Source: an uncultured virus (IMG/VR IMGVR_UViG_3300042695_001232)
Taxonomy: Duplodnaviria > Heunggongvirae > Uroviricota > Caudoviricetes
DNA length: 64,000 bases
Virus record (IMG/VR): IMGVR_UViG_3300042695_001232
Strand: one strand, 5' to 3'
Shown here: positions 1-64,000 of the stretch, piece by piece
Layout: each line of letters opens with the position of its first letter
Numbering within the stretch: position 1 is the stretch's first letter
Made by a program: the position numbers and the translations under genes
The notes under the pieces: generated by a model
Seen by the model: the letters and a program-made list of their open reading frames with translations, nothing else
Databases searched by the model: none
What the model was told of the DNA's origin: nothing

Positions 1-1
1 A

Positions 2-124
2 AATACATGGGGTAATATTGGATTTAAACCAGCTAATGTTACAGAATTGGATGTAAGTATGTTGTTTGCTAAGGCTATTCGTAGTATCAACAAGAATGAA
101 AGTGTAAGTGAACTATTTGTATGA
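2..124 (+). CDS. C-terminal fragment of ribose-phosphate pyrophosphokinase-like protein (5' part outside window)
   Basis: Frame 2 reads ...LDVSMLFAKAIRSINKNESVSELFV*, resembling the conserved Prs C-terminal helix; stop overlaps next ATG (ATGA). Confidence 0.7.
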   Translation, partial: NTWGNIGFKPANVTELDVSMLFAKAIRSINKNESVSELFV

Positions 125-582
125 AAACTTGGACTCAAATTATTCAAAACGTTTACAAACAGAAAAGTGAACGTCATTGGAAAGAACTATATTGGTGTAT
201 TGATTTACACGATACAATCATTACTGGCACCTATAACAAGTTCAATGATGGGGCTATAATGTATCCTTATGCTAAGGCAACCCTTGATTATTTGTTTAAT
301 CACCCGGATCATATAACCATTTTGTGGACAAGTAGTCACTATACTGCGATTGCTGATGTGATGGAACGATTTAAGTTGCAATTTAATTCAATTAATTGTA
401 ATCCACGATGTGCAAATACTGAAATTTGCAACTTTAATGAGAAGTTTTACTTCAATTTCCTACTTGATGACAAGGCCGGATTTGATGGCACAACTGATTG
501 GAAAGAGATTTATTATGCTTTAGTTGAACCTGAGGTGGTTGGTACAAAAACTAAAAGAATTATGGAGGATAATTGGTCATGA
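121..582 (+). CDS. HAD-superfamily phosphatase-like protein
   Basis: IDLHDT motif I-like, LWTSS motif II, LLDDKAG motif IV. Confidence 0.6.
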   Translation: MKTWTQIIQNVYKQKSERHWKELYWCIDLHDTIITGTYNKFNDGAIMYPYAKATLDYLFNHPDHITILWTSSHYTAIADVMERFKLQFNSINCNPRCANTEICNFNEKFYFNFLLDDKAGFDGTTDWKEIYYALVEPEVVGTKTKRIMEDNWS

Positions 583-1094
583 AATACATTGAAGCACCTA
601 ATTACGAACATCTTAATAGTCCGTATCTGTCAATATTTTTTGCTGGTAGCATTACCGGAGCAAAAGATTGGCAAAAGAACCTTTTTGAACGTATCAAGTT
701 ATGTAATGGAACCGTCTATAATCCCAGACGTGAAAACTTTGATATCAATAATCCAAACGAAAGTGCAGAACAAATCAGTTGGGAATATGTACATCTACAT
801 CAATCAGATGTCATTATTTTCTATTTCAGTCACGAAACGCTTGCACCGATTACTTTGTTTGAACTAGGAGCTGCGTTGGAACGTAATTTATATGGCGATA
901 AACCACAACAGATATTCATTTACTGTGAACCCGAGTATCGTCGCAAGTTTGATGTTGAGTATCAGACTGAAATGATTCTAGATACATATGTTTCGATGGT
1001 TAAAGATCGTCCAAAGCGTAATTTTGTGGAATACTATTCAGATTACGAAGAATTTGTGGATAAATTGATTGAATTCATCGTGAACAAGGAGTAG
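579..1094 (+). CDS. Nucleoside 2-deoxyribosyltransferase-like protein
   Basis: IFFAGSI..DWQ, NPRR, QISWE, PITLFELG motifs; start taken at ATG 579 (ATGA overlap). Confidence 0.75.
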   Translation: MKYIEAPNYEHLNSPYLSIFFAGSITGAKDWQKNLFERIKLCNGTVYNPRRENFDINNPNESAEQISWEYVHLHQSDVIIFYFSHETLAPITLFELGAALERNLYGDKPQQIFIYCEPEYRRKFDVEYQTEMILDTYVSMVKDRPKRNFVEYYSDYEEFVDKLIEFIVNKE

Positions 1095-1103
1095 ACTGTC
1101 TAT

Positions 1104-1739
1104 ATGAGAATTAAAAGTTATAATGATGTTAAGTGTTGGGTAGTTAGCGATCTACATCTTGGTCACACGAAGGCGTTTATTTGGAGCAAACGTGGATATT
1201 CCAGCGTTGAAGAACATGATCGTGGTATTATTGCCAAGATCAATGAATTTGTTGGACCCGATGATGTGTTGTTTTCACTGGGAGACTTTTGTCTTAATAC
1301 CAGCGAAGAACAGTTTGACGCATATCTTAGTCAGATTACATGTCAAAATATCAAGTTGATTTGGGGCAATCATCCCAATCCTATTTACAAGATGTATCGA
1401 CGGATGGTGGCTGCAGAATATCAACGAGATGATATTGAGGTATATCCTTATAGGTATCGTAATGTTGAAATTATTGGTTATCATTATGAGTGTACGATTA
1501 AGGGTAAGTATGTGGTTATGAATCATTTTCCTATCGCTGTATGGGAAAACATGAAGGAGGGATCTTACATGTTGTGTGGACATAGTCATTATAGTTATCC
1601 GTCAACCAGAGTTGAATGTATTGATGGACTAACACTTGATTGTGGTTGGGATGGTCATGCAACGCCTTTGTTGTTTGATGATATTGTTAGGATCATGAAC
1701 AAGAAGAATATTCGTAAAGTAGATCACCACGTTAAATAA
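1104..1739 (+). CDS. Calcineurin-like metallophosphoesterase
   Basis: SDLHLGH, LGDF, GNH, HFP, GHSH motifs. Confidence 0.85.
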   Translation: MRIKSYNDVKCWVVSDLHLGHTKAFIWSKRGYSSVEEHDRGIIAKINEFVGPDDVLFSLGDFCLNTSEEQFDAYLSQITCQNIKLIWGNHPNPIYKMYRRMVAAEYQRDDIEVYPYRYRNVEIIGYHYECTIKGKYVVMNHFPIAVWENMKEGSYMLCGHSHYSYPSTRVECIDGLTLDCGWDGHATPLLFDDIVRIMNKKNIRKVDHHVK

Positions 1740-1787
1740 CTATAATAAGTTGAATTGTTGACGTGTCTCGTATATATTAGTGGTTAT

Positions 1788-2063
1788 ATGACTACACAAT
1801 TGTTACACGAAGAAAGTCACAAGTTTTTGACTGATATTGGTTTTGTTGCAAGACCAATACTCGGTCAAACTTTACGTATTGCATATGACTATCCCAATGC
1901 AATTTCTATTGAACTCTATAAACATCAAACAGTCACCAACTTTAGAGTGTTGTTTCTACATATCAATGAAGATGCATATACAAGGGGGCGTGAACAAGGA
2001 AAAACTGATGCAATTGGTGCATTAATGAAAAACTTTACAAAACTAATATATGACAAACTCTAA
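1788..2063 (+). CDS. Hypothetical protein
   Basis: ORF; ATG at 1788 follows a promoter-like sequence. Confidence 0.55.
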   Translation: MTTQLLHEESHKFLTDIGFVARPILGQTLRIAYDYPNAISIELYKHQTVTNFRVLFLHINEDAYTRGREQGKTDAIGALMKNFTKLIYDKL

Positions 2064-2256
2064 TTACGCTGCAAAACAAATTCTCGCTCACCTTCTTAAG
2101 AACGGATGGGTTTCAACCGAATGTTTTAGTTCTGAACATGTAGAACGAGATATTCAAAACATTATCGATAACGCTGCATTGTGTAATATCAATTTAGATC
2201 CCAAGGGATTTACATTTGACAGTGCAATCACACAAACATATACCTTTAAGGCATGA
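2050..2256 (+). CDS. Hypothetical protein
   Basis: ORF overlapping both neighbours in operon fashion. Confidence 0.55.
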   Translation: MTNSNYAAKQILAHLLKNGWVSTECFSSEHVERDIQNIIDNAALCNINLDPKGFTFDSAITQTYTFKA

Positions 2257-2807
2257 ACGACGAACTAACAAAATATTTGGTTGAAAAGTATCCAAAGATA
2301 CTAAAACAATCTGATGTAAACAAGGACCATTGTTATGGCTTGTTTGGCATTGAATGTAGTGATGGATGGTTTCTACACTTGGATCGAATGTTTGAGTCAA
2401 TTCAATCCATGATTGATTATAGTGAGACCAATTATGAAAATTTGAAATGTCATTATAACAAACTTCCTTGGTACAAAAAGTTCTTTTCAATATATAAGCG
2501 TTCACGGTATCATTATTTGCGTAACAATCAAACTCCTATTCCACAGGTTGTTGCTGTACAAATCAAGGAAAAGTTTGGAACTCTTCGATTTTATTATATT
2601 GGTGGGGATGATAGAATTACTCCGATTGTTGATTTTTATGAATCATATACTAAATATATCTGTGAAGATTGTGGTAACACAATTGATGTTGGGTCTACTG
2701 GTGGATGGATTCGTAATCTATGTGAAAAACACGCAAATGGTTCTAAACGAAGTATTCATAATAATGAAGCAAATGAATTATTTAAAAAAATACGTGGGGA
2801 CAAGTAG
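2253..2807 (+). CDS. Conserved phage protein with C-terminal Cys/His cluster
   Basis: ECSDGW...QIKEKFGTLRFYY...CEDCG...LCEKH pattern common in phage hypothetical proteins. Confidence 0.65.
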   Translation: MNDELTKYLVEKYPKILKQSDVNKDHCYGLFGIECSDGWFLHLDRMFESIQSMIDYSETNYENLKCHYNKLPWYKKFFSIYKRSRYHYLRNNQTPIPQVVAVQIKEKFGTLRFYYIGGDDRITPIVDFYESYTKYICEDCGNTIDVGSTGGWIRNLCEKHANGSKRSIHNNEANELFKKIRGDK

Positions 2808-2826
2808 ATAATATTTATATTCAAAT

Positions 2827-3396
2827 ATGAAGACTAATGTTATTATTATAGATGATTTTTATACAAATCCACACGAAGTTCGTCAATTTGCAATGTCTCA
2901 GGAATTTAAAGTACGTGGAAATTATCCGGGTGCTAGAACACTTCCAATGTTAAACGATTCGATTAAAAATACATTGCAAAATATATTAAATAATGCGGGA
3001 GGGTTGATTACGTATTTTCCTGATGATGGATACAATGGTTCGTTTCAGACCACATATGCGTGGGATAAATCATGGATTCACTCAGATCATTTTAATACGT
3101 GGGCGGGAGTTTGTTATTTGACTCCAGATGCACCATTGAGCGGTGGTACTGCAACCTATCAACATAAAAAAACAGGCGCACGTTCATCAACTGATGTTAA
3201 TCCGGAAATGGCAAAAGAACTTGATTCTGATGGAAGTGATCGAACTAAATGGGAAACTGTAGATAGCTTTGGTAATATTTTCAATCGGTTAGTTTTGTAC
3301 CGTGGTCATGCTTATCATATGAGTCGTGATTACTTTGGCAAAACTTTTGAAACTTGTAGATTATTTCAAGTTTTCTTTTTCAATACTGAACACTGA
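2827..3396 (+). CDS. 2OG-Fe(II) oxygenase-like protein (DUF6445-like)
   Basis: IIDDFY.NP, IHSD (HxD), YLTPDAP..GGT, FNRLVLY..H, RLFQVFF. Confidence 0.75.
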   Translation: MKTNVIIIDDFYTNPHEVRQFAMSQEFKVRGNYPGARTLPMLNDSIKNTLQNILNNAGGLITYFPDDGYNGSFQTTYAWDKSWIHSDHFNTWAGVCYLTPDAPLSGGTATYQHKKTGARSSTDVNPEMAKELDSDGSDRTKWETVDSFGNIFNRLVLYRGHAYHMSRDYFGKTFETCRLFQVFFFNTEH

Positions 3397-3398
3397 GT

Positions 3399-4676
3399 AT
3401 GTCTTTAAAAATTGTAAAGATGGTGGTATATGGCGTTTCTGAACGATTCGACATCACCACCCAAATAACTGGGTATCAACCCGAATACTCTGGAATACAA
3501 ACTGTATCGTTTGTCGATGATGAGAATTTTAAAGATATTTGTGTCAATTGGGAACCTGATATTGTTGTTGTTGTAGGCGACGTAATTCATTTTCCCAATA
3601 TATTGTCTCTAGAACACTCGTTAAAGTCAAAACTGTATATCATATCAAAACAAGATCTTGCAGAAAATGGAATCACATATTTTGTTGAAGAATTCTTTAT
3701 TAGATATATTGATAACAGCATTAAAAATCACAATTCTGTAGATAAAATATCCGTATACACGGCGACATGTAATACTGAAGAACGTTTACGTGTTGCTTAT
3801 GAATCGTTAAAAAACCAAACACATCAAAATTGGGAATGGTCAATTTATGATGATTCTACTGATAACGTCACATGGGATATTGTAAAAGAAATTGCCAAGT
3901 CTGACACACGTGTTTTAATTAATAAAAATCAAAATCAATCTAAATATTCCCGAATCGGATACAACAAATTTAGTGCAGCAACTCATTGTGGATCAAATTA
4001 TATTGTTGAATTGGATCATGATGACGCTTTGACCAAGGATTGTCTTGAAAAAATCTTAATGACGCATAAGAAATTTCCTGAGTGTGGGTTTGTTTATGGT
4101 GATTGGGTAGAAATGAACTTTGAAAGTAAAAATGAAATTGATTATGGCGTAGGTTTTGCGTGGGGTTATGGTTCATATTACAACACAAAACATCCGTATA
4201 AGGATCGAGAAATAAAAGTTGTTTGTGCACCTAGTGTTAATCCATTAACGATTCGTAGACTTTGGAGTATGTTTAATCATCCTAAATCGTGGAAAAAAGA
4301 TGTTTACATGAAAATTGGTGGGCACAATAGATACTTGAACAGTGCTGATGATTATGAATTAATGTTAAGAACTTTTATGAATACAACAATGGTTCATCTA
4401 CATCACTTTTGTTATGAACAATATTTTTATAATAACAATACAAAAGTAAGCAATGGTGGATTAGGATGGGAGTATCATGGTGATATATTGCGTCATGTGA
4501 GATATATTCAAAATAATTATAATATCAAGATTAAAGAACGAATTGAAGAACTAGGAAAACACGATTGGGCATACGACAGTACAAATCCAGATTGTGTTAA
4601 GAATTTTTATTTGGGACAAAATCATCCAAGAAGCGGTGATTATGAACAACGTCTAAATTTGGATTTCAAACCTTAA
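3399..4676 (+). CDS. Glycosyltransferase family 2
   Basis: ISVYTAT, SLKNQT..NWEW, DDSTD, LDHDD, ADDYEL. Confidence 0.85.
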   Translation: MSLKIVKMVVYGVSERFDITTQITGYQPEYSGIQTVSFVDDENFKDICVNWEPDIVVVVGDVIHFPNILSLEHSLKSKLYIISKQDLAENGITYFVEEFFIRYIDNSIKNHNSVDKISVYTATCNTEERLRVAYESLKNQTHQNWEWSIYDDSTDNVTWDIVKEIAKSDTRVLINKNQNQSKYSRIGYNKFSAATHCGSNYIVELDHDDALTKDCLEKILMTHKKFPECGFVYGDWVEMNFESKNEIDYGVGFAWGYGSYYNTKHPYKDREIKVVCAPSVNPLTIRRLWSMFNHPKSWKKDVYMKIGGHNRYLNSADDYELMLRTFMNTTMVHLHHFCYEQYFYNNNTKVSNGGLGWEYHGDILRHVRYIQNNYNIKIKERIEELGKHDWAYDSTNPDCVKNFYLGQNHPRSGDYEQRLNLDFKP

Positions 4677-4683
4677 TAAAATC

Positions 4684-4881
4684 ATGAACATTCATGTTCC
4701 AGATGAAATTAAAGCTAAATATCCTCATATGGAATTTAGGGGTAAACAGCGACAATTGAATGACAGAACCGTAATTGAAGCATATAACAATGCTACTAAT
4801 CAAACTTTTCATTATAGTTTTGAAGAAGACTTTTTCTGGTTTTCAGGTCAAATTCCAGATTGGAAATTGAAAAAGATATGA
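4684..4881 (+). CDS. Hypothetical protein
   Basis: ORF in operon. Confidence 0.6.
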   Translation: MNIHVPDEIKAKYPHMEFRGKQRQLNDRTVIEAYNNATNQTFHYSFEEDFFWFSGQIPDWKLKKI

Positions 4882-5193
4882 AAAGTAGAATTACCATGTA
4901 ATGTATGTCCTCATAATTCTGTGTGTTGTAAATGGGGAACATTTTTGTCAAATGAAGAGGGGGGATCTTTACTAAAAGAATTTGGCACGGAATTCATATT
5001 TTTTGATAATGATAAAAAAGAATATCGTACTCAAACTTGGAATGGTAGGTGTGTATTTTGGAAGAATAATGGGTGTACCATACATTCTCATGAATTTTAT
5101 CCAGCGGTCTGTCGTAAATTCCCGTGGGAAGACGGTAGAAATCCATCTTTACCGATGGCATATGACGCAACTTTGTGTCCAGAAATCTCTTGA
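4878..5193 (+). CDS. YkgJ/CxxCxxCC-like cysteine-cluster protein; start out of frame (see findings)
   Basis: CNVCPHNSVCC...CVFW..GCTIH..YPAVCRKFP; first CxxC lies upstream of the track's GTG start at 4921. Confidence 0.7.
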
Positions 5194-5321
5194 CTTTCAC
5201 TATTACTTCCAATGACATCATGGCCGTGTGCTGGGGATACCTTCTGTATAAGAAGCTCAGTGGAGCTACCTTCAGCTGGTGGTGGTTTGTACTGGTCTCT
5301 GTTATCTGGGGATTGACTTGA
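5190..5321 (+). CDS. Small membrane protein (43 aa, not in ORF track)
   Basis: TTG start overlapping previous TGA; MTFTITSNDIMAVCWGYLLYKKLSGATFSWWWFVLVSVIWGLT. Confidence 0.5.
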   Translation: MTFTITSNDIMAVCWGYLLYKKLSGATFSWWWFVLVSVIWGLT

Positions 5322-5336
5322 ACCTAAAAAAGTTTC

Positions 5337-5365
5337 TTGACTTGTTATAAAGTGTGTAGTAATCT
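5337..5365 (+). promoter_or_regulatory. Sigma70-like promoter, leaderless geometry
   Basis: TTGACT-17-TAATCT, 6 nt, ATG 5372. Confidence 0.7.
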
Positions 5366-5371
5366 AGACTT

Positions 5372-5890
5372 ATGAGTGAACAAACCTATATGAACCTAAA
5401 AGATGCAGTAAAGCGTCCTGTACTCAGTGAGAAGACTGTTAATCGTGCCAACAAGGCATTTGTTAGGATGGTTGATAACTACCAGAAATGGAATGAGTCT
5501 ATCACTGCTGATGAGCCACGTGAGACATATGAAGATGACATTTTTAATTGTCTCTTTGAATATGACTTGGATGGTTATAATTTGGCAGAATATCTAAAAT
5601 CTAAGATCTATCTTGAGCCAGATGCTGGACTTGTAGATATTTTGGATGATATGATCTATGTCAAGAAGTCTCTGGAAGATGAAATGTTGAAGCAATGGGT
5701 TAAGGAAAATTTTTTGACTATTTCAGATGATGTAGTTGGTAAGAAAGTTAATGCTAAACAGGGTTCTCGTAAGTATGAGAACCTCTACATTACTGGAATT
5801 AGACCAGACACTTATCAAGTGACGATTAGTGATAATATTAATGCAAAGGGTGGTCGTATCGTTGGATTTGAAAATGTAACCTTTCTATGA
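5372..5890 (+). CDS. Hypothetical protein
   Basis: 172 aa ORF with own promoter. Confidence 0.7.
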   Translation: MSEQTYMNLKDAVKRPVLSEKTVNRANKAFVRMVDNYQKWNESITADEPRETYEDDIFNCLFEYDLDGYNLAEYLKSKIYLEPDAGLVDILDDMIYVKKSLEDEMLKQWVKENFLTISDDVVGKKVNAKQGSRKYENLYITGIRPDTYQVTISDNINAKGGRIVGFENVTFL

Positions 5891-5918
5891 TTGACTTTCT
5901 TTAAAGTCGTGGTAAATT
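5891..5918 (+). promoter_or_regulatory. Sigma70-like promoter (putative original RNA ligase promoter)
   Basis: TTGACT-16-TAAATT with TG extension, 6 nt, ATG 5925. Confidence 0.7.
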
Positions 5919-5924
5919 GATTGA

Positions 5925-5959
5925 ATGAAGATTGACATTCAAAAGGTTGACCTCACTCA
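5925..5959 (+). pseudogene. Orphaned original 5' end of the RNA ligase gene
   Basis: MKIDIQKVDLT+CA aligns without gaps to MIVDISTIDRSQ of the 6914 ligase. Confidence 0.7.
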
Positions 5960-6838
5960 TGGGATTGGAATATATCGTACCCAACCGTGACAACTTTTTC
6001 TATTACCCGTCGCCATGCTTGACATATTGCCATAGTTAAGACCATGTAACTTACAAAAGTCTTTCAAACATATGATATTGGTAACTTCTCCTTGCGGCGA
6101 CACCAATACATAGTTTTTAACATGGGAGTTTTTCATTTGCAATCTGCTATTCATTGAATGTTTTTTTCCTTTCATTGGAGACGGTATACCTTTTTTAGCC
6201 ATACTAATTTTTTTTCTGAACTCATCAGTATGAACGAAGCCTTTGAGTTTTCCTTTCATTGATTTACTTCGTTTCTTTATGGTTTCCAAAGACTGTTTTT
6301 TGCCCAAATGTGAAATAACCAACTTATTTCTTGTTTCTTCAGTTATTGGAGCTGCGGGTTTTCTACCAACTTGTGATTTTTTTAGCGTATGAATTCTTTT
6401 TTTGTACAATTCAGTGCCTTGCTCAACGCCATGTTTTTCTATAAACCACTGTAAAGATAAAAATCCTTTTCTAGCTTCTGACATTTTTTGTTTACTTTCG
6501 GGAGACCATTTTTTACCTAAATTGCCTTTAGTAGCTTTGCCACCATCCCCTACATTGCACAGATCATATCCCTTTTGACGGAGGCAACTAATAATACGAT
6601 TTTCCCAATAAAAAGCAACATGCTCTTCAACATTATTTACTACTTTCTTATATTTAAGGTTTAATCCTCCGCTGAGTATTTTTTTAATTTTGTTATACAA
6701 ATAAATGTTGTTATTTGGAATTTTGCCCAATTTTGTTTTTCGTTCATGAATAGTCATTCTTCTTTTTGTTCCCTTACCGACATAAAATGGTTTATTGTTA
6801 CGTGGATCAATGAGTAAATATGTATAAAAGTTATGCAT
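5957..6838 (-). mobile_element. Free-standing GIY-YIG homing endonuclease with NUMOD3-like repeats
   Basis: FYTYLLIDPR..PFYVGKG..R nuclease; repeats WSPESKQKMS, TEETRNKL, HTDEFRKKIS, GKKHS; likely start ATG 6838. Confidence 0.85.
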
Positions 6839-6879
6839 ACTAATAAATAGGAGTGTGATGAAAATTGATTCAAAAGAAG

Positions 6880-6907
6880 TTGACAAAACTTAAATGTGTG
6901 GTAAGAT
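6880..6907 (+). promoter_or_regulatory. Sigma70-like promoter of RNA ligase
   Basis: TTGACA-16-TAAGAT with TG extension, 6 nt, ATG 6914. Confidence 0.75.
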
Positions 6908-6913
6908 TAAAAT

Positions 6914-8020
6914 ATGATCGTAGACATATCAACTATAGACCGTTCACAATTTATGGTGCATGAACATTCACTTAATGGTGAAATTGTTTATTTGATTCAA
7001 CCTCAACATATCGGCACCAAGTGGCATCAAGACAACAAGCACATGCGTAGTGTGGTTGTGAATTATGCTGGTGAAGTTATCAGTGCAGGCTTTCCAAAGT
7101 TTACCAACTGGGGCGAGAATCCTGAACACTTTCCAGTTCCCAATTCGTTGAATCATTGTACCGTGGTTGAAAAGCTTGATGGTTCATTGTTGATTGTTAG
7201 CAAGCATAACGGCAAATACATTCTACGTACCCGTGGAACTGTTGATGCTTCTACTATGGCTAATGGTCATGAGTTGGAACTGTTCAAGAATACTATTCTC
7301 AAGACCCTTGATGTTTGTTTGCCCGTCGATATAAACGGTAGTTGGCACTATTCTATTTTGTTTGAGTGGGTTAGTCCTATCAACAAGATTGTGTTGAACT
7401 ATGGTGATGAACCAGACTGGTATTTGGTTGGCGTGGTAAATCACGATCACTACTCTGTGTGGTGTCAATCCCGTTTGAATGAGATGGCTAATGAGTTTCA
7501 TCTCAAACGCCCTCCTACCTATACTTTTTCTGGTGTTGAAGATCTGTTAAAGGATGTTGACCAATGGAGAGGTAAGGAAGGTGTAGTTGTTTATTCAAAG
7601 AATGACCAAATGCTTCACAAGGTAAAGGGTGCGTGGTATCTTGCTCTACATCATATGAAGAGCGAGCTAAGCAATATAGAAAAGGTTATAGATGTCTGGT
7701 TAGAACAAGGTATGCCTGACTATCAGACTTTCTATAACTATATCTTTACCACCTTCGATTACGAATTGGCTGAACAGTGCCGTGGCATGATTAGCCGTAT
7801 TTGTGATGCCAAGAAGGAAGTTGATCTAATTGTGAGTGGGATGAATGATTTTGTGAATAACAGACTCAAGACTCTACCTACTCGTAAGTTACAGGCTGAA
7901 CAAGTAATTTCAGCTTATGGTAATACTAATAGAGCTTCATTTTTGTTCAAGTTGCTTGATGGTAAGTCGTTAGGCAAGGAAGAATATAAGAAGTTACTAT
8001 TTCAAGTATTGAAGAACTAA
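6914..8020 (+). CDS. RNA ligase, Rnl1-like
   Basis: FPKFTN, EKLDGSL motif I, LRTRG, LFEW, EGVVV, HKVK. Confidence 0.8.
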   Translation: MIVDISTIDRSQFMVHEHSLNGEIVYLIQPQHIGTKWHQDNKHMRSVVVNYAGEVISAGFPKFTNWGENPEHFPVPNSLNHCTVVEKLDGSLLIVSKHNGKYILRTRGTVDASTMANGHELELFKNTILKTLDVCLPVDINGSWHYSILFEWVSPINKIVLNYGDEPDWYLVGVVNHDHYSVWCQSRLNEMANEFHLKRPPTYTFSGVEDLLKDVDQWRGKEGVVVYSKNDQMLHKVKGAWYLALHHMKSELSNIEKVIDVWLEQGMPDYQTFYNYIFTTFDYELAEQCRGMISRICDAKKEVDLIVSGMNDFVNNRLKTLPTRKLQAEQVISAYGNTNRASFLFKLLDGKSLGKEEYKKLLFQVLKN

Positions 8021-8030
8021 AACGATACCC

Positions 8031-8062
8031 CCCACTATTAATTTAGTGGGTTTTATTTTTTT
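8031..8062 (+). terminator. Intrinsic terminator
   Basis: CCCACTA-loop-TAGTGGG followed by T run. Confidence 0.7.
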
Positions 8063-8083
8063 ATAATATTTATATAATAACAT

Positions 8084-8716
8084 ATGAACACTGTTATTAC
8101 AAAAATAAAGTCTTATCTATGGTTTGTATTATTACCCGTAGCAATTATTACCATATTATCCATATCATGCATCAAAGATATAGAACATGGATATACCAGA
8201 TTTAGATTTGGCAGAGATATAACACTATACTTGCGTAAGTCCACTGATTTATTAACTTACTTAGGTGCGGCTTATACAACCACTGGTGATAAGAATTTTC
8301 TCAATCAATTCAATGACCATTTAAAAGAACGAGAAAAATACTTTAATGAAGAAGTATTTACATCTAAATTATTAACCCAAGATGAAACCAAAGAATTTAG
8401 AAAAGGATTGGATATTAGCAATGATTTGGCTAAAGATGTAGAAAATGCAGCGTTTGAAAAGATGGATAATAAAGCATTTTTCAGTGAAAAATACTTGGGG
8501 TACAAAAAAAGAATATATGATAACAATCAAACATTCAAAACGTTAATCAATGATAGTTCAGAAACTATTATTAAAGATGAATTAACTTTATTAAACATAT
8601 ATTTATATACACTCAGTTTCATAATATTAGGATTAATAGTTCTAATAAAGCACGAAATTAAACCTGTTATAAAATCCGTTACAAAAACAAAAAGAAAAAG
8701 TAACCGGAAGAAATAG
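8084..8716 (+). CDS. Two-TM membrane protein with chemoreceptor-like extracytoplasmic helical domain
   Basis: N- and C-terminal TM helices; LT...AYTTTGD..F...SNDL..E..AF...F...Y...K..I pattern; basic tail. Confidence 0.55.
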   Translation: MNTVITKIKSYLWFVLLPVAIITILSISCIKDIEHGYTRFRFGRDITLYLRKSTDLLTYLGAAYTTTGDKNFLNQFNDHLKEREKYFNEEVFTSKLLTQDETKEFRKGLDISNDLAKDVENAAFEKMDNKAFFSEKYLGYKKRIYDNNQTFKTLINDSSETIIKDELTLLNIYLYTLSFIILGLIVLIKHEIKPVIKSVTKTKRKSNRKK

Positions 8717-8719
8717 CAT

Positions 8720-9046
8720 ATGGAACAATTACAAAAATACGGTATACAAATAGGATTCTTGTTCAGTGGTTTATTCGGTGCAATATTGATGGCAACAAAA
8801 GCAGCTAAAACAGATGTAAAATCTGTAGTATTATCATTGGTAGGCGGTATGGCTTCAGCTAATTTCTTAACACCTGTATTGGTAGATACTCTAAATATTA
8901 CCAATGTTAAACATCAAAATGGTATTGCTTTCATCGTAGGATTCTTAGGTCTAAAATTAGTAGAAATAGTAAGCGAAATGTTCTTGGAAAAAGTCAGCGG
9001 TAATAAAAAGAAACCCACAAGAAAAAAGAGAAGACGTAATAGATAA
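8720..9046 (+). CDS. Holin-like 3-TM membrane protein
   Basis: Three hydrophobic segments (GLFGA; GGMASANFLTP; AFIVGFLGLK) and a very basic C-terminus. Confidence 0.6.
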   Translation: MEQLQKYGIQIGFLFSGLFGAILMATKAAKTDVKSVVLSLVGGMASANFLTPVLVDTLNITNVKHQNGIAFIVGFLGLKLVEIVSEMFLEKVSGNKKKPTRKKRRRNR

Positions 9047-9077
9047 AAACCCCACTATAAAGTGAGGTTGTTTGTTT
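9046..9077. terminator. Putative bidirectional terminator
   Basis: AAAAACCCCACT-ATAA-AGTGAGGTTGTTT imperfect hairpin between converging genes. Confidence 0.55.
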
Positions 9078-9378
9078 AATGCTTCTTCGGTTTAGTTGGT
9101 GGCGGACCATCTTTCTTTGGACCTCTTGGACCGCCAGGAGGTGGACCAAAACTTCTCAAAGTCTTACGATCTTCGTCACTGACCTTGAGACGTTCTTCCT
9201 TATCCAATTTGCCATCCTTGTTTGCGTCATACTTTGAAACAATAGAATCACGTTGTTTCTTTTGTTCCTCTGTCAATTTTGGGCGTGGAGGACGGCCTTC
9301 ACCGGGAGGTTGACCCTTTGGACCTTCTTGGGCATTTAAAGCAACTGCAGTCAATAATACTAACAAAACATACTTCAT
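9076..9378 (-). CDS. Secreted EF-hand-like, Pro/Gly-rich protein
   Basis: Signal peptide MKYVLLVLLTAVALNA; DANKDGKLDKEE EF-hand loop; AAAGGA before ATG 9378. Confidence 0.75.
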   Translation of the reverse strand: MKYVLLVLLTAVALNAQEGPKGQPPGEGRPPRPKLTEEQKKQRDSIVSKYDANKDGKLDKEERLKVSDEDRKTLRSFGPPPGGPRGPKKDGPPPTKPKKH

Positions 9379-9476
9379 AAATTTCCTTTCGTGGTTCAGC
9401 TTGACGCTGATGTTCAAAGATACATATGGTTCAATTACTTGTTAGTTTTTTATTTTACACCTCCTTTACAAAATTG

Positions 9477-9504
9477 TTGACATTTGGGTCTTTGTGATTA
9501 TAAT
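9477..9504 (+). promoter_or_regulatory. Consensus sigma70 promoter
   Basis: TTGACA-16-TATAAT, ATG at 9514. Confidence 0.8.
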
Positions 9505-9513
9505 AAAAACATC

Positions 9514-9765
9514 ATGAAAAACTGTGGCTGTGGAAATTATATTCCCGAAGAAAGATTGAATCTCGGATTCAAGGTATGTTTGTCATGTGGCGAACGTATT
9601 GCACAAAAAAAGAAACCTTATGGATACGTTCATTACGGACACAAAACTGCTGGAAGTATTGTTGTGACAACCAAGGCAGCGTTTGATAATTATAGTAAGG
9701 TTTCCTATCGTATGAACAAGGGAAGCAACATGGGTTATGCAAGTCGAATTTCAACCTCTTTTTAA
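9514..9765 (+). CDS. DksA/TraR-like C4 zinc-finger protein
   Basis: CGCGNYIPEERL...CLSC. Confidence 0.6.
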   Translation: MKNCGCGNYIPEERLNLGFKVCLSCGERIAQKKKPYGYVHYGHKTAGSIVVTTKAAFDNYSKVSYRMNKGSNMGYASRISTSF

Positions 9766-9770
9766 TCAAT

Positions 9771-9989
9771 ATGACAATGCGAGAAATTTATAAGACAATT
9801 TACAACGAAGAATTCAATAAACTTCCAAAATGGAAGCAAGTTGCTGTCACCGAAGATATCACAAATAAAAAGTCGTCGGGACTCACAGATGACTTTATTA
9901 AATCTGTAATTGAAAAGGCGGAAAAGTATTACGATCAAAATAAAAATTCTACAACAACAAAAAAAGAAGTGCTTGAGGAATGTGTGTGA
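9771..9989 (+). CDS. Hypothetical protein
   Basis: ORF in operon. Confidence 0.55.
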   Translation: MTMREIYKTIYNEEFNKLPKWKQVAVTEDITNKKSSGLTDDFIKSVIEKAEKYYDQNKNSTTTKKEVLEECV

Positions 9990-10000
9990 TATATCTTATG

Positions 10001-10102
10001 TGAGGACACGATGTTGTACTTACAGATATAACAAAATTGGTCAACGGAGATTAACGTGATTGATCAAGACAGTTATATAAACGAATACAATATTAGTCCT
10101 TA
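10001..10102 (+). other. Long imperfect hairpin in the 5' leader of the DUF262 gene
   Basis: Nested stems TGAGGAC/GTCCTTA, ATGTTGTA/TACAATAT, ATATAAC/GTTATAT, TTGGTCAA/TTGATCAA. Confidence 0.55.
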
Positions 10103-10119
10103 GAAAAGGATATAAACAT

Positions 10120-11706
10120 ATGACAGAAAAATTGTATAAAACCCCTATTCAGGGTTCAAAAACGCAGGAAAAGATCGACAAGGTTATTACAACCGGAATT
10201 GTTGTTCAAAATCAAAACAAACGTGTTGAACGTAAACATTACTCGTTAAAGTATATCATCAACACATTCAAATCTAAATCATTTGAATTCCCAGAAGATT
10301 ATCAACGTGCTCAAGTAACAAGTTGGTCTGGGTTTGGAAGACAATGGGTATCCACCCTATTCGGTAAAGACGGATTTAGCCATTTTGATAAACTTCATAT
10401 TCGTGAAGTTATGGATGACACCGGACATGTAAAGTTGCAAGTGGTAGAAGGCGGTCAACGTCTTCGTTCTATTTATGACTTTTTTCAAGATGACAGCAAA
10501 TATCATCTTGATGAAGACATTGTAGTTCCATATCATGGAAAGATTCTCAATATTGGAGGATTGACATGGAAAGAACTGAGTAACCTTCGACAATATAATC
10601 CAGAACTGGACTCATATCTTGAAGACGTGCTTGTTGAACGCACATTTGACGTTTCACTATACGTCAACTATCCTATTGATGAAATTGCAGATATTTTCCG
10701 CAAGATTAACAATAAGACCAAATTGAATGACCAAGAAATGCGTAACGCATTTGGTGGTGAAGCATGTGTAGCAATTCGTAAAACCGCACGTTTCGATGCA
10801 GAACCACATAAAACATTTAAGTTGCATCCCTTGTTTGAAGTGATTACATCTTCTTCTGGCAAAAACGTTGGACGATGGACTAAAATCAGTTTCGGTCGAT
10901 ACGAAATGGAACGTACTCTTGCTGAGTTGTGTTTGTTTGAGGACGACTTTGACAAGAATACACACTTTACTGTAGGAATTCAATCATTGGATGCAATGTA
11001 TGAACGATATTCTAAGGAAGGAAGTTTCCGTAAACTACTGAATACTGTTAAAGATCGTTTGAGTTTAATTCATACTATGGTTCAACTTAATGATGTTACG
11101 CGGAATTCGGGTATGATTCTCAACAAGGGTACATTGTTCACTTTGTATTCTCTATTGTTTCACGTTGAAAAATACTATTTGAAGAATAATGATGTTGAAT
11201 ATGAAGATCCTCGTAAGTTCTTTATGTGGTTTTGGCTCACTCACTCTGATTTGTCTCAGGTAAAGACATTTGATCCAGTACAAAATAAATTGGTGGTTCA
11301 AATTGATCCTGTAACCGGAAGACCAGTTGAAAGCGCATACGGTCTCAAAACTCGTAAGGCACATCGTAACAAAGATGAATTGGAAGGTATCTTTAACGAA
11401 TGGGAAAAGGTTTTTGAACCAATCGTGAGTGATCCAACTCAACTTAAGAATCTTGGAATCATTTTGAAAGATAAACGTCGTACTATTTCTGACAAAGAAG
11501 CACTCACCGTGTATGCTCGTCAAGATGGTCGGGACGCAATTACAGGACATGTTATGTCAATTGACACTCTTGTAAAAGGACACGTACTTGCTCACGCAAA
11601 AGGCGGTGAATCATCAGTTGACAACACTGTGTTGATCAACAAATTTGATAACCTAAAACAAGGTTCTCAACATTACGATGAATATCTAAAAGAAAAAACA
11701 GTTTAA
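10120..11706 (+). CDS. DUF262 + HNH protein (GmrSD-like)
   Basis: PEDYQR, VVEGGQRL, FRKINN..KLNDQE (DUF262); GHVLAHAKGGES..DN...DN HNH-like C-terminus. Confidence 0.75.
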   Translation: MTEKLYKTPIQGSKTQEKIDKVITTGIVVQNQNKRVERKHYSLKYIINTFKSKSFEFPEDYQRAQVTSWSGFGRQWVSTLFGKDGFSHFDKLHIREVMDDTGHVKLQVVEGGQRLRSIYDFFQDDSKYHLDEDIVVPYHGKILNIGGLTWKELSNLRQYNPELDSYLEDVLVERTFDVSLYVNYPIDEIADIFRKINNKTKLNDQEMRNAFGGEACVAIRKTARFDAEPHKTFKLHPLFEVITSSSGKNVGRWTKISFGRYEMERTLAELCLFEDDFDKNTHFTVGIQSLDAMYERYSKEGSFRKLLNTVKDRLSLIHTMVQLNDVTRNSGMILNKGTLFTLYSLLFHVEKYYLKNNDVEYEDPRKFFMWFWLTHSDLSQVKTFDPVQNKLVVQIDPVTGRPVESAYGLKTRKAHRNKDELEGIFNEWEKVFEPIVSDPTQLKNLGIILKDKRRTISDKEALTVYARQDGRDAITGHVMSIDTLVKGHVLAHAKGGESSVDNTVLINKFDNLKQGSQHYDEYLKEKTV

Positions 11707-11714
11707 CACCACAC

Positions 11715-11739
11715 AAACCCACCGAAAGGTGGGTTTTTT
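11715..11739 (+). terminator. Intrinsic terminator
   Basis: AAACCCACC-GAAA-GGTGGGTTTTTT. Confidence 0.9.
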
Positions 11740-11740
11740 A

Positions 11741-11768
11741 TTGACTTAAACCATATATAGAGTAACAT
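11741..11768 (+). promoter_or_regulatory. Sigma70-like promoter, leaderless geometry
   Basis: TTGACT-16-TAACAT, 6 nt, ATG 11775. Confidence 0.7.
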
Positions 11769-11774
11769 ACGGTT

Positions 11775-12794
11775 ATGAAAGTTGCTACAATCGAAGAAAT
11801 CGCTGAGGTAATTCCTCACCCAAATGCTGACGCTCTTGAACTCGCCAAGATCAAAGGGTGGCAGGTATGTATTAAAAAAGGTGAATTTAAGAAAGGTGAT
11901 CTTTGCATCTATATTTGCGTTGATAGCGTTCTTGAAGACAAACCCATATATGAGTTCTTGCGTAACAAGAATTTCCGTATTAAGACCGTCAAACTTCGTG
12001 GTCAAATCAGTCAGGGTATCGCATTTCCCATGAGTTTATTCAAGACTCTTGGACATGATACCGTTGTGTTTACAGAGCCAGATGTTATCGGAAGTGATGT
12101 AAGTCAATATGTTTACGCTAAACACTATGAGAAGCCTCTTTCTGCACAACTTTCTGGACAAGTATATGGTCTTATGCCTTCATATCTTCGTAAGACGGAT
12201 GAAGACAACATTAAGAACAATCCCGAGATCATTCAAGAGCTTACCGGAAAGCCATACTATATTACTGTGAAGGTGGATGGTAGCAGTGGAACTTACTTCT
12301 ACAAGAACGATGTTGGATTTGGTGTTTGTAGTCGAAACTATCAACTCAAAGAAGACGATAAGAATAGTTTTTGGGGTGTTGCTAGAAAGTATGATCTTGA
12401 GACCAAATTGAAGAATGATGGTCGTAACCTTGCCATTCAAGGTGAGGTTTACGGACCTGGCATTCAAGGAAATCTACTTGGGGTTAAGGATATTCAGTTT
12501 CGTGCATTCAATCTATTTGACATTGATAACTACAAGTATCTTGATCGTAACGAGCTTTTGAGATTTTGTGATGTGAATGATATTCCTGTTGTTGAAACCA
12601 TTGAGGATGGTACTTTTTTCGACAGGACTCTTCAAGAATTGCAGAATTTTGCCAACAATCTCGTTTATGAGAATGGTAATCTAGCTGAGGGTATTGTAAT
12701 TCGTCCTACTGTAGAGACTTATAGTGAGACTCTAAAGGGACGTTTGTCTGGTAAGATTATTAGTGAGCCATTCGAACTTAAATACAACGATTAA
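11775..12794 (+). CDS. RNA ligase, DRB0094/Rnl2-like family
   Basis: HPNADALE..GWQV N-domain; KTDE, KVDGSS, CSRN, IQGEVYGPGIQGN, EGIVIR. Confidence 0.9.
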   Translation: MKVATIEEIAEVIPHPNADALELAKIKGWQVCIKKGEFKKGDLCIYICVDSVLEDKPIYEFLRNKNFRIKTVKLRGQISQGIAFPMSLFKTLGHDTVVFTEPDVIGSDVSQYVYAKHYEKPLSAQLSGQVYGLMPSYLRKTDEDNIKNNPEIIQELTGKPYYITVKVDGSSGTYFYKNDVGFGVCSRNYQLKEDDKNSFWGVARKYDLETKLKNDGRNLAIQGEVYGPGIQGNLLGVKDIQFRAFNLFDIDNYKYLDRNELLRFCDVNDIPVVETIEDGTFFDRTLQELQNFANNLVYENGNLAEGIVIRPTVETYSETLKGRLSGKIISEPFELKYND

Positions 12795-13579
12795 CTATAG
12801 TGTGGTGGTTCTTTTTCTTGACTGCCACTTTCTTTTTCAACAACAATACTAGGTTTTCCATTAAAATTTCTACCTATTTTTCCGTATAACTTTTCTGCGG
12901 TAGGTATTAATTCACTTGGAGTACGTATTGGGATAGTATCAATCAATTCATATTTATCATACCACCAACCACCTTCCTCATATCCTCCTAGTGCTCTTGT
13001 AATATCATATAAACTGACGTATAACGGATAATTCAATTCATTGTGAGAATCATTACGATGATGTATCAAACTATACAATTTATGATACGTATCGTGTATT
13101 TTTTTAACATTTTCAATATCCTGATCTGTAATATTTAGGTTTTTAAGTTCATCGGGGATATTCTTATGAGAAGGATCGGTTTTTGCCAAATCAATAAAAC
13201 TAATTAACCAATGGTGCATGGACCAATAATTTTCGTATTCTGCAAATAGACGGTCTATGTAAGACTGAAACTTTTGATAAAACTCTGGCATTTTATCTTT
13301 TATGTACTTATAAAGAACCCCGGTACGTTTTTTATCATCTTGATCTGAGTGTTCATATGGAACATCAACTATGTGATCAATATGTGCGGTTTCTTTAAAA
13401 TCTTCATCATCGTTGTGTTTGGGTCTATAATTTGGATAACCCAATCCATGAGGAAAATTCGTTCCTCCAATTTTCATTCCCGGTTCCAAATCGCTGCCTG
13501 GTCTAACCCAATCGTCTCCTTCATCACCGTTTGGTTTTTTAGCTTCAAATAAATGTTTAAAAAAGTCTTTATAGTCCAT
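12791..13579 (-). CDS. Putative head-internal protein
   Basis: MDYKDFFKHLFE leader; C-terminal GGYEEGGWWYD domain; TATTTAT motif upstream. Confidence 0.6.
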   Translation of the reverse strand: MDYKDFFKHLFEAKKPNGDEGDDWVRPGSDLEPGMKIGGTNFPHGLGYPNYRPKHNDDEDFKETAHIDHIVDVPYEHSDQDDKKRTGVLYKYIKDKMPEFYQKFQSYIDRLFAEYENYWSMHHWLISFIDLAKTDPSHKNIPDELKNLNITDQDIENVKKIHDTYHKLYSLIHHRNDSHNELNYPLYVSLYDITRALGGYEEGGWWYDKYELIDTIPIRTPSELIPTAEKLYGKIGRNFNGKPSIVVEKESGSQEKEPPHYS

Positions 13580-13640
13580 GATGATAAATATAAATAAAAA
13601 ACGACTTTACAAACTATTTTTCTTACTATACAGTAACCAT

Positions 13641-14099
13641 ATGAACAACTTTATAATTACAGTTGGAGCACCCGGAAGTGGAAAATCAACGTGGGTTGAA
13701 AAGTATAAGACAACTCATGCCGATACCACATTTTTGAGCAGTGATGCTCTTCGTGCAGTATTTGGCAAGAATGAAAACGATCAAACTGTTAGTGGTCGTG
13801 TATTTGAACACATGGAGAACGAAGTTGATCGACTTTTGAGTGAAGGAAAAGATGTGTGTATTGACGCAACCAATATGCATCGTAAAGCACGTAAAGTTTG
13901 GATTACTTTGGCAAAGCAACATGGTGCAATATTGACTGCCTACGTTTTTGTTGTGAATCGTGATACATTGATAGAACGCAATAAAAAGCGTGGGGAAACG
14001 GGAGGCAGAAACGTTCCTGTGGATGTTATTGATCGTATGTTGACTAATTATGTTGAACCTTCAAAAGAAGAAGGTTTTGATGAAGTGCATTTTGTATGA
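13641..14099 (+). CDS. Polynucleotide kinase-like P-loop protein (AAA_33)
   Basis: GAPGSGKST, SSDALR, IDATN, ERN..R, VP..VI; TTTACA-17-TACAGT-6-ATG. Confidence 0.85.
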   Translation: MNNFIITVGAPGSGKSTWVEKYKTTHADTTFLSSDALRAVFGKNENDQTVSGRVFEHMENEVDRLLSEGKDVCIDATNMHRKARKVWITLAKQHGAILTAYVFVVNRDTLIERNKKRGETGGRNVPVDVIDRMLTNYVEPSKEEGFDEVHFV

Positions 14100-14476
14100 A
14101 CAAGTATTATTTATTTTTGGACGATATTAGAATTCCAAATGATGTTAGATGGGTTAAACTGCCTAACGTGGAGTGGACTATTATTCGTAACTATTCAGAA
14201 TTTCGTAACATTATATTGAGTTTGGGTATTCCTGAGTTCGTTGCGTATGATCATGATTTGGCAGACAAACATTATGGTCATGGATTGAATGGTGATGAAA
14301 TTGATTATAGTCAATACACAGAAAAAACTGGTTATGACTGTTGTCAGTTTCTACTTAATCAGTGCAACAATAAGAGTATTAAACATCCACCATATGTGGT
14401 TCATAGTATGAATCCGGTGGGTGCAAATAATATTCGTAACATTATTGAAAGGTATAACAGAACTGTATCTGTATGA
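14096..14476 (+). CDS. Cyclic-phosphate processing receiver-domain protein
   Basis: LFLDDIR, YDHDL, KTGYD, VHSMNPVG. Confidence 0.75.
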   Translation: MNKYYLFLDDIRIPNDVRWVKLPNVEWTIIRNYSEFRNIILSLGIPEFVAYDHDLADKHYGHGLNGDEIDYSQYTEKTGYDCCQFLLNQCNNKSIKHPPYVVHSMNPVGANNIRNIIERYNRTVSV

Positions 14477-14620
14477 TCATTTGGATTACCGGACAACCAT
14501 CAACGTGAAGGTCGAATGGTTGATTATTATTCACCACCCACCGACGATTATTTACATATTGACACCGACACACATACTGTGGTAGAAACACAACTCAAAT
14601 CGTTAACTTATATTTTGACA
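14473..14620 (+). pseudogene. Internally deleted adenylylsulfate-kinase (CysC)-like remnant
   Basis: MIIWITGQPST* joined out of frame to REGRMVDYYSPPTDDYLHIDT. Confidence 0.6.
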
Positions 14621-14622
14621 CC

Positions 14623-15099
14623 ATGTTTAAAGCAATTGCAGCAATGGATAAAAACCGTCTGATTGGACGGGGTGGTGGACTTCCTTGGCCAAGTATCAAG
14701 GAAGACTTTCAGTGGTTCAAGACATTTACTGCCAATCAGTATCTTGTTGTTGGATCTACTACGTATCGAACACTTCCACCTCTTCCTGGCAGAAAGTTGT
14801 TGGTATTGACGGATAACTTTACAGACCGTTGGTTCAATCCGTTTAACGACACCGCAATGTGTACGTTGTCATATGTTGATATACTGAAGGTTGCTGAAAA
14901 ACGTGATGTAATTGTAATTGGTGGTGCCAAGACATATGAAGTGTTTATGGACGCAATTGATGAATTTTATATTACACAGGTTAATGGTGAATATGAAGGT
15001 GATACTTATATGCCAGAACTTGGTAAACACTTAAACAAGGTTTCAAAGTTTATTGAATTTGATGGGGGACACAAAGTTGACAAATATTCAAGATCATAA
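14623..15099 (+). CDS. folA: Dihydrofolate reductase
   Basis: AAMDKNRLIG..GLPW..EDFQWF, LPGR, VIGGA, EGDTY. Confidence 0.92.
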   Translation: MFKAIAAMDKNRLIGRGGGLPWPSIKEDFQWFKTFTANQYLVVGSTTYRTLPPLPGRKLLVLTDNFTDRWFNPFNDTAMCTLSYVDILKVAEKRDVIVIGGAKTYEVFMDAIDEFYITQVNGEYEGDTYMPELGKHLNKVSKFIEFDGGHKVDKYSRS

Positions 15100-15100
15100 T

Positions 15101-15331
15101 ATGAATTATATAATATGGAAAAGTAAGGTTGATAAAAAATTTGACGTATGGGTTGAACGAGTTGCACCATACGAAGGTGAATTGGTTATCAGTGAAGATG
15201 GTAAAATGTTGACAGTTCAACAGGTTACGATAACATATGATGCAAAATTTGGACCCGATATCAATGACGTTAGAGACTGGGAAAGCTCTTGTATAGACTT
15301 TATCGACAACAAATATCAAAAAAATGAATAA
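15101..15331 (+). CDS. Hypothetical protein
   Basis: ORF between folA and thyA. Confidence 0.6.
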   Translation: MNYIIWKSKVDKKFDVWVERVAPYEGELVISEDGKMLTVQQVTITYDAKFGPDINDVRDWESSCIDFIDNKYQKNE

Positions 15332-16508
15332 TTACGAAGAACAATATATCAACTTACTAAATGACATTTGTGAGGTAGGCACACTCTCCAAGAATCGAAC
15401 CGGTATAAATACCCGTAAAGTTTGGGGTGCTCAAATGTATGTTAATCTACAAAGTGGATTTCCTCTACTTACTACAAAGAAAATGCACTGGAAGAGTGTA
15501 GTGCATGAACTACTGTGGATGATTAAAGGAGATACTAACATTCAGTATCTTCTAAAGAATGGTGTTACATTCTGGACAGAATGGCCCTATCAAAAGTATC
15601 TTAACCATTGCAAAACACTCACCGACCCCGATTATGATGTTCATATCGAGGATCTTGAAAAAAATTGTGTGCGTGAAATGACACAAAAAGAATTTGAACA
15701 AGAAATCATCAATAACGATGAATTTGCCAAAACGTGGGGTAGCATTGGACAATATGGTTATGGTGGAATGTGGAGAAAGTTTCCTTTTTATGATGATAGT
15801 GATCCCCATTGCAACAAAGTTCCTACTACAACTACAATTGGTGCTAAATTAGATTGTCATTATGAAACAAGTGGTGGATACGCTTGTGAAGTTGGACATG
15901 TAGATCAGTTAGTTGATGTAATAGACACACTAAAGAACAATCCAGATAGTCGTAGAATCATTATTACCGCATGGCATCCATATCATAGTAATAACCGAGA
16001 AGATGCTCTATTGCCAGCCTGTCACAATTATATTCAGTTTGGTACAGAAGAATTGACCCTAGAAGAAAGATTTAATATTTTTTCAAATGGATGGAATGTA
16101 GAAGAAGCAAAGAATGAGTGGAATAAAAATGGATTTACAGATTACGATTCCCTTCTTACAGATCATTATATTCCAAAATATCGTTTGAATTGTTACTTTA
16201 ATATGCGCAGTACGGACGCACCATTAGGTTTACCATACAACATCGCTTTTTATGCTCTATTTACTCACTTGATGGCTCATTGTTTAAATATGATTCCAAG
16301 TCAATTAGTTTATAGTGGTGCTGATGTACATATCTATGAAAACCAACAAGAAGGAATTACAGAACAATTGACTAGAACTCCCGGTAAATTGCCTAAGTTG
16401 GTTTTAAAGCCAGAATGTCCTACCAATTTGTTTGATATTAAGTTTGACCACATTGATATTGTGGACTATAATCCTCAAGCACACATTAAAATGCCTGTAG
16501 CTGTATAA
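15324..16508 (+). CDS. thyA: Thymidylate synthase with insertions
   Basis: NRTG, FPLLTTKK, ELLW, NPDSRRII, LPACH, RSTD..LGLPYN, DVHIY. Confidence 0.95.
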   Translation: MNNYEEQYINLLNDICEVGTLSKNRTGINTRKVWGAQMYVNLQSGFPLLTTKKMHWKSVVHELLWMIKGDTNIQYLLKNGVTFWTEWPYQKYLNHCKTLTDPDYDVHIEDLEKNCVREMTQKEFEQEIINNDEFAKTWGSIGQYGYGGMWRKFPFYDDSDPHCNKVPTTTTIGAKLDCHYETSGGYACEVGHVDQLVDVIDTLKNNPDSRRIIITAWHPYHSNNREDALLPACHNYIQFGTEELTLEERFNIFSNGWNVEEAKNEWNKNGFTDYDSLLTDHYIPKYRLNCYFNMRSTDAPLGLPYNIAFYALFTHLMAHCLNMIPSQLVYSGADVHIYENQQEGITEQLTRTPGKLPKLVLKPECPTNLFDIKFDHIDIVDYNPQAHIKMPVAV

Positions 16509-16511
16509 CTT

Positions 16512-16757
16512 ATGAATGATCACATTAAAGAAATGATTGAAGAACATAATCTTCTAGTTATGGATGGATTCGATGATTGTATCGATGGTATTGTATACGG
16601 TAAAATGCGTGAATTGGTAGTAGTATATGACCGTGAAAAAGTTATTGAAAAAATCATGACGCATGGCATGACTTATGCAGAAGCAGAAGAGTACCATGAA
16701 TACAATCAGGCAGACGCATGGGTTGGTGACACAACTCCTATGTTTATAATTAAATGA
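16512..16757 (+). CDS. Conserved phage hypothetical protein
   Basis: DGFDDCIDG..VYD..AEEY.EYN..AWVG..TP. Confidence 0.65.
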   Translation: MNDHIKEMIEEHNLLVMDGFDDCIDGIVYGKMRELVVVYDREKVIEKIMTHGMTYAEAEEYHEYNQADAWVGDTTPMFIIK

Positions 16758-17092
16758 AACTACTACTTGGAATTGGAATATTAACTTTTGTTTATATCAT
16801 TGGTTGGCATCAACTATATGGACAGTTTATTGCAGAATGGTATAAAAAGTATCAAAATTGGTTGGTACTTATTAGTATACCGAATACGTTGTTGTCAATT
16901 TATTCGGTTAAACTTATTAGTGAACATTTTGAAGGAAAGATGTGGCCAAATCGTATTCTCACATTTAGTATAGGAATTGTGATGTTTACGTTATTGACTC
17001 AAATATATTTTAATGAGAAAATTAACCTCAAAACACTTGTATTGATTGCATTGAGTGGTATCATTGTAGCTTTACAAGTTATTTGGAAATAA
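16754..17092 (+). CDS. Four-TM membrane protein (DMT/SMR-like)
   Basis: Four hydrophobic helices, FNEKINLKT motif. Confidence 0.6.
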   Translation: MKLLLGIGILTFVYIIGWHQLYGQFIAEWYKKYQNWLVLISIPNTLLSIYSVKLISEHFEGKMWPNRILTFSIGIVMFTLLTQIYFNEKINLKTLVLIALSGIIVALQVIWK

Positions 17093-17097
17093 ATCAT

Positions 17098-17454
17098 ATG
17101 GCATTTGAAAAACTAAAAATTGTACCCAAAGGATGGGGATTTGAAAAATGGATTGTAAACAACGAAAAGTATTGTGGTAAGATACTTTACATTGTAAAAG
17201 ACCACAAGTGTAGTTGGCATTATCACAAAATAAAAGATGAAACTTTTTATGTACAAAGTGGTAAAATCGAACTCCGATATGGTAAAGATCATGATATTAA
17301 CATGTCAACATCCGTAGTTCTAAACAAAGGTGACCATTTTCATATTCCAGTTGGTCTAGTACATCAAATGCGTGCTATCGAAGATACTGAACTGTTTGAA
17401 TTTAGTACGCAACATTTTGATGAAGACTCTATACGTATTTTAAAAGGAGATTAA
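17098..17454 (+). CDS. Cupin (sugar isomerase-like)
   Basis: VPKGWGFE, SWHYHKIKDETF, PVGLVH. Confidence 0.8.
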   Translation: MAFEKLKIVPKGWGFEKWIVNNEKYCGKILYIVKDHKCSWHYHKIKDETFYVQSGKIELRYGKDHDINMSTSVVLNKGDHFHIPVGLVHQMRAIEDTELFEFSTQHFDEDSIRILKGD

Positions 17455-17455
17455 T

Positions 17456-17644
17456 ATGAACAATACTATTACCAAACTTAAAAACGGTGACTTCAAAGTC
17501 GAACAAAACGAAAAGTGTATTTTATGTAACGTCGAAACTGATGTGTCACTATCTATGAACGTAGATTTCAGGACCAATTATATTGATGGTGCTGGACAGT
17601 TGTGTCATAAGTGTGCAATCGATCTCAATCAAAAAATAGTTTGA
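17456..17644 (+). CDS. Small Zn-binding hypothetical protein
   Basis: CILC...YIDGAGQLCHKC. Confidence 0.6.
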   Translation: MNNTITKLKNGDFKVEQNEKCILCNVETDVSLSMNVDFRTNYIDGAGQLCHKCAIDLNQKIV

Positions 17645-17688
17645 CTTGAACGCTACTTTCACTTATAGTTTTGACATAGGAAAAAACT

Positions 17689-18321
17689 GTGCCTAACTAT
17701 TTTAAACACAAGTTATCATTACTGACTGAAAATCACCCAAAGGTATCTGAACTGGAATATCTTATAGAAATTCTACCTCCGTTAGGTGAAGACGGTCCTT
17801 GGATTGCTGGTGGATCATTGTTTAGAACCAAACTTGATTTACCAATGACCACCGATATCGATCTGTTTTTTAAAAATTCTAATCAATTATCTGATTATAA
17901 ATTAAAGTTAAAATCCGACTATGAAGGTAAAAAGTTTGTATTCGTAAAGGAGGAGTTGCGTAAAAACGCAACTAATGTAACTGTCAAATACAATGAACGT
18001 ACTTTTGTCATACAACTAATACACAGAAAGTATTATGATGGACCATGTAAACTATTAGATGAATTTGATTTGAATATTTGTCAATTGGCATATGATGGTA
18101 AATATCTGTTTGTAGCAGAAGGTACTATCGAATCTATAGAAAATCGATCTATCATGATAAATGAAGTAGTAAATGCGCATCATACTATGGCACGTTGTAT
18201 GAAATATGCAAAGTATGGGTTTAATATTTCCAATAGTGAAATTGAAAAGTTTTTCTCAAAAATAACAAAAAATACTGAAACAATAGTTAAAGTTCAAGAT
18301 TATGCAGAAGAATTATTCTAA
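17689..18321 (+). CDS. Nucleotidyltransferase (tRNA-NTase/poly(A) polymerase head-like)
   Basis: WIAGGS, TDIDLF, FDLNICQ, R..KY..YGF; upstream TTGACT-17-TATAGT. Confidence 0.7.
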   Translation: MPNYFKHKLSLLTENHPKVSELEYLIEILPPLGEDGPWIAGGSLFRTKLDLPMTTDIDLFFKNSNQLSDYKLKLKSDYEGKKFVFVKEELRKNATNVTVKYNERTFVIQLIHRKYYDGPCKLLDEFDLNICQLAYDGKYLFVAEGTIESIENRSIMINEVVNAHHTMARCMKYAKYGFNISNSEIEKFFSKITKNTETIVKVQDYAEELF

Positions 18322-18430
18322 TACATCTGGTCAAAACGGAAAAGGTGATTCTCCACGTCCTGTTAAAAAAAGCGTGTATGACAAAAATTACGATAACATT
18401 AATTGGGGAAGAACTAAAAAGAAAAAATGA
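18302..18430 (+). CDS. Small phage protein (42 aa, not in ORF track)
   Basis: MQKNYSNTSGQNGKGDSPRPVKKSVYDKNYDNINWGRTKKKK; ATGA overlap with next gene. Confidence 0.6.
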   Translation: MQKNYSNTSGQNGKGDSPRPVKKSVYDKNYDNINWGRTKKKK

Positions 18431-19170
18431 AAAGAACACTTATTATATCTGATATCCATCTAAGATGGAAGTTAGTTGATAATATTATCAATGAAGAGTC
18501 CCCAGATGAAATTATTTTCTTGGGTGATTACTTTGATGATTTCGGAGACACTGCTGAACGTAATCTTGTGATGGCAGAATGGTTAGTAAGGTCTATTGAA
18601 CAACCCAACCGTATTCATCTCATGGGGAATCACGATATCATGTATGGTACACGTGATCGTAACTACCGTTGTTCAGGTTATACACCCGACAAGGAGTATC
18701 TTATAAATACAGTGATGACACGTGATCATTGGAAAAAGATCAAGATGTATCATTGGTTGGATGACATTCTATGCAGTCATGCGGGTGTTCATAGACACTT
18801 TCATAATAAAAACAGCGTTGACGGACGTGATTTGAAGACATGGTTGGAACAAGATGCAAAACTTGCATTGAGAAATGCGTTTGAACGTCGTGAACAGATG
18901 CATGAAATGTTTCATGCCGGATATAGTCGTGGTGGTATAAACAAACACGGTGGAATTGTATGGTGTGATTTTGATGAATTTGAAGGTATTCCGGGTGTCA
19001 AACAAATCTTTGGACACACTCCACAACAAACTCCAACATGGAAGAACTATACCGAAAATGAATTGATCAGTGAAAATCTGTGTTTGGATACACATAACAG
19101 AGACTATGTGATATATAACAATGGTAAGTTGGAGATCAAATCTTCGATTGACATTAGCCGGTGGAAATAA
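18427..19170 (+). CDS. Metallophosphoesterase
   Basis: SDIH, LGDYFD, GNHD, SHAG, GHT. Confidence 0.85.
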   Translation: MKRTLIISDIHLRWKLVDNIINEESPDEIIFLGDYFDDFGDTAERNLVMAEWLVRSIEQPNRIHLMGNHDIMYGTRDRNYRCSGYTPDKEYLINTVMTRDHWKKIKMYHWLDDILCSHAGVHRHFHNKNSVDGRDLKTWLEQDAKLALRNAFERREQMHEMFHAGYSRGGINKHGGIVWCDFDEFEGIPGVKQIFGHTPQQTPTWKNYTENELISENLCLDTHNRDYVIYNNGKLEIKSSIDISRWK

Positions 19171-19378
19171 AGATAATTATCTTTTGAAACATCGGTGTCA
19201 CAACGGTGACAATTGTTTTACAAACAATATGTACATAATACGTTTGTATACTTTAGATAGTATATGAAATTTAACTGTGCATATTGTCATACACCAACAA
19301 CAAAGTCAGATAATATCATCAAAATGTGTTGTATATGTGACGATGATATACGATTTATAAAAATCGATGAAATATTGA

Positions 19379-20047
19379 GTGGATTTTATAATGACAAAGT
19401 ATATTTATTGGCAGACTACAATATTTATGACAAAAATAAAAGCTTACACCCCACTTTATCTAACGTCGGATGATGAATATGTTGATACAGATTCACAAAA
19501 ACAATCAAAAGACAATCTAAATATAGGAAACAATCAAATTTTTTTTTATGACGATATTACTCGTCAAAGCATATACGCATTTAACAAACAATTAGATATT
19601 ACATCCAAATCAATGCAATTGTTGGGTATACACTATAACCTTGCAATTATTCCACCAATTGAAATTTTTATAAACAGTGAAGGTGGTGAAGTTCTTAGCG
19701 CATTCAGTGCGGTAGATCGTATAAAATCATCAAAGGTGCCAGTACACTCGTATATAGAAGGATTTTGCGCAAGTGCCGCAACTTTATTGAGTGTATGTGC
19801 CCATAAACGGTATATACGTAAAAACAGTTTCATGATGATTCATCAATTGAGTGGTGGAATATGGGGTGCATTTGAAACTATAAAAGATGAAACGCACAAT
19901 ATGGAACTGTTGATGAAATATATTAAAAATATATATTTAGAACATACAAAAATTTCTGAAAACGATTTGGTAGAAATATTAAAACACGATACATATCTAA
20001 GTTCAGAAGAATGTATCAAATATGGACTTGTTGATGAAATTGTATGA
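19379..20047 (+). CDS. clpP: ClpP-like serine protease (start possibly 19427)
   Basis: INSEGG, CASAAT (Ser), MIHQ (His), HDTYL (Asp), YGLVDEI. Confidence 0.85.
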   Translation: MDFIMTKYIYWQTTIFMTKIKAYTPLYLTSDDEYVDTDSQKQSKDNLNIGNNQIFFYDDITRQSIYAFNKQLDITSKSMQLLGIHYNLAIIPPIEIFINSEGGEVLSAFSAVDRIKSSKVPVHSYIEGFCASAATLLSVCAHKRYIRKNSFMMIHQLSGGIWGAFETIKDETHNMELLMKYIKNIYLEHTKISENDLVEILKHDTYLSSEECIKYGLVDEIV

Positions 20048-20059
20048 TATATATCCAGC

Positions 20060-20377
20060 ATGTTTAATGTTGGATATCTGTATATCATAACCAATAAAGC
20101 ATGGCCAGGATATGTAAAGGTTGGTGTGACGTTGGATCTTAAAAAGAGACTTCAACAATATCAAACATCTTCGCCATTCAGAGATTATAAGTTGGTATAT
20201 TCAATTCAACATCCAAAATACCTTGAGGCTGAAAAACAAATCAAGGAAACAATGAAGCCATTTGCTAAATCAATCAAAAATGAGTGGTTTGAAGTGGATC
20301 TTCATATGGCAAAACCCCGATTAGATGAACAATTGGAGTTGTACGAAACAAATAAAAAAGGAATTGACTTATTTTAA
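20060..20377 (+). CDS. T5orf172-type GIY-YIG protein
   Basis: GYLYII..YVKVG..RLQQYQTSSP..E..NEWF. Confidence 0.8.
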   Translation: MFNVGYLYIITNKAWPGYVKVGVTLDLKKRLQQYQTSSPFRDYKLVYSIQHPKYLEAEKQIKETMKPFAKSIKNEWFEVDLHMAKPRLDEQLELYETNKKGIDLF

Positions 20378-20391
20378 CTGTGTGATAGGAT
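20364..20391 (+). promoter_or_regulatory. Sigma70-like promoter, leaderless geometry
   Basis: TTGACT-16-TAGGAT with TG extension, 6 nt, ATG 20398. Confidence 0.7.
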
Positions 20392-20397
20392 GAAGTT

Positions 20398-21042
20398 ATG
20401 AATGAAAGCGTTGTAAATAAAGCTATTTGTCTAAATTTAAATTCCAATTGGCAACCAATCGGATTTAAAACTGTAAAAGATGCTATCATTGATTTATGTG
20501 GTGGTGACAATAATGGAAAACCTACATCATTGGCACTTGATATTGATTACGAACTTGATCAAAATGGTGATCCGATTATGAATGAGGCTAAAAGCATGAA
20601 TCCGATAAGTTGGACAGAATGGATGAATTTGCCAATTCGTAGTTGGGATTTAACTATTTCTGGTACAAACCGAATTTATCGTGTTCCCACCGTCATTATT
20701 GCAACGAACTATTCAAAAATGCCGGTACGATATTTCAAAGGTAGACCAAGTAAAGATGCAATTTACAACCGTGATAATGGTATCTGTCAATATTCCGGAA
20801 AAAAAGTAGATCGAAACAATGCTACGGTTGATCATGTCATTCCACGTAGCAAAGGTGGAGCTGATAGTTGGACTAATCTTGTATTGTGTTCAAAAGACAT
20901 TAACAGTAAAAAGGGAAATAAAACCAATAACGAAGCGGGATTGACTCTACTAAAAAATCCCATTGTTCCACAACCAATTCCAGTGTATGCTTTGATAAAA
21001 GAAGCTAAACATGAAGATTGGAAACATTTTTTGTTGAATTAA
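20398..21042 (+). CDS. HNH endonuclease
   Basis: RDNGICQY, TVDHVIPRSKGG..SWTNLV..N..KGNK. Confidence 0.9.
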   Translation: MNESVVNKAICLNLNSNWQPIGFKTVKDAIIDLCGGDNNGKPTSLALDIDYELDQNGDPIMNEAKSMNPISWTEWMNLPIRSWDLTISGTNRIYRVPTVIIATNYSKMPVRYFKGRPSKDAIYNRDNGICQYSGKKVDRNNATVDHVIPRSKGGADSWTNLVLCSKDINSKKGNKTNNEAGLTLLKNPIVPQPIPVYALIKEAKHEDWKHFLLN

Positions 21043-21053
21043 GTTGAGATACT

Positions 21054-21091
21054 AAAAAACCAGATGATATTTGTTTGTCATCTGGTTTTTT
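21054..21091. terminator. Bidirectional intrinsic terminator
   Basis: AAAAAACCAGATGA...TCATCTGGTTTTTT between converging genes. Confidence 0.85.
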
Positions 21092-21111
21092 GTTAAAGTA
21101 TTTTTTATAAC

Positions 21112-22341
21112 TTACTTGTTTAGATACTCTTTACATCTCAAATAGTGATCGTTTTTAACCATCTTTTGAACCAGTTCATTGAAAGACGTTTTAGGAGTCC
21201 AGTTGAAATCATTTCTAAACTCACTGCTATCACCCCATAGAAGATCTACTTCGGCTGGACGATAAAAGTTACTATTGATTTTCACTAAAACGTGGTTGGT
21301 ACCGTTTTGTATGTACTGTTCATTAATATCAGTTCCCTCCCAACGCCCATCAATATTTAAACATTTAAATGATAGTTCAACGAATTCTTTAATGGTATGT
21401 GTTTCATTACTTGAAAGAACATATTCTTTCAAAACATCGATTGATTCTTTACTATAAGATAAACCTGTGTAGAGTTTGGGGTCCAAACCAGCACGATGTT
21501 TTTCCTGATTAAGCATCATCCAAACACAATGTACAAAGTCTTCACTATCACTCCAGTCACGTTTGGCATTTACGTTACCTAATTCAACGGCTTTAGGAAT
21601 ACGTCCTTCACTCAACTCTTCGGAAATACGTGCAACGTTCTTTGAAATCTTACGTGTTACGAATTCTTCTCCACGGCGTGTTCCTTCGTGATTGAACAAC
21701 CAACTTTGAATTGCATATAGATTGTAACTATCACGATAAACCTTCACAATTTGACGGGCAGCGGCTTTGCTAGCACCATATGGACTACGTGGTCTAAGAG
21801 GATGATTTTCATCCTGAGGAGAACGTATAATGTTTCCAAATTCCTCGGATGAACCAGCATTATAAAATCTGCAACTTGGTCTATACAAACGAATTGCTTC
21901 AAGTATATCTAATACTGATGTACAATTCGTTTGCCAAGTTTGTCTTGGAAAGTCCCAACTACTTGCAACAAAACTTTGAGCAGCAAAGTTGATGAAATAA
22001 TCTGGTTTCATCTTTTCTACAAACTGACCAATTGAATGTGTATCAGTAAGGTCAAAATTCACTAAGAAAAATCGATCTGAGTTAATGTGTGACAGATTAT
22101 GATGATTATATACACTCAGTCTACGTACACCACCAAAAATAATTACATCGGTGTTTTCCAATAGATAATCAATCATGTGACTTCCATCTTGACCAGTCAC
22201 GCCCGTAATAATTACGATCTTTGTATAAATGTGTTGTTTAAGTTTTTGATCACGAACGGTTTTTGCATCAGCTATGCTTAAAATATTAGCTGTGTCAATC
22301 TTTTTTCCATGTAATGTTTCTTGTAAATTTTTTGATGTCAT
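21112..22341 (-). CDS. gmd: GDP-mannose 4,6-dehydratase
   Basis: ITGVTGQDGS, AAQSFV, SSEEFG, PRSPYGASK, FNHE, FVTRKI, RDWS, RPAEVDLL. Confidence 0.93.
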   Translation of the reverse strand: MTSKNLQETLHGKKIDTANILSIADAKTVRDQKLKQHIYTKIVIITGVTGQDGSHMIDYLLENTDVIIFGGVRRLSVYNHHNLSHINSDRFFLVNFDLTDTHSIGQFVEKMKPDYFINFAAQSFVASSWDFPRQTWQTNCTSVLDILEAIRLYRPSCRFYNAGSSEEFGNIIRSPQDENHPLRPRSPYGASKAAARQIVKVYRDSYNLYAIQSWLFNHEGTRRGEEFVTRKISKNVARISEELSEGRIPKAVELGNVNAKRDWSDSEDFVHCVWMMLNQEKHRAGLDPKLYTGLSYSKESIDVLKEYVLSSNETHTIKEFVELSFKCLNIDGRWEGTDINEQYIQNGTNHVLVKINSNFYRPAEVDLLWGDSSEFRNDFNWTPKTSFNELVQKMVKNDHYLRCKEYLNK

Positions 22342-22390
22342 AATTTAAAATAACCTTTCAACTACGTTGTGATAATATATATGAAAGCAT

Positions 22391-22753
22391 ATGAAAGAAG
22401 ATTTATTCTATTTAATTATTAGCGACAATAACTTCAGTAATGAACTGATTAAAAGATTTCCGGGTCTTTATTCGTATATCACATCATTTAAACAAAACGC
22501 ATCGCAAGAACACAATGAAAAGTGTAAAAATGTAATTGGTAAATTTTATGATGAAAATGAAAATCTAAAAAAAGTATTCATCAATTACGTTAGTCAGAAA
22601 AAAGATTTTAATCGTGTAGATGGTAAAGTATTTGAACTAAATAATTCAGAAGAGTATTTACGTCTAATTCGTAAAGCTAAATCTGAAAACTGGAAGTATG
22701 AAGGTATTAGCGTAGTAGAAAATAATAATAAAATCAAAGTATATTTCTACTAA
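22391..22753 (+). CDS. Hypothetical protein
   Basis: 120 aa ORF. Confidence 0.6.
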   Translation: MKEDLFYLIISDNNFSNELIKRFPGLYSYITSFKQNASQEHNEKCKNVIGKFYDENENLKKVFINYVSQKKDFNRVDGKVFELNNSEEYLRLIRKAKSENWKYEGISVVENNNKIKVYFY

Positions 22754-23226
22754 TAGTCCTCATCGTTATCTTCATAATTTTCATCCTCATCATCGGGTGG
22801 GGTATTGGAATTATCATTAAACTTCTTGAAATCAACATCACGCAATCCTAAAGTATTGACCAGTTGAATAATCAATAAACACGTTTCATCTTTAGACAAA
22901 TCTTTTTCTAAAATCGTATTAACTATAAGTGAAGACATTAAAATTATTTTTCTTTTGTCTTTTTCTGTAATCAACATCATTTTGTGATTTGGTTCCTTTT
23001 TTTTCTTAGAATTAGTGATTAAACCCGGAATTGTATTATTAAATATTGCAAGTTGCGTTTCTTTTAGTATTTCTTGTTTTAATGCTTCTTGAAAGTCCAA
23101 AGAAAATTCGTCTACCGTGTTAAGTTTTTCAGACATTTTTTTAATGCGATCTTTAGTTACCTTCTTCGCAATTGAAAAATTGGACATAACACCATATTTT
23201 GCTAGTATGTGATCGCACGTTTGCAT
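22750..23226 (-). CDS. Hypothetical protein, acidic tail
   Basis: 158 aa ORF with TATTTAT motif upstream. Confidence 0.6.
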   Translation of the reverse strand: MQTCDHILAKYGVMSNFSIAKKVTKDRIKKMSEKLNTVDEFSLDFQEALKQEILKETQLAIFNNTIPGLITNSKKKKEPNHKMMLITEKDKRKIILMSSLIVNTILEKDLSKDETCLLIIQLVNTLGLRDVDFKKFNDNSNTPPDDEDENYEDNDEDY

Positions 23227-23241
23227 ATAATAATAAATATG

Positions 23242-23958
23242 TCAGTATCTTGTAATAAACAAATGTTTTGACCCTTGCATAATATCTGGATCAAAATGTT
23301 TTAATCCACGTTTAATAAATCCTTTTCCTGCAACGAATGTACAGTTATAACACAACAATTTAACATTTTCCAACTTGTGATTTTTTGAATCACCGTCTTC
23401 AAAATTTAGAAGAAGAGGTATTTTTCCGTCAACCACTCTACGTTCTTTATAGCCACACATTTCACAACATGCATCTTTTTTTCTTGAACGAATTAACTTA
23501 TCTTTGAGTCTGTATACAGGATAGTCCGGATACTTACCTTCAAGTATTGAACTCAATGGATACTTACCCATCTCAGGATTCACATCTTTTTTAATTCCTT
23601 TATTGTATGGATTTAACAACTTGTGCATATCGTACATTTTAGCATATTTACGATACGTTAGATAATTAACTCCTAATTTACGTGCAGCTTCTCTACCACT
23701 TTTTGATACAGCCTGTACAGCTGCAATTTCTGATTGTAATAACGGTCTTGCACCATGTCCTCTTTTTAGTTTTACTTTTAAACTGTCTTGTTTATCTCTC
23801 AAATGTGGAACGTCAAGTTTTTCTGCAATTTCACGTTGAATTTCATTTGCAACAGATTCACCCAAACCTTGAAGTTTTTTCATTTCACGAACTTCTTGTT
23901 TTAACTTTTCAAGTTCGGATAGAATGTTTAAAGGAATATTTTCCGGAATATCATTCAT
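23242..23958 (-). CDS. HTH + degenerate HNH/Zn-finger protein
   Basis: SGREAARKLGVNYLTYRKY; CEMCG...DGD..N..LEN..LLCYNC. Confidence 0.7.
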   Translation of the reverse strand: MNDIPENIPLNILSELEKLKQEVREMKKLQGLGESVANEIQREIAEKLDVPHLRDKQDSLKVKLKRGHGARPLLQSEIAAVQAVSKSGREAARKLGVNYLTYRKYAKMYDMHKLLNPYNKGIKKDVNPEMGKYPLSSILEGKYPDYPVYRLKDKLIRSRKKDACCEMCGYKERRVVDGKIPLLLNFEDGDSKNHKLENVKLLCYNCTFVAGKGFIKRGLKHFDPDIMQGSKHLFITRY

Positions 23959-23959
23959 A

Positions 23960-24271
23960 TTACTTTGATTTAATTGGTTCCTTTTTCAAATCTATTCCAC
24001 TATCTTTCATAAACCTATTTCTCAAATTTTCAGCTTGAATATGCATTGCAGCATTAACTAGTACTACGTAAGTATTATATACATGCATCTTTGATCGTTT
24101 ACGATCTAAACAAGATATCATACATGGTGGTACTGACATATGAGTTGATTGTTGACGTTTAAATTCAATAATACGAGTACATGCTTCCATAAATGGATCT
24201 TCAAACATATCCTCAATATCCAAATTAAATGTTTCAGTTCCAAGTTTTACAATAATACTATTTTTTTTCAT
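23960..24271 (-). CDS. Hypothetical protein
   Basis: ORF in operon. Confidence 0.6.
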   Translation of the reverse strand: MKKNSIIVKLGTETFNLDIEDMFEDPFMEACTRIIEFKRQQSTHMSVPPCMISCLDRKRSKMHVYNTYVVLVNAAMHIQAENLRNRFMKDSGIDLKKEPIKSK

Positions 24272-25883
24272 ATTTTAAATCACCGTCATTTAACAAATCC
24301 ATGTTTTTTAGTTTTTCGTTTACACTATTACAAACTCGTTCTTCAACTGTTTTTGCAACAAATACAATCTTTTGAATACTTTTAGTCTTTGCACTATCAC
24401 GCCATACACGTCCTGTGGCTTGTCTCATTTGTACCGCACTATACGATGGACTAATTAACGCAATACGTGGATGGTTTCCGTTCAAATCATGTAATGACAA
24501 TCCAGCACCACCAGCAGCAATATTAACCAATATAACTCGTTGTTTATCCGCTTGAAAATCATCAATATTTTGTTGCCGATCAATATCAGAAACTACACCA
24601 TTTACAATACACGTTGTATTCAAACGTTTTGATAAAGCAGTAATAGTTTCCGTAAAATTAGCAAACAATACAACACTCATATTGTTTTCCAACGCTTCTT
24701 CAACCATTTCAACAAATAATGGAACTTTAACCAGTTCAACCTTTTGTCTCGCTCTTAAAATTGCAGTCAGTTCACTTGCACTATCATTTTTTTCCTTTTT
24801 AACTTTATTTTTAAGTTTGGCAAGTTCAGATTCCATTTCGTCATAAATACCATTGATCTTATGTTGTGCTTCTTCTTCCATATCATAACACTCTGCTATG
24901 ATCTGACTTTCTGGAAAGTTTGGAATAGTATCTCTTGACAAACGGGTACCTCTATTAACAAATATGTCTTTATGTAGTTTCTTTAATACTTCTTTGTTTC
25001 CATTAAATTGTAATCCAAATCGACCTTTGGTAACACCATGTGCATATAACCAAGTATAATACTGTCTATTATTTTCAAATAACTTGAGGGCCATTCCAAC
25101 TGTACGTAATTCCAAAGGATTTGTTGCATTTGTTGCACTGCAAAATAACATTTTATAACCATCTTTAAGAGCCTTTAAACACACCTCACTATTTTTTGTA
25201 GTTGCACCCTTTAACTTTTGACTTTCGTCCCAAATAATCAATGTAGACTTTGGAATTTTCCACTTAAATTCGTTGACATGAGTTTTTCGGTTCTTAACAT
25301 ATGATGCAATCATAGAGTCTGATCGTCCCATACGAAGAAGTTCATAGTTGATGATACCAATCAATTTGGTTTTCATCTTGAAATGATTCACTATAACCCG
25401 TCTCCAGCTCTCCATAACAGCTTTAGGACACACTATAAGAATGTCCATGTCTAACTCTCGAGCAACGCCACACGCAATATAACTTTTACCAACGCCTACA
25501 TCGCTTCCATCAATTCCACATCCCCATTTATCAATCACTGAACAGAGTTTTGCAACACTTTCCACCTGCCATGGGCGTAACCCATCAGAGTGTTTCATTG
25601 TATGCGGTTTAAGAACTATATCTTCTGATATAATTTCTTTTGTTTTTGTTTTTGTTTTAGTAAATTGATCTTTAGTGGTCTTTGTTTGTGTCAAATACCA
25701 ATCATTGTCCTTTTTAAGAACGCCATAACCTTTGTCTTTGAGTTTAAAACTATTACCTTTCCAGTATAAAAAGAATTCAGTACGATATGTGACAGGAATC
25801 AATCCGTCACGTCTCCACAATCTTGTTTCATCTGTCAGTTGATATGGTTCTCCCCACTCAATATCAATATTTATCATATTCAA
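24258..25883 (-). CDS. SF2 (SNF2-like) helicase
   Basis: LRPWQ, GVGKS, WDESQ, SAT, GGAGLSL, QATGRVWR. Confidence 0.88.
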   Translation of the reverse strand: MNMINIDIEWGEPYQLTDETRLWRRDGLIPVTYRTEFFLYWKGNSFKLKDKGYGVLKKDNDWYLTQTKTTKDQFTKTKTKTKEIISEDIVLKPHTMKHSDGLRPWQVESVAKLCSVIDKWGCGIDGSDVGVGKSYIACGVARELDMDILIVCPKAVMESWRRVIVNHFKMKTKLIGIINYELLRMGRSDSMIASYVKNRKTHVNEFKWKIPKSTLIIWDESQKLKGATTKNSEVCLKALKDGYKMLFCSATNATNPLELRTVGMALKLFENNRQYYTWLYAHGVTKGRFGLQFNGNKEVLKKLHKDIFVNRGTRLSRDTIPNFPESQIIAECYDMEEEAQHKINGIYDEMESELAKLKNKVKKEKNDSASELTAILRARQKVELVKVPLFVEMVEEALENNMSVVLFANFTETITALSKRLNTTCIVNGVVSDIDRQQNIDDFQADKQRVILVNIAAGGAGLSLHDLNGNHPRIALISPSYSAVQMRQATGRVWRDSAKTKSIQKIVFVAKTVEERVCNSVNEKLKNMDLLNDGDLKYEKK

Positions 25884-26185
25884 TGTCCCATTTCGTCACG
25901 GTACTTAGAGTATTGTGCTACTTCATGTACATTACATCGGACGCATGAATTGTTTTTTATTACACCAACTTCGACATATTCAGACATCGACTCAGTAAAT
26001 ATTCTACCAAGTGGATCATCAATACCGTGACCCAAATCAATCAAATTCTGCATATACTGTTTACGAGTCATTTTAAACTTATATTCCACTACACGTTCTA
26101 GTGTTGAAACTAGATCTTGTAGTGTGTTAAAAATAGCAGGATTTTTGCTGACTTGTTTGTCGATAATATAATACTTCATGTTCAT
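25880..26185 (-). CDS. Hypothetical protein
   Basis: ORF overlapping helicase start. Confidence 0.6.
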   Translation of the reverse strand: MNMKYYIIDKQVSKNPAIFNTLQDLVSTLERVVEYKFKMTRKQYMQNLIDLGHGIDDPLGRIFTESMSEYVEVGVIKNNSCVRCNVHEVAQYSKYRDEMGH

Positions 26186-26281
26186 ACGTCTATAACTAGT
26201 GGCTTATTTAGCACACACTAAATTATAATTCATTAACGATAAACACAGTATATCTTATGATATGACAATACTCAATTTAAT

Positions 26282-27232
26282 TTATCTACGCCATCTGAGT
26301 TCAGACAATATTTTATCAATCAAATGTTTTTCATCCGTATCCATTTCTTTATCAAACTTCTTTAATATTTGATCAAGTGTAACAGACATATCTGGTGCGT
26401 CTTTTTGTTTTTCTCGCAACTCTTGAATTACATCCACAATTTTTGTAAGTGGTGACTTATATTCATTTACTTTATCGTTAGTTGTAAAGTTTAACATTTC
26501 AAATGCGTTTGGCGTCAATGTCTTGATCATACTTAATAGTGTTGTGCCAATTAAATTAAATATACCAAAAGCAGCCGCTGCAACGGGATTGAGTGTACTC
26601 AATATACGTAACACAAGAAAAATTATACCAAATACAATAATGAAAGTTAAAAAATTGAAAAAGAACTTCTTCAATCCCCACCATACCGCATTCAAACCAA
26701 ACATACCACTCATCGCATCCAATGTAGCTTTATTGGCATCAGCAATTTTTGCTTGTTCTTTGGCTTTATCAGTCAATTCCCACATTTGGTCATCATACTT
26801 TTGATTGAGTTCGGCATTTTCTTGTTGAAGTTTGATAATAATTTCATCACGTTTATTTAACAATTCTTGACCCTTCTTTCGTTCTTCTTCAACAGCTGAA
26901 TTCAAAAGATCGACAGTTGCCTTGATTCGTTTCATTTCATCAATATTTGGAGATCCAACAATAGAAACAACACGTTCATTCAAAGATTTAGCAGTTTCAA
27001 CTTGAATCGGTGGGTTTGTAACCTGATTTAACGAATGTTGAATTCCTTGTGCCAATGTAGACGTTTGAGACTTTTTACCTTGTTCATTCTTACCAATTTG
27101 ATCTAAAGTTTTATCTACCTTCTTTTCTTCTTTAGCAATTGTATCTTGATTTTTAGTTTCTTGTGTTTGAGGTCTAACCGTCGCACAACTTGTTAATAAT
27201 AATAAACTTAAAATAGCGTAAACTTTATTCAT
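26282..27232 (-). CDS. Lipoprotein with coiled coil and C-proximal TM helices (spanin-like?)
   Basis: LLLTSC lipobox, long helical region, hydrophobic FFFNFLTFIIVFGIIFLVL. Confidence 0.6.
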   Translation of the reverse strand: MNKVYAILSLLLLTSCATVRPQTQETKNQDTIAKEEKKVDKTLDQIGKNEQGKKSQTSTLAQGIQHSLNQVTNPPIQVETAKSLNERVVSIVGSPNIDEMKRIKATVDLLNSAVEEERKKGQELLNKRDEIIIKLQQENAELNQKYDDQMWELTDKAKEQAKIADANKATLDAMSGMFGLNAVWWGLKKFFFNFLTFIIVFGIIFLVLRILSTLNPVAAAAFGIFNLIGTTLLSMIKTLTPNAFEMLNFTTNDKVNEYKSPLTKIVDVIQELREKQKDAPDMSVTLDQILKKFDKEMDTDEKHLIDKILSELRWRR

Positions 27233-27242
27233 AATATATCCT

Positions 27243-27809
27243 TTACATGTCTCTTTCTGTTTGACCTGTGGTTGTCTGAAAATACTGAATTAAACGATTG
27301 ATAAGATTGTCGGCCATATATTCATACCAATCACTTGGTTTATATTCAGTTGTACTCAAGCCGTGATGAACAGCTTTAATATCACCGTCTTCAAATTCAT
27401 TTCTCAAAAATTGAACCAAATCATTTTTTAAGTTGGCTTTATTTTGAATTGTAAATACTTCACACAATTCTTCTTTGTAACTCACTCTGACTGGTTTACG
27501 TCCAGTTGTACCGACACCCTTTTTACCATGACCAGATTTACGTTGTGCGGTTCTCTTACGTTTTACCCAATTAGCAATAGCTTTCTTACCACCCTTAGAA
27601 CGTAGTCTCTGAGCATACTTTTTACCTAAACAAGCTGCATATGGACTACCTTTTTTGCTATCACCACACTTACCTACCTTTTTACCGGTACTGTCGTATC
27701 TATCCCATCCACCACCAGTTGAACTGCCTGTCGGACCTTTACCAAACCAAGCTGCAAGATCTTCATCCAATTTAAGGATTTTTTCTAAAAGTTGGTTCTC
27801 AAAGTTCAT
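27243..27809 (-). CDS. Putative head-internal basic protein
   Basis: EDLAAWF..W...CG..PYAACL basic domain bounded by L-x-E sites. Confidence 0.55.
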   Translation of the reverse strand: MNFENQLLEKILKLDEDLAAWFGKGPTGSSTGGGWDRYDSTGKKVGKCGDSKKGSPYAACLGKKYAQRLRSKGGKKAIANWVKRKRTAQRKSGHGKKGVGTTGRKPVRVSYKEELCEVFTIQNKANLKNDLVQFLRNEFEDGDIKAVHHGLSTTEYKPSDWYEYMADNLINRLIQYFQTTTGQTERDM

Positions 27810-27826
27810 AATTTAATAAATATTGA

Positions 27827-28108
27827 CTAACCTTTCAATATTTGTTTTATTTGTGAATTTGTAACTTCTTTATGAGTTACTACACCTAATTTTGATTTCA
27901 ACATTTGTAATGCAGCCTTAGGATTCATTCTTCCACAGTTAAATCCTAATATACCATGTGATCTACAAAAAGATTCCAACTCGTCAATATCTGACTGTGG
28001 AAACTCCTGTATAGAAGGAAGTGTTGTATCTTCTCCTTGTTTCTTTCTACGAACCAAACTTTGAAAGATTGGATCGTTCATAGATGTTGGAAAATCAGGA
28101 AAGTTCAT
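27827..28108 (-). CDS. Hypothetical protein
   Basis: ORF in operon. Confidence 0.55.
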   Translation of the reverse strand: MNFPDFPTSMNDPIFQSLVRRKKQGEDTTLPSIQEFPQSDIDELESFCRSHGILGFNCGRMNPKAALQMLKSKLGVVTHKEVTNSQIKQILKG

Positions 28109-29795
28109 AAATCTCTTCTAACTTCAAGAATCTGTGTTTTCCAACATCGGCAACAACTTTATTTGAATCATACCAAGATGGCAAATTTCCACCTTTACGT
28201 TGTTGTTTGGTCAACTGTACATTTAAAAAGTGATTGGATCCTTTAGTAATGTCTGTAAGAGATTTGTTTTTTGCTTGACCAACCAACATCAAAGCATTTT
28301 TAAATTGTTTATGACCACGTTTTGAATCAATAAACTTTTTGATGTCGTCTGCACTCTTCTTATTAACCTTATTCCAACCACTAAACTGTTTTGGACGCAA
28401 ACATTCCATTGCACCTTTTCGGATATCACCCTTGACACGATTCATAATAACATTCAAAACAGCATGCATTCCATGTTCAGCATTCTTTTCACCACCAGCT
28501 TCATCAACTAATGTTGCTGCAATAATATCTTCTACTGTATAAGGTGATTGTTTTTGTACAGTAGTTGTTACTGAAGCCGTAGGTGTTACTGGTGCATTGG
28601 CTTGCGTTTGTGGTGTGCCAAACATAGTGGCAGCAGCAAGTGCAGCTGTAGATAGTGTTTTACTAAATAATTCGTTCATGATTTCGTCAATTCGTAGTGT
28701 ACCACGATCATCAACAATTACAAGAACATTCTTTTCTTTAACAAACTGACGTATTGCGTCTTTTGTCTGTGAAGTTAACGGAGGAGTACCAGATCTTTGA
28801 TTTCCATTTATATAAAATCCGTTCGTTCCATCGTCTTCTCCAGAGTTATGAAGGTTGACAAAGTTATCTTGGGGTATATACACTAAACGGACATATCCAT
28901 TTCTAAACGCAGAGGTCAATGGTTCACGTGCGTTGAATCCTATTATATTAGCACGATTATCTCTGACCCACTGTGTGTGATCTCCAACCTTAATAAGTTC
29001 ACCAGTGGGTGAAACCCAATATGCTATTTCGGGAATAACAAGACGTAATGTTGGCTTACTTCTACGTTTATAAAAATCAGGTTCGTTTGGATCTGAAACT
29101 TCGTCAAGTTCACGCCCTTCGGGTCCAAAGTGATCCAAGTGATGATAAACGTCATCAAGATATTCACCCGCCAAATTCAGTTTAGACTTACACCAATCAG
29201 GAAGTTCCATCTGAGGTTTCAACATTGATTGAAGTTCTTGTGCATCATTATTGATTTGTTTGACTGCACCCATGGCCATTGCACTATCTTCTTCAAGAAT
29301 ATCTTCAATCAAATCCTTGAGAACTTCATTATACACTTCGATTTCACTTACAGAACTACTACGTGTCTGTTTTCCAGCACGACGTGCTCTACGACCTGCA
29401 CAATGTGCTTTTTGACTAAATCCTTTTGGGTTAGAACAATCAATACTTGTTTTATATTTACGAGTCCACTTTTCGTTAATTTCTTGATCAGAGGTACCCA
29501 ATGACTTTTCATCATGATAAAACTTCAAATAGTCTCTCACCGTGGCAATATAATCTGCAGCATGATTCAACTTGGCCTTAACCCAATCTTCCAAATCATC
29601 ATTTACATTGAACATCTTTTGCAAATCTTCACTGTACTTAATAGTTTTTGTCATATCACTCATAGCCATTTCAGCATTTTCCAACTTAACCACCAATTTA
29701 TCGTGATGTGGATTGTTATGATTGATTGGATGATCACCATCACCAAATCCAGTTGACATGCTTTTTTCCCATTGATCTTTTGTAAGTTCGTTCAT
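28095..29795 (-). CDS. Multidomain putative virion protein with C-terminal SleB/Hydrolase_2 cell-wall hydrolase
   Basis: TLVDEAGGE..AVLNVIMNR..KQFSGWN..PSW..GKHRF; two internal MA...L.DW.K.KLN.A..Y repeats. Confidence 0.75.
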   Translation of the reverse strand: MNELTKDQWEKSMSTGFGDGDHPINHNNPHHDKLVVKLENAEMAMSDMTKTIKYSEDLQKMFNVNDDLEDWVKAKLNHAADYIATVRDYLKFYHDEKSLGTSDQEINEKWTRKYKTSIDCSNPKGFSQKAHCAGRRARRAGKQTRSSSVSEIEVYNEVLKDLIEDILEEDSAMAMGAVKQINNDAQELQSMLKPQMELPDWCKSKLNLAGEYLDDVYHHLDHFGPEGRELDEVSDPNEPDFYKRRSKPTLRLVIPEIAYWVSPTGELIKVGDHTQWVRDNRANIIGFNAREPLTSAFRNGYVRLVYIPQDNFVNLHNSGEDDGTNGFYINGNQRSGTPPLTSQTKDAIRQFVKEKNVLVIVDDRGTLRIDEIMNELFSKTLSTAALAAATMFGTPQTQANAPVTPTASVTTTVQKQSPYTVEDIIAATLVDEAGGEKNAEHGMHAVLNVIMNRVKGDIRKGAMECLRPKQFSGWNKVNKKSADDIKKFIDSKRGHKQFKNALMLVGQAKNKSLTDITKGSNHFLNVQLTKQQRKGGNLPSWYDSNKVVADVGKHRFLKLEEIYELS

Positions 29796-30874
29796 ATCGT
29801 TGATAAATATTGTTTTACGGTATTAATTACTTGGTCTTCTGGTGTATTGTTCAAGTTGTCACCGTACTCTTTGTTCAAAACGTCTTTAACTTGTCCTATA
29901 ACCTTGCCTGGCTTCAAATTGAAGGTGTTTATGATCCATTCACCAGTATACTTTTCAGTATTAATTATATCAGTGTCTAACTTTTGTTTTTCTTTTTCCA
30001 CTTGATCATATAAAGAAGGAAACAATGACTTGAAAAAGTAATCATCATCATCCACTGTACGACGTTGACCACTTTGCAATAATTGGTCACGAATGTATTG
30101 TGCAGATTGACGTTCACTACGCATCTTTTTACGATCTCCATTATTTAATTCACCACTCAATTGACGTATATCAAATAATGGAGATGTCTTGATATATTCA
30201 ATAATATCATCTTCACTCTTAATATTAGAAAAATTGGTATCAACTTTACGAAATCCAAGAATCTTTTGAGCATCACGAAGATTTTTAGTGATAAAAATAA
30301 ATCTGTTTTGACCTTTTTTATCAACAAAGATCTTAAAGAAACCGTCACTACCATACTTGAATCCAAGTTTTCTAGATATAACTCCAACAATACCTGAAAA
30401 ATCGTTGTATGCTAGATAATCTTGTTTGTTACGAGCATCTTCTTCGTCTTTTGCAACAATAAAATCAATATGAACTTGTTTATCCAACTTGTCTGGACGA
30501 TAAAGAATCGAAAAAATATTACCATTGGTGGTAACGTACATTTGTTTTGGTTGATATACATTGCCATTTGATGTTACAATAGGATTAGGTTCAGTATTTC
30601 GAACAATATTGGTTCCTACCGCATTAATTATAATATCTTTTGTTGATTGTCCGGCTGGTGGTACAACAACAATATCAATATCGCCATGATCTTGACGACT
30701 TGACAACTTGGTTGTATTATTGAAGCTGGAAAACTTCTTGGCGAGTTTCTTTTTTAACTCACCAAATACACCATGCATTTCTTCGGTGGTTACTCTATTT
30801 GATAATGATCCAAATAAATTTTTTGTATTTCCACCAGAAAGAATTTCTCTTGCTATTTCAGATAATTTGATCAT
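29792..30874 (-). CDS. Pol-beta-superfamily nucleotidyltransferase
   Basis: HGDIDIVV, HIDFI; C-terminal TGEWI..FNLKPGKVIG resembles CCA-enzyme tail. Confidence 0.65.
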   Translation of the reverse strand: MIKLSEIAREILSGGNTKNLFGSLSNRVTTEEMHGVFGELKKKLAKKFSSFNNTTKLSSRQDHGDIDIVVVPPAGQSTKDIIINAVGTNIVRNTEPNPIVTSNGNVYQPKQMYVTTNGNIFSILYRPDKLDKQVHIDFIVAKDEEDARNKQDYLAYNDFSGIVGVISRKLGFKYGSDGFFKIFVDKKGQNRFIFITKNLRDAQKILGFRKVDTNFSNIKSEDDIIEYIKTSPLFDIRQLSGELNNGDRKKMRSERQSAQYIRDQLLQSGQRRTVDDDDYFFKSLFPSLYDQVEKEKQKLDTDIINTEKYTGEWIINTFNLKPGKVIGQVKDVLNKEYGDNLNNTPEDQVINTVKQYLSTI

Positions 30875-31497
30875 TTCTTTTTTGATTTATACCAACTACC
30901 ACCGTGTTTTTTATACCATTTAACAGCCCATCCATTTGCATACGCACTTGGATATACTTTATACTTACGTTTAGCAGCAGCTTTAGCTCTTGCCCAAAGT
31001 TTTTTGTTGGTAGGTACGTTTTTCTCAGATAACAGATGTTCTCTAAATATCTGAATATACTCATTGAGTTGTGGTTCGTCAATATCTAGTTCAACACTTA
31101 CATTTTTACTTGGACCAACCGGTTCACTGTCTTTAACTTGACCTTGTGGAGTTGTACCAATTTTTCCCACAATATTATTTCCGGGAGTACATGTTACATC
31201 TGTTCCTAATCTGGCTTTATCATTAAAACTTTGTTTAGGATCGCCAAAACCAGAGTTAGCTTGGGGTTTAAATTCCTTTGCAAGTCCAGAAGCAACCAAC
31301 TTGGTATAATATTCAGGATCTTCAGTTAAATGATCCAATGCAATTTCGGTTGCAATCTTTTCATCATTGGTATGTTCCATTTCAATTTGAACACCCATTG
31401 CAAGTTGTGCTGGATTTACAGTTGAAGGTGCGGTTGCATCACCAACTCCACCTTTAAGTTGTTCATCTTCGTTAATAAAAAAATCTTTATACTTCAT
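30871..31497 (-). CDS. Putative head-internal protein (DUF5661-like + basic domain)
   Basis: MKYKDFFINE; GVQIEMEHT..IALDHLTEDPEYYTKL; AKRKYKVYPSAYANGW..YKKHGG. Confidence 0.65.
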   Translation of the reverse strand: MKYKDFFINEDEQLKGGVGDATAPSTVNPAQLAMGVQIEMEHTNDEKIATEIALDHLTEDPEYYTKLVASGLAKEFKPQANSGFGDPKQSFNDKARLGTDVTCTPGNNIVGKIGTTPQGQVKDSEPVGPSKNVSVELDIDEPQLNEYIQIFREHLLSEKNVPTNKKLWARAKAAAKRKYKVYPSAYANGWAVKWYKKHGGSWYKSKKK

Positions 31498-31691
31498 GGT
31501 CGGTTATTACCTTTATGTTTGTGTTGTGACGCTTCTCTTTCTGCTTGCTGCATTTTACTGTAACCATTGGATGGATATGCATAATCAATTTGCCATCTAC
31601 GACCTTTCATTGCAGGATGACCAATCAATGGATCTTGAATTTTCTTTTGGGAACCGATAATATACCAATCCCCCGGTGGTTTAGAGTCCAT
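31494..31691 (-). CDS. Small hypothetical protein
   Basis: ORF overlapping both neighbours. Confidence 0.5.
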   Translation of the reverse strand: MDSKPPGDWYIIGSQKKIQDPLIGHPAMKGRRWQIDYAYPSNGYSKMQQAEREASQHKHKGNNRP

Positions 31692-33504
31692 AATTACGTC
31701 TCTTTTTCTTTTCTTCCCACTTTTCTTCCATCAACTTCTTAATAGCTTCAAAGTTTCCATATTTTTGTTCAACACGTTCACGTGTTTTGGATTGATTGGC
31801 CATATCACGGATAATATCCCCAATCTTCTCCTTTTGATTTTCGTTCATTGGTTGTTCTTTCTGTTTATCATTAGCAACAGCGTCAATACCATCGATAATA
31901 AAATTGGCTACCTTCTTGATGATAGTCATGTTCTTAATGACGGCATCTTTATCAGCTTTCCATAAAGCAAGATATGTTGCTTGGTGGGTCACTGGAAGAT
32001 CATAGTTCTTCAATACTGTATATGAAATTGATTCGGCTTGAAGTTCGGCTTGAGCCCGTGTCAAGTTCAATGTATATTCATCTCCGAAAAATACAGAACT
32101 ATCTTTAAAATGTAATAGTGAGTGAGCAATTTCATGTATTAACGTAGCAAGTTTATTAACACCTGCTATATTACTTGTCAAATTGATGTGATCTCCCATT
32201 GCCCATCCCATTTCTCCGCCTTTTGCATCTTCATGAGTAATCTTGATACCCTTGTCTTTACAAAACTCCAATGCATATTCAAATATTCTATCCGCAACTT
32301 CGCTTGGAGTATTTGGATCATGCCATTCTGGCTTTTGTGGTCTTACACCTTTTTCATCAGCGTCCGTATCACTAATGTCAAAAACTGGAACGGCTCTGAA
32401 AAACATTAAATTCTTCTTTGTAATTTCGGTATCAAGTCCTTCATCCCCAGATTTAATATCATCTTCCTTCTTGGTAATAGGAGCGTAAATATAAATAGCC
32501 TTAGCACCTTTGTTTACTGTTACGCCCATCTTTTTCCACGCATTGAATCCAGCAACGTGAGTTGCATTAGGTTTTTGAATGAAAATTAACAATGTGTTAT
32601 TGAAACTGTACTTTCTAAATCTCTTACTAAATGCTAAATATTCTGCAATCTGACCACTTGTAGATGCTCCTTGAACCGCATCTGCAAGTTGTTTAATGAA
32701 GTTTTCAATCTTAATGGCAAGTTCTTGACTTCTGCTAATATTAGCATCACCCATCACAAAATCAGGAAGATCTTCTATCTTTTGAATTAAATCTTCTAAC
32801 TTAGAATCCCCAGCTGGTGCGATCCATGTATTCTTTTTTACATCCCACTTGTATCCCGAATTGATATATCTAATAACTGATGTGGCTACACCAAACTTGT
32901 CAGCGTCAATCGTCCACGCAGTAATAGTTGGATCCCATCTAAAACCATTTCCTTTTAACGCATCTTTATTACGATATGTTTCATTTCCAGCTTCTCTTGC
33001 ATTTTCCAACGTGGATATTACTATAATTTTGTTGTTTGTACGATCAGCACGAAGATCCAACTTTTCATTGAGATCTTCTTCTTCAAGCAATAATGGTTCA
33101 GTTGACTCATTCATCATATCAGGAGTCATTCCCATCATACCAAGATCACGATAATAACGTGGGTTTTCTTTCAAATTTTGAACAACTGTTTCTTTAGCAA
33201 CCATCTTGTTCTTATAAATCTGTTTCTTGAGTTCATATTGCATTCCCTGAATGATATCATCAGGAGTGACCTTAGTTTTAACGTCTTCAACGTCTTTTTT
33301 ATACTGTTCTGGGTCAATTTTGGACTTAATGTCTTGATCTACAGGAGGTACAACATTAACGTTTGAACTGTCAGCTGGAAAAGAACCGGGGTTTTGAGTA
33401 ACATCTGGTGATGCATATGTACCAGATTGTCCAGAAATTGATGGTTGTCCACCTACCGAAATCTGACTCATGTTATATTCTTTGAAGAAGTCTTTATAGG
33501 TCAT
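31681..33504 (-). CDS. ArdC-like ssDNA-binding + zincin metallopeptidase polyvalent protein
   Basis: YSFNNTLLIFIQKPNATHVAGFNAWKKMG..V.KGAKAI; FDISDT; LIHEIAHSLLH..ELQAES. Confidence 0.8.
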   Translation of the reverse strand: MTYKDFFKEYNMSQISVGGQPSISGQSGTYASPDVTQNPGSFPADSSNVNVVPPVDQDIKSKIDPEQYKKDVEDVKTKVTPDDIIQGMQYELKKQIYKNKMVAKETVVQNLKENPRYYRDLGMMGMTPDMMNESTEPLLLEEEDLNEKLDLRADRTNNKIIVISTLENAREAGNETYRNKDALKGNGFRWDPTITAWTIDADKFGVATSVIRYINSGYKWDVKKNTWIAPAGDSKLEDLIQKIEDLPDFVMGDANISRSQELAIKIENFIKQLADAVQGASTSGQIAEYLAFSKRFRKYSFNNTLLIFIQKPNATHVAGFNAWKKMGVTVNKGAKAIYIYAPITKKEDDIKSGDEGLDTEITKKNLMFFRAVPVFDISDTDADEKGVRPQKPEWHDPNTPSEVADRIFEYALEFCKDKGIKITHEDAKGGEMGWAMGDHINLTSNIAGVNKLATLIHEIAHSLLHFKDSSVFFGDEYTLNLTRAQAELQAESISYTVLKNYDLPVTHQATYLALWKADKDAVIKNMTIIKKVANFIIDGIDAVANDKQKEQPMNENQKEKIGDIIRDMANQSKTRERVEQKYGNFEAIKKLMEEKWEEKKKRRNYGL

Positions 33505-33577
33505 AAAGTATAAATATATAGGAAAAATAGATCCTTAACTTTTATATACGATTCTTTTTTAATATATATTATGAAAT

Positions 33578-34243
33578 ATGAAAGTCATTTTATCAATTTG
33601 TGAAGTTACCAATACGTCATATTCCAAAAAAGATTGTTATGACAATTTAAACAAAGTATTTTTGAATCATGAGTTATATGTCTTAGGGGATAACCTTAGT
33701 GAAGAATTTTCTTTGTATATAAAAAGCACTAATCCAACATACTTTGAAAATAAGGTTAGAGGTAGACAAAGATGGATGTTAGATAAATTAGAGTTTTGTA
33801 TCAATCATTTCGATGAAAACGATACACTCTATTTGGTTGAAGATGATTATCTACATAACTTTGGTGCAGCAATACTAATAGATGAAGGGTTAAATCATTC
33901 GGAGTATGTTACTCTATATGATCATCCCGATAAATATGGTCAACATCCACATAAAAATCCAGAAATACAAGGTTTGGGAGAGTCAACGATATTGTTTAGA
34001 ACAGACCATAGTCATTGGAAATATACAAATTCAACAACAGCTACATTTGCTTGTAAAAAACGTATTTTGGTTGAAGATTCGGATGTGTGGAAAAAACATA
34101 TTAACAAAACGGGTTGGTGGGACTATCAGACATTTATTGAACTTAGGTCAAAGTTTAGAAAAATAGCAGTGTGTATTCCGGGTCAAAGTACTCATGTTCA
34201 TTCAACCATTATGTATTCTCCATTTTTTCATACTGATATATGA
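33578..34243 (+). CDS. Glycosyltransferase-like (GT-A)
   Basis: YLVEDDYLH, YVTLYDHPDKY, PGQSTH. Confidence 0.65.
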   Translation: MKVILSICEVTNTSYSKKDCYDNLNKVFLNHELYVLGDNLSEEFSLYIKSTNPTYFENKVRGRQRWMLDKLEFCINHFDENDTLYLVEDDYLHNFGAAILIDEGLNHSEYVTLYDHPDKYGQHPHKNPEIQGLGESTILFRTDHSHWKYTNSTTATFACKKRILVEDSDVWKKHINKTGWWDYQTFIELRSKFRKIAVCIPGQSTHVHSTIMYSPFFHTDI

Positions 34244-34980
34244 CAATAACCACAATAATTAACTATGGTACTACCGAATATCGATTTATCAAAAAGTCAA
34301 TCGATTCAGTTCGTCCATTTTCTAACCGCATCATTGTTACTTTTGCATATAATTTCTATGATGGATCCGAAGAGAATATAGAAGTGTTAAAAAAGACATT
34401 CGAAGAAAATCCCGGAGTAGAGTTTTTAAACATTGAATATGTTCCAAACAAACTCTACAACTTCCACTGGTGTTCATACTCAAGAAAATGTGCAATAGAA
34501 AAGTCGAATATTGATTCGGATTACATTTTGTTTATGGATGCGGACGAAATTATCGACTCTAACCTATTTTTACAATTTATAAACGACAAAGACTTTTCTT
34601 ATGGTTCCGATTTTAAGTTGTTAAGTTATTGGTATTTCAGAGAGCCAACATATCGTGCAAAAAGTCATGAAGATTCTACTATTTTAATGTTTAGACAGAC
34701 TCTTCAAATTGAAAATGTTATGTATCAAGATAGAACTTCATTGTTTAACAATTCAATAAACACAAAATTCAGAGCGATGACATATAAAAATGAAATTATG
34801 GTTCATCATTTTTCGTGGGTTCGTACAAAAGAAGAAATGTTAAAAAAAGTATCTACATGGGGACATAAACGTGATCGTGATTGGACAAAATTGGTAGAAC
34901 ATGAATTTAGTCATGAATTCAATGGAACTGATTTTGTCCATGGATACCAATACGAAATCGTAGATTCAATGTTTGTATGA
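34240..34980 (+). CDS. Glycosyltransferase family 2-like
   Basis: FMDADEI, HHFSWVR, WGH. Confidence 0.7.
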   Translation: MTITTIINYGTTEYRFIKKSIDSVRPFSNRIIVTFAYNFYDGSEENIEVLKKTFEENPGVEFLNIEYVPNKLYNFHWCSYSRKCAIEKSNIDSDYILFMDADEIIDSNLFLQFINDKDFSYGSDFKLLSYWYFREPTYRAKSHEDSTILMFRQTLQIENVMYQDRTSLFNNSINTKFRAMTYKNEIMVHHFSWVRTKEEMLKKVSTWGHKRDRDWTKLVEHEFSHEFNGTDFVHGYQYEIVDSMFV

Positions 34981-35666
34981 TACAATTAAAAGATATAACT
35001 TTAGTTTGTGTCACATCGATTCGCATAAAAGAGTCCGTAAAATCAATGTTATACTCATCCAAAGATATTGAATTTGCAAAGTTAAAACTGATAACGAGTG
35101 AAGATATTATTGTTGATTCCAAAATAGAAGTCGAACGGTGTAGAAAATTAACATCTTTACAAGATTATAGTCAATTCATGATATATGATCTATATAAACA
35201 TATTGATACCGAATTTTGTTTAATTGTTCAACACGATGGTAAAGTGAATAACTCAAATCTTTGGAACCCTAAGTTTTTATCATATGACTATATAGGTGCT
35301 CCGTGGGTTTCATTCAAAAACACATTTTGGCCATGGTCCAATTGTAGATATTTCGATTATAAATGGAACGAAGTTTCTACAGATAACGATGATCTTCGTG
35401 TAGGTAATGGTGGATTCAGTCTAAGAAGTAAAAGACTTCTTGAATCAAGTAAGTACATAAACACTCCATTTTTAAGTGAAACTAAACGTATAGATAACAC
35501 GTTTTATGTTCCACATGAAGATTTTTTTATATCTATTTATGCTCGAGAACTCTATGAAAATCAAGGTGTTAAATACTGTCCATTTGAATTAGCGTGTCAT
35601 TTTTCAAAAGAATCGATATTTGAAGAAAACAAAAATATCCAAACCTTCGGTAGTCACAGACAATAA
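34977..35666 (+). CDS. DUF5672-like glycosyltransferase
   Basis: QHDG, YDYIGAPW, VGNGGFSLRSK, ED..FS.E. Confidence 0.75.
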   Translation: MIQLKDITLVCVTSIRIKESVKSMLYSSKDIEFAKLKLITSEDIIVDSKIEVERCRKLTSLQDYSQFMIYDLYKHIDTEFCLIVQHDGKVNNSNLWNPKFLSYDYIGAPWVSFKNTFWPWSNCRYFDYKWNEVSTDNDDLRVGNGGFSLRSKRLLESSKYINTPFLSETKRIDNTFYVPHEDFFISIYARELYENQGVKYCPFELACHFSKESIFEENKNIQTFGSHRQ

Positions 35667-36244
35667 TTCGTAACCAAAAAAGTTTGTTTGAAAAATCCAC
35701 ATGAATCCCATTGAAATACGCATGTTCCTTTAATATTGAATGGGACAATTGACAGATTCAATGGTCTATATCCTCCGATTGAACAGTCACAATTTTTTGT
35801 TGTATAATCGTTCGTTATCAATATTCGTTTTGATTCATTTAGTCTTACTAACATTTTTGAAATCGTATCATTATTTAGATGCTGAAAAACATCTTTTATC
35901 AGTACTAAGTCATACTTTTTTATATCAATTGTATCGTTCAATATATCAATACAATCAAACTTTAAAAATTCTGTTTGATAATTGATTTGGTTTTTTTCAA
36001 TTACGAAATCTACAAGATCAATTCCCAGATAATTAACCTGACAAAAATCGAAATGTCGCATCAAATTGAAATCACCACATCCAATATCCAAAATAGAAGT
36101 GATATTATTATAATGTACAAACTGTTTTAAAAAAGTCAAGTATTCTTTTGAACACTCTAAACAAGATCCCGGACCACTTTCAGTTCCACCCGATGAATCT
36201 ATCCAGTCTCCACGACGATATATGTTTTCAAACTGTATTTTCAT
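35654..36244 (-). CDS. Class I SAM-dependent methyltransferase
   Basis: SGPGS, ILDIGCGDF, KDVFQHL. Confidence 0.85.
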   Translation of the reverse strand: MKIQFENIYRRGDWIDSSGGTESGPGSCLECSKEYLTFLKQFVHYNNITSILDIGCGDFNLMRHFDFCQVNYLGIDLVDFVIEKNQINYQTEFLKFDCIDILNDTIDIKKYDLVLIKDVFQHLNNDTISKMLVRLNESKRILITNDYTTKNCDCSIGGYRPLNLSIVPFNIKGTCVFQWDSCGFFKQTFLVTNYCL

Positions 36245-37053
36245 AATAATCCATCAATATTTCTACACATTCTAGCAAACAAACTGGTACTGGTTTTTAA
36301 TTTTTCATTCGTTAATGATGACATTCGATTAAATATTTTCGACTCACATATATGTTTGCTAAATATTCCGTTGTCTGCCAAATAATTTAAGTAAAACCCG
36401 TTTTCATAAGTTACTTCGTCATAAATAAGTTCACACCAATTGTATTTGTGAAAAGTATGTACTGGTTCAACGTGAATTAAATCTTTGTATTGTTGAGATA
36501 GACTATATGGCTTTCTGACCGAAAAAGCGTTCCAATCATAATTATCATATCCAATTTTATATTCGTTTAACCATATATCGATAAACTTCGTAGATTTCTC
36601 TGCAATAATCAGAGCATTACATATGCCTGTTACCTCCAAATGATCCCATCCTACATGATATATACTTTCTAAACCCATCACCATAGTTTGGTTATCAAAA
36701 TGTGGAAAAAAAGGTTTATAAAAAAATGTGTCTATATCAGCGTATACCCCACCATGTTCTTGTAAAAGAAGAAGTCGAAATATATCTGATCTATGTTCAG
36801 GTCTATAAACGTCCAACCCATTACAAGTATAACATAAATCCGGTAATTTTTCATACCGAATAATCTTAAAAAATTCCTTGGACTTTTCCCACCAGATGTT
36901 ATTTTGAGGTTCATGGATTATGTGCATCCATATTTGAGGTTTATCTTGACTTATATAACAACTCTTTAGACACAAATAATGAAAAAACTCAAATGGTTTG
37001 TTAGCAAAAACTGGATCCAGACCAAATATGAAATGATAAATTGGATTTTTCAC
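36241..37053 (-). CDS. Glycosyltransferase family 32 (DxD)
   Basis: HRSDIFRL..GGVYADID; likely GTG start 37053 (GTGA overlap). Confidence 0.85.
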   Translation of the reverse strand: MKNPIYHFIFGLDPVFANKPFEFFHYLCLKSCYISQDKPQIWMHIIHEPQNNIWWEKSKEFFKIIRYEKLPDLCYTCNGLDVYRPEHRSDIFRLLLLQEHGGVYADIDTFFYKPFFPHFDNQTMVMGLESIYHVGWDHLEVTGICNALIIAEKSTKFIDIWLNEYKIGYDNYDWNAFSVRKPYSLSQQYKDLIHVEPVHTFHKYNWCELIYDEVTYENGFYLNYLADNGIFSKHICESKIFNRMSSLTNEKLKTSTSLFARMCRNIDGLL

Positions 37054-37718
37054 GATGTTAGTGATTTGAAGTTTTGATCTGTAGGCCAATTTATAGATAT
37101 TTGTTCAGCCAAAGGAGGAATACAAACATAATACTTTAACTTGTGATCCCACAAAGTTCTTTTTTGTATTTGAATATCAATATGCGTCCAAGCAACACTG
37201 TTAGTTTCAATAAGTGTGTTAACCGATTGTTTTTTTATCATGTAAGCATGTGTACATAACGGTGGATGTGATGTTGTGTAAATGTTCTCAGCTTGTTTAT
37301 ACCGCCAAGGTTCATCCGGAAGACAACAATGTCCCACAAAAACATACTGCCAATCATCTGGCAATCGTGATTTGTAGTCTAGTAACTTATCTTTAAATCC
37401 TTCACATAGTACAACATCATCTTCTATAATAAGATACTCATCATCTGGCAAATAACTAATAGTTTTCCATAACATGTAATGTGATAGAATACAACCTACA
37501 TGTCCTTGCGTAATGTAATATGGGGGACCATCACCCGGTTTCCATTTAGGCTGATCATCCATATAAGGAATTACTGTATTAAGTCCAAAGTTTTTTGCAT
37601 TTATGCCTTCAAAAAATGTAACATCCAATCCGTGTTCTTTGAAATGGTTTTCAGCATATTGTCTACGGACGGGAGTTTCTTTTAACGTAATACAAAATAT
37701 TTTTGGCAAATTATTCAT
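37050..37718 (-). CDS. Glycosyltransferase family 25
   Basis: CITL..RR, GHVGCILSH..W, IIEDDV, THAYMI. Confidence 0.85.
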   Translation of the reverse strand: MNNLPKIFCITLKETPVRRQYAENHFKEHGLDVTFFEGINAKNFGLNTVIPYMDDQPKWKPGDGPPYYITQGHVGCILSHYMLWKTISYLPDDEYLIIEDDVVLCEGFKDKLLDYKSRLPDDWQYVFVGHCCLPDEPWRYKQAENIYTTSHPPLCTHAYMIKKQSVNTLIETNSVAWTHIDIQIQKRTLWDHKLKYYVCIPPLAEQISINWPTDQNFKSLTS

Positions 37719-39061
37719 AATGTTATAACGCCGGTTTTTTCATCGTTTAATCCAAAGCTAACCTCAAATTTATTATTTTCCAAAATTGCTCCGCATGGAA
37801 AAACAACTAACGGACTAATGTCTGGTAAAATTCTTTCATCTTGTTCATTACCCCAAAGAATAGGCTCTTCGGATATTTCGACTATTCTAAATGGAGGATG
37901 TGATTCAAACTTATAGTGTCCCATGAAATATCGGCGTCTATGTTCGTGTTTCCAAGGAATGCTACTATGAAAAAACGAATGATAATATCCATCTTTGAAA
38001 ATAGGATTAGTTCCCCCTCTTAATTTTCCATATTTCCAATTGTGTTTGTAGTGAGTAACGTATTCACTAACCACATTTCCTTCCCAATCAAATTCAACCA
38101 CAGTATGTGGATGAATGTTATATACGCACATCAGTTTGTTATAATGAACAAAAAATGTCCAATTCTTTTCTTTTCCCGTATTTTCCTCTATAGATCTTCC
38201 ATTGTAACCATATACAGGATGAATATTACCAACGTGATTGAACTTGTTGTCTAATACTAACATCTTTTGATGTACTATGTGATGTTTTTCGTGTGTATAT
38301 GTAGCACAACTTATATAGAGTTTATCGTCATATACAAGAACTCTTGGGTCGTCATATTGTTGATAATCATGATCGTCCGTTATATTCAAACTCAATTCAC
38401 GCAATCCGTCGTACTTAAACAATCTCAATGAACTCATCATTACATTTTTGTTGACCCACGTAGAGTGTCTAGCCATTATGTATTTCGAATTATTGTATAA
38501 AAATAATGAAGAATTATAAAATTGATTTTTCTTGTTGTAATTGAACGGTATAATTTCAACATTTTCTTTTTGTGTTTTACATGATCGTTCATCAACCATA
38601 ATTTTTTCTTCTGGATGACCATGTTCTGTCGATTCAAATGAATTGAAATCTGTATTAAGAGTATCCATTAACAAAAGTTTATCATTTTGTATAGAACTTA
38701 CATATATTTGTTTTACATACAAACCTAGCGTTCGGGTATCACCATTTGTTGTTGGAATATTAGGCGTTACAAAAAACGACATAGAATCCTTATTTGATAC
38801 CGGAACAAACAAAATGTATTCTGTGCTGGATTTTATCGACAATTCGTATTTTAGATTTTTTGTTTTATTCTCATAAAATATGATTAACTTTTTGTCTCCA
38901 CCAACGCATACAAATCTGATGCATATGTTTTGAACTGACTGTTTTGGAATTATTTTAAAATGACAGTCAGACCATCTAAATGGTTTTTCCGACACTGTAT
39001 CCGTTTCCAATGTATGAAACATATCCACAATAAACTGATCTCCGTTAAAAATATCATTCAT
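37715..39061 (-). CDS. Beta-propeller glycosidase/phosphorylase-like protein (GH130-like) with N-terminal accessory domain
   Basis: YNSS, DDPRV, EKNWTFF, LRGGT, VVFPCG, SFGLND. Confidence 0.65.
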   Translation of the reverse strand: MNDIFNGDQFIVDMFHTLETDTVSEKPFRWSDCHFKIIPKQSVQNICIRFVCVGGDKKLIIFYENKTKNLKYELSIKSSTEYILFVPVSNKDSMSFFVTPNIPTTNGDTRTLGLYVKQIYVSSIQNDKLLLMDTLNTDFNSFESTEHGHPEEKIMVDERSCKTQKENVEIIPFNYNKKNQFYNSSLFLYNNSKYIMARHSTWVNKNVMMSSLRLFKYDGLRELSLNITDDHDYQQYDDPRVLVYDDKLYISCATYTHEKHHIVHQKMLVLDNKFNHVGNIHPVYGYNGRSIEENTGKEKNWTFFVHYNKLMCVYNIHPHTVVEFDWEGNVVSEYVTHYKHNWKYGKLRGGTNPIFKDGYYHSFFHSSIPWKHEHRRRYFMGHYKFESHPPFRIVEISEEPILWGNEQDERILPDISPLVVFPCGAILENNKFEVSFGLNDEKTGVITL

Positions 39062-39062
39062 A

Positions 39063-39542
39063 TCAGTATTCTCGTTTTAGTATCGACCAAATTTCAGAAT
39101 CAATATATTTGTCTTGTTTGTATATATCCTCACGTTTTGTTCCCTCATAAATAAATCCAAGTTTTTTGTAAAGATTTTTAGCAACTTGGTTTGTTGATAA
39201 TACTTCAAGAGATATTTTATTTAATGAGTATTTGTCAAACATCATTGGAATAAAAACTTTATAAGATAAATATGCCAATCCCTTACCTCTCCAATCAGGA
39301 TGTAAATCGGCTCCTATATAAATATTCTTGTTTATTTCAGAATAATTAGATGTTCTAAAATATCCTATAGGAGTTGTATTGTATGTTATCAAATAATATT
39401 CAGGTTTAGTTTTATCAAACCATTTATATGTATCATCAACAGAAAATTTGCGAGAATCATGCAAATATTCCTCCGCACACTGATTTCTAATTGAATTCAA
39501 AAACGGAATATTATCTCTTGTAAATTCAACAATTTGAATCAT
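39063..39542 (-). CDS. GNAT acetyltransferase
   Basis: PDWRGKGLA, N..AKNLYKKLGF..EG. Confidence 0.85.
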   Translation of the reverse strand: MIQIVEFTRDNIPFLNSIRNQCAEEYLHDSRKFSVDDTYKWFDKTKPEYYLITYNTTPIGYFRTSNYSEINKNIYIGADLHPDWRGKGLAYLSYKVFIPMMFDKYSLNKISLEVLSTNQVAKNLYKKLGFIYEGTKREDIYKQDKYIDSEIWSILKREY

Positions 39543-40264
39543 AATAAAGGTGTTAGGTTTGAATGTCCGGGTGTAGTCATATCAAATTTAGATTGTGAAA
39601 ACGTAATAAGATATCGACCTCGTCTATAAATGATCGGGGCCAAATCAGTAATATCTTTAATTTCGTACCCAGAATTAATAAAATGCATATGATAATATCC
39701 TTGCCACCCATCGTATGGATAACTTGGATCAGCCAACCTTTTGTTATATGTCTGGAATATTTCCCCACAACGATTCAATACGTTTTTACAAACTTTTTGT
39801 GGTAACAAACCGTATGATACAGCAGGATGTTGATTATAAAGTCCACACACCATAGCTGTTTTATCAGTGAACTTTTTATGAAATACGTCATAAAATCTAT
39901 CGTTTGACAGACAGTAATCATCTTCGGTCAAAAAATAGTAATCGTAATCTTCGTTTATTGTTTCTCTGATATGATACTCCCAAGCTCCATACGAAAGCCC
40001 CCAATTATCTCGGTATTTTATTTCTATCGGTACTCTTGTAGGACCACGTTGGGATAACAAATTCTCAATCTCACCAACTTTTACACAATCACTTTTATTG
40101 ACTACGAATGTTGCTTTTACCAAATCTGGATTGTAAAAGCAATTAAGTGCATCAATGTGACATTTCACAGCATAAAACTTGTCACATCCATGATATACAT
40201 TATTTCTCTCAACTTTTTTTAAGTTATCAGTAATGTAAAATGCAACAACGTAATTAATTTTCAT
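39539..40264 (-). CDS. Glycosyltransferase-like protein
   Basis: RDNWGLSYGAW, YYFLTEDDY. Confidence 0.55.
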   Translation of the reverse strand: MKINYVVAFYITDNLKKVERNNVYHGCDKFYAVKCHIDALNCFYNPDLVKATFVVNKSDCVKVGEIENLLSQRGPTRVPIEIKYRDNWGLSYGAWEYHIRETINEDYDYYFLTEDDYCLSNDRFYDVFHKKFTDKTAMVCGLYNQHPAVSYGLLPQKVCKNVLNRCGEIFQTYNKRLADPSYPYDGWQGYYHMHFINSGYEIKDITDLAPIIYRRGRYLITFSQSKFDMTTPGHSNLTPLL

Positions 40265-41346
40265 ACTTTTTTGAAAAATATTCTGATTGTATCACAGACA
40301 AACAACACATCATGTTCAGTAACTTTTGTGTTGAGGGGCAAATACAAATAGTTTGGTTCAATACTGTTCATCATTGGTAAATCTAACCGTGTACCACCAA
40401 AGATGTGATAAATGTCATTTCGCAAATGAACAAGATTATTGTCAATATCATTTGATGTTAAGTATTGTGCAAGTTCATCTCGATTTTCTGTCAAAATACC
40501 CATCAACCAATATGTTCCTCCACAAATTGGTTTACACTGTGATGGAAGACTTTTCAAATACAGTTCTGCTAGTTTCTTTCTATGAGAAATAATAACTTCC
40601 AAATCATCAATTGCTGCCAAACCAAAACACGCATCGATATCGGTAGGTTGAAACTTGAATCCAGCTTCATACACGTCAAATGTCATTTCACGTCGTTCCC
40701 ATGCTTGGTAATTTTTCTTTTCCTTCAACTCTCTATCAATACCAAACCATCGTAAAAGTTTGGCTCGGTTGTAGGTACTTTCATCATTCAATACGAGCAT
40801 ACCACCATCACATGTTGTAAAATGTTTTATGGCTTGAAATGAATAACAAATATAATCACCTTCGCAATGAGCAAAATGTTGCGCTGCATCAACGATTAAA
40901 GGAATATTGTATTGTTTACAAATGTCGTTTATTTTTGAACTAAAAGGAATACCACCCAAATGTACACCAACAATTGCCTTAGTCTTAGTTGTTATTTTTT
41001 TAATTACATCCTCTGGATCGATGTTTAGATTACTATCAATATCAGCGAATACAATATTTACACCTTTACGTTTCAATCCCATTTGTCCAGCAGTACAATC
41101 CAAAATAGGAACAATTACTTCGTCTCCTTCTTTGATTCCTATAAGGTGGTATGCCAACTCCAGAGCAGACGTTCCCGAATTCAACATCAGTGAGTGTTTA
41201 TAACCAAACACAGTATTAAATTTTTGTTCAAACTGATTTACTTTTGGCCCCTGTCCCAACCACCGACCATTCAATGTATCTTCTATTTCTTTGAGGATTT
41301 TTTCTTTGGGAATATATGGGTAAAAAAGTGGTATTTTTGTATTCAT
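40261..41346 (-). CDS. DegT/DnrJ/EryC1/StrS sugar aminotransferase
   Basis: GPKV..FE, NSGTSAL, DAAQ, SFQAIKHFTTCDGG; start likely 41346 (ATGA overlap). Confidence 0.9.
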   Translation of the reverse strand: MNTKIPLFYPYIPKEKILKEIEDTLNGRWLGQGPKVNQFEQKFNTVFGYKHSLMLNSGTSALELAYHLIGIKEGDEVIVPILDCTAGQMGLKRKGVNIVFADIDSNLNIDPEDVIKKITTKTKAIVGVHLGGIPFSSKINDICKQYNIPLIVDAAQHFAHCEGDYICYSFQAIKHFTTCDGGMLVLNDESTYNRAKLLRWFGIDRELKEKKNYQAWERREMTFDVYEAGFKFQPTDIDACFGLAAIDDLEVIISHRKKLAELYLKSLPSQCKPICGGTYWLMGILTENRDELAQYLTSNDIDNNLVHLRNDIYHIFGGTRLDLPMMNSIEPNYLYLPLNTKVTEHDVLFVCDTIRIFFKKV

Positions 41347-42029
41347 GGTATGTTTTTCCATCGGATGTCTTCTAAAATGACTTGTGTTCTTGTTTTGTGT
41401 TTGTCTCTATCACCATACATATATGGCGTTGGTACGGGATAATGAACAATTGAAGATTTTTGCCAGTTTTCTTCTGGTTTATAAGACGATGAAACATCAA
41501 GTTTTACATCAATAAAATTTAAAAGACCCAGCTTTCTATTCAGAATAATCATATCAGATATATGTGGTTTATCAATACCTGCTACTGGGATAACATCATT
41601 TTCATTAACAGTATAGTTCATAATTATATCTATAATAGTCTCGATCTTATGTTTGGGTATATGTATTGCAGCAGTAGGAACCAAAAATGGGTAACCATGT
41701 GATGTTACAACTTGATCTTCAAAATTAGCAGGTACAAATCCGTAGTTCATTACCGACACTGCACTCATCCATCCACCATATTTTGCGAAACTCAACCATC
41801 TTAGAAAACAATACATGTCATAAATTTTAGGACACACTGTTGGAAAACTTTCTATTTTTTTATAGAACTCGTAATACAATGGATGTTCTTTTGCATCATC
41901 TAATGTAATAATAACAGGATTCCATCCATATCTAGACCAACTTTTCTTCCACAAATCAATCAAAATTTTTTGATCGGTCTTATTAACCCAATTTTCCTCA
42001 ATTGGTTCATAAAATGCGTATACGTTCAT
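41343..42029 (-). CDS. Hypothetical glyco-associated protein
   Basis: WKKSW..GW.P, CFLRWL, HISDM; lies in glycosyltransferase operon. Confidence 0.55.
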   Translation of the reverse strand: MNVYAFYEPIEENWVNKTDQKILIDLWKKSWSRYGWNPVIITLDDAKEHPLYYEFYKKIESFPTVCPKIYDMYCFLRWLSFAKYGGWMSAVSVMNYGFVPANFEDQVVTSHGYPFLVPTAAIHIPKHKIETIIDIIMNYTVNENDVIPVAGIDKPHISDMIILNRKLGLLNFIDVKLDVSSSYKPEENWQKSSIVHYPVPTPYMYGDRDKHKTRTQVILEDIRWKNIP

Positions 42030-44494
42030 AAATATTTATATTGGTGTATTACTACTTTTTGTCCAGTATCGATCATTAATTCTCTTTGTGTTTGGTTGTA
42101 ATAATAATCACCACATCCAGAGTATGACGATGGCAACCAACCAACCTTTTCAAACGATTTTTCTCCGTATTCTTTGAATAATCGTATTCCAATTTCCAAG
42201 TCCCAACTGGTTATTGTATTCATATATGATGATACATCTCCATAAAATTCAAGTTCTGGTTGAAAATATTTTGCGGTATTATTTGTATTGTAAAAAGTTA
42301 ATGCACCATTTGTATATAATGCAGTAGGATTTACATGTTCTATATTCATGTATAATCCACAATCTTTGGAATACTTGTATCTATAATCCATTGATCCCTG
42401 TAACAAATTACCAACACCTTTTAATGGACATTTGAATACAGGTGTACCAGTCATGATAGGTTCATATGGCCAACTCAAATGTTCTTGCCACAAGGTGTCA
42501 TACCAATAGTCTTTCCCTATCATACAATCCCATTCGTAACAAAAAAAATAATCCCACATTTTGCTCTTAGCGATCTTTATTCCTTCAAAAAATGCCCATG
42601 TAGCATACTTGTAATGTACAGGCATCATCCCGTCATACATTATTGGTAAAGGATCAATCTGTATAAATTCAAAAGGATATTTATCGAATCCATCTATACT
42701 GCCATCTGTATACACCACGATTTTTGAATCGTTAATAGAGTGTTTATATTGACTTAGATTATCTAAAGTTTTGGCGTGTTTTCCAATAAGATTTGGTAAA
42801 TACAACAAAATTCCATTTGTTACTCTACTACTAACATTTGGTAGTATAACACTGTCATATTCAAAATGTGCGTTAGTATTTGTTGTTACATGACTATCAA
42901 ATGTAATTTGAAAATGTGAATTGTCTTTTATATGAGTAACACTCTCTATAGATTGTATAAAATGATTATTATTTTTTTCAAATTCAAATTTAAACATCAT
43001 GATTGATAATTTTCGACGATCTTCACTGTTTCCACTTTCATACGGACAGTAATAAGAATCACTCTCAATCAATATTTGTTTTGTATTGACCAACGGTATA
43101 CGTATATAACATTGTTCTCCAATTTCACATACTTTTTCTGATACAAGAGTTTTTGATTCGTCATGAGATGATACTACATATGATTTTATTGTTTTTCGAT
43201 TTACATGGTTACCAAAAACTAGTGTTACCGAATCATAATCATTATTATCAATAACGTCAATAGATGATTTCAGATGCATCCATCTGAAGTGGACATTTTG
43301 ATATAATTCTAAATCATACCATCCACTATTTAAAATTAGTGGAAATGGTGTATTATTGGTCATATGACTAACTGTACTACTAATGTCAGCCATAATTTTA
43401 ATCTTTTCTACAGCATGTTTAATCGAAGGTTTTGCCCAAAGATATGTTTTGTCGAGATCGAGATTGTAAAATATACTATCTTTTACGGGTACCAATTCAC
43501 AATCAACCAACCCTTCATAATTATTCGGAAGAAACTCAACATGACCACCATGGTTTGTAACAATAACTTTTTTTCCTCTATTGTACGCTTCAAAAATTCC
43601 TAAACCTACACCTTCAGATCGTGTTAACTGCACATAACAATCACATTGTTCATGAAGAGATTGTATTTCATCATAAGTGAACATTTCTTTCAAAAAAACA
43701 ATCGGAGGAACATTCGATTCTCCAATTATATTTTTAATTTTCCGTCTACAGTCCTCTTTCTGTAACTCTGAATAATCAAACCCAAACGTTTTAACAAACA
43801 GTATTACGGTATCAGTCTGATTGAACGATTCACAATACGCTTTTATTGTTTCTGATATTCCTTTACGTGTAATATATTGACCGATGGTATAAAACTTATA
43901 TGATGATTGTAAATCAAATTGAGAAAAATCTCCATTGTAAAGGACTTCTCCTTTATCTTCAATTAGTTTCTTTAAATCAACCTTAGTATATGGAAACGTA
44001 ACATTTATATGTGGTTCAACAATAATAGGTTTTGTAACTCCGCTACGTTCAAAAACCTGTTTGTTCCATTCTGTAGGAACACTAACAATTTTTACAATGC
44101 TTTTGTTTATTGCATTTACCCAATTTGGAATAAGAGGATCAAACTCCCAAACAGTTCTACCAATGATATTTCGATTATGAATTTTAACTTCGGTCTTATC
44201 AATCAAATAATCCCACATGTCCGGTGTAGAATGAACAATTATATTTTTATATACAACATTGTTATTTGTAAGTGTTTTAATTGTTTGTTCAAACTCTCCA
44301 GACTCAATTACATGAGTTTGATCAAATTCGCACGGTTTAGTAACTACGTTTACTTTTTTTAATAAATCATAGATATAACCTTTAGCTGCATTAGCATAGC
44401 CACTAACACCCGACTGGTATATATAACAAACACCATCGGTCTGGTTCATACACTGAATATATTCCGGCAAAATATCAAACATTTTCAAATTCAT
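42026..44494 (-). CDS. Multidomain glycosyltransferase (GT4 N-terminal + accessory + GT-A-like C-terminal)
   Basis: SGYA, TVWE, RKG, RSEGVGLGIFEA; YEWDC, NGAL. Confidence 0.8.
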   Translation of the reverse strand: MNLKMFDILPEYIQCMNQTDGVCYIYQSGVSGYANAAKGYIYDLLKKVNVVTKPCEFDQTHVIESGEFEQTIKTLTNNNVVYKNIIVHSTPDMWDYLIDKTEVKIHNRNIIGRTVWEFDPLIPNWVNAINKSIVKIVSVPTEWNKQVFERSGVTKPIIVEPHINVTFPYTKVDLKKLIEDKGEVLYNGDFSQFDLQSSYKFYTIGQYITRKGISETIKAYCESFNQTDTVILFVKTFGFDYSELQKEDCRRKIKNIIGESNVPPIVFLKEMFTYDEIQSLHEQCDCYVQLTRSEGVGLGIFEAYNRGKKVIVTNHGGHVEFLPNNYEGLVDCELVPVKDSIFYNLDLDKTYLWAKPSIKHAVEKIKIMADISSTVSHMTNNTPFPLILNSGWYDLELYQNVHFRWMHLKSSIDVIDNNDYDSVTLVFGNHVNRKTIKSYVVSSHDESKTLVSEKVCEIGEQCYIRIPLVNTKQILIESDSYYCPYESGNSEDRRKLSIMMFKFEFEKNNNHFIQSIESVTHIKDNSHFQITFDSHVTTNTNAHFEYDSVILPNVSSRVTNGILLYLPNLIGKHAKTLDNLSQYKHSINDSKIVVYTDGSIDGFDKYPFEFIQIDPLPIMYDGMMPVHYKYATWAFFEGIKIAKSKMWDYFFCYEWDCMIGKDYWYDTLWQEHLSWPYEPIMTGTPVFKCPLKGVGNLLQGSMDYRYKYSKDCGLYMNIEHVNPTALYTNGALTFYNTNNTAKYFQPELEFYGDVSSYMNTITSWDLEIGIRLFKEYGEKSFEKVGWLPSSYSGCGDYYYNQTQRELMIDTGQKVVIHQYKYL

Positions 44495-45075
44495 ATAACC
44501 AGTTTTCTTTCAATCTTATAACAAACACTTAACAAAAGAGTGGCAAATTTACTCACTTGTCTTGTCCAAAATCTAACTACTTTGTTATATGGTTTGATTA
44601 GTAATTTATAAAAATTAGTAGATTCAAACTCTTTGTTCTTTTTAAGTTCTTCAATGAATCGTCTATCATTTTCTTTTCTTTTAGCGTTATCAGTGGCTTC
44701 AAACTTTACAAGGTTAATCTTGTTAATAACGCCGTCAACAAATTCAATTTCAAATTCAACCCAATAGTCATATGGTCCATCATTATAATTGTTATAATCA
44801 TAGATACGTATGGTTCTGGTTGTTTTTACATGAGTCCACCAAACTTTGATTTCTTTTACAATACCAAACTTTTCTGACCATGTTTTACCATCCGGATTGC
44901 CTTCAGTATATTCACGTTCACATTCACGCAACCATAGTGTGCCATCTTCACGGATTTCATAACAATCTAAAGCATTATCTAAATCTTTGGTTTGAAATCC
45001 ACATGGGTGAAATCCTTTAGTATCTTCTGGTAAAGGAAGAGGGTATTTACATACTATGTCATCATACATTCCCAT
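44491..45075 (-). CDS. Conserved phage hypothetical protein
   Basis: MGMYD..C..FQTKDL..Y.I..DG.L, EF...F.DG. Confidence 0.65.
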   Translation of the reverse strand: MGMYDDIVCKYPLPLPEDTKGFHPCGFQTKDLDNALDCYEIREDGTLWLRECEREYTEGNPDGKTWSEKFGIVKEIKVWWTHVKTTRTIRIYDYNNYNDGPYDYWVEFEIEFVDGVINKINLVKFEATDNAKRKENDRRFIEELKKNKEFESTNFYKLLIKPYNKVVRFWTRQVSKFATLLLSVCYKIERKLVI

Positions 45076-45078
45076 AAA

Positions 45079-45318
45079 CTAGTTAATAACTTTATCTGAC
45101 TTATAATCCATAACATCTTCAAAAAATTTACAGAATGCTAGATAATCTTGTTTATCTGCATCATTCATATTTTTAGTATCCACATACTTTAGATAATCAT
45201 AAATAATACTGTCATAATAACTTGGGATAGTAATAGTTTTGCCATCAAACTTCAAATCATCATGTTGAATAATGATTTTGTTGACTACCTTATCTTTCAT
45301 GGTTAGTTCTATTTCCAT
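45079..45318 (-). CDS. Hypothetical protein
   Basis: ORF in operon. Confidence 0.55.
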   Translation of the reverse strand: MEIELTMKDKVVNKIIIQHDDLKFDGKTITIPSYYDSIIYDYLKYVDTKNMNDADKQDYLAFCKFFEDVMDYKSDKVIN

Positions 45319-45325
45319 AATTTAT

Positions 45326-45529
45326 TCATCCCTTTGGATATGTCACTTCGTATTGAACATCAGTATACTTACCCATAAACATTCTGAATTGAGCCATTTC
45401 CAATGTAGGATAATAACTGGCTTGAATCACAATTTTGTTGGATTGTTCATTTTCGTAGTTAGCATATTTAAACCACTCTTTTGTAGCCCAAGTATCCCAG
45501 ACATCTTTTAAAATTTGACGTTTATTCAT
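45326..45529 (-). CDS. Hypothetical protein
   Basis: ORF in operon. Confidence 0.5.
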   Translation of the reverse strand: MNKRQILKDVWDTWATKEWFKYANYENEQSNKIVIQASYYPTLEMAQFRMFMGKYTDVQYEVTYPKG

Positions 45530-45893
45530 ATTTTGTTTTAGTTTCTAACATTTGAGAATCAAAGAATTTATTATGCAATTTACGTTTACATTCAAAACGA
45601 CGTAGATTGTTCAAATCAATATCTTTGCCAATAGAGTTTTCATCACTTGCGCGAATTGCATCTACCAATACAAACGTTGTTTGATTTTCTGTATACAACT
45701 CATCATACTCACTTGAGTTTATGATTTCTGATAACTTTTCTTGGCCCAACTGAGCTTTCAGTTCTTCATAAAGAACGGAAAATCCCCGTTTGCTTGTTTC
45801 AATTTTAATTGGATCTGTACAATTATGTATCTTAACTTGAAAAATACTCAAAATATCAAACGCATAACCTTCATCAACACTTATTTTTACCAT
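45522..45893 (-). CDS. DUF6165-like helical protein
   Basis: D.LSI..VK, LY.EN, N..R...KR..E.K. Confidence 0.55.
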   Translation of the reverse strand: MVKISVDEGYAFDILSIFQVKIHNCTDPIKIETSKRGFSVLYEELKAQLGQEKLSEIINSSEYDELYTENQTTFVLVDAIRASDENSIGKDIDLNNLRRFECKRKLHNKFFDSQMLETKTKYE

Positions 45894-45917
45894 AATTTAT
45901 GTGAATATATATATATA

Positions 45918-46106
45918 TTACGTTCCAATTGGACGTATAATTATTTTAATTTTATTTTTTTTAGCAAAATCATACACGACACCATCCTCGGTGTAAGGAT
46001 AATAATTGCAATAAATAATAAACTCACGTTTATTGAAGCCCGTTTCCAAACGGTTATACCATAAACGTTTTCTAAATTTATTTGAGATTTTTTCTGTTAG
46101 TTTCAT
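45918..46106 (-). CDS. Hypothetical protein
   Basis: Start overlaps clamp loader stop. Confidence 0.45.
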   Translation of the reverse strand: MKLTEKISNKFRKRLWYNRLETGFNKREFIIYCNYYPYTEDGVVYDFAKKNKIKIIIRPIGT

Positions 46107-47071
46107 TTTCTCAAATCTGTTAAAAGTTTACTAATACATGCCATCAAAGCAATTTCTTTCAATGGAGGAATCAACAAACTACATTGATACATATACTCAG
46201 AGATAATAATCGTAGCTATTGCCTGCTTACCATTAGCATAATCATCAACCTTCTGATACAACACTGAGAAATAATCATCATACACTTTGATACGCTGATC
46301 CACAACAAATTGTCGAATATCATTAAAGGCATTTGGCTTACCAATACCATTCTTAATCATGTCCACCAACTTTTGATGTGTGTCAGTTTTCAACGAAGAA
46401 TCCTTATTAACCTTCAACTTACCTTCAAAAGTAGATTGTTGTGCCACATTAATAATCTTACGAATATCCGGATAATATGTGTTTACGATATACGCCAAAT
46501 CATCATTCTGATATTCAACGTTTTCTGACTTAAGAATCTTAGTCAAATGTACCGCAACCGAAACCTTAGTCATCGGAGCAATCTCAAAGGTCATACAACG
46601 TGATACAATGGGAAGAATCATCTTCTCATGATAGTTACATGTCAGAATAAACCTCGTAGACATACTAAACGTCTCCATAAGGTTACGAAGAGCCGCTTGT
46701 GCCTCTGGTGACATATAATCACACTCGTCCAGAATAATAATCTTCAGCGGTTTGATACCCACACATGATGCAAAACTCTTAATCTTGGTTCGAACATTCT
46801 CAACCTTATTTTCATCAGATGCGTTGATATACAATACATCACAGTTGATCTGTTTAGTCAACAGTTTAGCCAACGTTGTCTTTCCAGTACCAGCACCGCC
46901 ATACAACATCAAATGTGGAATGTTCTGCTGGTCAATATAACTCTTAATTGTGGTTATGATGTTTTCATTTCCGATATAATCTTCAATAATTGTGGGTCGA
47001 TACTTTTCAACCCACAAACTATGAACCTTCTTATCGTCGGTATGACTCACCTCTTCAAAAAAGGCATCCAT
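46103..47071 (-). CDS. Clamp loader subunit (RFC small / T4 gp44-like)
   Basis: LWVEKYRP, GGAGTGKTT, NASD, ILDECD, AQAALRN, SRC. Confidence 0.93.
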   Translation of the reverse strand: MDAFFEEVSHTDDKKVHSLWVEKYRPTIIEDYIGNENIITTIKSYIDQQNIPHLMLYGGAGTGKTTLAKLLTKQINCDVLYINASDENKVENVRTKIKSFASCVGIKPLKIIILDECDYMSPEAQAALRNLMETFSMSTRFILTCNYHEKMILPIVSRCMTFEIAPMTKVSVAVHLTKILKSENVEYQNDDLAYIVNTYYPDIRKIINVAQQSTFEGKLKVNKDSSLKTDTHQKLVDMIKNGIGKPNAFNDIRQFVVDQRIKVYDDYFSVLYQKVDDYANGKQAIATIIISEYMYQCSLLIPPLKEIALMACISKLLTDLRK

Positions 47072-47076
47072 ATGAA

Positions 47077-47820
47077 TTATTCGTTAGGTTGGACCGGACC
47101 AAAGTGATACGTAGCAGAAAATGTATCAGTATTAAATTCAACTGACGCCAATCCGGCTTCAGACACCTTCAACACAGCATTTTCACACTCGTTGTTTGCA
47201 TCCAACACCGACTTGAAGAAATCAGCGTTGAAATTCAAAGGCTTTTCCAACTTAGCTGTTCCATCCTTGATAGGAACATCCAAAGTAACACGGTTACTAT
47301 TGATTGAAGCATAGCCAAGAACCAACTGAACCTTCTTACTCTTCTTGTTCATCAACAATGTAAACTTACTCTCTTCAGAAAGAGCATCCTTCGCACTACG
47401 ATACTTAGCGATAAATTCCTCTGTAAGATCAATTTCAAAATGATATGGAGGTGTAGACTTGAGACGAGAAGACTTGGGAATTACTGTCAATTCAGCGGTC
47501 ATAAACTGAATTTCAGATGTTCCATCGGAGAATGAAAGAGATGTAACCCGTCCATCAGTTTCATTGACGGTCATGGTAATTTCTTCACCTAGAGCCTTCA
47601 ACATCTTCTGCAACTTGTCAGTGTCATAAACACCGATCTCATATTCGGCGTTCAATTCTTCAACGTTCTTCCAAGTAACGTCATAAATCAAACTCTTATC
47701 GTTAGTAATAGCACTCAAACTGAGTTGCTTGTTTTTAGCGGAAACGTTCCACTTGACTGATGGTACCTCTCCATTAAGAGAGTATTTGTTAATGAATTTT
47801 TGTAGATTTGTCTTTGTCAT
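47077..47820 (-). CDS. DNA sliding clamp (T4 gp45-like)
   Basis: 247 aa, adjacent to clamp loader; IGVYD..KL, VSEAGL...F; promoter TGGACA-17-TATAGT. Confidence 0.7.
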   Translation of the reverse strand: MTKTNLQKFINKYSLNGEVPSVKWNVSAKNKQLSLSAITNDKSLIYDVTWKNVEELNAEYEIGVYDTDKLQKMLKALGEEITMTVNETDGRVTSLSFSDGTSEIQFMTAELTVIPKSSRLKSTPPYHFEIDLTEEFIAKYRSAKDALSEESKFTLLMNKKSKKVQLVLGYASINSNRVTLDVPIKDGTAKLEKPLNFNADFFKSVLDANNECENAVLKVSEAGLASVEFNTDTFSATYHFGPVQPNE

Positions 47821-47871
47821 AACTTTTTAATTGTTCCTCACACTATATTCTACCTACCTTGATTTGTCCAC

Positions 47872-48333
47872 TTAATTTATCCAGTATTCTTCCTCAAACT
47901 GTTCTGGAAATTCTTTTACAAAGTCAGTACATACTGCGTGGCATTTTGTAAGATCTCCCACCCATGAGTGTTCTGGCAAAACACACACACTTTCAGGATA
48001 TAATTGCTTGCCAGGATACGTCCATATAAATCTCTTGCTGGTTAAAACCCAATCTTCAGTGGTATGCCAAAATACATTTACTGTATAGTCTTGTACCAAC
48101 AAATTAAATGCATCACCATTTTTGGCATGTAACCAAAATCTTCGATCTGTTAGAAAATCATATTTTACTTGATACGTTGGACTATCGTGTCCCAAATACC
48201 ACTTTTCATCAGTATACCACACGTCAATTTCAACATCATAATCCAATTTTAATGCTTTTTTAATATAATCGGGATGATTTTCTTTGTCTGAATTTGGACC
48301 ACTTAGATTGCCTCTATGAGAGATGTATTTCAT
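47872..48333 (-). CDS. GDPD/PLC-like phosphodiesterase
   Basis: ISHRGN, EN, DVEIDVW, LGHD, WLHAKN, IWTYPG, VCTD. Confidence 0.75.
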   Translation of the reverse strand: MKYISHRGNLSGPNSDKENHPDYIKKALKLDYDVEIDVWYTDEKWYLGHDSPTYQVKYDFLTDRRFWLHAKNGDAFNLLVQDYTVNVFWHTTEDWVLTSKRFIWTYPGKQLYPESVCVLPEHSWVGDLTKCHAVCTDFVKEFPEQFEEEYWIN

Positions 48334-48349
48334 ACACAATTCGTTTTAC

Positions 48350-49138
48350 TTAAAAGTTCAAATTTGTTTTACTTAATAGTTCATCCACATTTTTAATATT
48401 TCTAAAAATAACATCAAATGTATGACTATTAAAATTTATAACATATGGTGCTAAATTCTCAACGTCAATTAATTCTAAATTTTCTTTCATTATAGATCTG
48501 TATTGATCACTAATGTAACCATGAATTACCATACCATTTCTTATACCATCAACATAAAAATATGAGTTTCCATTGATTTTATTTATTTTAATGTTTTTAT
48601 ATTTAAGATATGAAATGAACAATAAAACTTCAGCACACATTCGTATATCATTGTCTTGATATATAAAATCTTCAGCTAATATACTACTATAAGCTGTTTT
48701 GTATATAGAAAAAACCAATTCTTTAGTTCCAGCAATAATATTATCACATGGATGATATGGAAATTCTGGATTTACAGCAATATTACTACACAAATATTTA
48801 TCATTTATATTTGATCTTACTTTATTTACAAGATATTGAATATTTGAATAACAATGATTTGTTCTAACTTTTACAACATATTGAGTATCACACTGACGCA
48901 ATCCATTTAATACTGAGTTGATATGAAGATAGATATTCTGATGATTGTATATATTGGTAACATCTATATCCGATTCACATATTATTTTATCATAATGATT
49001 TGCATGTTGTGAAACATGGTCCATATATTTTTTATTGGTCGATAATATGACTTTACCAAATCGTTTTAATTCGGCACACATAGGAATGTGCGTTTCATCA
49101 TAATTTCCATGAATTATAAATGTAAAATCACCGAGCAT
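48350..49138 (-). CDS. WavE-like protein
   Basis: FIIHG, QNIYLH..S..NGL, YVVKVRT, HPCD.IIAG, CAE. Confidence 0.6.
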   Translation of the reverse strand: MLGDFTFIIHGNYDETHIPMCAELKRFGKVILSTNKKYMDHVSQHANHYDKIICESDIDVTNIYNHQNIYLHINSVLNGLRQCDTQYVVKVRTNHCYSNIQYLVNKVRSNINDKYLCSNIAVNPEFPYHPCDNIIAGTKELVFSIYKTAYSSILAEDFIYQDNDIRMCAEVLLFISYLKYKNIKINKINGNSYFYVDGIRNGMVIHGYISDQYRSIMKENLELIDVENLAPYVINFNSHTFDVIFRNIKNVDELLSKTNLNF

Positions 49139-49140
49139 AT

Positions 49141-50508
49141 TTAATGTTTTTCGTAATTTTTTAAAAAATTTTCTAAATCTTCAGGGGTTCCAAGACCCCA
49201 CATCTTTTCAATATTAAATGTACGAACCTTTTTACCGTCAGAAATGGCTTCATTGAAGACCGGACACACATAAAATTCATTGTTGACACGAATGTTCTTT
49301 TGAATCATTTGTTCAGCATACTTAACATAGTCACTGCCCTTTCTCCAATAGTATATGCCTACAGTCGCAATATCACTTATAGGACGTTTTTCAGCAACTT
49401 CAGTCACATATCCTAATTCATTGATTTTTGCATAACTCCACTTGGGGTGTGTAGATTTAAACGTAAGAATATTACCATCTAAATCTCCAGTGGTAGATGT
49501 ATAAATAAACTCTTCGTTATTCCACTCAACAAATTGATCACTGTTGGCAATAATCAAAGGTTCATCCTTATTAATATATTGTTTTGCTAATAGTGTCGTA
49601 CAAGCAGCACCTTCGGTAATTCCTTCAATCTGAACAATTTTATTATTTGGACAGAAATTATCAAGTGTATCTTTAAGGTTGTACTTTTCAAAATGACTTT
49701 TCTGAACAATAAAAATATACTTGGCGTCTACGTTCAAATTGTCAACTACCCATTGAATCATGGGCTTTCCACGTACATCAATCAAAGGTTTAGGAAATGT
49801 ATATCCAGCCTTTTCAAATCGACTACCTGCGCCTGCCATTGGTATTAAAACATTCATTTTTCCTCCTTGCCATTTTGGTCTTTTAGTATTTTTATTGATA
49901 CAATCTATATGTTCCGTAATATTTTCATACGTTACATCTGTTGGATTATTTACTCCCAGTAAATAAGCACCACTATTGTTTGCAGCATTACGTCCAATAA
50001 CACTATCTTCAATTATAATGGTTTCTTTTGGTGTTGCACCTGATTGAATCATTGATCTCAAATAGATCTCAGGATGTGGTTTTGGATGTTTTACATCTTC
50101 ATTAGACAAATAAAAATCAACGTATTCCAATAACCCCAACTTTAGTAGAGTTATTTTAACACTATCACGAATACTATTGCTAGCAACAGCAATAGTATAT
50201 TTTTGTTTTAACTTTCGGAGAACTTCTATAAGTCTTGTATCCGGAGTCAATTCACGTAACATTTGTGAGGTGTATACTTGTTTACGAAACCATACACTTT
50301 CAAACTCCATTCCAGATAATCCTTTTTCACGACCAAGTAAATCTAATTTTTTATGAGTACTAAGTCCATCATACTTAGCAAGATGTTCATCGTATGAAAT
50401 CTCATACTTTGGATCGACATCACGTAACGCTTTATTTAAAGCATCATAGTGAAGTTTTTTAGTTTCAACCAAAACACCGTCTAAATCAAAAACAATTAAT
50501 TTTATCAT
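49141..50508 (-). CDS. HAD phosphatase + sugar-phosphate nucleotidyltransferase fusion
   Basis: FDLDGVL, KPHPEIY, IEDS; IPMAGAGSRF..PKPLI, TEGAACT, NSDQ, NNEFYV.P, LGTPEDL. Confidence 0.88.
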   Translation of the reverse strand: MIKLIVFDLDGVLVETKKLHYDALNKALRDVDPKYEISYDEHLAKYDGLSTHKKLDLLGREKGLSGMEFESVWFRKQVYTSQMLRELTPDTRLIEVLRKLKQKYTIAVASNSIRDSVKITLLKLGLLEYVDFYLSNEDVKHPKPHPEIYLRSMIQSGATPKETIIIEDSVIGRNAANNSGAYLLGVNNPTDVTYENITEHIDCINKNTKRPKWQGGKMNVLIPMAGAGSRFEKAGYTFPKPLIDVRGKPMIQWVVDNLNVDAKYIFIVQKSHFEKYNLKDTLDNFCPNNKIVQIEGITEGAACTTLLAKQYINKDEPLIIANSDQFVEWNNEEFIYTSTTGDLDGNILTFKSTHPKWSYAKINELGYVTEVAEKRPISDIATVGIYYWRKGSDYVKYAEQMIQKNIRVNNEFYVCPVFNEAISDGKKVRTFNIEKMWGLGTPEDLENFLKNYEKH

Positions 50509-50518
50509 AAAAGTACAT

Positions 50519-51280
50519 TTAATAACAATGTTCAAAATGATAAAATTTTAAAACAGGATTATTAATATCACCTTTTCGATAAATAATTAATGGAGAATTA
50601 GGTCTTATTGTTTTTATATTATTTAATTCAAATTGTTTTTGTAACAATATATGTGATATACAAGATCCGGTCATTAAACATAAATTTATTATATCGTCAT
50701 ATGTATTACAAAATGTTTCAAATGGTCGTTGTTTTGCAATACATAAATTATCATCGATCCAACCTTCTCCACATCCATAAAATTTATCATCTTTTACCAA
50801 AATGTGATCTACATGAACTATAATTGATGAATCATTCAACGTAGTAAGTTGATGTATATCAATAGGATCACAACATGTTACATCGGGTCTTAATCGAATG
50901 TACAAATCATGTTCAATATTATTAACACGTTCATATTCCTTTACAAATTTATATGCACGCTTTAATTTATACATCCAGTATAGTGTATTAGAAACTTTAT
51001 TTTCTTCAGAATGACCAAATAACTTTACAAGAATTTCATACGGAACCATATCCTTTATCAATCCAGCTGTATAATCAGTAAAAGTTTCAGTATCAAAAAC
51101 TTTTACATATGGTTGATATGCTCTTAACAACATATCTTGATCATGATGATTCCATATAGACATGAAAATATTTACTGTGTGTCCATTGTTAATTAATGGA
51201 TTAATTATATTATTATAATTTTCAAAAACTGATTGTTCAAACAAATCTATTCTTCCAGAAATGATAATTGCTATATTCAT
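50519..51280 (-). CDS. Glycosyltransferase-like protein
   Basis: IAIIISG, IFMSIW, D.YIRLRPD, DD. Confidence 0.55.
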   Translation of the reverse strand: MNIAIIISGRIDLFEQSVFENYNNIINPLINNGHTVNIFMSIWNHHDQDMLLRAYQPYVKVFDTETFTDYTAGLIKDMVPYEILVKLFGHSEENKVSNTLYWMYKLKRAYKFVKEYERVNNIEHDLYIRLRPDVTCCDPIDIHQLTTLNDSSIIVHVDHILVKDDKFYGCGEGWIDDNLCIAKQRPFETFCNTYDDIINLCLMTGSCISHILLQKQFELNNIKTIRPNSPLIIYRKGDINNPVLKFYHFEHCY

Positions 51281-51306
51281 AAACTAATTTTGTAATATTA
51301 GATCCT

Positions 51307-51939
51307 TCACAGTTTGTATGCGGCAGCAATACCCCAATCAGATCCTCCATCACAATACTTTACAACTCTATACATAGATCGATCAACTGCTGGTACAACA
51401 AGATTTGGTCCCGGATGATAGTTAGTATCATGAAAAATAACTACACCTTTATCATCAAGTAAGTCAGTATATGTCCAGTCATTAATAACAGTATTCACTG
51501 AATGCCATCCATCGATAAACAACACTGAACACTTATGAAGTCCGATGGTATTTAAATAAGAACGTATATTTACCTGATCATGTGAATTAGCTTTGATTGT
51601 GTATACACGATTCAAATCATCATTCAAAAAAGTCTTGTCATCAAGATCAATACCACAATAAATACCTTTTTTGGCGTAAAGTAATTGTGTAGTAAACGAT
51701 CTTTTATTATTACGAGCAATACCAATTTCAATAACATTTTTTACATTAACCTTACTCAATATATCATCCAATGCTTCTTTATTAGCATCAGTGATTTCCT
51801 CTATAATTTCATTAAATGGTGCAATATGTCCTGGCCAATCAACATCGTTATCAGCTTCATTTTTGAAAGATGGAAGATAAGAAAGTCCATTGATATTGGA
51901 TGGGGTCTGAGTATATAAATTTTGATCTATCGTAAACAT
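51307..51939 (-). CDS. SAM-dependent methyltransferase (Methyltransf_24-like)
   Basis: IEIGI, FIDGWHS, IFHDT. Confidence 0.75.
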   Translation of the reverse strand: MFTIDQNLYTQTPSNINGLSYLPSFKNEADNDVDWPGHIAPFNEIIEEITDANKEALDDILSKVNVKNVIEIGIARNNKRSFTTQLLYAKKGIYCGIDLDDKTFLNDDLNRVYTIKANSHDQVNIRSYLNTIGLHKCSVLFIDGWHSVNTVINDWTYTDLLDDKGVVIFHDTNYHPGPNLVVPAVDRSMYRVVKYCDGGSDWGIAAAYKL

Positions 51940-51941
51940 AA

Positions 51942-52268
51942 TTAATTTTCGTATTTGTCATTCTTTGAAGATGGAACCTTTACAACAATTAGTTCACAAT
52001 CTTCTAAGAATATAGGTTTTACAGATTCATATCTGTCAATGATAAATATGGTTCCTGCATCAATAACTGTATTATTAATAGTCATTTTTCCACGAATTAG
52101 AAAGTTTATTTCTTCACTTATCTTATGATAGTGTTTTGGCCAATCTTCTCCTTTATGATGAAGTTTATATGATACCTCAAATGATGTGGTTTTAAACACT
52201 GTTGGTTCAAAATCTCCAATAAACCAACCACCTTTATCCATAAATGGTTTAGAATCAAATACTCGCAT
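51942..52268 (-). CDS. Cupin
   Basis: GWFIGDFEP, HYHK.SEEIN...G, VVKVPS..DKY. Confidence 0.8.
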   Translation of the reverse strand: MRVFDSKPFMDKGGWFIGDFEPTVFKTTSFEVSYKLHHKGEDWPKHYHKISEEINFLIRGKMTINNTVIDAGTIFIIDRYESVKPIFLEDCELIVVKVPSSKNDKYEN

Positions 52269-52273
52269 ATCAT

Positions 52274-52909
52274 TTATAAAATTGTTTCGAGTTGTTCTTT
52301 AGACCAAAGTTCCATTGTTCGATATGGATATGGATTAAATCTATCATCAGATTCATTATAATCCACGATAGTATCAATTGGAGTTGGGAAATTCCAAGGG
52401 GAAATATTCCAATTAATTTCTTGAAACGTTTCACCGTTTATAATATTAGGAACATTAATATTACATCTTGGATGATTTGATGTAAGTAAAAACTTAAAGT
52501 CTGTTTTCAATAAATTACTAAAAAACTTTCTTTTCATATCATCGGTAAGATGAAACAAACAATCTCTCACAAAAATCAAATCTTTTGAAGGTAATTGATC
52601 TTCGGTAATATCAAGTTGAATAAATTTGTTTCCATATATATTGTTATTTCTAGAAATCATATCTTCATGAAGATCTCCTCCAATATAATCAAATTCATTT
52701 GGGAACTTTATTAAACTCATCCATTGATGATCTCCACATGGAGCATCTAACATACTGTTAATATTGTGTTTTTTTAAAAACTCTACAAATACACTTCTAA
52801 TAGGACGTGTATACCATAACGTAGATCCGGGACCGCAGTGGTATTCGGATAGAATCAATTGTCCATTGGAAGTGTATCGTACAAAATCATTTTGTAATTG
52901 TTTGTTCAT
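52274..52909 (-). CDS. Class I SAM-dependent methyltransferase
   Basis: CGPGS, LDAPCGD..WM, RDCLFHL. Confidence 0.82.
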   Translation of the reverse strand: MNKQLQNDFVRYTSNGQLILSEYHCGPGSTLWYTRPIRSVFVEFLKKHNINSMLDAPCGDHQWMSLIKFPNEFDYIGGDLHEDMISRNNNIYGNKFIQLDITEDQLPSKDLIFVRDCLFHLTDDMKRKFFSNLLKTDFKFLLTSNHPRCNINVPNIINGETFQEINWNISPWNFPTPIDTIVDYNESDDRFNPYPYRTMELWSKEQLETIL

Positions 52910-53628
52910 ATATAATTTAACTTTCTAAATTTATCTAAATCTTGTGGTATTCCAATAGGAAAGTGTTCATTGAAAAAATACTGAACTACTTTCATTCCTT
53001 TTTTTATCATATAGTTATAACTTGGTGCAACATAAAACTCATTGTTTGATCTGTCGTTTCGTGAAAACATTTCATCACACGAATCAAAGAAAGAAGATCC
53101 TTTTGTCCAAAAATGAAGACCATTGGTAGCATAATTACTTATTACTTCTTTTTCTTTAACTTGTGTAATTAATCCGTCATCATTTAGTCTAACGTAACTG
53201 TTTTTAGGACTATTTGAATAAAACGTACCAAGTACACCATCTGCCGAATTCTTTTCGGCAAAAGACATCAATCGATTTAAGTCTAAGTCAAAAATAACCT
53301 GATCACAGTTTGTTATAATCAACGGTTCATTAATATTAATATGTGGTTTTGAAAAATATGATGTTCTTGCCGGCCCATCTGTCAGTTCATCAATAATAAA
53401 ATATTTAACCATCGATGTATCACAGTAGTCTTTTACATTATCTATAATATTAAATTTCTGTTGATGTTCTTTAAGAATACATACAAAAAACTTTACATCA
53501 CTATTATAAAAGTTATTTATAACTCTAGCTAACATCGGCAATCCATTAACATCCAACAATGGTTTTGGAATTGTGGTATTAAACCTAGTACCCAATCCAG
53601 CAGCTGGTATAACAACATTCATACTCAA
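52906..53628 (-). CDS. Sugar-phosphate nucleotidyltransferase
   Basis: IPAAGLGTRF..PKPL, TDGPA.T, NCDQ, NNEFYVAP, IGIPQDL. Confidence 0.88.
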   Translation of the reverse strand: MSMNVVIPAAGLGTRFNTTIPKPLLDVNGLPMLARVINNFYNSDVKFFVCILKEHQQKFNIIDNVKDYCDTSMVKYFIIDELTDGPARTSYFSKPHININEPLIITNCDQVIFDLDLNRLMSFAEKNSADGVLGTFYSNSPKNSYVRLNDDGLITQVKEKEVISNYATNGLHFWTKGSSFFDSCDEMFSRNDRSNNEFYVAPSYNYMIKKGMKVVQYFFNEHFPIGIPQDLDKFRKLNYI

Positions 53629-54833
53629 GATTTAAGTCCCCATGTTTTAATTGCATTACGATATTCCTTACCATGTTCTCCAGAAATCGACTGTTTCATT
53701 GCACGAACTCCAGCTGCACTCCCCATCGGATGTGACGATATAGCGCCACCAACGTTAGCCATCCAATTACAATGGCCCAACTTATTAATAATATATTGAA
53801 CCAATCCGGGATGCATTCCACAACTCAATGCTGAAACAGAATTTAATGATACTAACTTATTAATTGTTCGAACCAAACTATCTTCATCACTATCCAAATA
53901 TCCACCAATCATACCAACATGAAGAGTAGAACATCCACATCGACTTGCGATCTCAAACAAAACAGATTCGTCGATAGAATAATTGTGTTGAGGATTTGTC
54001 CACATCTTATCTCCGCTCTTTTGATAATGAAGATACAAATTCAATCTTAAATCCTTAACCATTTTATACGCACCATATCCGCTATGAATGTTGATATGAA
54101 GTCCGTTGATACCTAAGTTATGTACTTTACGAATACGATCCTCTAAATATAAATGATCACAAGTTATAGATGGTGCATATACCATTTTGATGTTATTAGT
54201 TCTGAGATAATCACCAATCTTCTCAAGTCGTTTTTCTATAGAACAAAATGACTGATTGGAAAGAATTTCATCTTCTTTTATGAAGTTACATCCGTTATCG
54301 GCGTAAATCTTTACAACCTCAACATAATCTTTAACATTCAAACCAATTTTTGGCTTTATAATTCCGCCAAATAAAGGATAGTTTTCATCTACACCACAGT
54401 ATTTTCTCATTTCTTTTAGACCCAAGTTTGGTCCATTGAATATCTGATCAAACTCTTTTGAAAATTCAATATTTGTAATTCGACATTTCTGAATAATATC
54501 GATATCAAGTTGTCCACCCATAATTGTGGTCAAGAAATGAGTAATTCCATCTTCCTTGTAGTTGAAATTATTGTCAGGATAATAGATATTAATCAACCCT
54601 TCTTTTTCAGAAAAATTATTGGTATCAATTATCTTTGCACAATACGTTTCAAACAATTCCCGAGACTCAAACTCAGATCTTTTTTCAGGATTACCAACAC
54701 TCTGTCCAACTGCAATTGCATATGCAGCATCCCAAAGATTAGTTTTTGATTTAACATCGTATGTGACAATGTTACCGTTGTTATTATTTGTACTTGATAC
54801 CAATACTATGTCGTTTATAACTTTTTTATTCAT
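53625..54833 (-). CDS. RuBisCO-like protein (form IV-type RLP)
   Basis: GGIIKPKIGL, NFIKEDEIL, LHVG, SCGMHPG, GGAISSHPMG..AG..A. Confidence 0.9.
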   Translation of the reverse strand: MNKKVINDIVLVSSTNNNNGNIVTYDVKSKTNLWDAAYAIAVGQSVGNPEKRSEFESRELFETYCAKIIDTNNFSEKEGLINIYYPDNNFNYKEDGITHFLTTIMGGQLDIDIIQKCRITNIEFSKEFDQIFNGPNLGLKEMRKYCGVDENYPLFGGIIKPKIGLNVKDYVEVVKIYADNGCNFIKEDEILSNQSFCSIEKRLEKIGDYLRTNNIKMVYAPSITCDHLYLEDRIRKVHNLGINGLHINIHSGYGAYKMVKDLRLNLYLHYQKSGDKMWTNPQHNYSIDESVLFEIASRCGCSTLHVGMIGGYLDSDEDSLVRTINKLVSLNSVSALSCGMHPGLVQYIINKLGHCNWMANVGGAISSHPMGSAAGVRAMKQSISGEHGKEYRNAIKTWGLKS

Positions 54834-54836
54834 AGT

Positions 54837-55736
54837 TTATTTTATATAGTGTGTTACTGGTTTAATAAAGTTTTTAGTTTTATCAGAATGACATTCATAA
54901 AATGCTTTTATATATGAATTCATATCACGCATTTTATGTCCGGTTTTACACACACTGTCATGCCATGATATCGCATCTATTGCTTTAGTGAATGTTTTTT
55001 TAACAGTGTTGCTTTTAGCAAAAAACGGTTCCATATTATATATATCTAGTATGTTTAAGTTATTTACTACAGTATCAAAATAGTTCTGATATACCATAAC
55101 ACTTATTTTGTTGTCTGGACTCCATGCCATTCTAGGATCGGTACCATAAAAATCTTTAATCCAATAACTAAATATAGGTTCATCACCTTTTATGTTCTTA
55201 CTTTTAAGCCAAGATGCAAAAAGTAATACTACAGGACATAATCTAGTATCAATTTCATCATAAATAAAGTCTTGAGTTAATATTATAGACTCTGCTATTT
55301 CAAATGTATCCTTCAAATTTTTAGTTCGTCCACCCATTACATGGTCACAAAACTGATATGGCCATACTGGATTAATATTGATGGGCACACATGATAACTT
55401 TTCTGAGTTTTTTCTTATAGAATCTACTACATATGGTATTCCGGAATAAAAAGAGTCAGATCTGAACTTAACAGCATATTCAGTGTTTATAGAACACAAT
55501 GCTCTTTTCGTGGATCTCACTTGATGATATACGTTATCATAATTGTAAATTTTCTCTATATTGGTATCGATAATATCATTGAGTATTATCATGTCATACA
55601 CACTTGGGTCAGAAATTTTATCTAAATCAGACATGTAACATGACAAAACAACTTTTCCTTCTTTTTTAAGGTTACCTAACATCAATAAATGTGTAGTGTT
55701 GTATGGTCCTTGAATTATAAACGTAAAATCACTCAT
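54837..55736 (-). CDS. WavE-like protein
   Basis: FIIQGP, NVYHQV.ST, YAVKFRSD, FCDHVMGG; paralog of 48350. Confidence 0.6.
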   Translation of the reverse strand: MSDFTFIIQGPYNTTHLLMLGNLKKEGKVVLSCYMSDLDKISDPSVYDMIILNDIIDTNIEKIYNYDNVYHQVRSTKRALCSINTEYAVKFRSDSFYSGIPYVVDSIRKNSEKLSCVPININPVWPYQFCDHVMGGRTKNLKDTFEIAESIILTQDFIYDEIDTRLCPVVLLFASWLKSKNIKGDEPIFSYWIKDFYGTDPRMAWSPDNKISVMVYQNYFDTVVNNLNILDIYNMEPFFAKSNTVKKTFTKAIDAISWHDSVCKTGHKMRDMNSYIKAFYECHSDKTKNFIKPVTHYIK

Positions 55737-55781
55737 TTGATATATAACTATGAAATTTTTTTTATAAAAAATTATTAAAAA

Positions 55782-58325
55782 TTAAAATTCAAAAAATGCA
55801 GATGCAGCTTTCCAGTTTGAATTAGGATATTCCCAGTTCAAAACTTTATAGAAATCAACAAGTTTACTCTTCAACTCTTGTTCATACATAGTATCACGAT
55901 CCATATATTTTGTAATAATATCCATAATTTGTTGAGGATCAGTTCCATCTGCTTTCATCGCCAAACATTCAATTCCATATTCATTCTGTTTAAGATATAC
56001 CCACTTAATTTTCTGACCATGAAATATCGGAGGAATAATCTTGGTCAAATTAAACTGTGCCAACAAATCGTTGTAATACAACGCTGCCTTAACTTGGGCA
56101 GGAGTTCCAGAAACAATCTGAAATGGTTGACGACTCTTTGGATTATAATCAGCTTTAGTCTTTTCGCTCTTGAACTTCACACTTGTATTTTTAGCAAGTT
56201 CAATCACTCCAAAGTTCTTCATATCTTCTGTAAACTGAAGAATATTGTTGTTGATAGTTTCTTGATCAACGTTTTTCAACAAATCAATCAAGAATTGTTT
56301 CATGAAAGTTCTAAACTTGGCAGGAAAGGATGTTCTCACCACGTCAATTCCCTTGACCTCAAGTTCATCACATTCAACCCCACCCTTATTAATAATGAAC
56401 TGACAATAACGTTTCTTAGCCAACCAAAACGACGACTTGGCGATTACTTCTTGTTTTGCATCAAAACGATGTTGTTTTACGTTAAATAATCGAAGAGCCA
56501 TAATATCAAACATTTGGTTAACATATGTTTGAGCTTCTGCAGTAACTTTCAGAATAGCTTCGGTCATTTGTTTTTCGTCATTTACATCAATGTCAGGCAT
56601 CGTTTTCTTAATAATAGGCAAAGCACTAGTAAAACAAGAATCGGTATCAACGTAAATAACATAATCCTTACCTTTTGCTTCATCACCAAGAACATTCTTA
56701 TAATATTGGTTGATGGCCATATTTGCAGTCTTAATGATACTGACACCACTCAATGTTACTGCTTCAGCATTATCCTTATCATAAAATCGAAATACTGGCA
56801 GACCCAAACAACCATAAATGGAGTTTAGCAAAATCTTTTGAACTTTCTGACGTTGATCATAAAACTCATACAATTCCCATTCCTTTGCATCAGCGTGCTT
56901 CTTGGCCAACTTACGCATTTCTTTACGTTCATTAAACCACTTGATCAAAATACTAGGAATCGTACCTTCTTGTCCGTCTCCTTTTGGAAGTTTATAGACA
57001 GCTCCATTACTAGCGACACTAAGATTATTTTGAATCAACATGTCACTGAATTCTTGTGATGAATACTTTTGTCCGCTTAATACTACATCTGTCAACTTGC
57101 CACGAACAAAGTCTTCTGCATTCCAGTTTTCAACTTTAGCTATTTTAGTTTCAGGACTAATGTTAAGACTAATAATGATATTCGGATACATTGATGTAAG
57201 ATCCAAATCAAACACCCAATCATACCTACCAGGCACAGGAGGTTTAACAAACGCACCTTCAAATCCTTCTTCTCCGTCTTCCAATTGTTGTTCATATTCT
57301 TCACGTCCATCTAATGGTTTATTCGGAGCAACACGTCCTTGACGACGCAAATACATCAATATGGCACCTTCAAGGTATCGTGATGAAGTTCCAAATTGTT
57401 CATAACCAACATGCCCGGTGTGACAGATACGACGAGCAAGATCAATGAATTGTAACTTCTTATCAAGAGCAACCACAATCTTAACGTCATTAAGGTTGTA
57501 TTCAATATACTTTTGAATGTCATCACGATACAAATCATTAAGGCTTCCGGTATAAGTGATCTTGTCGATATTGACCACCTTCTTACCGATAGCACCAAGA
57601 GTATAACTTGGTTCATTTTTTCCACTAAACTTCTGATACAATGTAATATAGTCCATACATGAAATACCAGCTAAAACCATTCGTTTTGCAAAGTTATTAT
57701 AATAACATTCCCGAATCGGACTCAATCTTTTAGCAAAATTGGCACCCATCACTCTCTTGATACGATTATACAGATATGGAACGTCGAACCCATCAATATT
57801 CCATCCAGTAATAATCGTGGGTTGGATTTCCTCCCACTTATTCATAAAATGACTAATTAATGATTCCTCATTGTCAAAACTTTGAATACTTGTATCTGTT
57901 GTTTCACTGTCTTGAAGTTTGCCATCTTTATCCAAAATAAACGCCGTGTACTTGGATGTAGCACTATCGTACAAAGCAATAGCGGTGAGTTCCTTATCAC
58001 CCTCCTCAATAACGGGAAATCCACCTTCGGAACTAACCTCAATGTCAAAAAAGACAATACGATGTCCTTTGGACGGTTCATCACTGTTTTCGTACGCGTC
58101 AATCAACACCCGTGTTTCGGGAGGAACATCACCTTCAAAGATTGAAGGATCATTACGGTTAAAGTTTGTAACCTTTTCTAGTTCATCCCCGTAAACAGAA
58201 CGATAACGTCCACCTGACTTCTTACGATACGCATACTTAGGAACTGGAAATGTAACATGTCCCTTCTGGTCATCCCAAAGGTGCACTGTTTCTGTTTTCT
58301 TATCTATATAAATGTTTTGATACAT
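55782..58325 (-). CDS. Family B DNA polymerase
   Basis: Exo FDIE, GWN..FD, YNLND; pol DLTSMYP, KILLNSIYG, YVDTDS, KKRY. Confidence 0.96.
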   Translation of the reverse strand: MYQNIYIDKKTETVHLWDDQKGHVTFPVPKYAYRKKSGGRYRSVYGDELEKVTNFNRNDPSIFEGDVPPETRVLIDAYENSDEPSKGHRIVFFDIEVSSEGGFPVIEEGDKELTAIALYDSATSKYTAFILDKDGKLQDSETTDTSIQSFDNEESLISHFMNKWEEIQPTIITGWNIDGFDVPYLYNRIKRVMGANFAKRLSPIRECYYNNFAKRMVLAGISCMDYITLYQKFSGKNEPSYTLGAIGKKVVNIDKITYTGSLNDLYRDDIQKYIEYNLNDVKIVVALDKKLQFIDLARRICHTGHVGYEQFGTSSRYLEGAILMYLRRQGRVAPNKPLDGREEYEQQLEDGEEGFEGAFVKPPVPGRYDWVFDLDLTSMYPNIIISLNISPETKIAKVENWNAEDFVRGKLTDVVLSGQKYSSQEFSDMLIQNNLSVASNGAVYKLPKGDGQEGTIPSILIKWFNERKEMRKLAKKHADAKEWELYEFYDQRQKVQKILLNSIYGCLGLPVFRFYDKDNAEAVTLSGVSIIKTANMAINQYYKNVLGDEAKGKDYVIYVDTDSCFTSALPIIKKTMPDIDVNDEKQMTEAILKVTAEAQTYVNQMFDIMALRLFNVKQHRFDAKQEVIAKSSFWLAKKRYCQFIINKGGVECDELEVKGIDVVRTSFPAKFRTFMKQFLIDLLKNVDQETINNNILQFTEDMKNFGVIELAKNTSVKFKSEKTKADYNPKSRQPFQIVSGTPAQVKAALYYNDLLAQFNLTKIIPPIFHGQKIKWVYLKQNEYGIECLAMKADGTDPQQIMDIITKYMDRDTMYEQELKSKLVDFYKVLNWEYPNSNWKAASAFFEF

Positions 58326-58328
58326 AAC

Positions 58329-58562
58329 TTATTTAATATAACCCAACTTCGATGTTAGACTCTCATATATTGTTAGATGTTCTGGTTGAACAGAGTCTTT
58401 TGCCTTTAAAATTTTTTCAGTCAACCAATGACGATTAATTGATGGAAACAAAGATGGTTCTAATTCTATGCCATATATTGCGGGTCTATCAATTTTATTT
58501 ACGATATACCACAACATTGACGTTTCATCATCATTAAGTGAGTACAATTCTTCCAATGTCAT
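58329..58562 (-). CDS. Hypothetical protein
   Basis: First gene after promoter, upstream of polymerase. Confidence 0.6.
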   Translation of the reverse strand: MTLEELYSLNDDETSMLWYIVNKIDRPAIYGIELEPSLFPSINRHWLTEKILKAKDSVQPEHLTIYESLTSKLGYIK

Positions 58563-58568
58563 TTTATA

Positions 58569-58597
58569 ACTTTATTCTAAGATGGTCGAAATGTCAA
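58569..58597 (-). promoter_or_regulatory. Sigma70-like promoter of the polymerase operon, leaderless geometry
   Basis: TTGACA-17-TAAAGT, 6 nt, ATG 58562. Confidence 0.7.
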
Positions 58598-59349
58598 TTA
58601 ATTTTAATACCACGGATGGTTTTATCTATTATACAAAATCTAACATTTTTAGAAGCATCAACAACCGAATTTACACCTAATAGATATGATTCAGCATCAC
58701 CATTTACAGTTTCTTTAATTGAAAAAATATTGCCACGTCTCATAGTTTCAACACCACGACCTTGAAACTTTGGAGCAGGAACAATTACCACGGTTTGACC
58801 AGCTTTAACATTTTCTTTTCGTTTGGAATAATTGTCTAAAATAACAGCGGATCCATCAAGAATAATAATAACCGTGGTTCGATCATCTGCCTGTATTACA
58901 AATTTACCTTTTGACAATATTATTGATGCAAGTTTAGTATTAATATTATCAATAGATTCAGAATTACCTTCTTGATTGGAATAAACATCAAGTTCACCTT
59001 CAATTAACGATACCGATTTGGAATAGGTTTCATACTTGGCCTTTTCGGGCAATGAATTTGTATTAATGAAACTTTGATCAAAGTTATCAACGGTAATATG
59101 AGTTGATTCTTTAATTTTAACAAAGACATCATTTGAAAATGCCACAGTTACATCCGAATTTGTTGATGTTTTAAATGCATAGTTTTGACCGTTGACCATA
59201 AAGGTTTGTCCAATGGTCGGCGCATTCGTTGAAAGTACATTATTTGTCACATTTTCTAAAACAACATCACCTGTTGTTTTTTGAACATAAAAAACACCAT
59301 TAGCATAAACATTAAAGCCAAACAAGAGCGTGAATATTATATTTTTCAT
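58594..59349 (-). CDS. Secreted FecR-domain-like protein
   Basis: Signal peptide; T..NS.V...F..D.....EST, L.EG, T....I..G.F, V..GQ pattern. Confidence 0.6.
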   Translation of the reverse strand: MKNIIFTLLFGFNVYANGVFYVQKTTGDVVLENVTNNVLSTNAPTIGQTFMVNGQNYAFKTSTNSDVTVAFSNDVFVKIKESTHITVDNFDQSFINTNSLPEKAKYETYSKSVSLIEGELDVYSNQEGNSESIDNINTKLASIILSKGKFVIQADDRTTVIIILDGSAVILDNYSKRKENVKAGQTVVIVPAPKFQGRGVETMRRGNIFSIKETVNGDAESYLLGVNSVVDASKNVRFCIIDKTIRGIKIN

Positions 59350-59363
59350 AAAGTTATAAGATA

Positions 59364-59392
59364 TAGACTTTGAATAGATTGTCTGATACTAT
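59364..59392 (+). promoter_or_regulatory. Sigma70-like promoter, leaderless geometry
   Basis: TAGACT-17-TACTAT, 6 nt, ATG 59399. Confidence 0.6.
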
Positions 59393-59398
59393 ATAAGT

Positions 59399-60316
59399 AT
59401 GTCTGAGATTATAGAAGAAAAAAATAAAAAAACCGTAAGCTTTTCACAATATTCTGGGTGGTTCAAGTGTCCACACAGTTGGTATCTGAATTATTTAAAG
59501 GGTTTACGGGTATATGAAGCAAGTTTAAGTACTTGTTTTGGCACCGCAATTCATAATACAATTCAAGAGTATATCAAATCACTTTATACAGAAGGGCCTG
59601 AAATCTCTGATAAAATTGATTTGATTAAAAAGTTTCGTGACGAATTTAATCAAATTCTGGCCGAAGAAAAACATACTATCAAAGATCCATTTACAGATGA
59701 TGATATTACTGAATTTCTATTTGACGGTGAAGATATCTTGAAAACGTTTAGTAGCTCCGCAAATCGAATCAAGTATTTCCCCAGTAGAAAATATGAATTC
59801 ATTGGGGTTGAACTTCCATTGGATGTTCCTATCAAGAATAATATTCGGTTTATTGCGTATGTTGATTTGATTCTACGTGACAAAACCACCGGCAAATATA
59901 AAATTTGGGATTTTAAAACAAGTGCAATGGGTTGGAACAAATATCAAACCGCAGATGAAAGCAAATATTCTCAATTGTTGTTATATAAGGCATTTTACTC
60001 AAAACAGTTTAATGTTCCTCTTGATGCAATTGATGTTGAGTTCTTCATTTTGAAACGCAAGTTGTATGAAAATTCAAATTTTCCACAAAGTCGAATTCAA
60101 ATATTTGAACCATCAAACTCCAAAAATTATGTTGCCAAATCATTAGTGACATTTACATCGTTTATCGACGAATGTTTTACCTCTGAAGGAACGTATAAAG
60201 AAGATGGTTATTATCCAAAGGTTCCGGGTAAGGCAAAGAAAAATTGTAAGTATTGTACACATTACAAAACCAATTGTGATGCTAAAGAAACTAAAGACGA
60301 AAACGAAGACAATTAA
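59399..60316 (+). CDS. PD-(D/E)XK (RecB/Cas4-like) exonuclease
   Basis: SFSQ..CP, FGTAIH, E..VDL..DFKT, QLLLY, CKYC..C. Confidence 0.85.
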   Translation: MSEIIEEKNKKTVSFSQYSGWFKCPHSWYLNYLKGLRVYEASLSTCFGTAIHNTIQEYIKSLYTEGPEISDKIDLIKKFRDEFNQILAEEKHTIKDPFTDDDITEFLFDGEDILKTFSSSANRIKYFPSRKYEFIGVELPLDVPIKNNIRFIAYVDLILRDKTTGKYKIWDFKTSAMGWNKYQTADESKYSQLLLYKAFYSKQFNVPLDAIDVEFFILKRKLYENSNFPQSRIQIFEPSNSKNYVAKSLVTFTSFIDECFTSEGTYKEDGYYPKVPGKAKKNCKYCTHYKTNCDAKETKDENEDN

Positions 60317-60359
60317 AAATAAAGTTTTTTGTTTTGTATATATACGTATATACAAAACT

Positions 60360-60587
60360 ATGTCAAAAGTACTAACTAGCGTTAAAGTTGATAACGACGC
60401 TTACATTAAATTTAAAGAATTAAATATAAACCAAAAATTTAATTTTCAAGAGTTGGTAAATCGTTCGTTATATTTGTATCTTCAAGATGATTCTTTTAGA
60501 AACACAGTATATAACTATAACATTTCTTCGTTATCACAAGAAAGTCAAAAAACGATACTACCAAGTATAAAACGTACAGCCGATTAA
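60360..60587 (+). CDS. Small ribbon-helix-helix-like protein
   Basis: LTSVKVD..Y..FK..FQELVNRSLYLY. Confidence 0.55.
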   Translation: MSKVLTSVKVDNDAYIKFKELNINQKFNFQELVNRSLYLYLQDDSFRNTVYNYNISSLSQESQKTILPSIKRTAD

Positions 60588-60601
60588 ATTTATTAAAAGT
60601 T

Positions 60602-61153
60602 ATGGCAAAAAAGAAAATTTTATTATTGAGTGATGATATGCGTATGCATAGTGGTGTATCTACTATGAGTCGTGAATTGATCATGGGAACTATTCACCAT
60701 TATGATTGGGTACAAATCGCAGGGGCAGTAAATCACCCGGATCAAGGTAAATCAATTAACGCAAGTGAGGAAATACAAAAAAGTACAAACGTCAAAGATG
60801 CATCTCTTGTTTTGTATCCAGTATCCGGTTATGGTAATGAAGATTTTCTATACGCTGTTATGGCACGTGAAAATCCCGATGCAATAATGCATTTTACCGA
60901 TCCACGTTATTGGACATGGTTATATGCGATTGAACGTGAAATTAGAAAGAAGATTCCTCTTACATATTTAAACATCTGGGATGATCTACCATATCCTATG
61001 TGGAATAAACCATTTTATGAAAGTTGTGATACATTATTTAGCATTAGCAAACAAACATACAATATTAACAAGTGGGTATTAGGACCAAACAATTGTACCA
61101 CAATTTATGGTGATCTAGATAATAACGGTAATATCATAAAGGAGAACGCTTAA
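60602..61153 (+). CDS. GT4 glycosyltransferase, N-terminal part
   Basis: KILLLSDD.R..SGV, FTDPR, IWDD, SISK. Confidence 0.75.
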   Translation: MAKKKILLLSDDMRMHSGVSTMSRELIMGTIHHYDWVQIAGAVNHPDQGKSINASEEIQKSTNVKDASLVLYPVSGYGNEDFLYAVMARENPDAIMHFTDPRYWTWLYAIEREIRKKIPLTYLNIWDDLPYPMWNKPFYESCDTLFSISKQTYNINKWVLGPNNCTTIYGDLDNNGNIIKENA

Positions 61154-61154
61154 T

Positions 61155-62126
61155 ATGTCAGTTAAAGGAAAAACACTTTTACATTATGTACCTCATGGAA
61201 TTAATAGTCAGGTATTCAAACCCATTGAAAAAACAGATAAAATCTTTTCAGAAGGTGTAAAGAAATTCTTTAAGGGTAATGAATATAACTACATTATATT
61301 TTTTAATAGTCGTAATGTCAAACGCAAACAAGTATCAAATGTAATTTTGGCATATCGTATATTCTGCGATAGTCTTCCAAAAGAAGAGTCTAAAAAAGTT
61401 TGTTTGGTTCTTCATACAGAAGTTATTGGTCAAGCTGGACATGGTACAGATCTTCCAGCGGTTAAAGAATCACTTTGTTACGATTATGATGTTTATTTTT
61501 CAAACCAAAAAATTAGTTCAAATGACATGAACTTAATGTACAATATGGCAGATGTTACAATTAATGTTTCAAGTAATGAGGGATTTGGTCTGAGTATTGC
61601 AGAATCAATTATGGCGGGAACACCTGTAATTGTTAATGTAACAGGTGGACTTCAAGATCAAATCGGTCAAATGGATGATGATGGAAACCCAGTAGAATTT
61701 ACTAAGGAATTTGCTACCAATAACATTGGAAAGTATAAGAAGCATGGTGTTTGGGCAAAGCCAATTTGGCCAAAGGTATTGGATACTCATGGAAGTAATC
61801 AAACTCCATATATTTTTGACGACATGGTAGATTGTCGTGATATCGCTGAAGCAATGATGTATTGGTATCTAATCCCAAATGAAGAACGTATACGACGTGG
61901 TGAAGAAGGTCGTAAATGGGCTTTGAACGAAGGTGGATTAAATTCAAAACATATGTGTAATGAATTGATTAAAGCAATGGACTATACATTACAAAACTTT
62001 ATTCCATGTAATCCATTTAGTATTCATACCACTAAAGAACACGTTGGACACTCACAACCTGATAATTGTATGGGAGTTAATTTTGGAAAAATAGATATTG
62101 AAAAAGTAAAAAAGGAAATAGAATGA
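61155..62126 (+). CDS. GT4 glycosyltransferase, C-terminal part
   Basis: YVPHGI, RN..RK, SNEGFGLSIAES..GTP..TGGLQDQ. Confidence 0.85.
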   Translation: MSVKGKTLLHYVPHGINSQVFKPIEKTDKIFSEGVKKFFKGNEYNYIIFFNSRNVKRKQVSNVILAYRIFCDSLPKEESKKVCLVLHTEVIGQAGHGTDLPAVKESLCYDYDVYFSNQKISSNDMNLMYNMADVTINVSSNEGFGLSIAESIMAGTPVIVNVTGGLQDQIGQMDDDGNPVEFTKEFATNNIGKYKKHGVWAKPIWPKVLDTHGSNQTPYIFDDMVDCRDIAEAMMYWYLIPNEERIRRGEEGRKWALNEGGLNSKHMCNELIKAMDYTLQNFIPCNPFSIHTTKEHVGHSQPDNCMGVNFGKIDIEKVKKEIE

Positions 62127-62698
62127 ATATAAAAAAACTATCTGATAAAGCGGTTATTCCTAACAAAGGAAGCGTTGGTGCTGCTGGTTATGATTTGTAT
62201 ACTACAGAATCATACGAACTAAAGCCGGGTGAACGTAAGGCTTTTAAGACCGATATTGCATTAGCTATTCCAGAAGGTTTTTATGGTCGAGTTGCACCTC
62301 GTAGCGGACTTGCTGTAAAGTACGGTATCGATGTTCTCGCAGGAGTTATTGATAGTGACTATCGTGGAGAAATACTAGTTGCCCTTATCAATCTAGGTGA
62401 TAAACCCGTTAAATTACCAATTATTAAGGATGATAAAGAAACCGCTATTGCTCAAATTATTATAGAAGGATGTGGCACCGCAGTAGGAGGTTTTATCGAG
62501 GTTGATGATTTGAATTCGACTCAACGTGGTGTTGGTGGATTTGGAAGTACTGACATAAACAAGTCAACTACAACACCAACTACATCAGGAAAAACTATTG
62601 AAGATTTGCTTAAAATAAAAGAAGCAAATTTTGATACTAACATTAAAAAATATAGTGAAGTGATTAAAGAAAGAGACAACAAACTTTTTGGAAATTAA
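62123..62698 (+). CDS. dut: Trimeric dUTPase
   Basis: AAGYDL, PRSGLA, GVIDSDYRGEI, AQ, RGVGGFGST. Confidence 0.95.
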   Translation: MNIKKLSDKAVIPNKGSVGAAGYDLYTTESYELKPGERKAFKTDIALAIPEGFYGRVAPRSGLAVKYGIDVLAGVIDSDYRGEILVALINLGDKPVKLPIIKDDKETAIAQIIIEGCGTAVGGFIEVDDLNSTQRGVGGFGSTDINKSTTTPTTSGKTIEDLLKIKEANFDTNIKKYSEVIKERDNKLFGN

Positions 62699-62699
62699 T

Positions 62700-64000
62700 A
62701 TGAGTAAACCGTTATGTGTTATACAAGGACCAGTCTTTAGTCGAAGTGGCTACGGTGACTGGGCAAAAGATGTTGCTAAAAGTATTCTACGTTACGATAA
62801 GTACGATTTAAGAATTGCAAACACCAAGTGGGGTGCAAATCCCGTGAAACGTTTTCAAGATGATTTGGATTATAACGATCCACTCAACCTTGCGTTATTT
62901 GATAAGATGTTGAAAGAACCTATTAACCGTCAACCAGATCTGTTTATTCAAATATCAATTCCAAATGAGTTTAAACCTATTGGCAAGTACAATATTGGAA
63001 TGACGGCTGGAATTGAAACCACGGCAGCTGCAGGAGAATGGATTGAAGGTCTAAACAAAATGGACATGAACATTGTTACATCTCGTCATTCCAAGAAGGT
63101 ATTTGATGATGCAGACTATACTAAGGAATATAAAGACGGAAGTGGACGTAAAGAACAACTACGTAACATAAAACCCATGGAAGTGTGTTTCTGGGGAGCC
63201 AATACTGATCTATATAAAATTACGAATGAAAAAGTTCAATCGGTTGAACAAATTATGTCAACAATTCCAGAGTCATTTGCATTTTTGTTTGTTGGTCAAT
63301 GGACACATTCGAATCCATATCATGACCGCAAAGATATTGGCAACTTGATTAAAACCTTTATTAACGTATTTAAAGATCGTATTCAAAAACCATGTTTGAT
63401 CTTAAAAACAAGTGGTGTTAATTATTCCAAGATAGATAAAGATGAAATATTAAATAAAATCAAATCAATTGAATCACAAATTAAGGGTGATAAGCCTAAC
63501 ATATATTTGATTCATGGAGAACTTACTGACACTGAAATGAATGCACTTTTCAATCATGAAAAAGTGAAGTGTCATATAAATTTTACACACGGTGAAGGAT
63601 TTGGGCATCCTCTGTTGTTAGCCTCGCTCAGTGGTAAACCAATTCTTGCATCTGATTGGAGTGGACATTTGGATTTCTTGAATTCCAATAAAGAATGTTT
63701 ATTGCCGGGTAAAGTTGATACAATCAATCCGGCATCTGTAAATCAATGGTTAATCAAAGAATCAGCATGGTTTACAGTATCATATAGTTTGGCAGAAGAA
63801 CGTATGAAACAGATTTATTTTAGTCTGAATCACAAAACGAAAACAAACGCATTGGAACTTGCTAAACGAAATGCTGAATCTTTTTCTACACAATCTATGG
63901 ATAAAGTACTACATGGAATTCTTGACAAATACGTTCCTCAATTTGCAATTGAACAAAAAATTGTGATTCCACAATTAAAACTTCCATCACTTCCACCAGT
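62700..64000 (+). CDS. GT4 glycosyltransferase (runs off window end; not in ORF track)
   Basis: MSKPLCVIQGPVFSRSGYG..TAGIET..VGQW..RKDI..THGEGFGHPLL..WSGHLDFL. Confidence 0.85.
   Translation, partial: MSKPLCVIQGPVFSRSGYGDWAKDVAKSILRYDKYDLRIANTKWGANPVKRFQDDLDYNDPLNLALFDKMLKEPINRQPDLFIQISIPNEFKPIGKYNIGMTAGIETTAAAGEWIEGLNKMDMNIVTSRHSKKVFDDADYTKEYKDGSGRKEQLRNIKPMEVCFWGANTDLYKITNEKVQSVEQIMSTIPESFAFLFVGQWTHSNPYHDRKDIGNLIKTFINVFKDRIQKPCLILKTSGVNYSKIDKDEILNKIKSIESQIKGDKPNIYLIHGELTDTEMNALFNHEKVKCHINFTHGEGFGHPLLLASLSGKPILASDWSGHLDFLNSNKECLLPGKVDTINPASVNQWLIKESAWFTVSYSLAEERMKQIYFSLNHKTKTNALELAKRNAESFSTQSMDKVLHGILDKYVPQFAIEQKIVIPQLKLPSLPP

Follow-up and report, generated by a model that had tools for sequence, protein, structure and literature searches.

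Characterised RuBisCO-like proteins (RLPs) perform enediolate chemistry on phosphorylated keto sugars, and all of them act in catabolism or salvage. Examples are the MtnW/YkrW enolase, the MTRu-1-P isomerase of R. rubrum, and OiaX, a decarboxylase in the breakdown of apiose. The same superfamily contains form III RuBisCO, which in archaea serves the AMP/pentose-bisphosphate pathway (e.g. that of Thermococcus kodakarensis, PDB 3a13). Aerobic methionine salvage employs HAD and cupin enzymes, and in enzymes of the ManC/AlgA type (type II phosphomannose isomerase/GDP-mannose pyrophosphorylase) a metal cupin domain at the C-terminus comes after the nucleotidyltransferase (NTase) domain. The available part of one account describes an R. 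rubrum RLP followed by a cupin enzyme, and it presents cupins and HAD enzymes as families that partner RLPs in the MTA-isoprenoid shunt and in methionine salvage (PMC6302742). ‘Form IV-like’ RuBisCO-related proteins of phages and Beckwithbacteria have been reported as well (Jaffe, Castelle, Dupont & Banfield 2019, Mol Biol Evol; PMC6389311), some of the phage-encoded ones on IMG/VR myovirus contigs, and the accessible part of that report calls their function ‘unclear’.

The window analysed here is a stretch of 64,000 nt from a T4-like phage record of 126 kb that is ~40% complete. Ten genes at positions 47872-55736 form a tightly packed island, all on the minus strand, uninterrupted from 55736 to 47872 and with intergenic gaps or overlaps of at most 26 nt; from 55736 downward, the ORFs encode 299, 402, 240, 211, 108, 210, 253, 464, 262, and 155 aa. 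The initial annotation had described this co-directional run with its 402-aa RuBisCO-fold gene, and the ORF list together with Pfam, profile, and AF2 checks supported each of the ten gene labels. The island is located between the genes for DNA polymerase B and replication proteins. The upstream flank is a T4-like family-B DNA polymerase (847 aa, 55782..58325, minus strand; DNA_pol_B 1.1e-35) whose best cultured relative is that of Microcystis phage Mel-JY01 (44.7%), and the downstream flank consists of a 247-aa protein (phrog_12062) and an AAA clamp-loader-like ATPase of 322 aa (46103..47820, minus strand).

The RLP (P0001, 402 aa; 53625..54833, minus strand) exceeds the curated Pfam cut-offs of RuBisCO_large (PF00016, 6.5e-28) and RuBisCO_large_N (PF02788, 1.3e-5) and is, judged by its sequence, a genuine member of the RuBisCO superfamily. 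Form III provides both its best PDB match (3a13, 5e-31) and its top NCBIfam match, rubisco_III, at 150 bits vs 497 required; no NCBIfam equivalog cut-off was reached by the RLP, nor by any of the five family members scanned. The fold, the KPK motif, the carbamate lysine, D203/E204, H327, and the P1 glycines are shared with form III, whereas K334, H294, R295, H298, N123, E60, T65, and W66 are all replaced. This pattern holds throughout the family: K175, K177, K201, D203, E204, H327, S379, G381, and G403 are retained in all 48 members, N123G, K334Y, H294Q, R295K, E60G, T65N, W66P, and G380C are fixed in 48/48, and H298D is found in 46. The replacements fall at residues for CO2 addition and the distal phosphate, while the Mg/carbamate and KPK residues are intact. 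With every CO2-adding residue lost and the distal pocket remodelled, such a protein, on this residue pattern, cannot fix CO2. Since both the KPK lysines and the metal site (carbamylated lysine with Mg2+) are kept, enolisation beside the phosphate-bearing carbon is predicted to be retained.

A branch with SH-aLRT 99 splits the 48 family rows from the rest of the tree, apart from form I, II, III, OiaX-like, and MtnW-like references, in a quick search with long-branch warnings that was made without named Bacillus MtnW, Chlorobium, and IV-AMC/IV-GOS references. The phylogeny that the initial annotation had suggested as a check thus places the RLP in no characterised clade. Likewise, phmmer scores within the family do not fall below 248 bits, the next best group (form III) reaches at most 96 bits, and identity to OiaX-type and other plasmid RuBisCO homologues does not exceed 27.7%. 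The clade is common to phages, SAR11, CPR bacteria, DPANN archaea, and one actinomycete, and a 27-row subclade (SH-aLRT 99) holds all 13 viral rows together with a Beckwithbacteria sequence (L025). Nonomuraea rosea JCM 17326 is an example of a cultured carrier. The island RLP resembles the proteins of PMC6389311 in being phage-encoded, far diverged from other RLPs, devoid of canonical residues, and grouped with Beckwithbacteria, a likeness judged from their published description; the accessible part of that report does not mention an NTase, cupin, or phosphodiesterase context, fusions, or SAR11 and actinomycete members. The earlier proposal of an undescribed pathway has to be narrowed, since RLPs encoded by phages are not new in themselves (PMC6389311); of the cassette context we found no published account.

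Directly downstream of the RLP lies NT1, a sugar-phosphate nucleotidyltransferase of 240 aa (52906..53628, minus strand) that matches PF00483 (NTP_transferase) above the cut-off (5.9e-10). The RLP stop had been said to overlap the NTase start, which is right or nearly right: its TGA overlaps a TTG, and 2 nt further an ATG (at 53622) opens MNVVIPAAGLGTR and is probably the true start. The same stretch contains the GxGTR motif, which recurs in the second nucleotidyltransferase of the island (NT2, see below). The best PDB matches of NT1 are 4evw (NDP-sugar pyrophosphorylase), HddC, and RmlA, and both NTases resemble sugar-1-phosphate enzymes of this kind.

The linkage between RLP and NTase had been predicted and is borne out among relatives (48 RLP family loci; 17 viral loci, i.e. 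the window's own contig and 16 others, and 39 cellular loci). A gene of the NT/cupin cluster directly adjoins the RLP in 43/48 loci and is at most two genes away in 45, and NTase homologues occur in 16/17 viral (tblastn) and 34/39 cellular loci. Moreover, 38 cluster representatives are fused RLPs, and 36 representatives of 523-672 aa combine PF00483 and PF00016 in one protein. Natural fusions comprise the types NTase-RLP, RLP-NTase, and RLP-NTase-cupin (P0121); further variants are an RLP with a C-terminal extension (P0137), an NTase-cupin fusion (locus L017), and an NTase-GDPD fusion (locus L034). In one long contig of cellular origin (L024), the RLP stands beside arginase, ornithine cyclodeaminase, and a permease, and no NTase lies within 5 kb.

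The conserved core consists of the RLP, the sugar-phosphate nucleotidyltransferase, and a small metal cupin, usually joined by a miniature GDPD-like phosphodiesterase. The cupin (108 aa; 51942..52268, minus strand) belongs to a family in which 18/23 members match Cupin_7 (best 4e-7) and H37, H46, H48, and E53 of the HxHxxxxE motif are invariant in 23 sequences; profile matches include quercetin dioxygenase (1.6e-6) and the small ‘mannose-6-P isomerase’ cupin 7zvm (6.7e-5). It is present in 16/17 viral and 11/39 cellular loci. The domain order of ManC/AlgA is matched by the NTase-cupin fusion and by the C-terminal two-thirds of P0121, and a GDP-mannose dehydratase often stands beside the cassette. 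Unlike in ManC/AlgA, however, no member of the cupin family matches the mannose-6-P isomerase Pfam models, only the generic Cupin_7 and Cupin_2, and the NTases bear only a remote similarity to GDP-sugar enzymes. The phosphodiesterase (155 aa; 47872..48339, minus strand), which probably starts at its third codon (MKYISHRGN), gave no match in the Pfam search; its profile matches GDPD 3i10 (7e-6), and its AF2 model (pLDDT 94) finds GDPDs as top Foldseek hits (probability 0.97-1.0, E only 5e-3). H8, R9, N11, E37, D39, H51, D52, H71, K73, and D139 are invariant in 31 sequences, and the gene occurs in 14/17 viral and 21/39 cellular loci.

Both in phages and in cellular genomes, the setting of the RLP homologues is glycan biosynthesis. 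Their neighbours comprise transferases of GT2, GT4, GT9, GT11, GT17, GT25, and GT61, mannosyltransferase, PMT, WavE, many methyltransferases, DegT, RmlC, Bac_transf, Wzx, and ABC transporter genes. The core has no kinase and no canonical mutase, and the only kinases among 101 neighbour representatives are a GHMP kinase-NTase fusion and a glucokinase. In the island, a 253-aa protein (50519..51280, minus strand) without a match in the Pfam search is a GT-A-fold glycosyltransferase by its AF2 model (pLDDT 81.5), which Foldseek relates to GT6 alpha-1,3-GalT, ABO, and BoGT6a (E 9e-8); RxD and D177 are invariant, and its cluster is found in 15/48 loci. The methyltransferase MT2 (210 aa; 51307..51939, minus strand; Methyltransf_24 1.9e-4, weak) has homologues of 83% identity in the related contigs L003 and L004, and its cluster in 4/48 loci.

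Conservation does not extend to the WavE-like genes, the HAD domain, or one of the methyltransferases. WavE-like 1 (299 aa; 54837..55736, minus strand; 0.0019, 18 bits), a probable glycan transferase, and WavE-like 2 (262 aa; 48350..49138, minus strand; 4.4e-4, 20 bits) are paralogues (36% identity, E 1e-44) that score below the Pfam WavE cut-off of 27 bits, and the nearest Atlas clusters of both are viral WavE clusters (0.97-0.98). The suggested linkage of RLP and WavE did not hold up: WavE-like genes accompany the RLP in 9/48 loci, and among the 17 viral loci WavE-like 1 has a tblastn match only in the window's own contig (0/16 others). Among viral loci, the methyltransferase MT1 (211 aa; 52274..52909, minus strand; phrog_3382 methyltransferase 7.3e-38, Methyltransf_25 0.0031) is likewise confined to that contig. 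The 464-aa fusion of a HAD domain of the beta-phosphoglucomutase family with NT2 (49141..50535, minus strand; HAD_2 3e-29, PF00483 4.7e-10) carries a DLDGV motif and has beta-PGM (6e-16) and 4evw (7e-21) as best PDB matches, with TIGR02009 and TIGR01990 both below cut-off. A HAD enzyme is thus present as the initial annotation had it, but the dephosphorylation assigned to it is less secure: the domain occurs in 3/48 RLP loci (within 5 kb) and is closest to beta-phosphoglucomutase, which makes the role of a mutase no less probable. Homologues of the fusion (56-58% identical) exist in Synechococcus phages without an RLP, and cyanophage S-CAM9 has a GDPD-like gene alongside HAD-NT2, without RLP or cupin.

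Gene content, active-site pattern, linkage, and fusions point to the island as probably being a module for nucleotide-sugar biosynthesis and transfer, in which the RLP would make an unusual sugar phosphate, the cupin and NTase would process it, and the transferases would use it. The substrate, order of steps, and target glycan that we infer are as follows: the RLP would act on an available ketose phosphate, isomerising, epimerising, or rearranging it through an enediolate, the cupin would isomerise or epimerise the product, and the NTase would couple the resulting compound to a nucleotide. The GT-A-type and WavE-like transferases might then use the nucleotide sugar, with O-methylation, to decorate a glycan, in the phage that of the virion or of the infected cell's surface. 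In short, the RLP most probably produces or modifies a sugar phosphate whose NDP-activated form goes into a glycan. Because the RLP belongs to no characterised clade, is linked to an NTase, and occurs in a glycan setting, a biosynthetic, NDP-sugar-linked role appears to be the best reading, as the initial annotation had proposed, although it overstated the WavE linkage and the HAD step. Weighing against this reading are a core that has neither a kinase nor a canonical mutase to supply a sugar-1-phosphate, the GDPD-like gene, which in S-CAM9 occurs where RLP and cupin are absent, the L024 neighbourhood, and the cupin and HAD partners of RLPs in salvage pathways. While characterised RLPs are catabolic or salvage enzymes, an RLP that is almost always linked or fused to a sugar-activating partner points to a putative sugar-building role in the RuBisCO family.

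Alternatively, the RLP might act after activation, with the NTase making an NDP-sugar and the RLP enolising an NDP-keto-sugar (epimerisation or keto shift) together with the cupin and an SDR/dehydratase; the conserved P1 site would then hold the beta-phosphate. This is unlikely, despite the conserved glycine-rich P1 site and an invariant Asp at the distal site that would repel a second phosphate. An SDR/GDP-mannose dehydratase cluster is found in 17/48 loci, often right behind the cassette, but is absent from 31/48, this island included. The NTase comes first in NTase-RLP fusions (P0123) and the RLP in RLP-NTase and RLP-NTase-cupin fusions, so that the fusions are neutral as to which of the two enzymes acts first. 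To our knowledge, no RLP uses a nucleotide-linked substrate, which argues against tailoring.

More doubtful still is a salvage-type shunt, in which the RLP would isomerise a 5-substituted ribulose-1-phosphate from MTA or 5'-deoxyadenosine and, after the cupin, an IspD-like NTase would activate a deoxy-pentulose or polyol phosphate. HAD and cupin enzymes would fit methionine salvage, and NT1 has a weak N-terminal likeness to IspD (Pfam 4.9e-6, below cut-off). However, the RLP lies outside the MtnW-like clade and below the MtnW cut-offs, three alphaproteobacterial MtnW-like RLPs have no cassette-type cupin within ~7 kb, and the genes around the RLPs encode glycosyltransferases instead of sulfur or isoprenoid functions. 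The MtnA/R15P-isomerase (PF01008) and MtnB (PF00596) families are absent from the ~40% complete 126-kb record. The initial claim that salvage partners are missing is correct for these two families but not for cupin and HAD, which are themselves partner families, RLP followed by cupin being a known pair (MTXu-5-P methylsulfurylase giving DXP) in the available part of PMC6302742.

It is quite improbable that the nucleotide sugar serves hypermodification of phage DNA. This would explain an island between DNA polymerase and clamp-loader-like genes, and the window also encodes a thymidylate synthase, dUTPase, DHFR, and a nucleoside deoxyribosyltransferase-like gene. Yet the thymidylate-synthase homologue belongs to an ordinary phage family (phrog_160, 4e-89), no hydroxymethylase was seen, and cells carry the same cassette in loci for surface glycans, together with GT9, PMT, Bac_transf, Wzx, and ABC-transporter genes. 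Further, L003 and L004 have flanks of 93-95% identity but a mosaic island; the 247-aa protein and the ATPase of the downstream flank are 85-93% identical there, the island genes 51-85%. That the RLP gene is a mere passenger, decaying or without catalytic function, as the loss of canonical RuBisCO residues might suggest, is already very unlikely given the intact reading frame, invariant metal and lysine residues, and identical replacements in 48/48 members across phages, bacteria, and archaea at 35-80% identity. One Woesearchaeota genome encodes an RLP of this family (L050) in addition to a true form III enzyme (L096, 539 bits).

The ten minus-strand genes of the island (47872-55736) lie head to tail, with no gap or overlap above 26 nt, between a family-B DNA polymerase (55782-58325, minus strand) and, on the other flank, a 247-aa unknown protein with a clamp-loader-like ATPase (46103-47820, minus strand). 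The parent IMG/VR virus record (126 kb, ~40% complete by CheckV estimate) carries T4-like replication genes, pointing to phage origin, and its T4-like family-B DNA polymerase has Microcystis phage Mel-JY01 as closest cultured relative (44.7% identity). The stop codon closing the 402-aa RuBisCO-like protein (RLP; 53625-54833) overlaps a TTG, and the ATG that opens the classical N-terminus of the first nucleotidyltransferase, MNVVIPAAGLGTR, follows 2 nt further on. A promoter and terminator scan gave no usable information (80 promoter-like sites vs 79.4 expected). The initial annotation had read this run as WavE-like, RLP, nucleotidyltransferase (NTase), methyltransferase, cupin, methyltransferase, glycosyltransferase-like, HAD-NTase fusion, WavE-like and GDPD-like; the run and all ten labels were borne out by Pfam, PHROGs, profile, fold and protein-cluster (Atlas) evidence, while the pathway read into them found partial support.

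Judged by Pfam profiles, the RLP is a member of the RuBisCO large-subunit superfamily, its N-terminal and catalytic barrel domains both exceeding gathering scores (PF00016, 6.5e-28, 98.3 bits, cut-off 30.1; PF02788, 1.3e-5, 25.8 bits, cut-off 20.7). The 240-aa NT1 and NT2, the NTase half of the fusion, class as sugar-1-phosphate nucleotidyltransferases by PF00483 (39.6 and 39.9 bits vs a cut-off of 21.2) and an N-terminal GxGTR motif (AAGLGTR and AGAGSR, respectively), and neither reaches an NCBIfam equivalog cut-off. The HAD half is a HAD superfamily member (HAD_2, 3e-29) nearest to beta-phosphoglucomutase, below both the TIGR01990 equivalog cut-off (92.8 bits vs 189.4) and the TIGR02009 subfamily cut-off (102 bits vs 153). 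In a Pfam scan of all 23 members of the family of the 108-aa cupin, only generic cupin models were found (Cupin_7 in 18 of the 23) and no ARD, RmlC, FdtA or PMI model. The 155-aa mini-GDPD has about 60% of normal GDPD length and no Pfam match (PF03009). Its HRG...ExD...HD catalytic-motif residues are invariant, a GDPD profile matches at 7e-6, and GDPDs top the fold ranking of its AF2 model (pLDDT 94), yet with a Foldseek E of only 5e-3. One methyltransferase belongs to phrog_3382 (7e-38) and the other matches Methyltransf_24 (1.9e-4). The two WavE-like proteins are paralogues that score below the PF07507 gathering score (18 and 20 bits vs 27) and have WavE clusters as Atlas neighbours at 0.97-0.98. 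The GT-A-fold protein (AF2 pLDDT 81.5) matches GT6 enzymes at E 9e-8; a relation of its family to the second WavE-like protein was rejected by hhalign (probability 0.1).

The RLP was aligned with its clade, 48 members in all (13 viral including that of the window, 35 cellular), and with 22 references classed by NCBIfam or by their own record's annotation. Left out of the counts were the window's own contig (L001), near-copies of other loci (L004, L016 and L048, of L003, L007 and L047), loci whose RLP is cut by a contig end (L005, L015, L054, L055, L057) and ten surplus form I, II and III references. K175, K177, K201, D203, E204, H327, S379, G381 and G403 are retained in 48/48 members, so that the activator lysine K201, the metal ligands D203/E204 and K175/K177 are the same as in form I, II and III references. 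N123G, K334Y, H294Q, R295K, E60G, T65N, W66P and G380C are fixed in all 48, and H298D is found in 46; position 334 in loop 6 is thus tyrosine throughout the family vs lysine in 12/12 form I-III references. K334 is needed for carboxylation, and H294, R295, H298, N123, E60, T65 and W66 serve catalysis and RuBP binding. By this pattern of kept and replaced residues, the family retains its proximal phosphate site and the metal/carbamate apparatus for enolisation, while the carboxylation lysine and the distal phosphate site have been swapped for an invariant new pocket. Conservation of this kind marks the RLP as a distinct and strongly constrained family of predicted enzymes.

By its sequence, the RLP is not a bona fide form I-III RuBisCO, because catalytic and RuBP-binding residues are replaced and the scores stay far below curated cut-offs (TIGR03326, rubisco_III, 150 vs 497 bits; NF003252, 138 vs 438; NF010002, 104 vs 489), as they do for four other family members. 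One protein considered as a family member, P0198 (726 aa, RuBisCO domain 335-701), is instead a form III-type enzyme of ordinary character (2cwx, 4.6e-103), and one Woesearchaeota genome encodes both a form III RuBisCO (539 bits, above the equivalog cut-off) and a family RLP.

The RLP lies outside the characterised salvage clades. The MtnW/YkrW equivalog cut-offs are missed (124.6 vs 409 and 98.1 vs 513.6 bits), as is that of OiaX (98 vs 700 bits), and in phmmer comparisons in-family scores are at least 248 bits vs at most 96 for everything else in the set. An IQ-TREE analysis (LG+C20, quick, 70 rows), which drew long-branch and composition warnings and ran without named Bacillus MtnW, Chlorobium, IV-AMC and IV-GOS sequences, separated the 48 members by a branch of SH-aLRT 99 from form I, II and III, OiaX-like and MtnW-like alphaproteobacterial RLPs; the named OiaX and OiaX-like rows formed their own clade (support 100). 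Solved structures of several of the reference types missing from the tree score far worse than in-family sequences. The assertion that salvage partner genes are missing stands in part: PF01008 and PF00596, the MtnA and MtnB partners, are absent from the 126-kb, ~40% complete record, but in the MTA-isoprenoid shunt a cupin enzyme is known to follow an RLP, as excerpts of Sekowska et al. 2018 (PMC6302742) describe. In a test for a methionine-salvage cupin, HMMs of the cassette cupin and the mini-GDPD had no match even at E 10 within ~7 kb around three alphaproteobacterial MtnW-like RLPs, which may not be of the R. rubrum type.

The window RLP is a new member of a known phage RLP clade. In the parts of Jaffe et al. 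2019 (PMC6389311) available to us, about 80 non-redundant form IV-related sequences are reported from putative phage contigs, some of them myoviruses, which cluster with Beckwithbacteria and whose functionality is called "unclear". The window RLP resembles this "form IV-like" clade, matched by its description there, in being phage-borne, divergent and associated with Beckwithbacteria; in our tree a Beckwithbacteria sequence falls within its subclade (SH-aLRT 99). Novel groups of ocean RuBisCO homologues were described in the 2007 GOS paper (PMC1821046; seen in excerpt). The RLP has no PHROG family and no homologue in 50,697 cultured-phage records at E 1e-5. A large protein collection contains 2426 homologues; at the 50% identity level there are 41 representatives (E up to 1e-30), and 17 IMG/VR and 39 cellular loci were gathered. 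Cellular carriers include a complete Candidatus Pelagibacter chromosome, many Pelagibacteraceae single-cell genomes, a Verrucomicrobiae chromosome, Nonomuraea rosea JCM 17326, Elusimicrobia, Beckwithbacteria, Saccharibacteria and many DPANN archaea. In N. rosea (L044, 5054-14677) an RLP-cupin-NTase-GT2 cassette sits between a phage-type integrase and a transposase, which suggests that the island is mobile; another RLP of this genome (L059) is OiaX-like.

Linkage of the RLP to an NTase is strong. In tblastn searches with the window proteins, the NTase and the cupin each turned up in 16 of the 17 viral loci and the mini-GDPD in 14, the misses being loci that end at the RLP plus, for the mini-GDPD, L017; both WavE-like proteins and the first methyltransferase occurred, among viral loci, on the window's own contig only. 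Of the 39 cellular loci, 34 have an NTase, 21 the mini-GDPD and 11 the cupin. When ORFs within 5 kb of the RLP were clustered across 48 non-redundant loci, the NTase/cupin cluster was present in 45, mini-GDPD in 29, SDR/GDP-mannose-dehydratase in 17, GT-A-like in 15, WavE-like in 9 and that of FkbM methyltransferases in 8. In direct contact with the RLP, a member of the NTase/cupin cluster is found in 43/48 loci and is at most two genes away in 45/48. The proposed co-occurrence of RLP, NTase, cupin and WavE thus holds for the NTase/cupin part, but hardly for WavE. DPANN loci have neither cupin nor short GDPD; they carry a full-length GDPD beside a second NTase instead. The exceptions to linkage are two short contigs and L024, a 66-kb MAG contig whose RLP (7947-9137) lies beside arginase, ornithine cyclodeaminase and an amino-acid permease, and which is the sole long locus with no NTase, cupin or GDPD near the RLP.

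Natural fusions point the same way. PF00483 and PF00016 occur together in 36 cluster representatives of 523-672 aa; P0123 is an NTase-RLP protein, P0137 an RLP with a C-terminal extension and P0121 (817 aa) an RLP-NTase-cupin protein, while L017 encodes an NTase-cupin and L034 an NTase-GDPD fusion. Fusions in both orders, joining all four partners, are the strongest evidence for what would be one shared pathway.

The HAD-NTase fusion behaves differently. Homologues of 56-58% identity occur in Synechococcus phages without RLP, and within 5 kb of an RLP the fusion was found in only 3/48 loci, which argues that the HAD step lies outside the conserved RLP pathway. In phage S-CAM9 a glycosyltransferase island contains the fusion, a second HAD and a mini-GDPD homologue, and neither RLP nor cupin. 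As this homologue stands beside a HAD-NTase where there is no RLP, the partner that the mini-GDPD follows seems to be an NTase and not the RLP itself. The homologue occupies 9715-10167 in S-CAM9 (41% identity, 3e-32), where the record annotates a shorter hypothetical protein at 9886-10173.

The surroundings of the cassette were scanned with Pfam for 66 neighbours from six selected cellular loci and for 101 neighbour-cluster representatives from all loci. Transferases included glycosyltransferase families 2, 4, 9, 11, 17, 25 and 61, a mannosyltransferase, PMT and WavE, accompanied by many O- and C-methyltransferases, a carbamoyltransferase, sugar-nucleotide enzymes (GDP-mannose dehydratase, DegT, RmlC) and genes for assembly or export (Bac_transf, a Wzx-type flippase, an ABC transporter). 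The only kinases were one GHMP kinase-NTase fusion and one glucokinase, and the scanned neighbours included no PGM/PMM-type mutase. The GHMP kinase-NTase fusion, a 600-aa protein adjoining the RLP of a Woesearchaeota locus (L029, 6079-7881), is the only kinase-NTase fusion in the 48 neighbourhoods. Two contigs closely related to that of the window (L003/L004) share the flanking polymerase and clamp-loader genes at 93-95% identity, while island genes reach 51-85% and accessory genes differ; the island is thus mosaic, built around a core that stays stable.

What emerges is an RLP under constraint that keeps its enolisation residues and that lies, in glycan loci, beside a sugar-phosphate NTase in nearly every case and frequently with a metal cupin and a phosphodiesterase. 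In the pathway that we propose, the RLP would make or edit, via an enediolate, the sugar phosphate that the NTase activates; the cupin may be a metal-dependent isomerase or epimerase, transfer of the sugar would fall to the GT-A and WavE-like proteins, and the methyltransferases might decorate it, with the phage glycan perhaps ending on the virion, on the host surface or elsewhere. The core holds no kinase or mutase, a sign that the phosphate required is on the starting compound from the outset, and this fits the preference of the RuBisCO superfamily for ketose-1-phosphates. On this basis a bolder reading may be put forward, albeit as a long shot: the RLP clade could provide a kinase- and mutase-free route from a ubiquitous ketose 1,n-bisphosphate or ketose 1-phosphate to nucleotide sugars by enediolate chemistry. 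Candidate substrates would be fructose-1,6-bisphosphate, sedoheptulose-1,7-bisphosphate or a pentulose analogue, and the product might be of the aldose-1-phosphate type, in a reversal of the logic of ribose-1,5-bisphosphate/MtnA isomerases, or a branched sugar phosphate formed by ketol rearrangement; either would be open to direct activation by the NTase that is fused to the RLP or lies next to it. Were this route true, it would give the RuBisCO fold its first function in biosynthesis and glycan building, one present in SAR11, CPR, DPANN and many phages. Use of the nucleotide sugar for DNA modification is unlikely, because cellular cassettes lie in surface-glycan loci and the thymidylate-synthase homologue of the window looks ordinary (phrog_160, 4e-89).

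To our knowledge, every RLP function established so far is catabolic or salvage. The conserved partners, natural fusions included, define a candidate biosynthetic pathway that we did not find in print. Literature joining rubisco-like proteins with a nucleotidyltransferase and a cupin was not found outside subscription journals and supplements, and from 2019 on only work on marine Gemmatimonadota matched form IV RuBisCO, viral and glycosylation. By title or abstract, nothing relevant came up for rubisco-like with nucleotide sugar, and the cassette was absent among the matches listed for RuBisCO-like proteins since 2022; in a 2026 survey of the rubisco superfamily (PMC13454268) the terms "phage", "viral", "form IV" and "nucleotidyl" do not occur. 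No function has been proposed for this widespread RLP clade since the 2019 report of phage RLPs. The partner enzymes are named by adjacency and by natural fusions of three kinds, which makes the function directly testable, with four small soluble proteins, a sugar-phosphate panel and NTPs. A positive outcome would establish a new reaction class for the RuBisCO superfamily and put a name to an unknown sugar in surface glycans of cells and phages that are, in part, among the most abundant in water.

Other parts of the window deserve mention. A second, larger glycan gene set on the strand of the island (21112-22341 and 35654-44494) encodes GDP-mannose 4,6-dehydratase (8.7e-98), a methyltransferase, GT32-like, GT25, GH130-like and GNAT proteins, a DegT aminotransferase (2.9e-61) and an 822-aa GT4 protein. 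From their annotations, dehydratase, DegT and GNAT look like an N-acetyl-perosamine-type route, which would need GDP-mannose; the cupin, HAD and NTase genes of the island might be its source. The thymidylate synthase homologue (15324-16508) has 394 aa vs a 266-position profile matched over 6-394, which implies an insertion of ~130 aa. An RNA-repair-like cluster (6914-14476) comprises a T4 Rnl1-type ligase, a GmrSD_N-like 528-aa protein, an Rnl2-type ligase with a PHA02142 OB domain, an AAA_33 kinase-like protein and a cyclic-phosphate-processing receiver domain. Three homing-endonuclease-like genes, one GIY-YIG with NUMOD3 and two HNH, lie amid core genes (5957-6886, 20398-21042, 23242-23958), and a 607-aa protein (31681-33504) carries an ArdC-N anti-restriction domain (3.5e-11).
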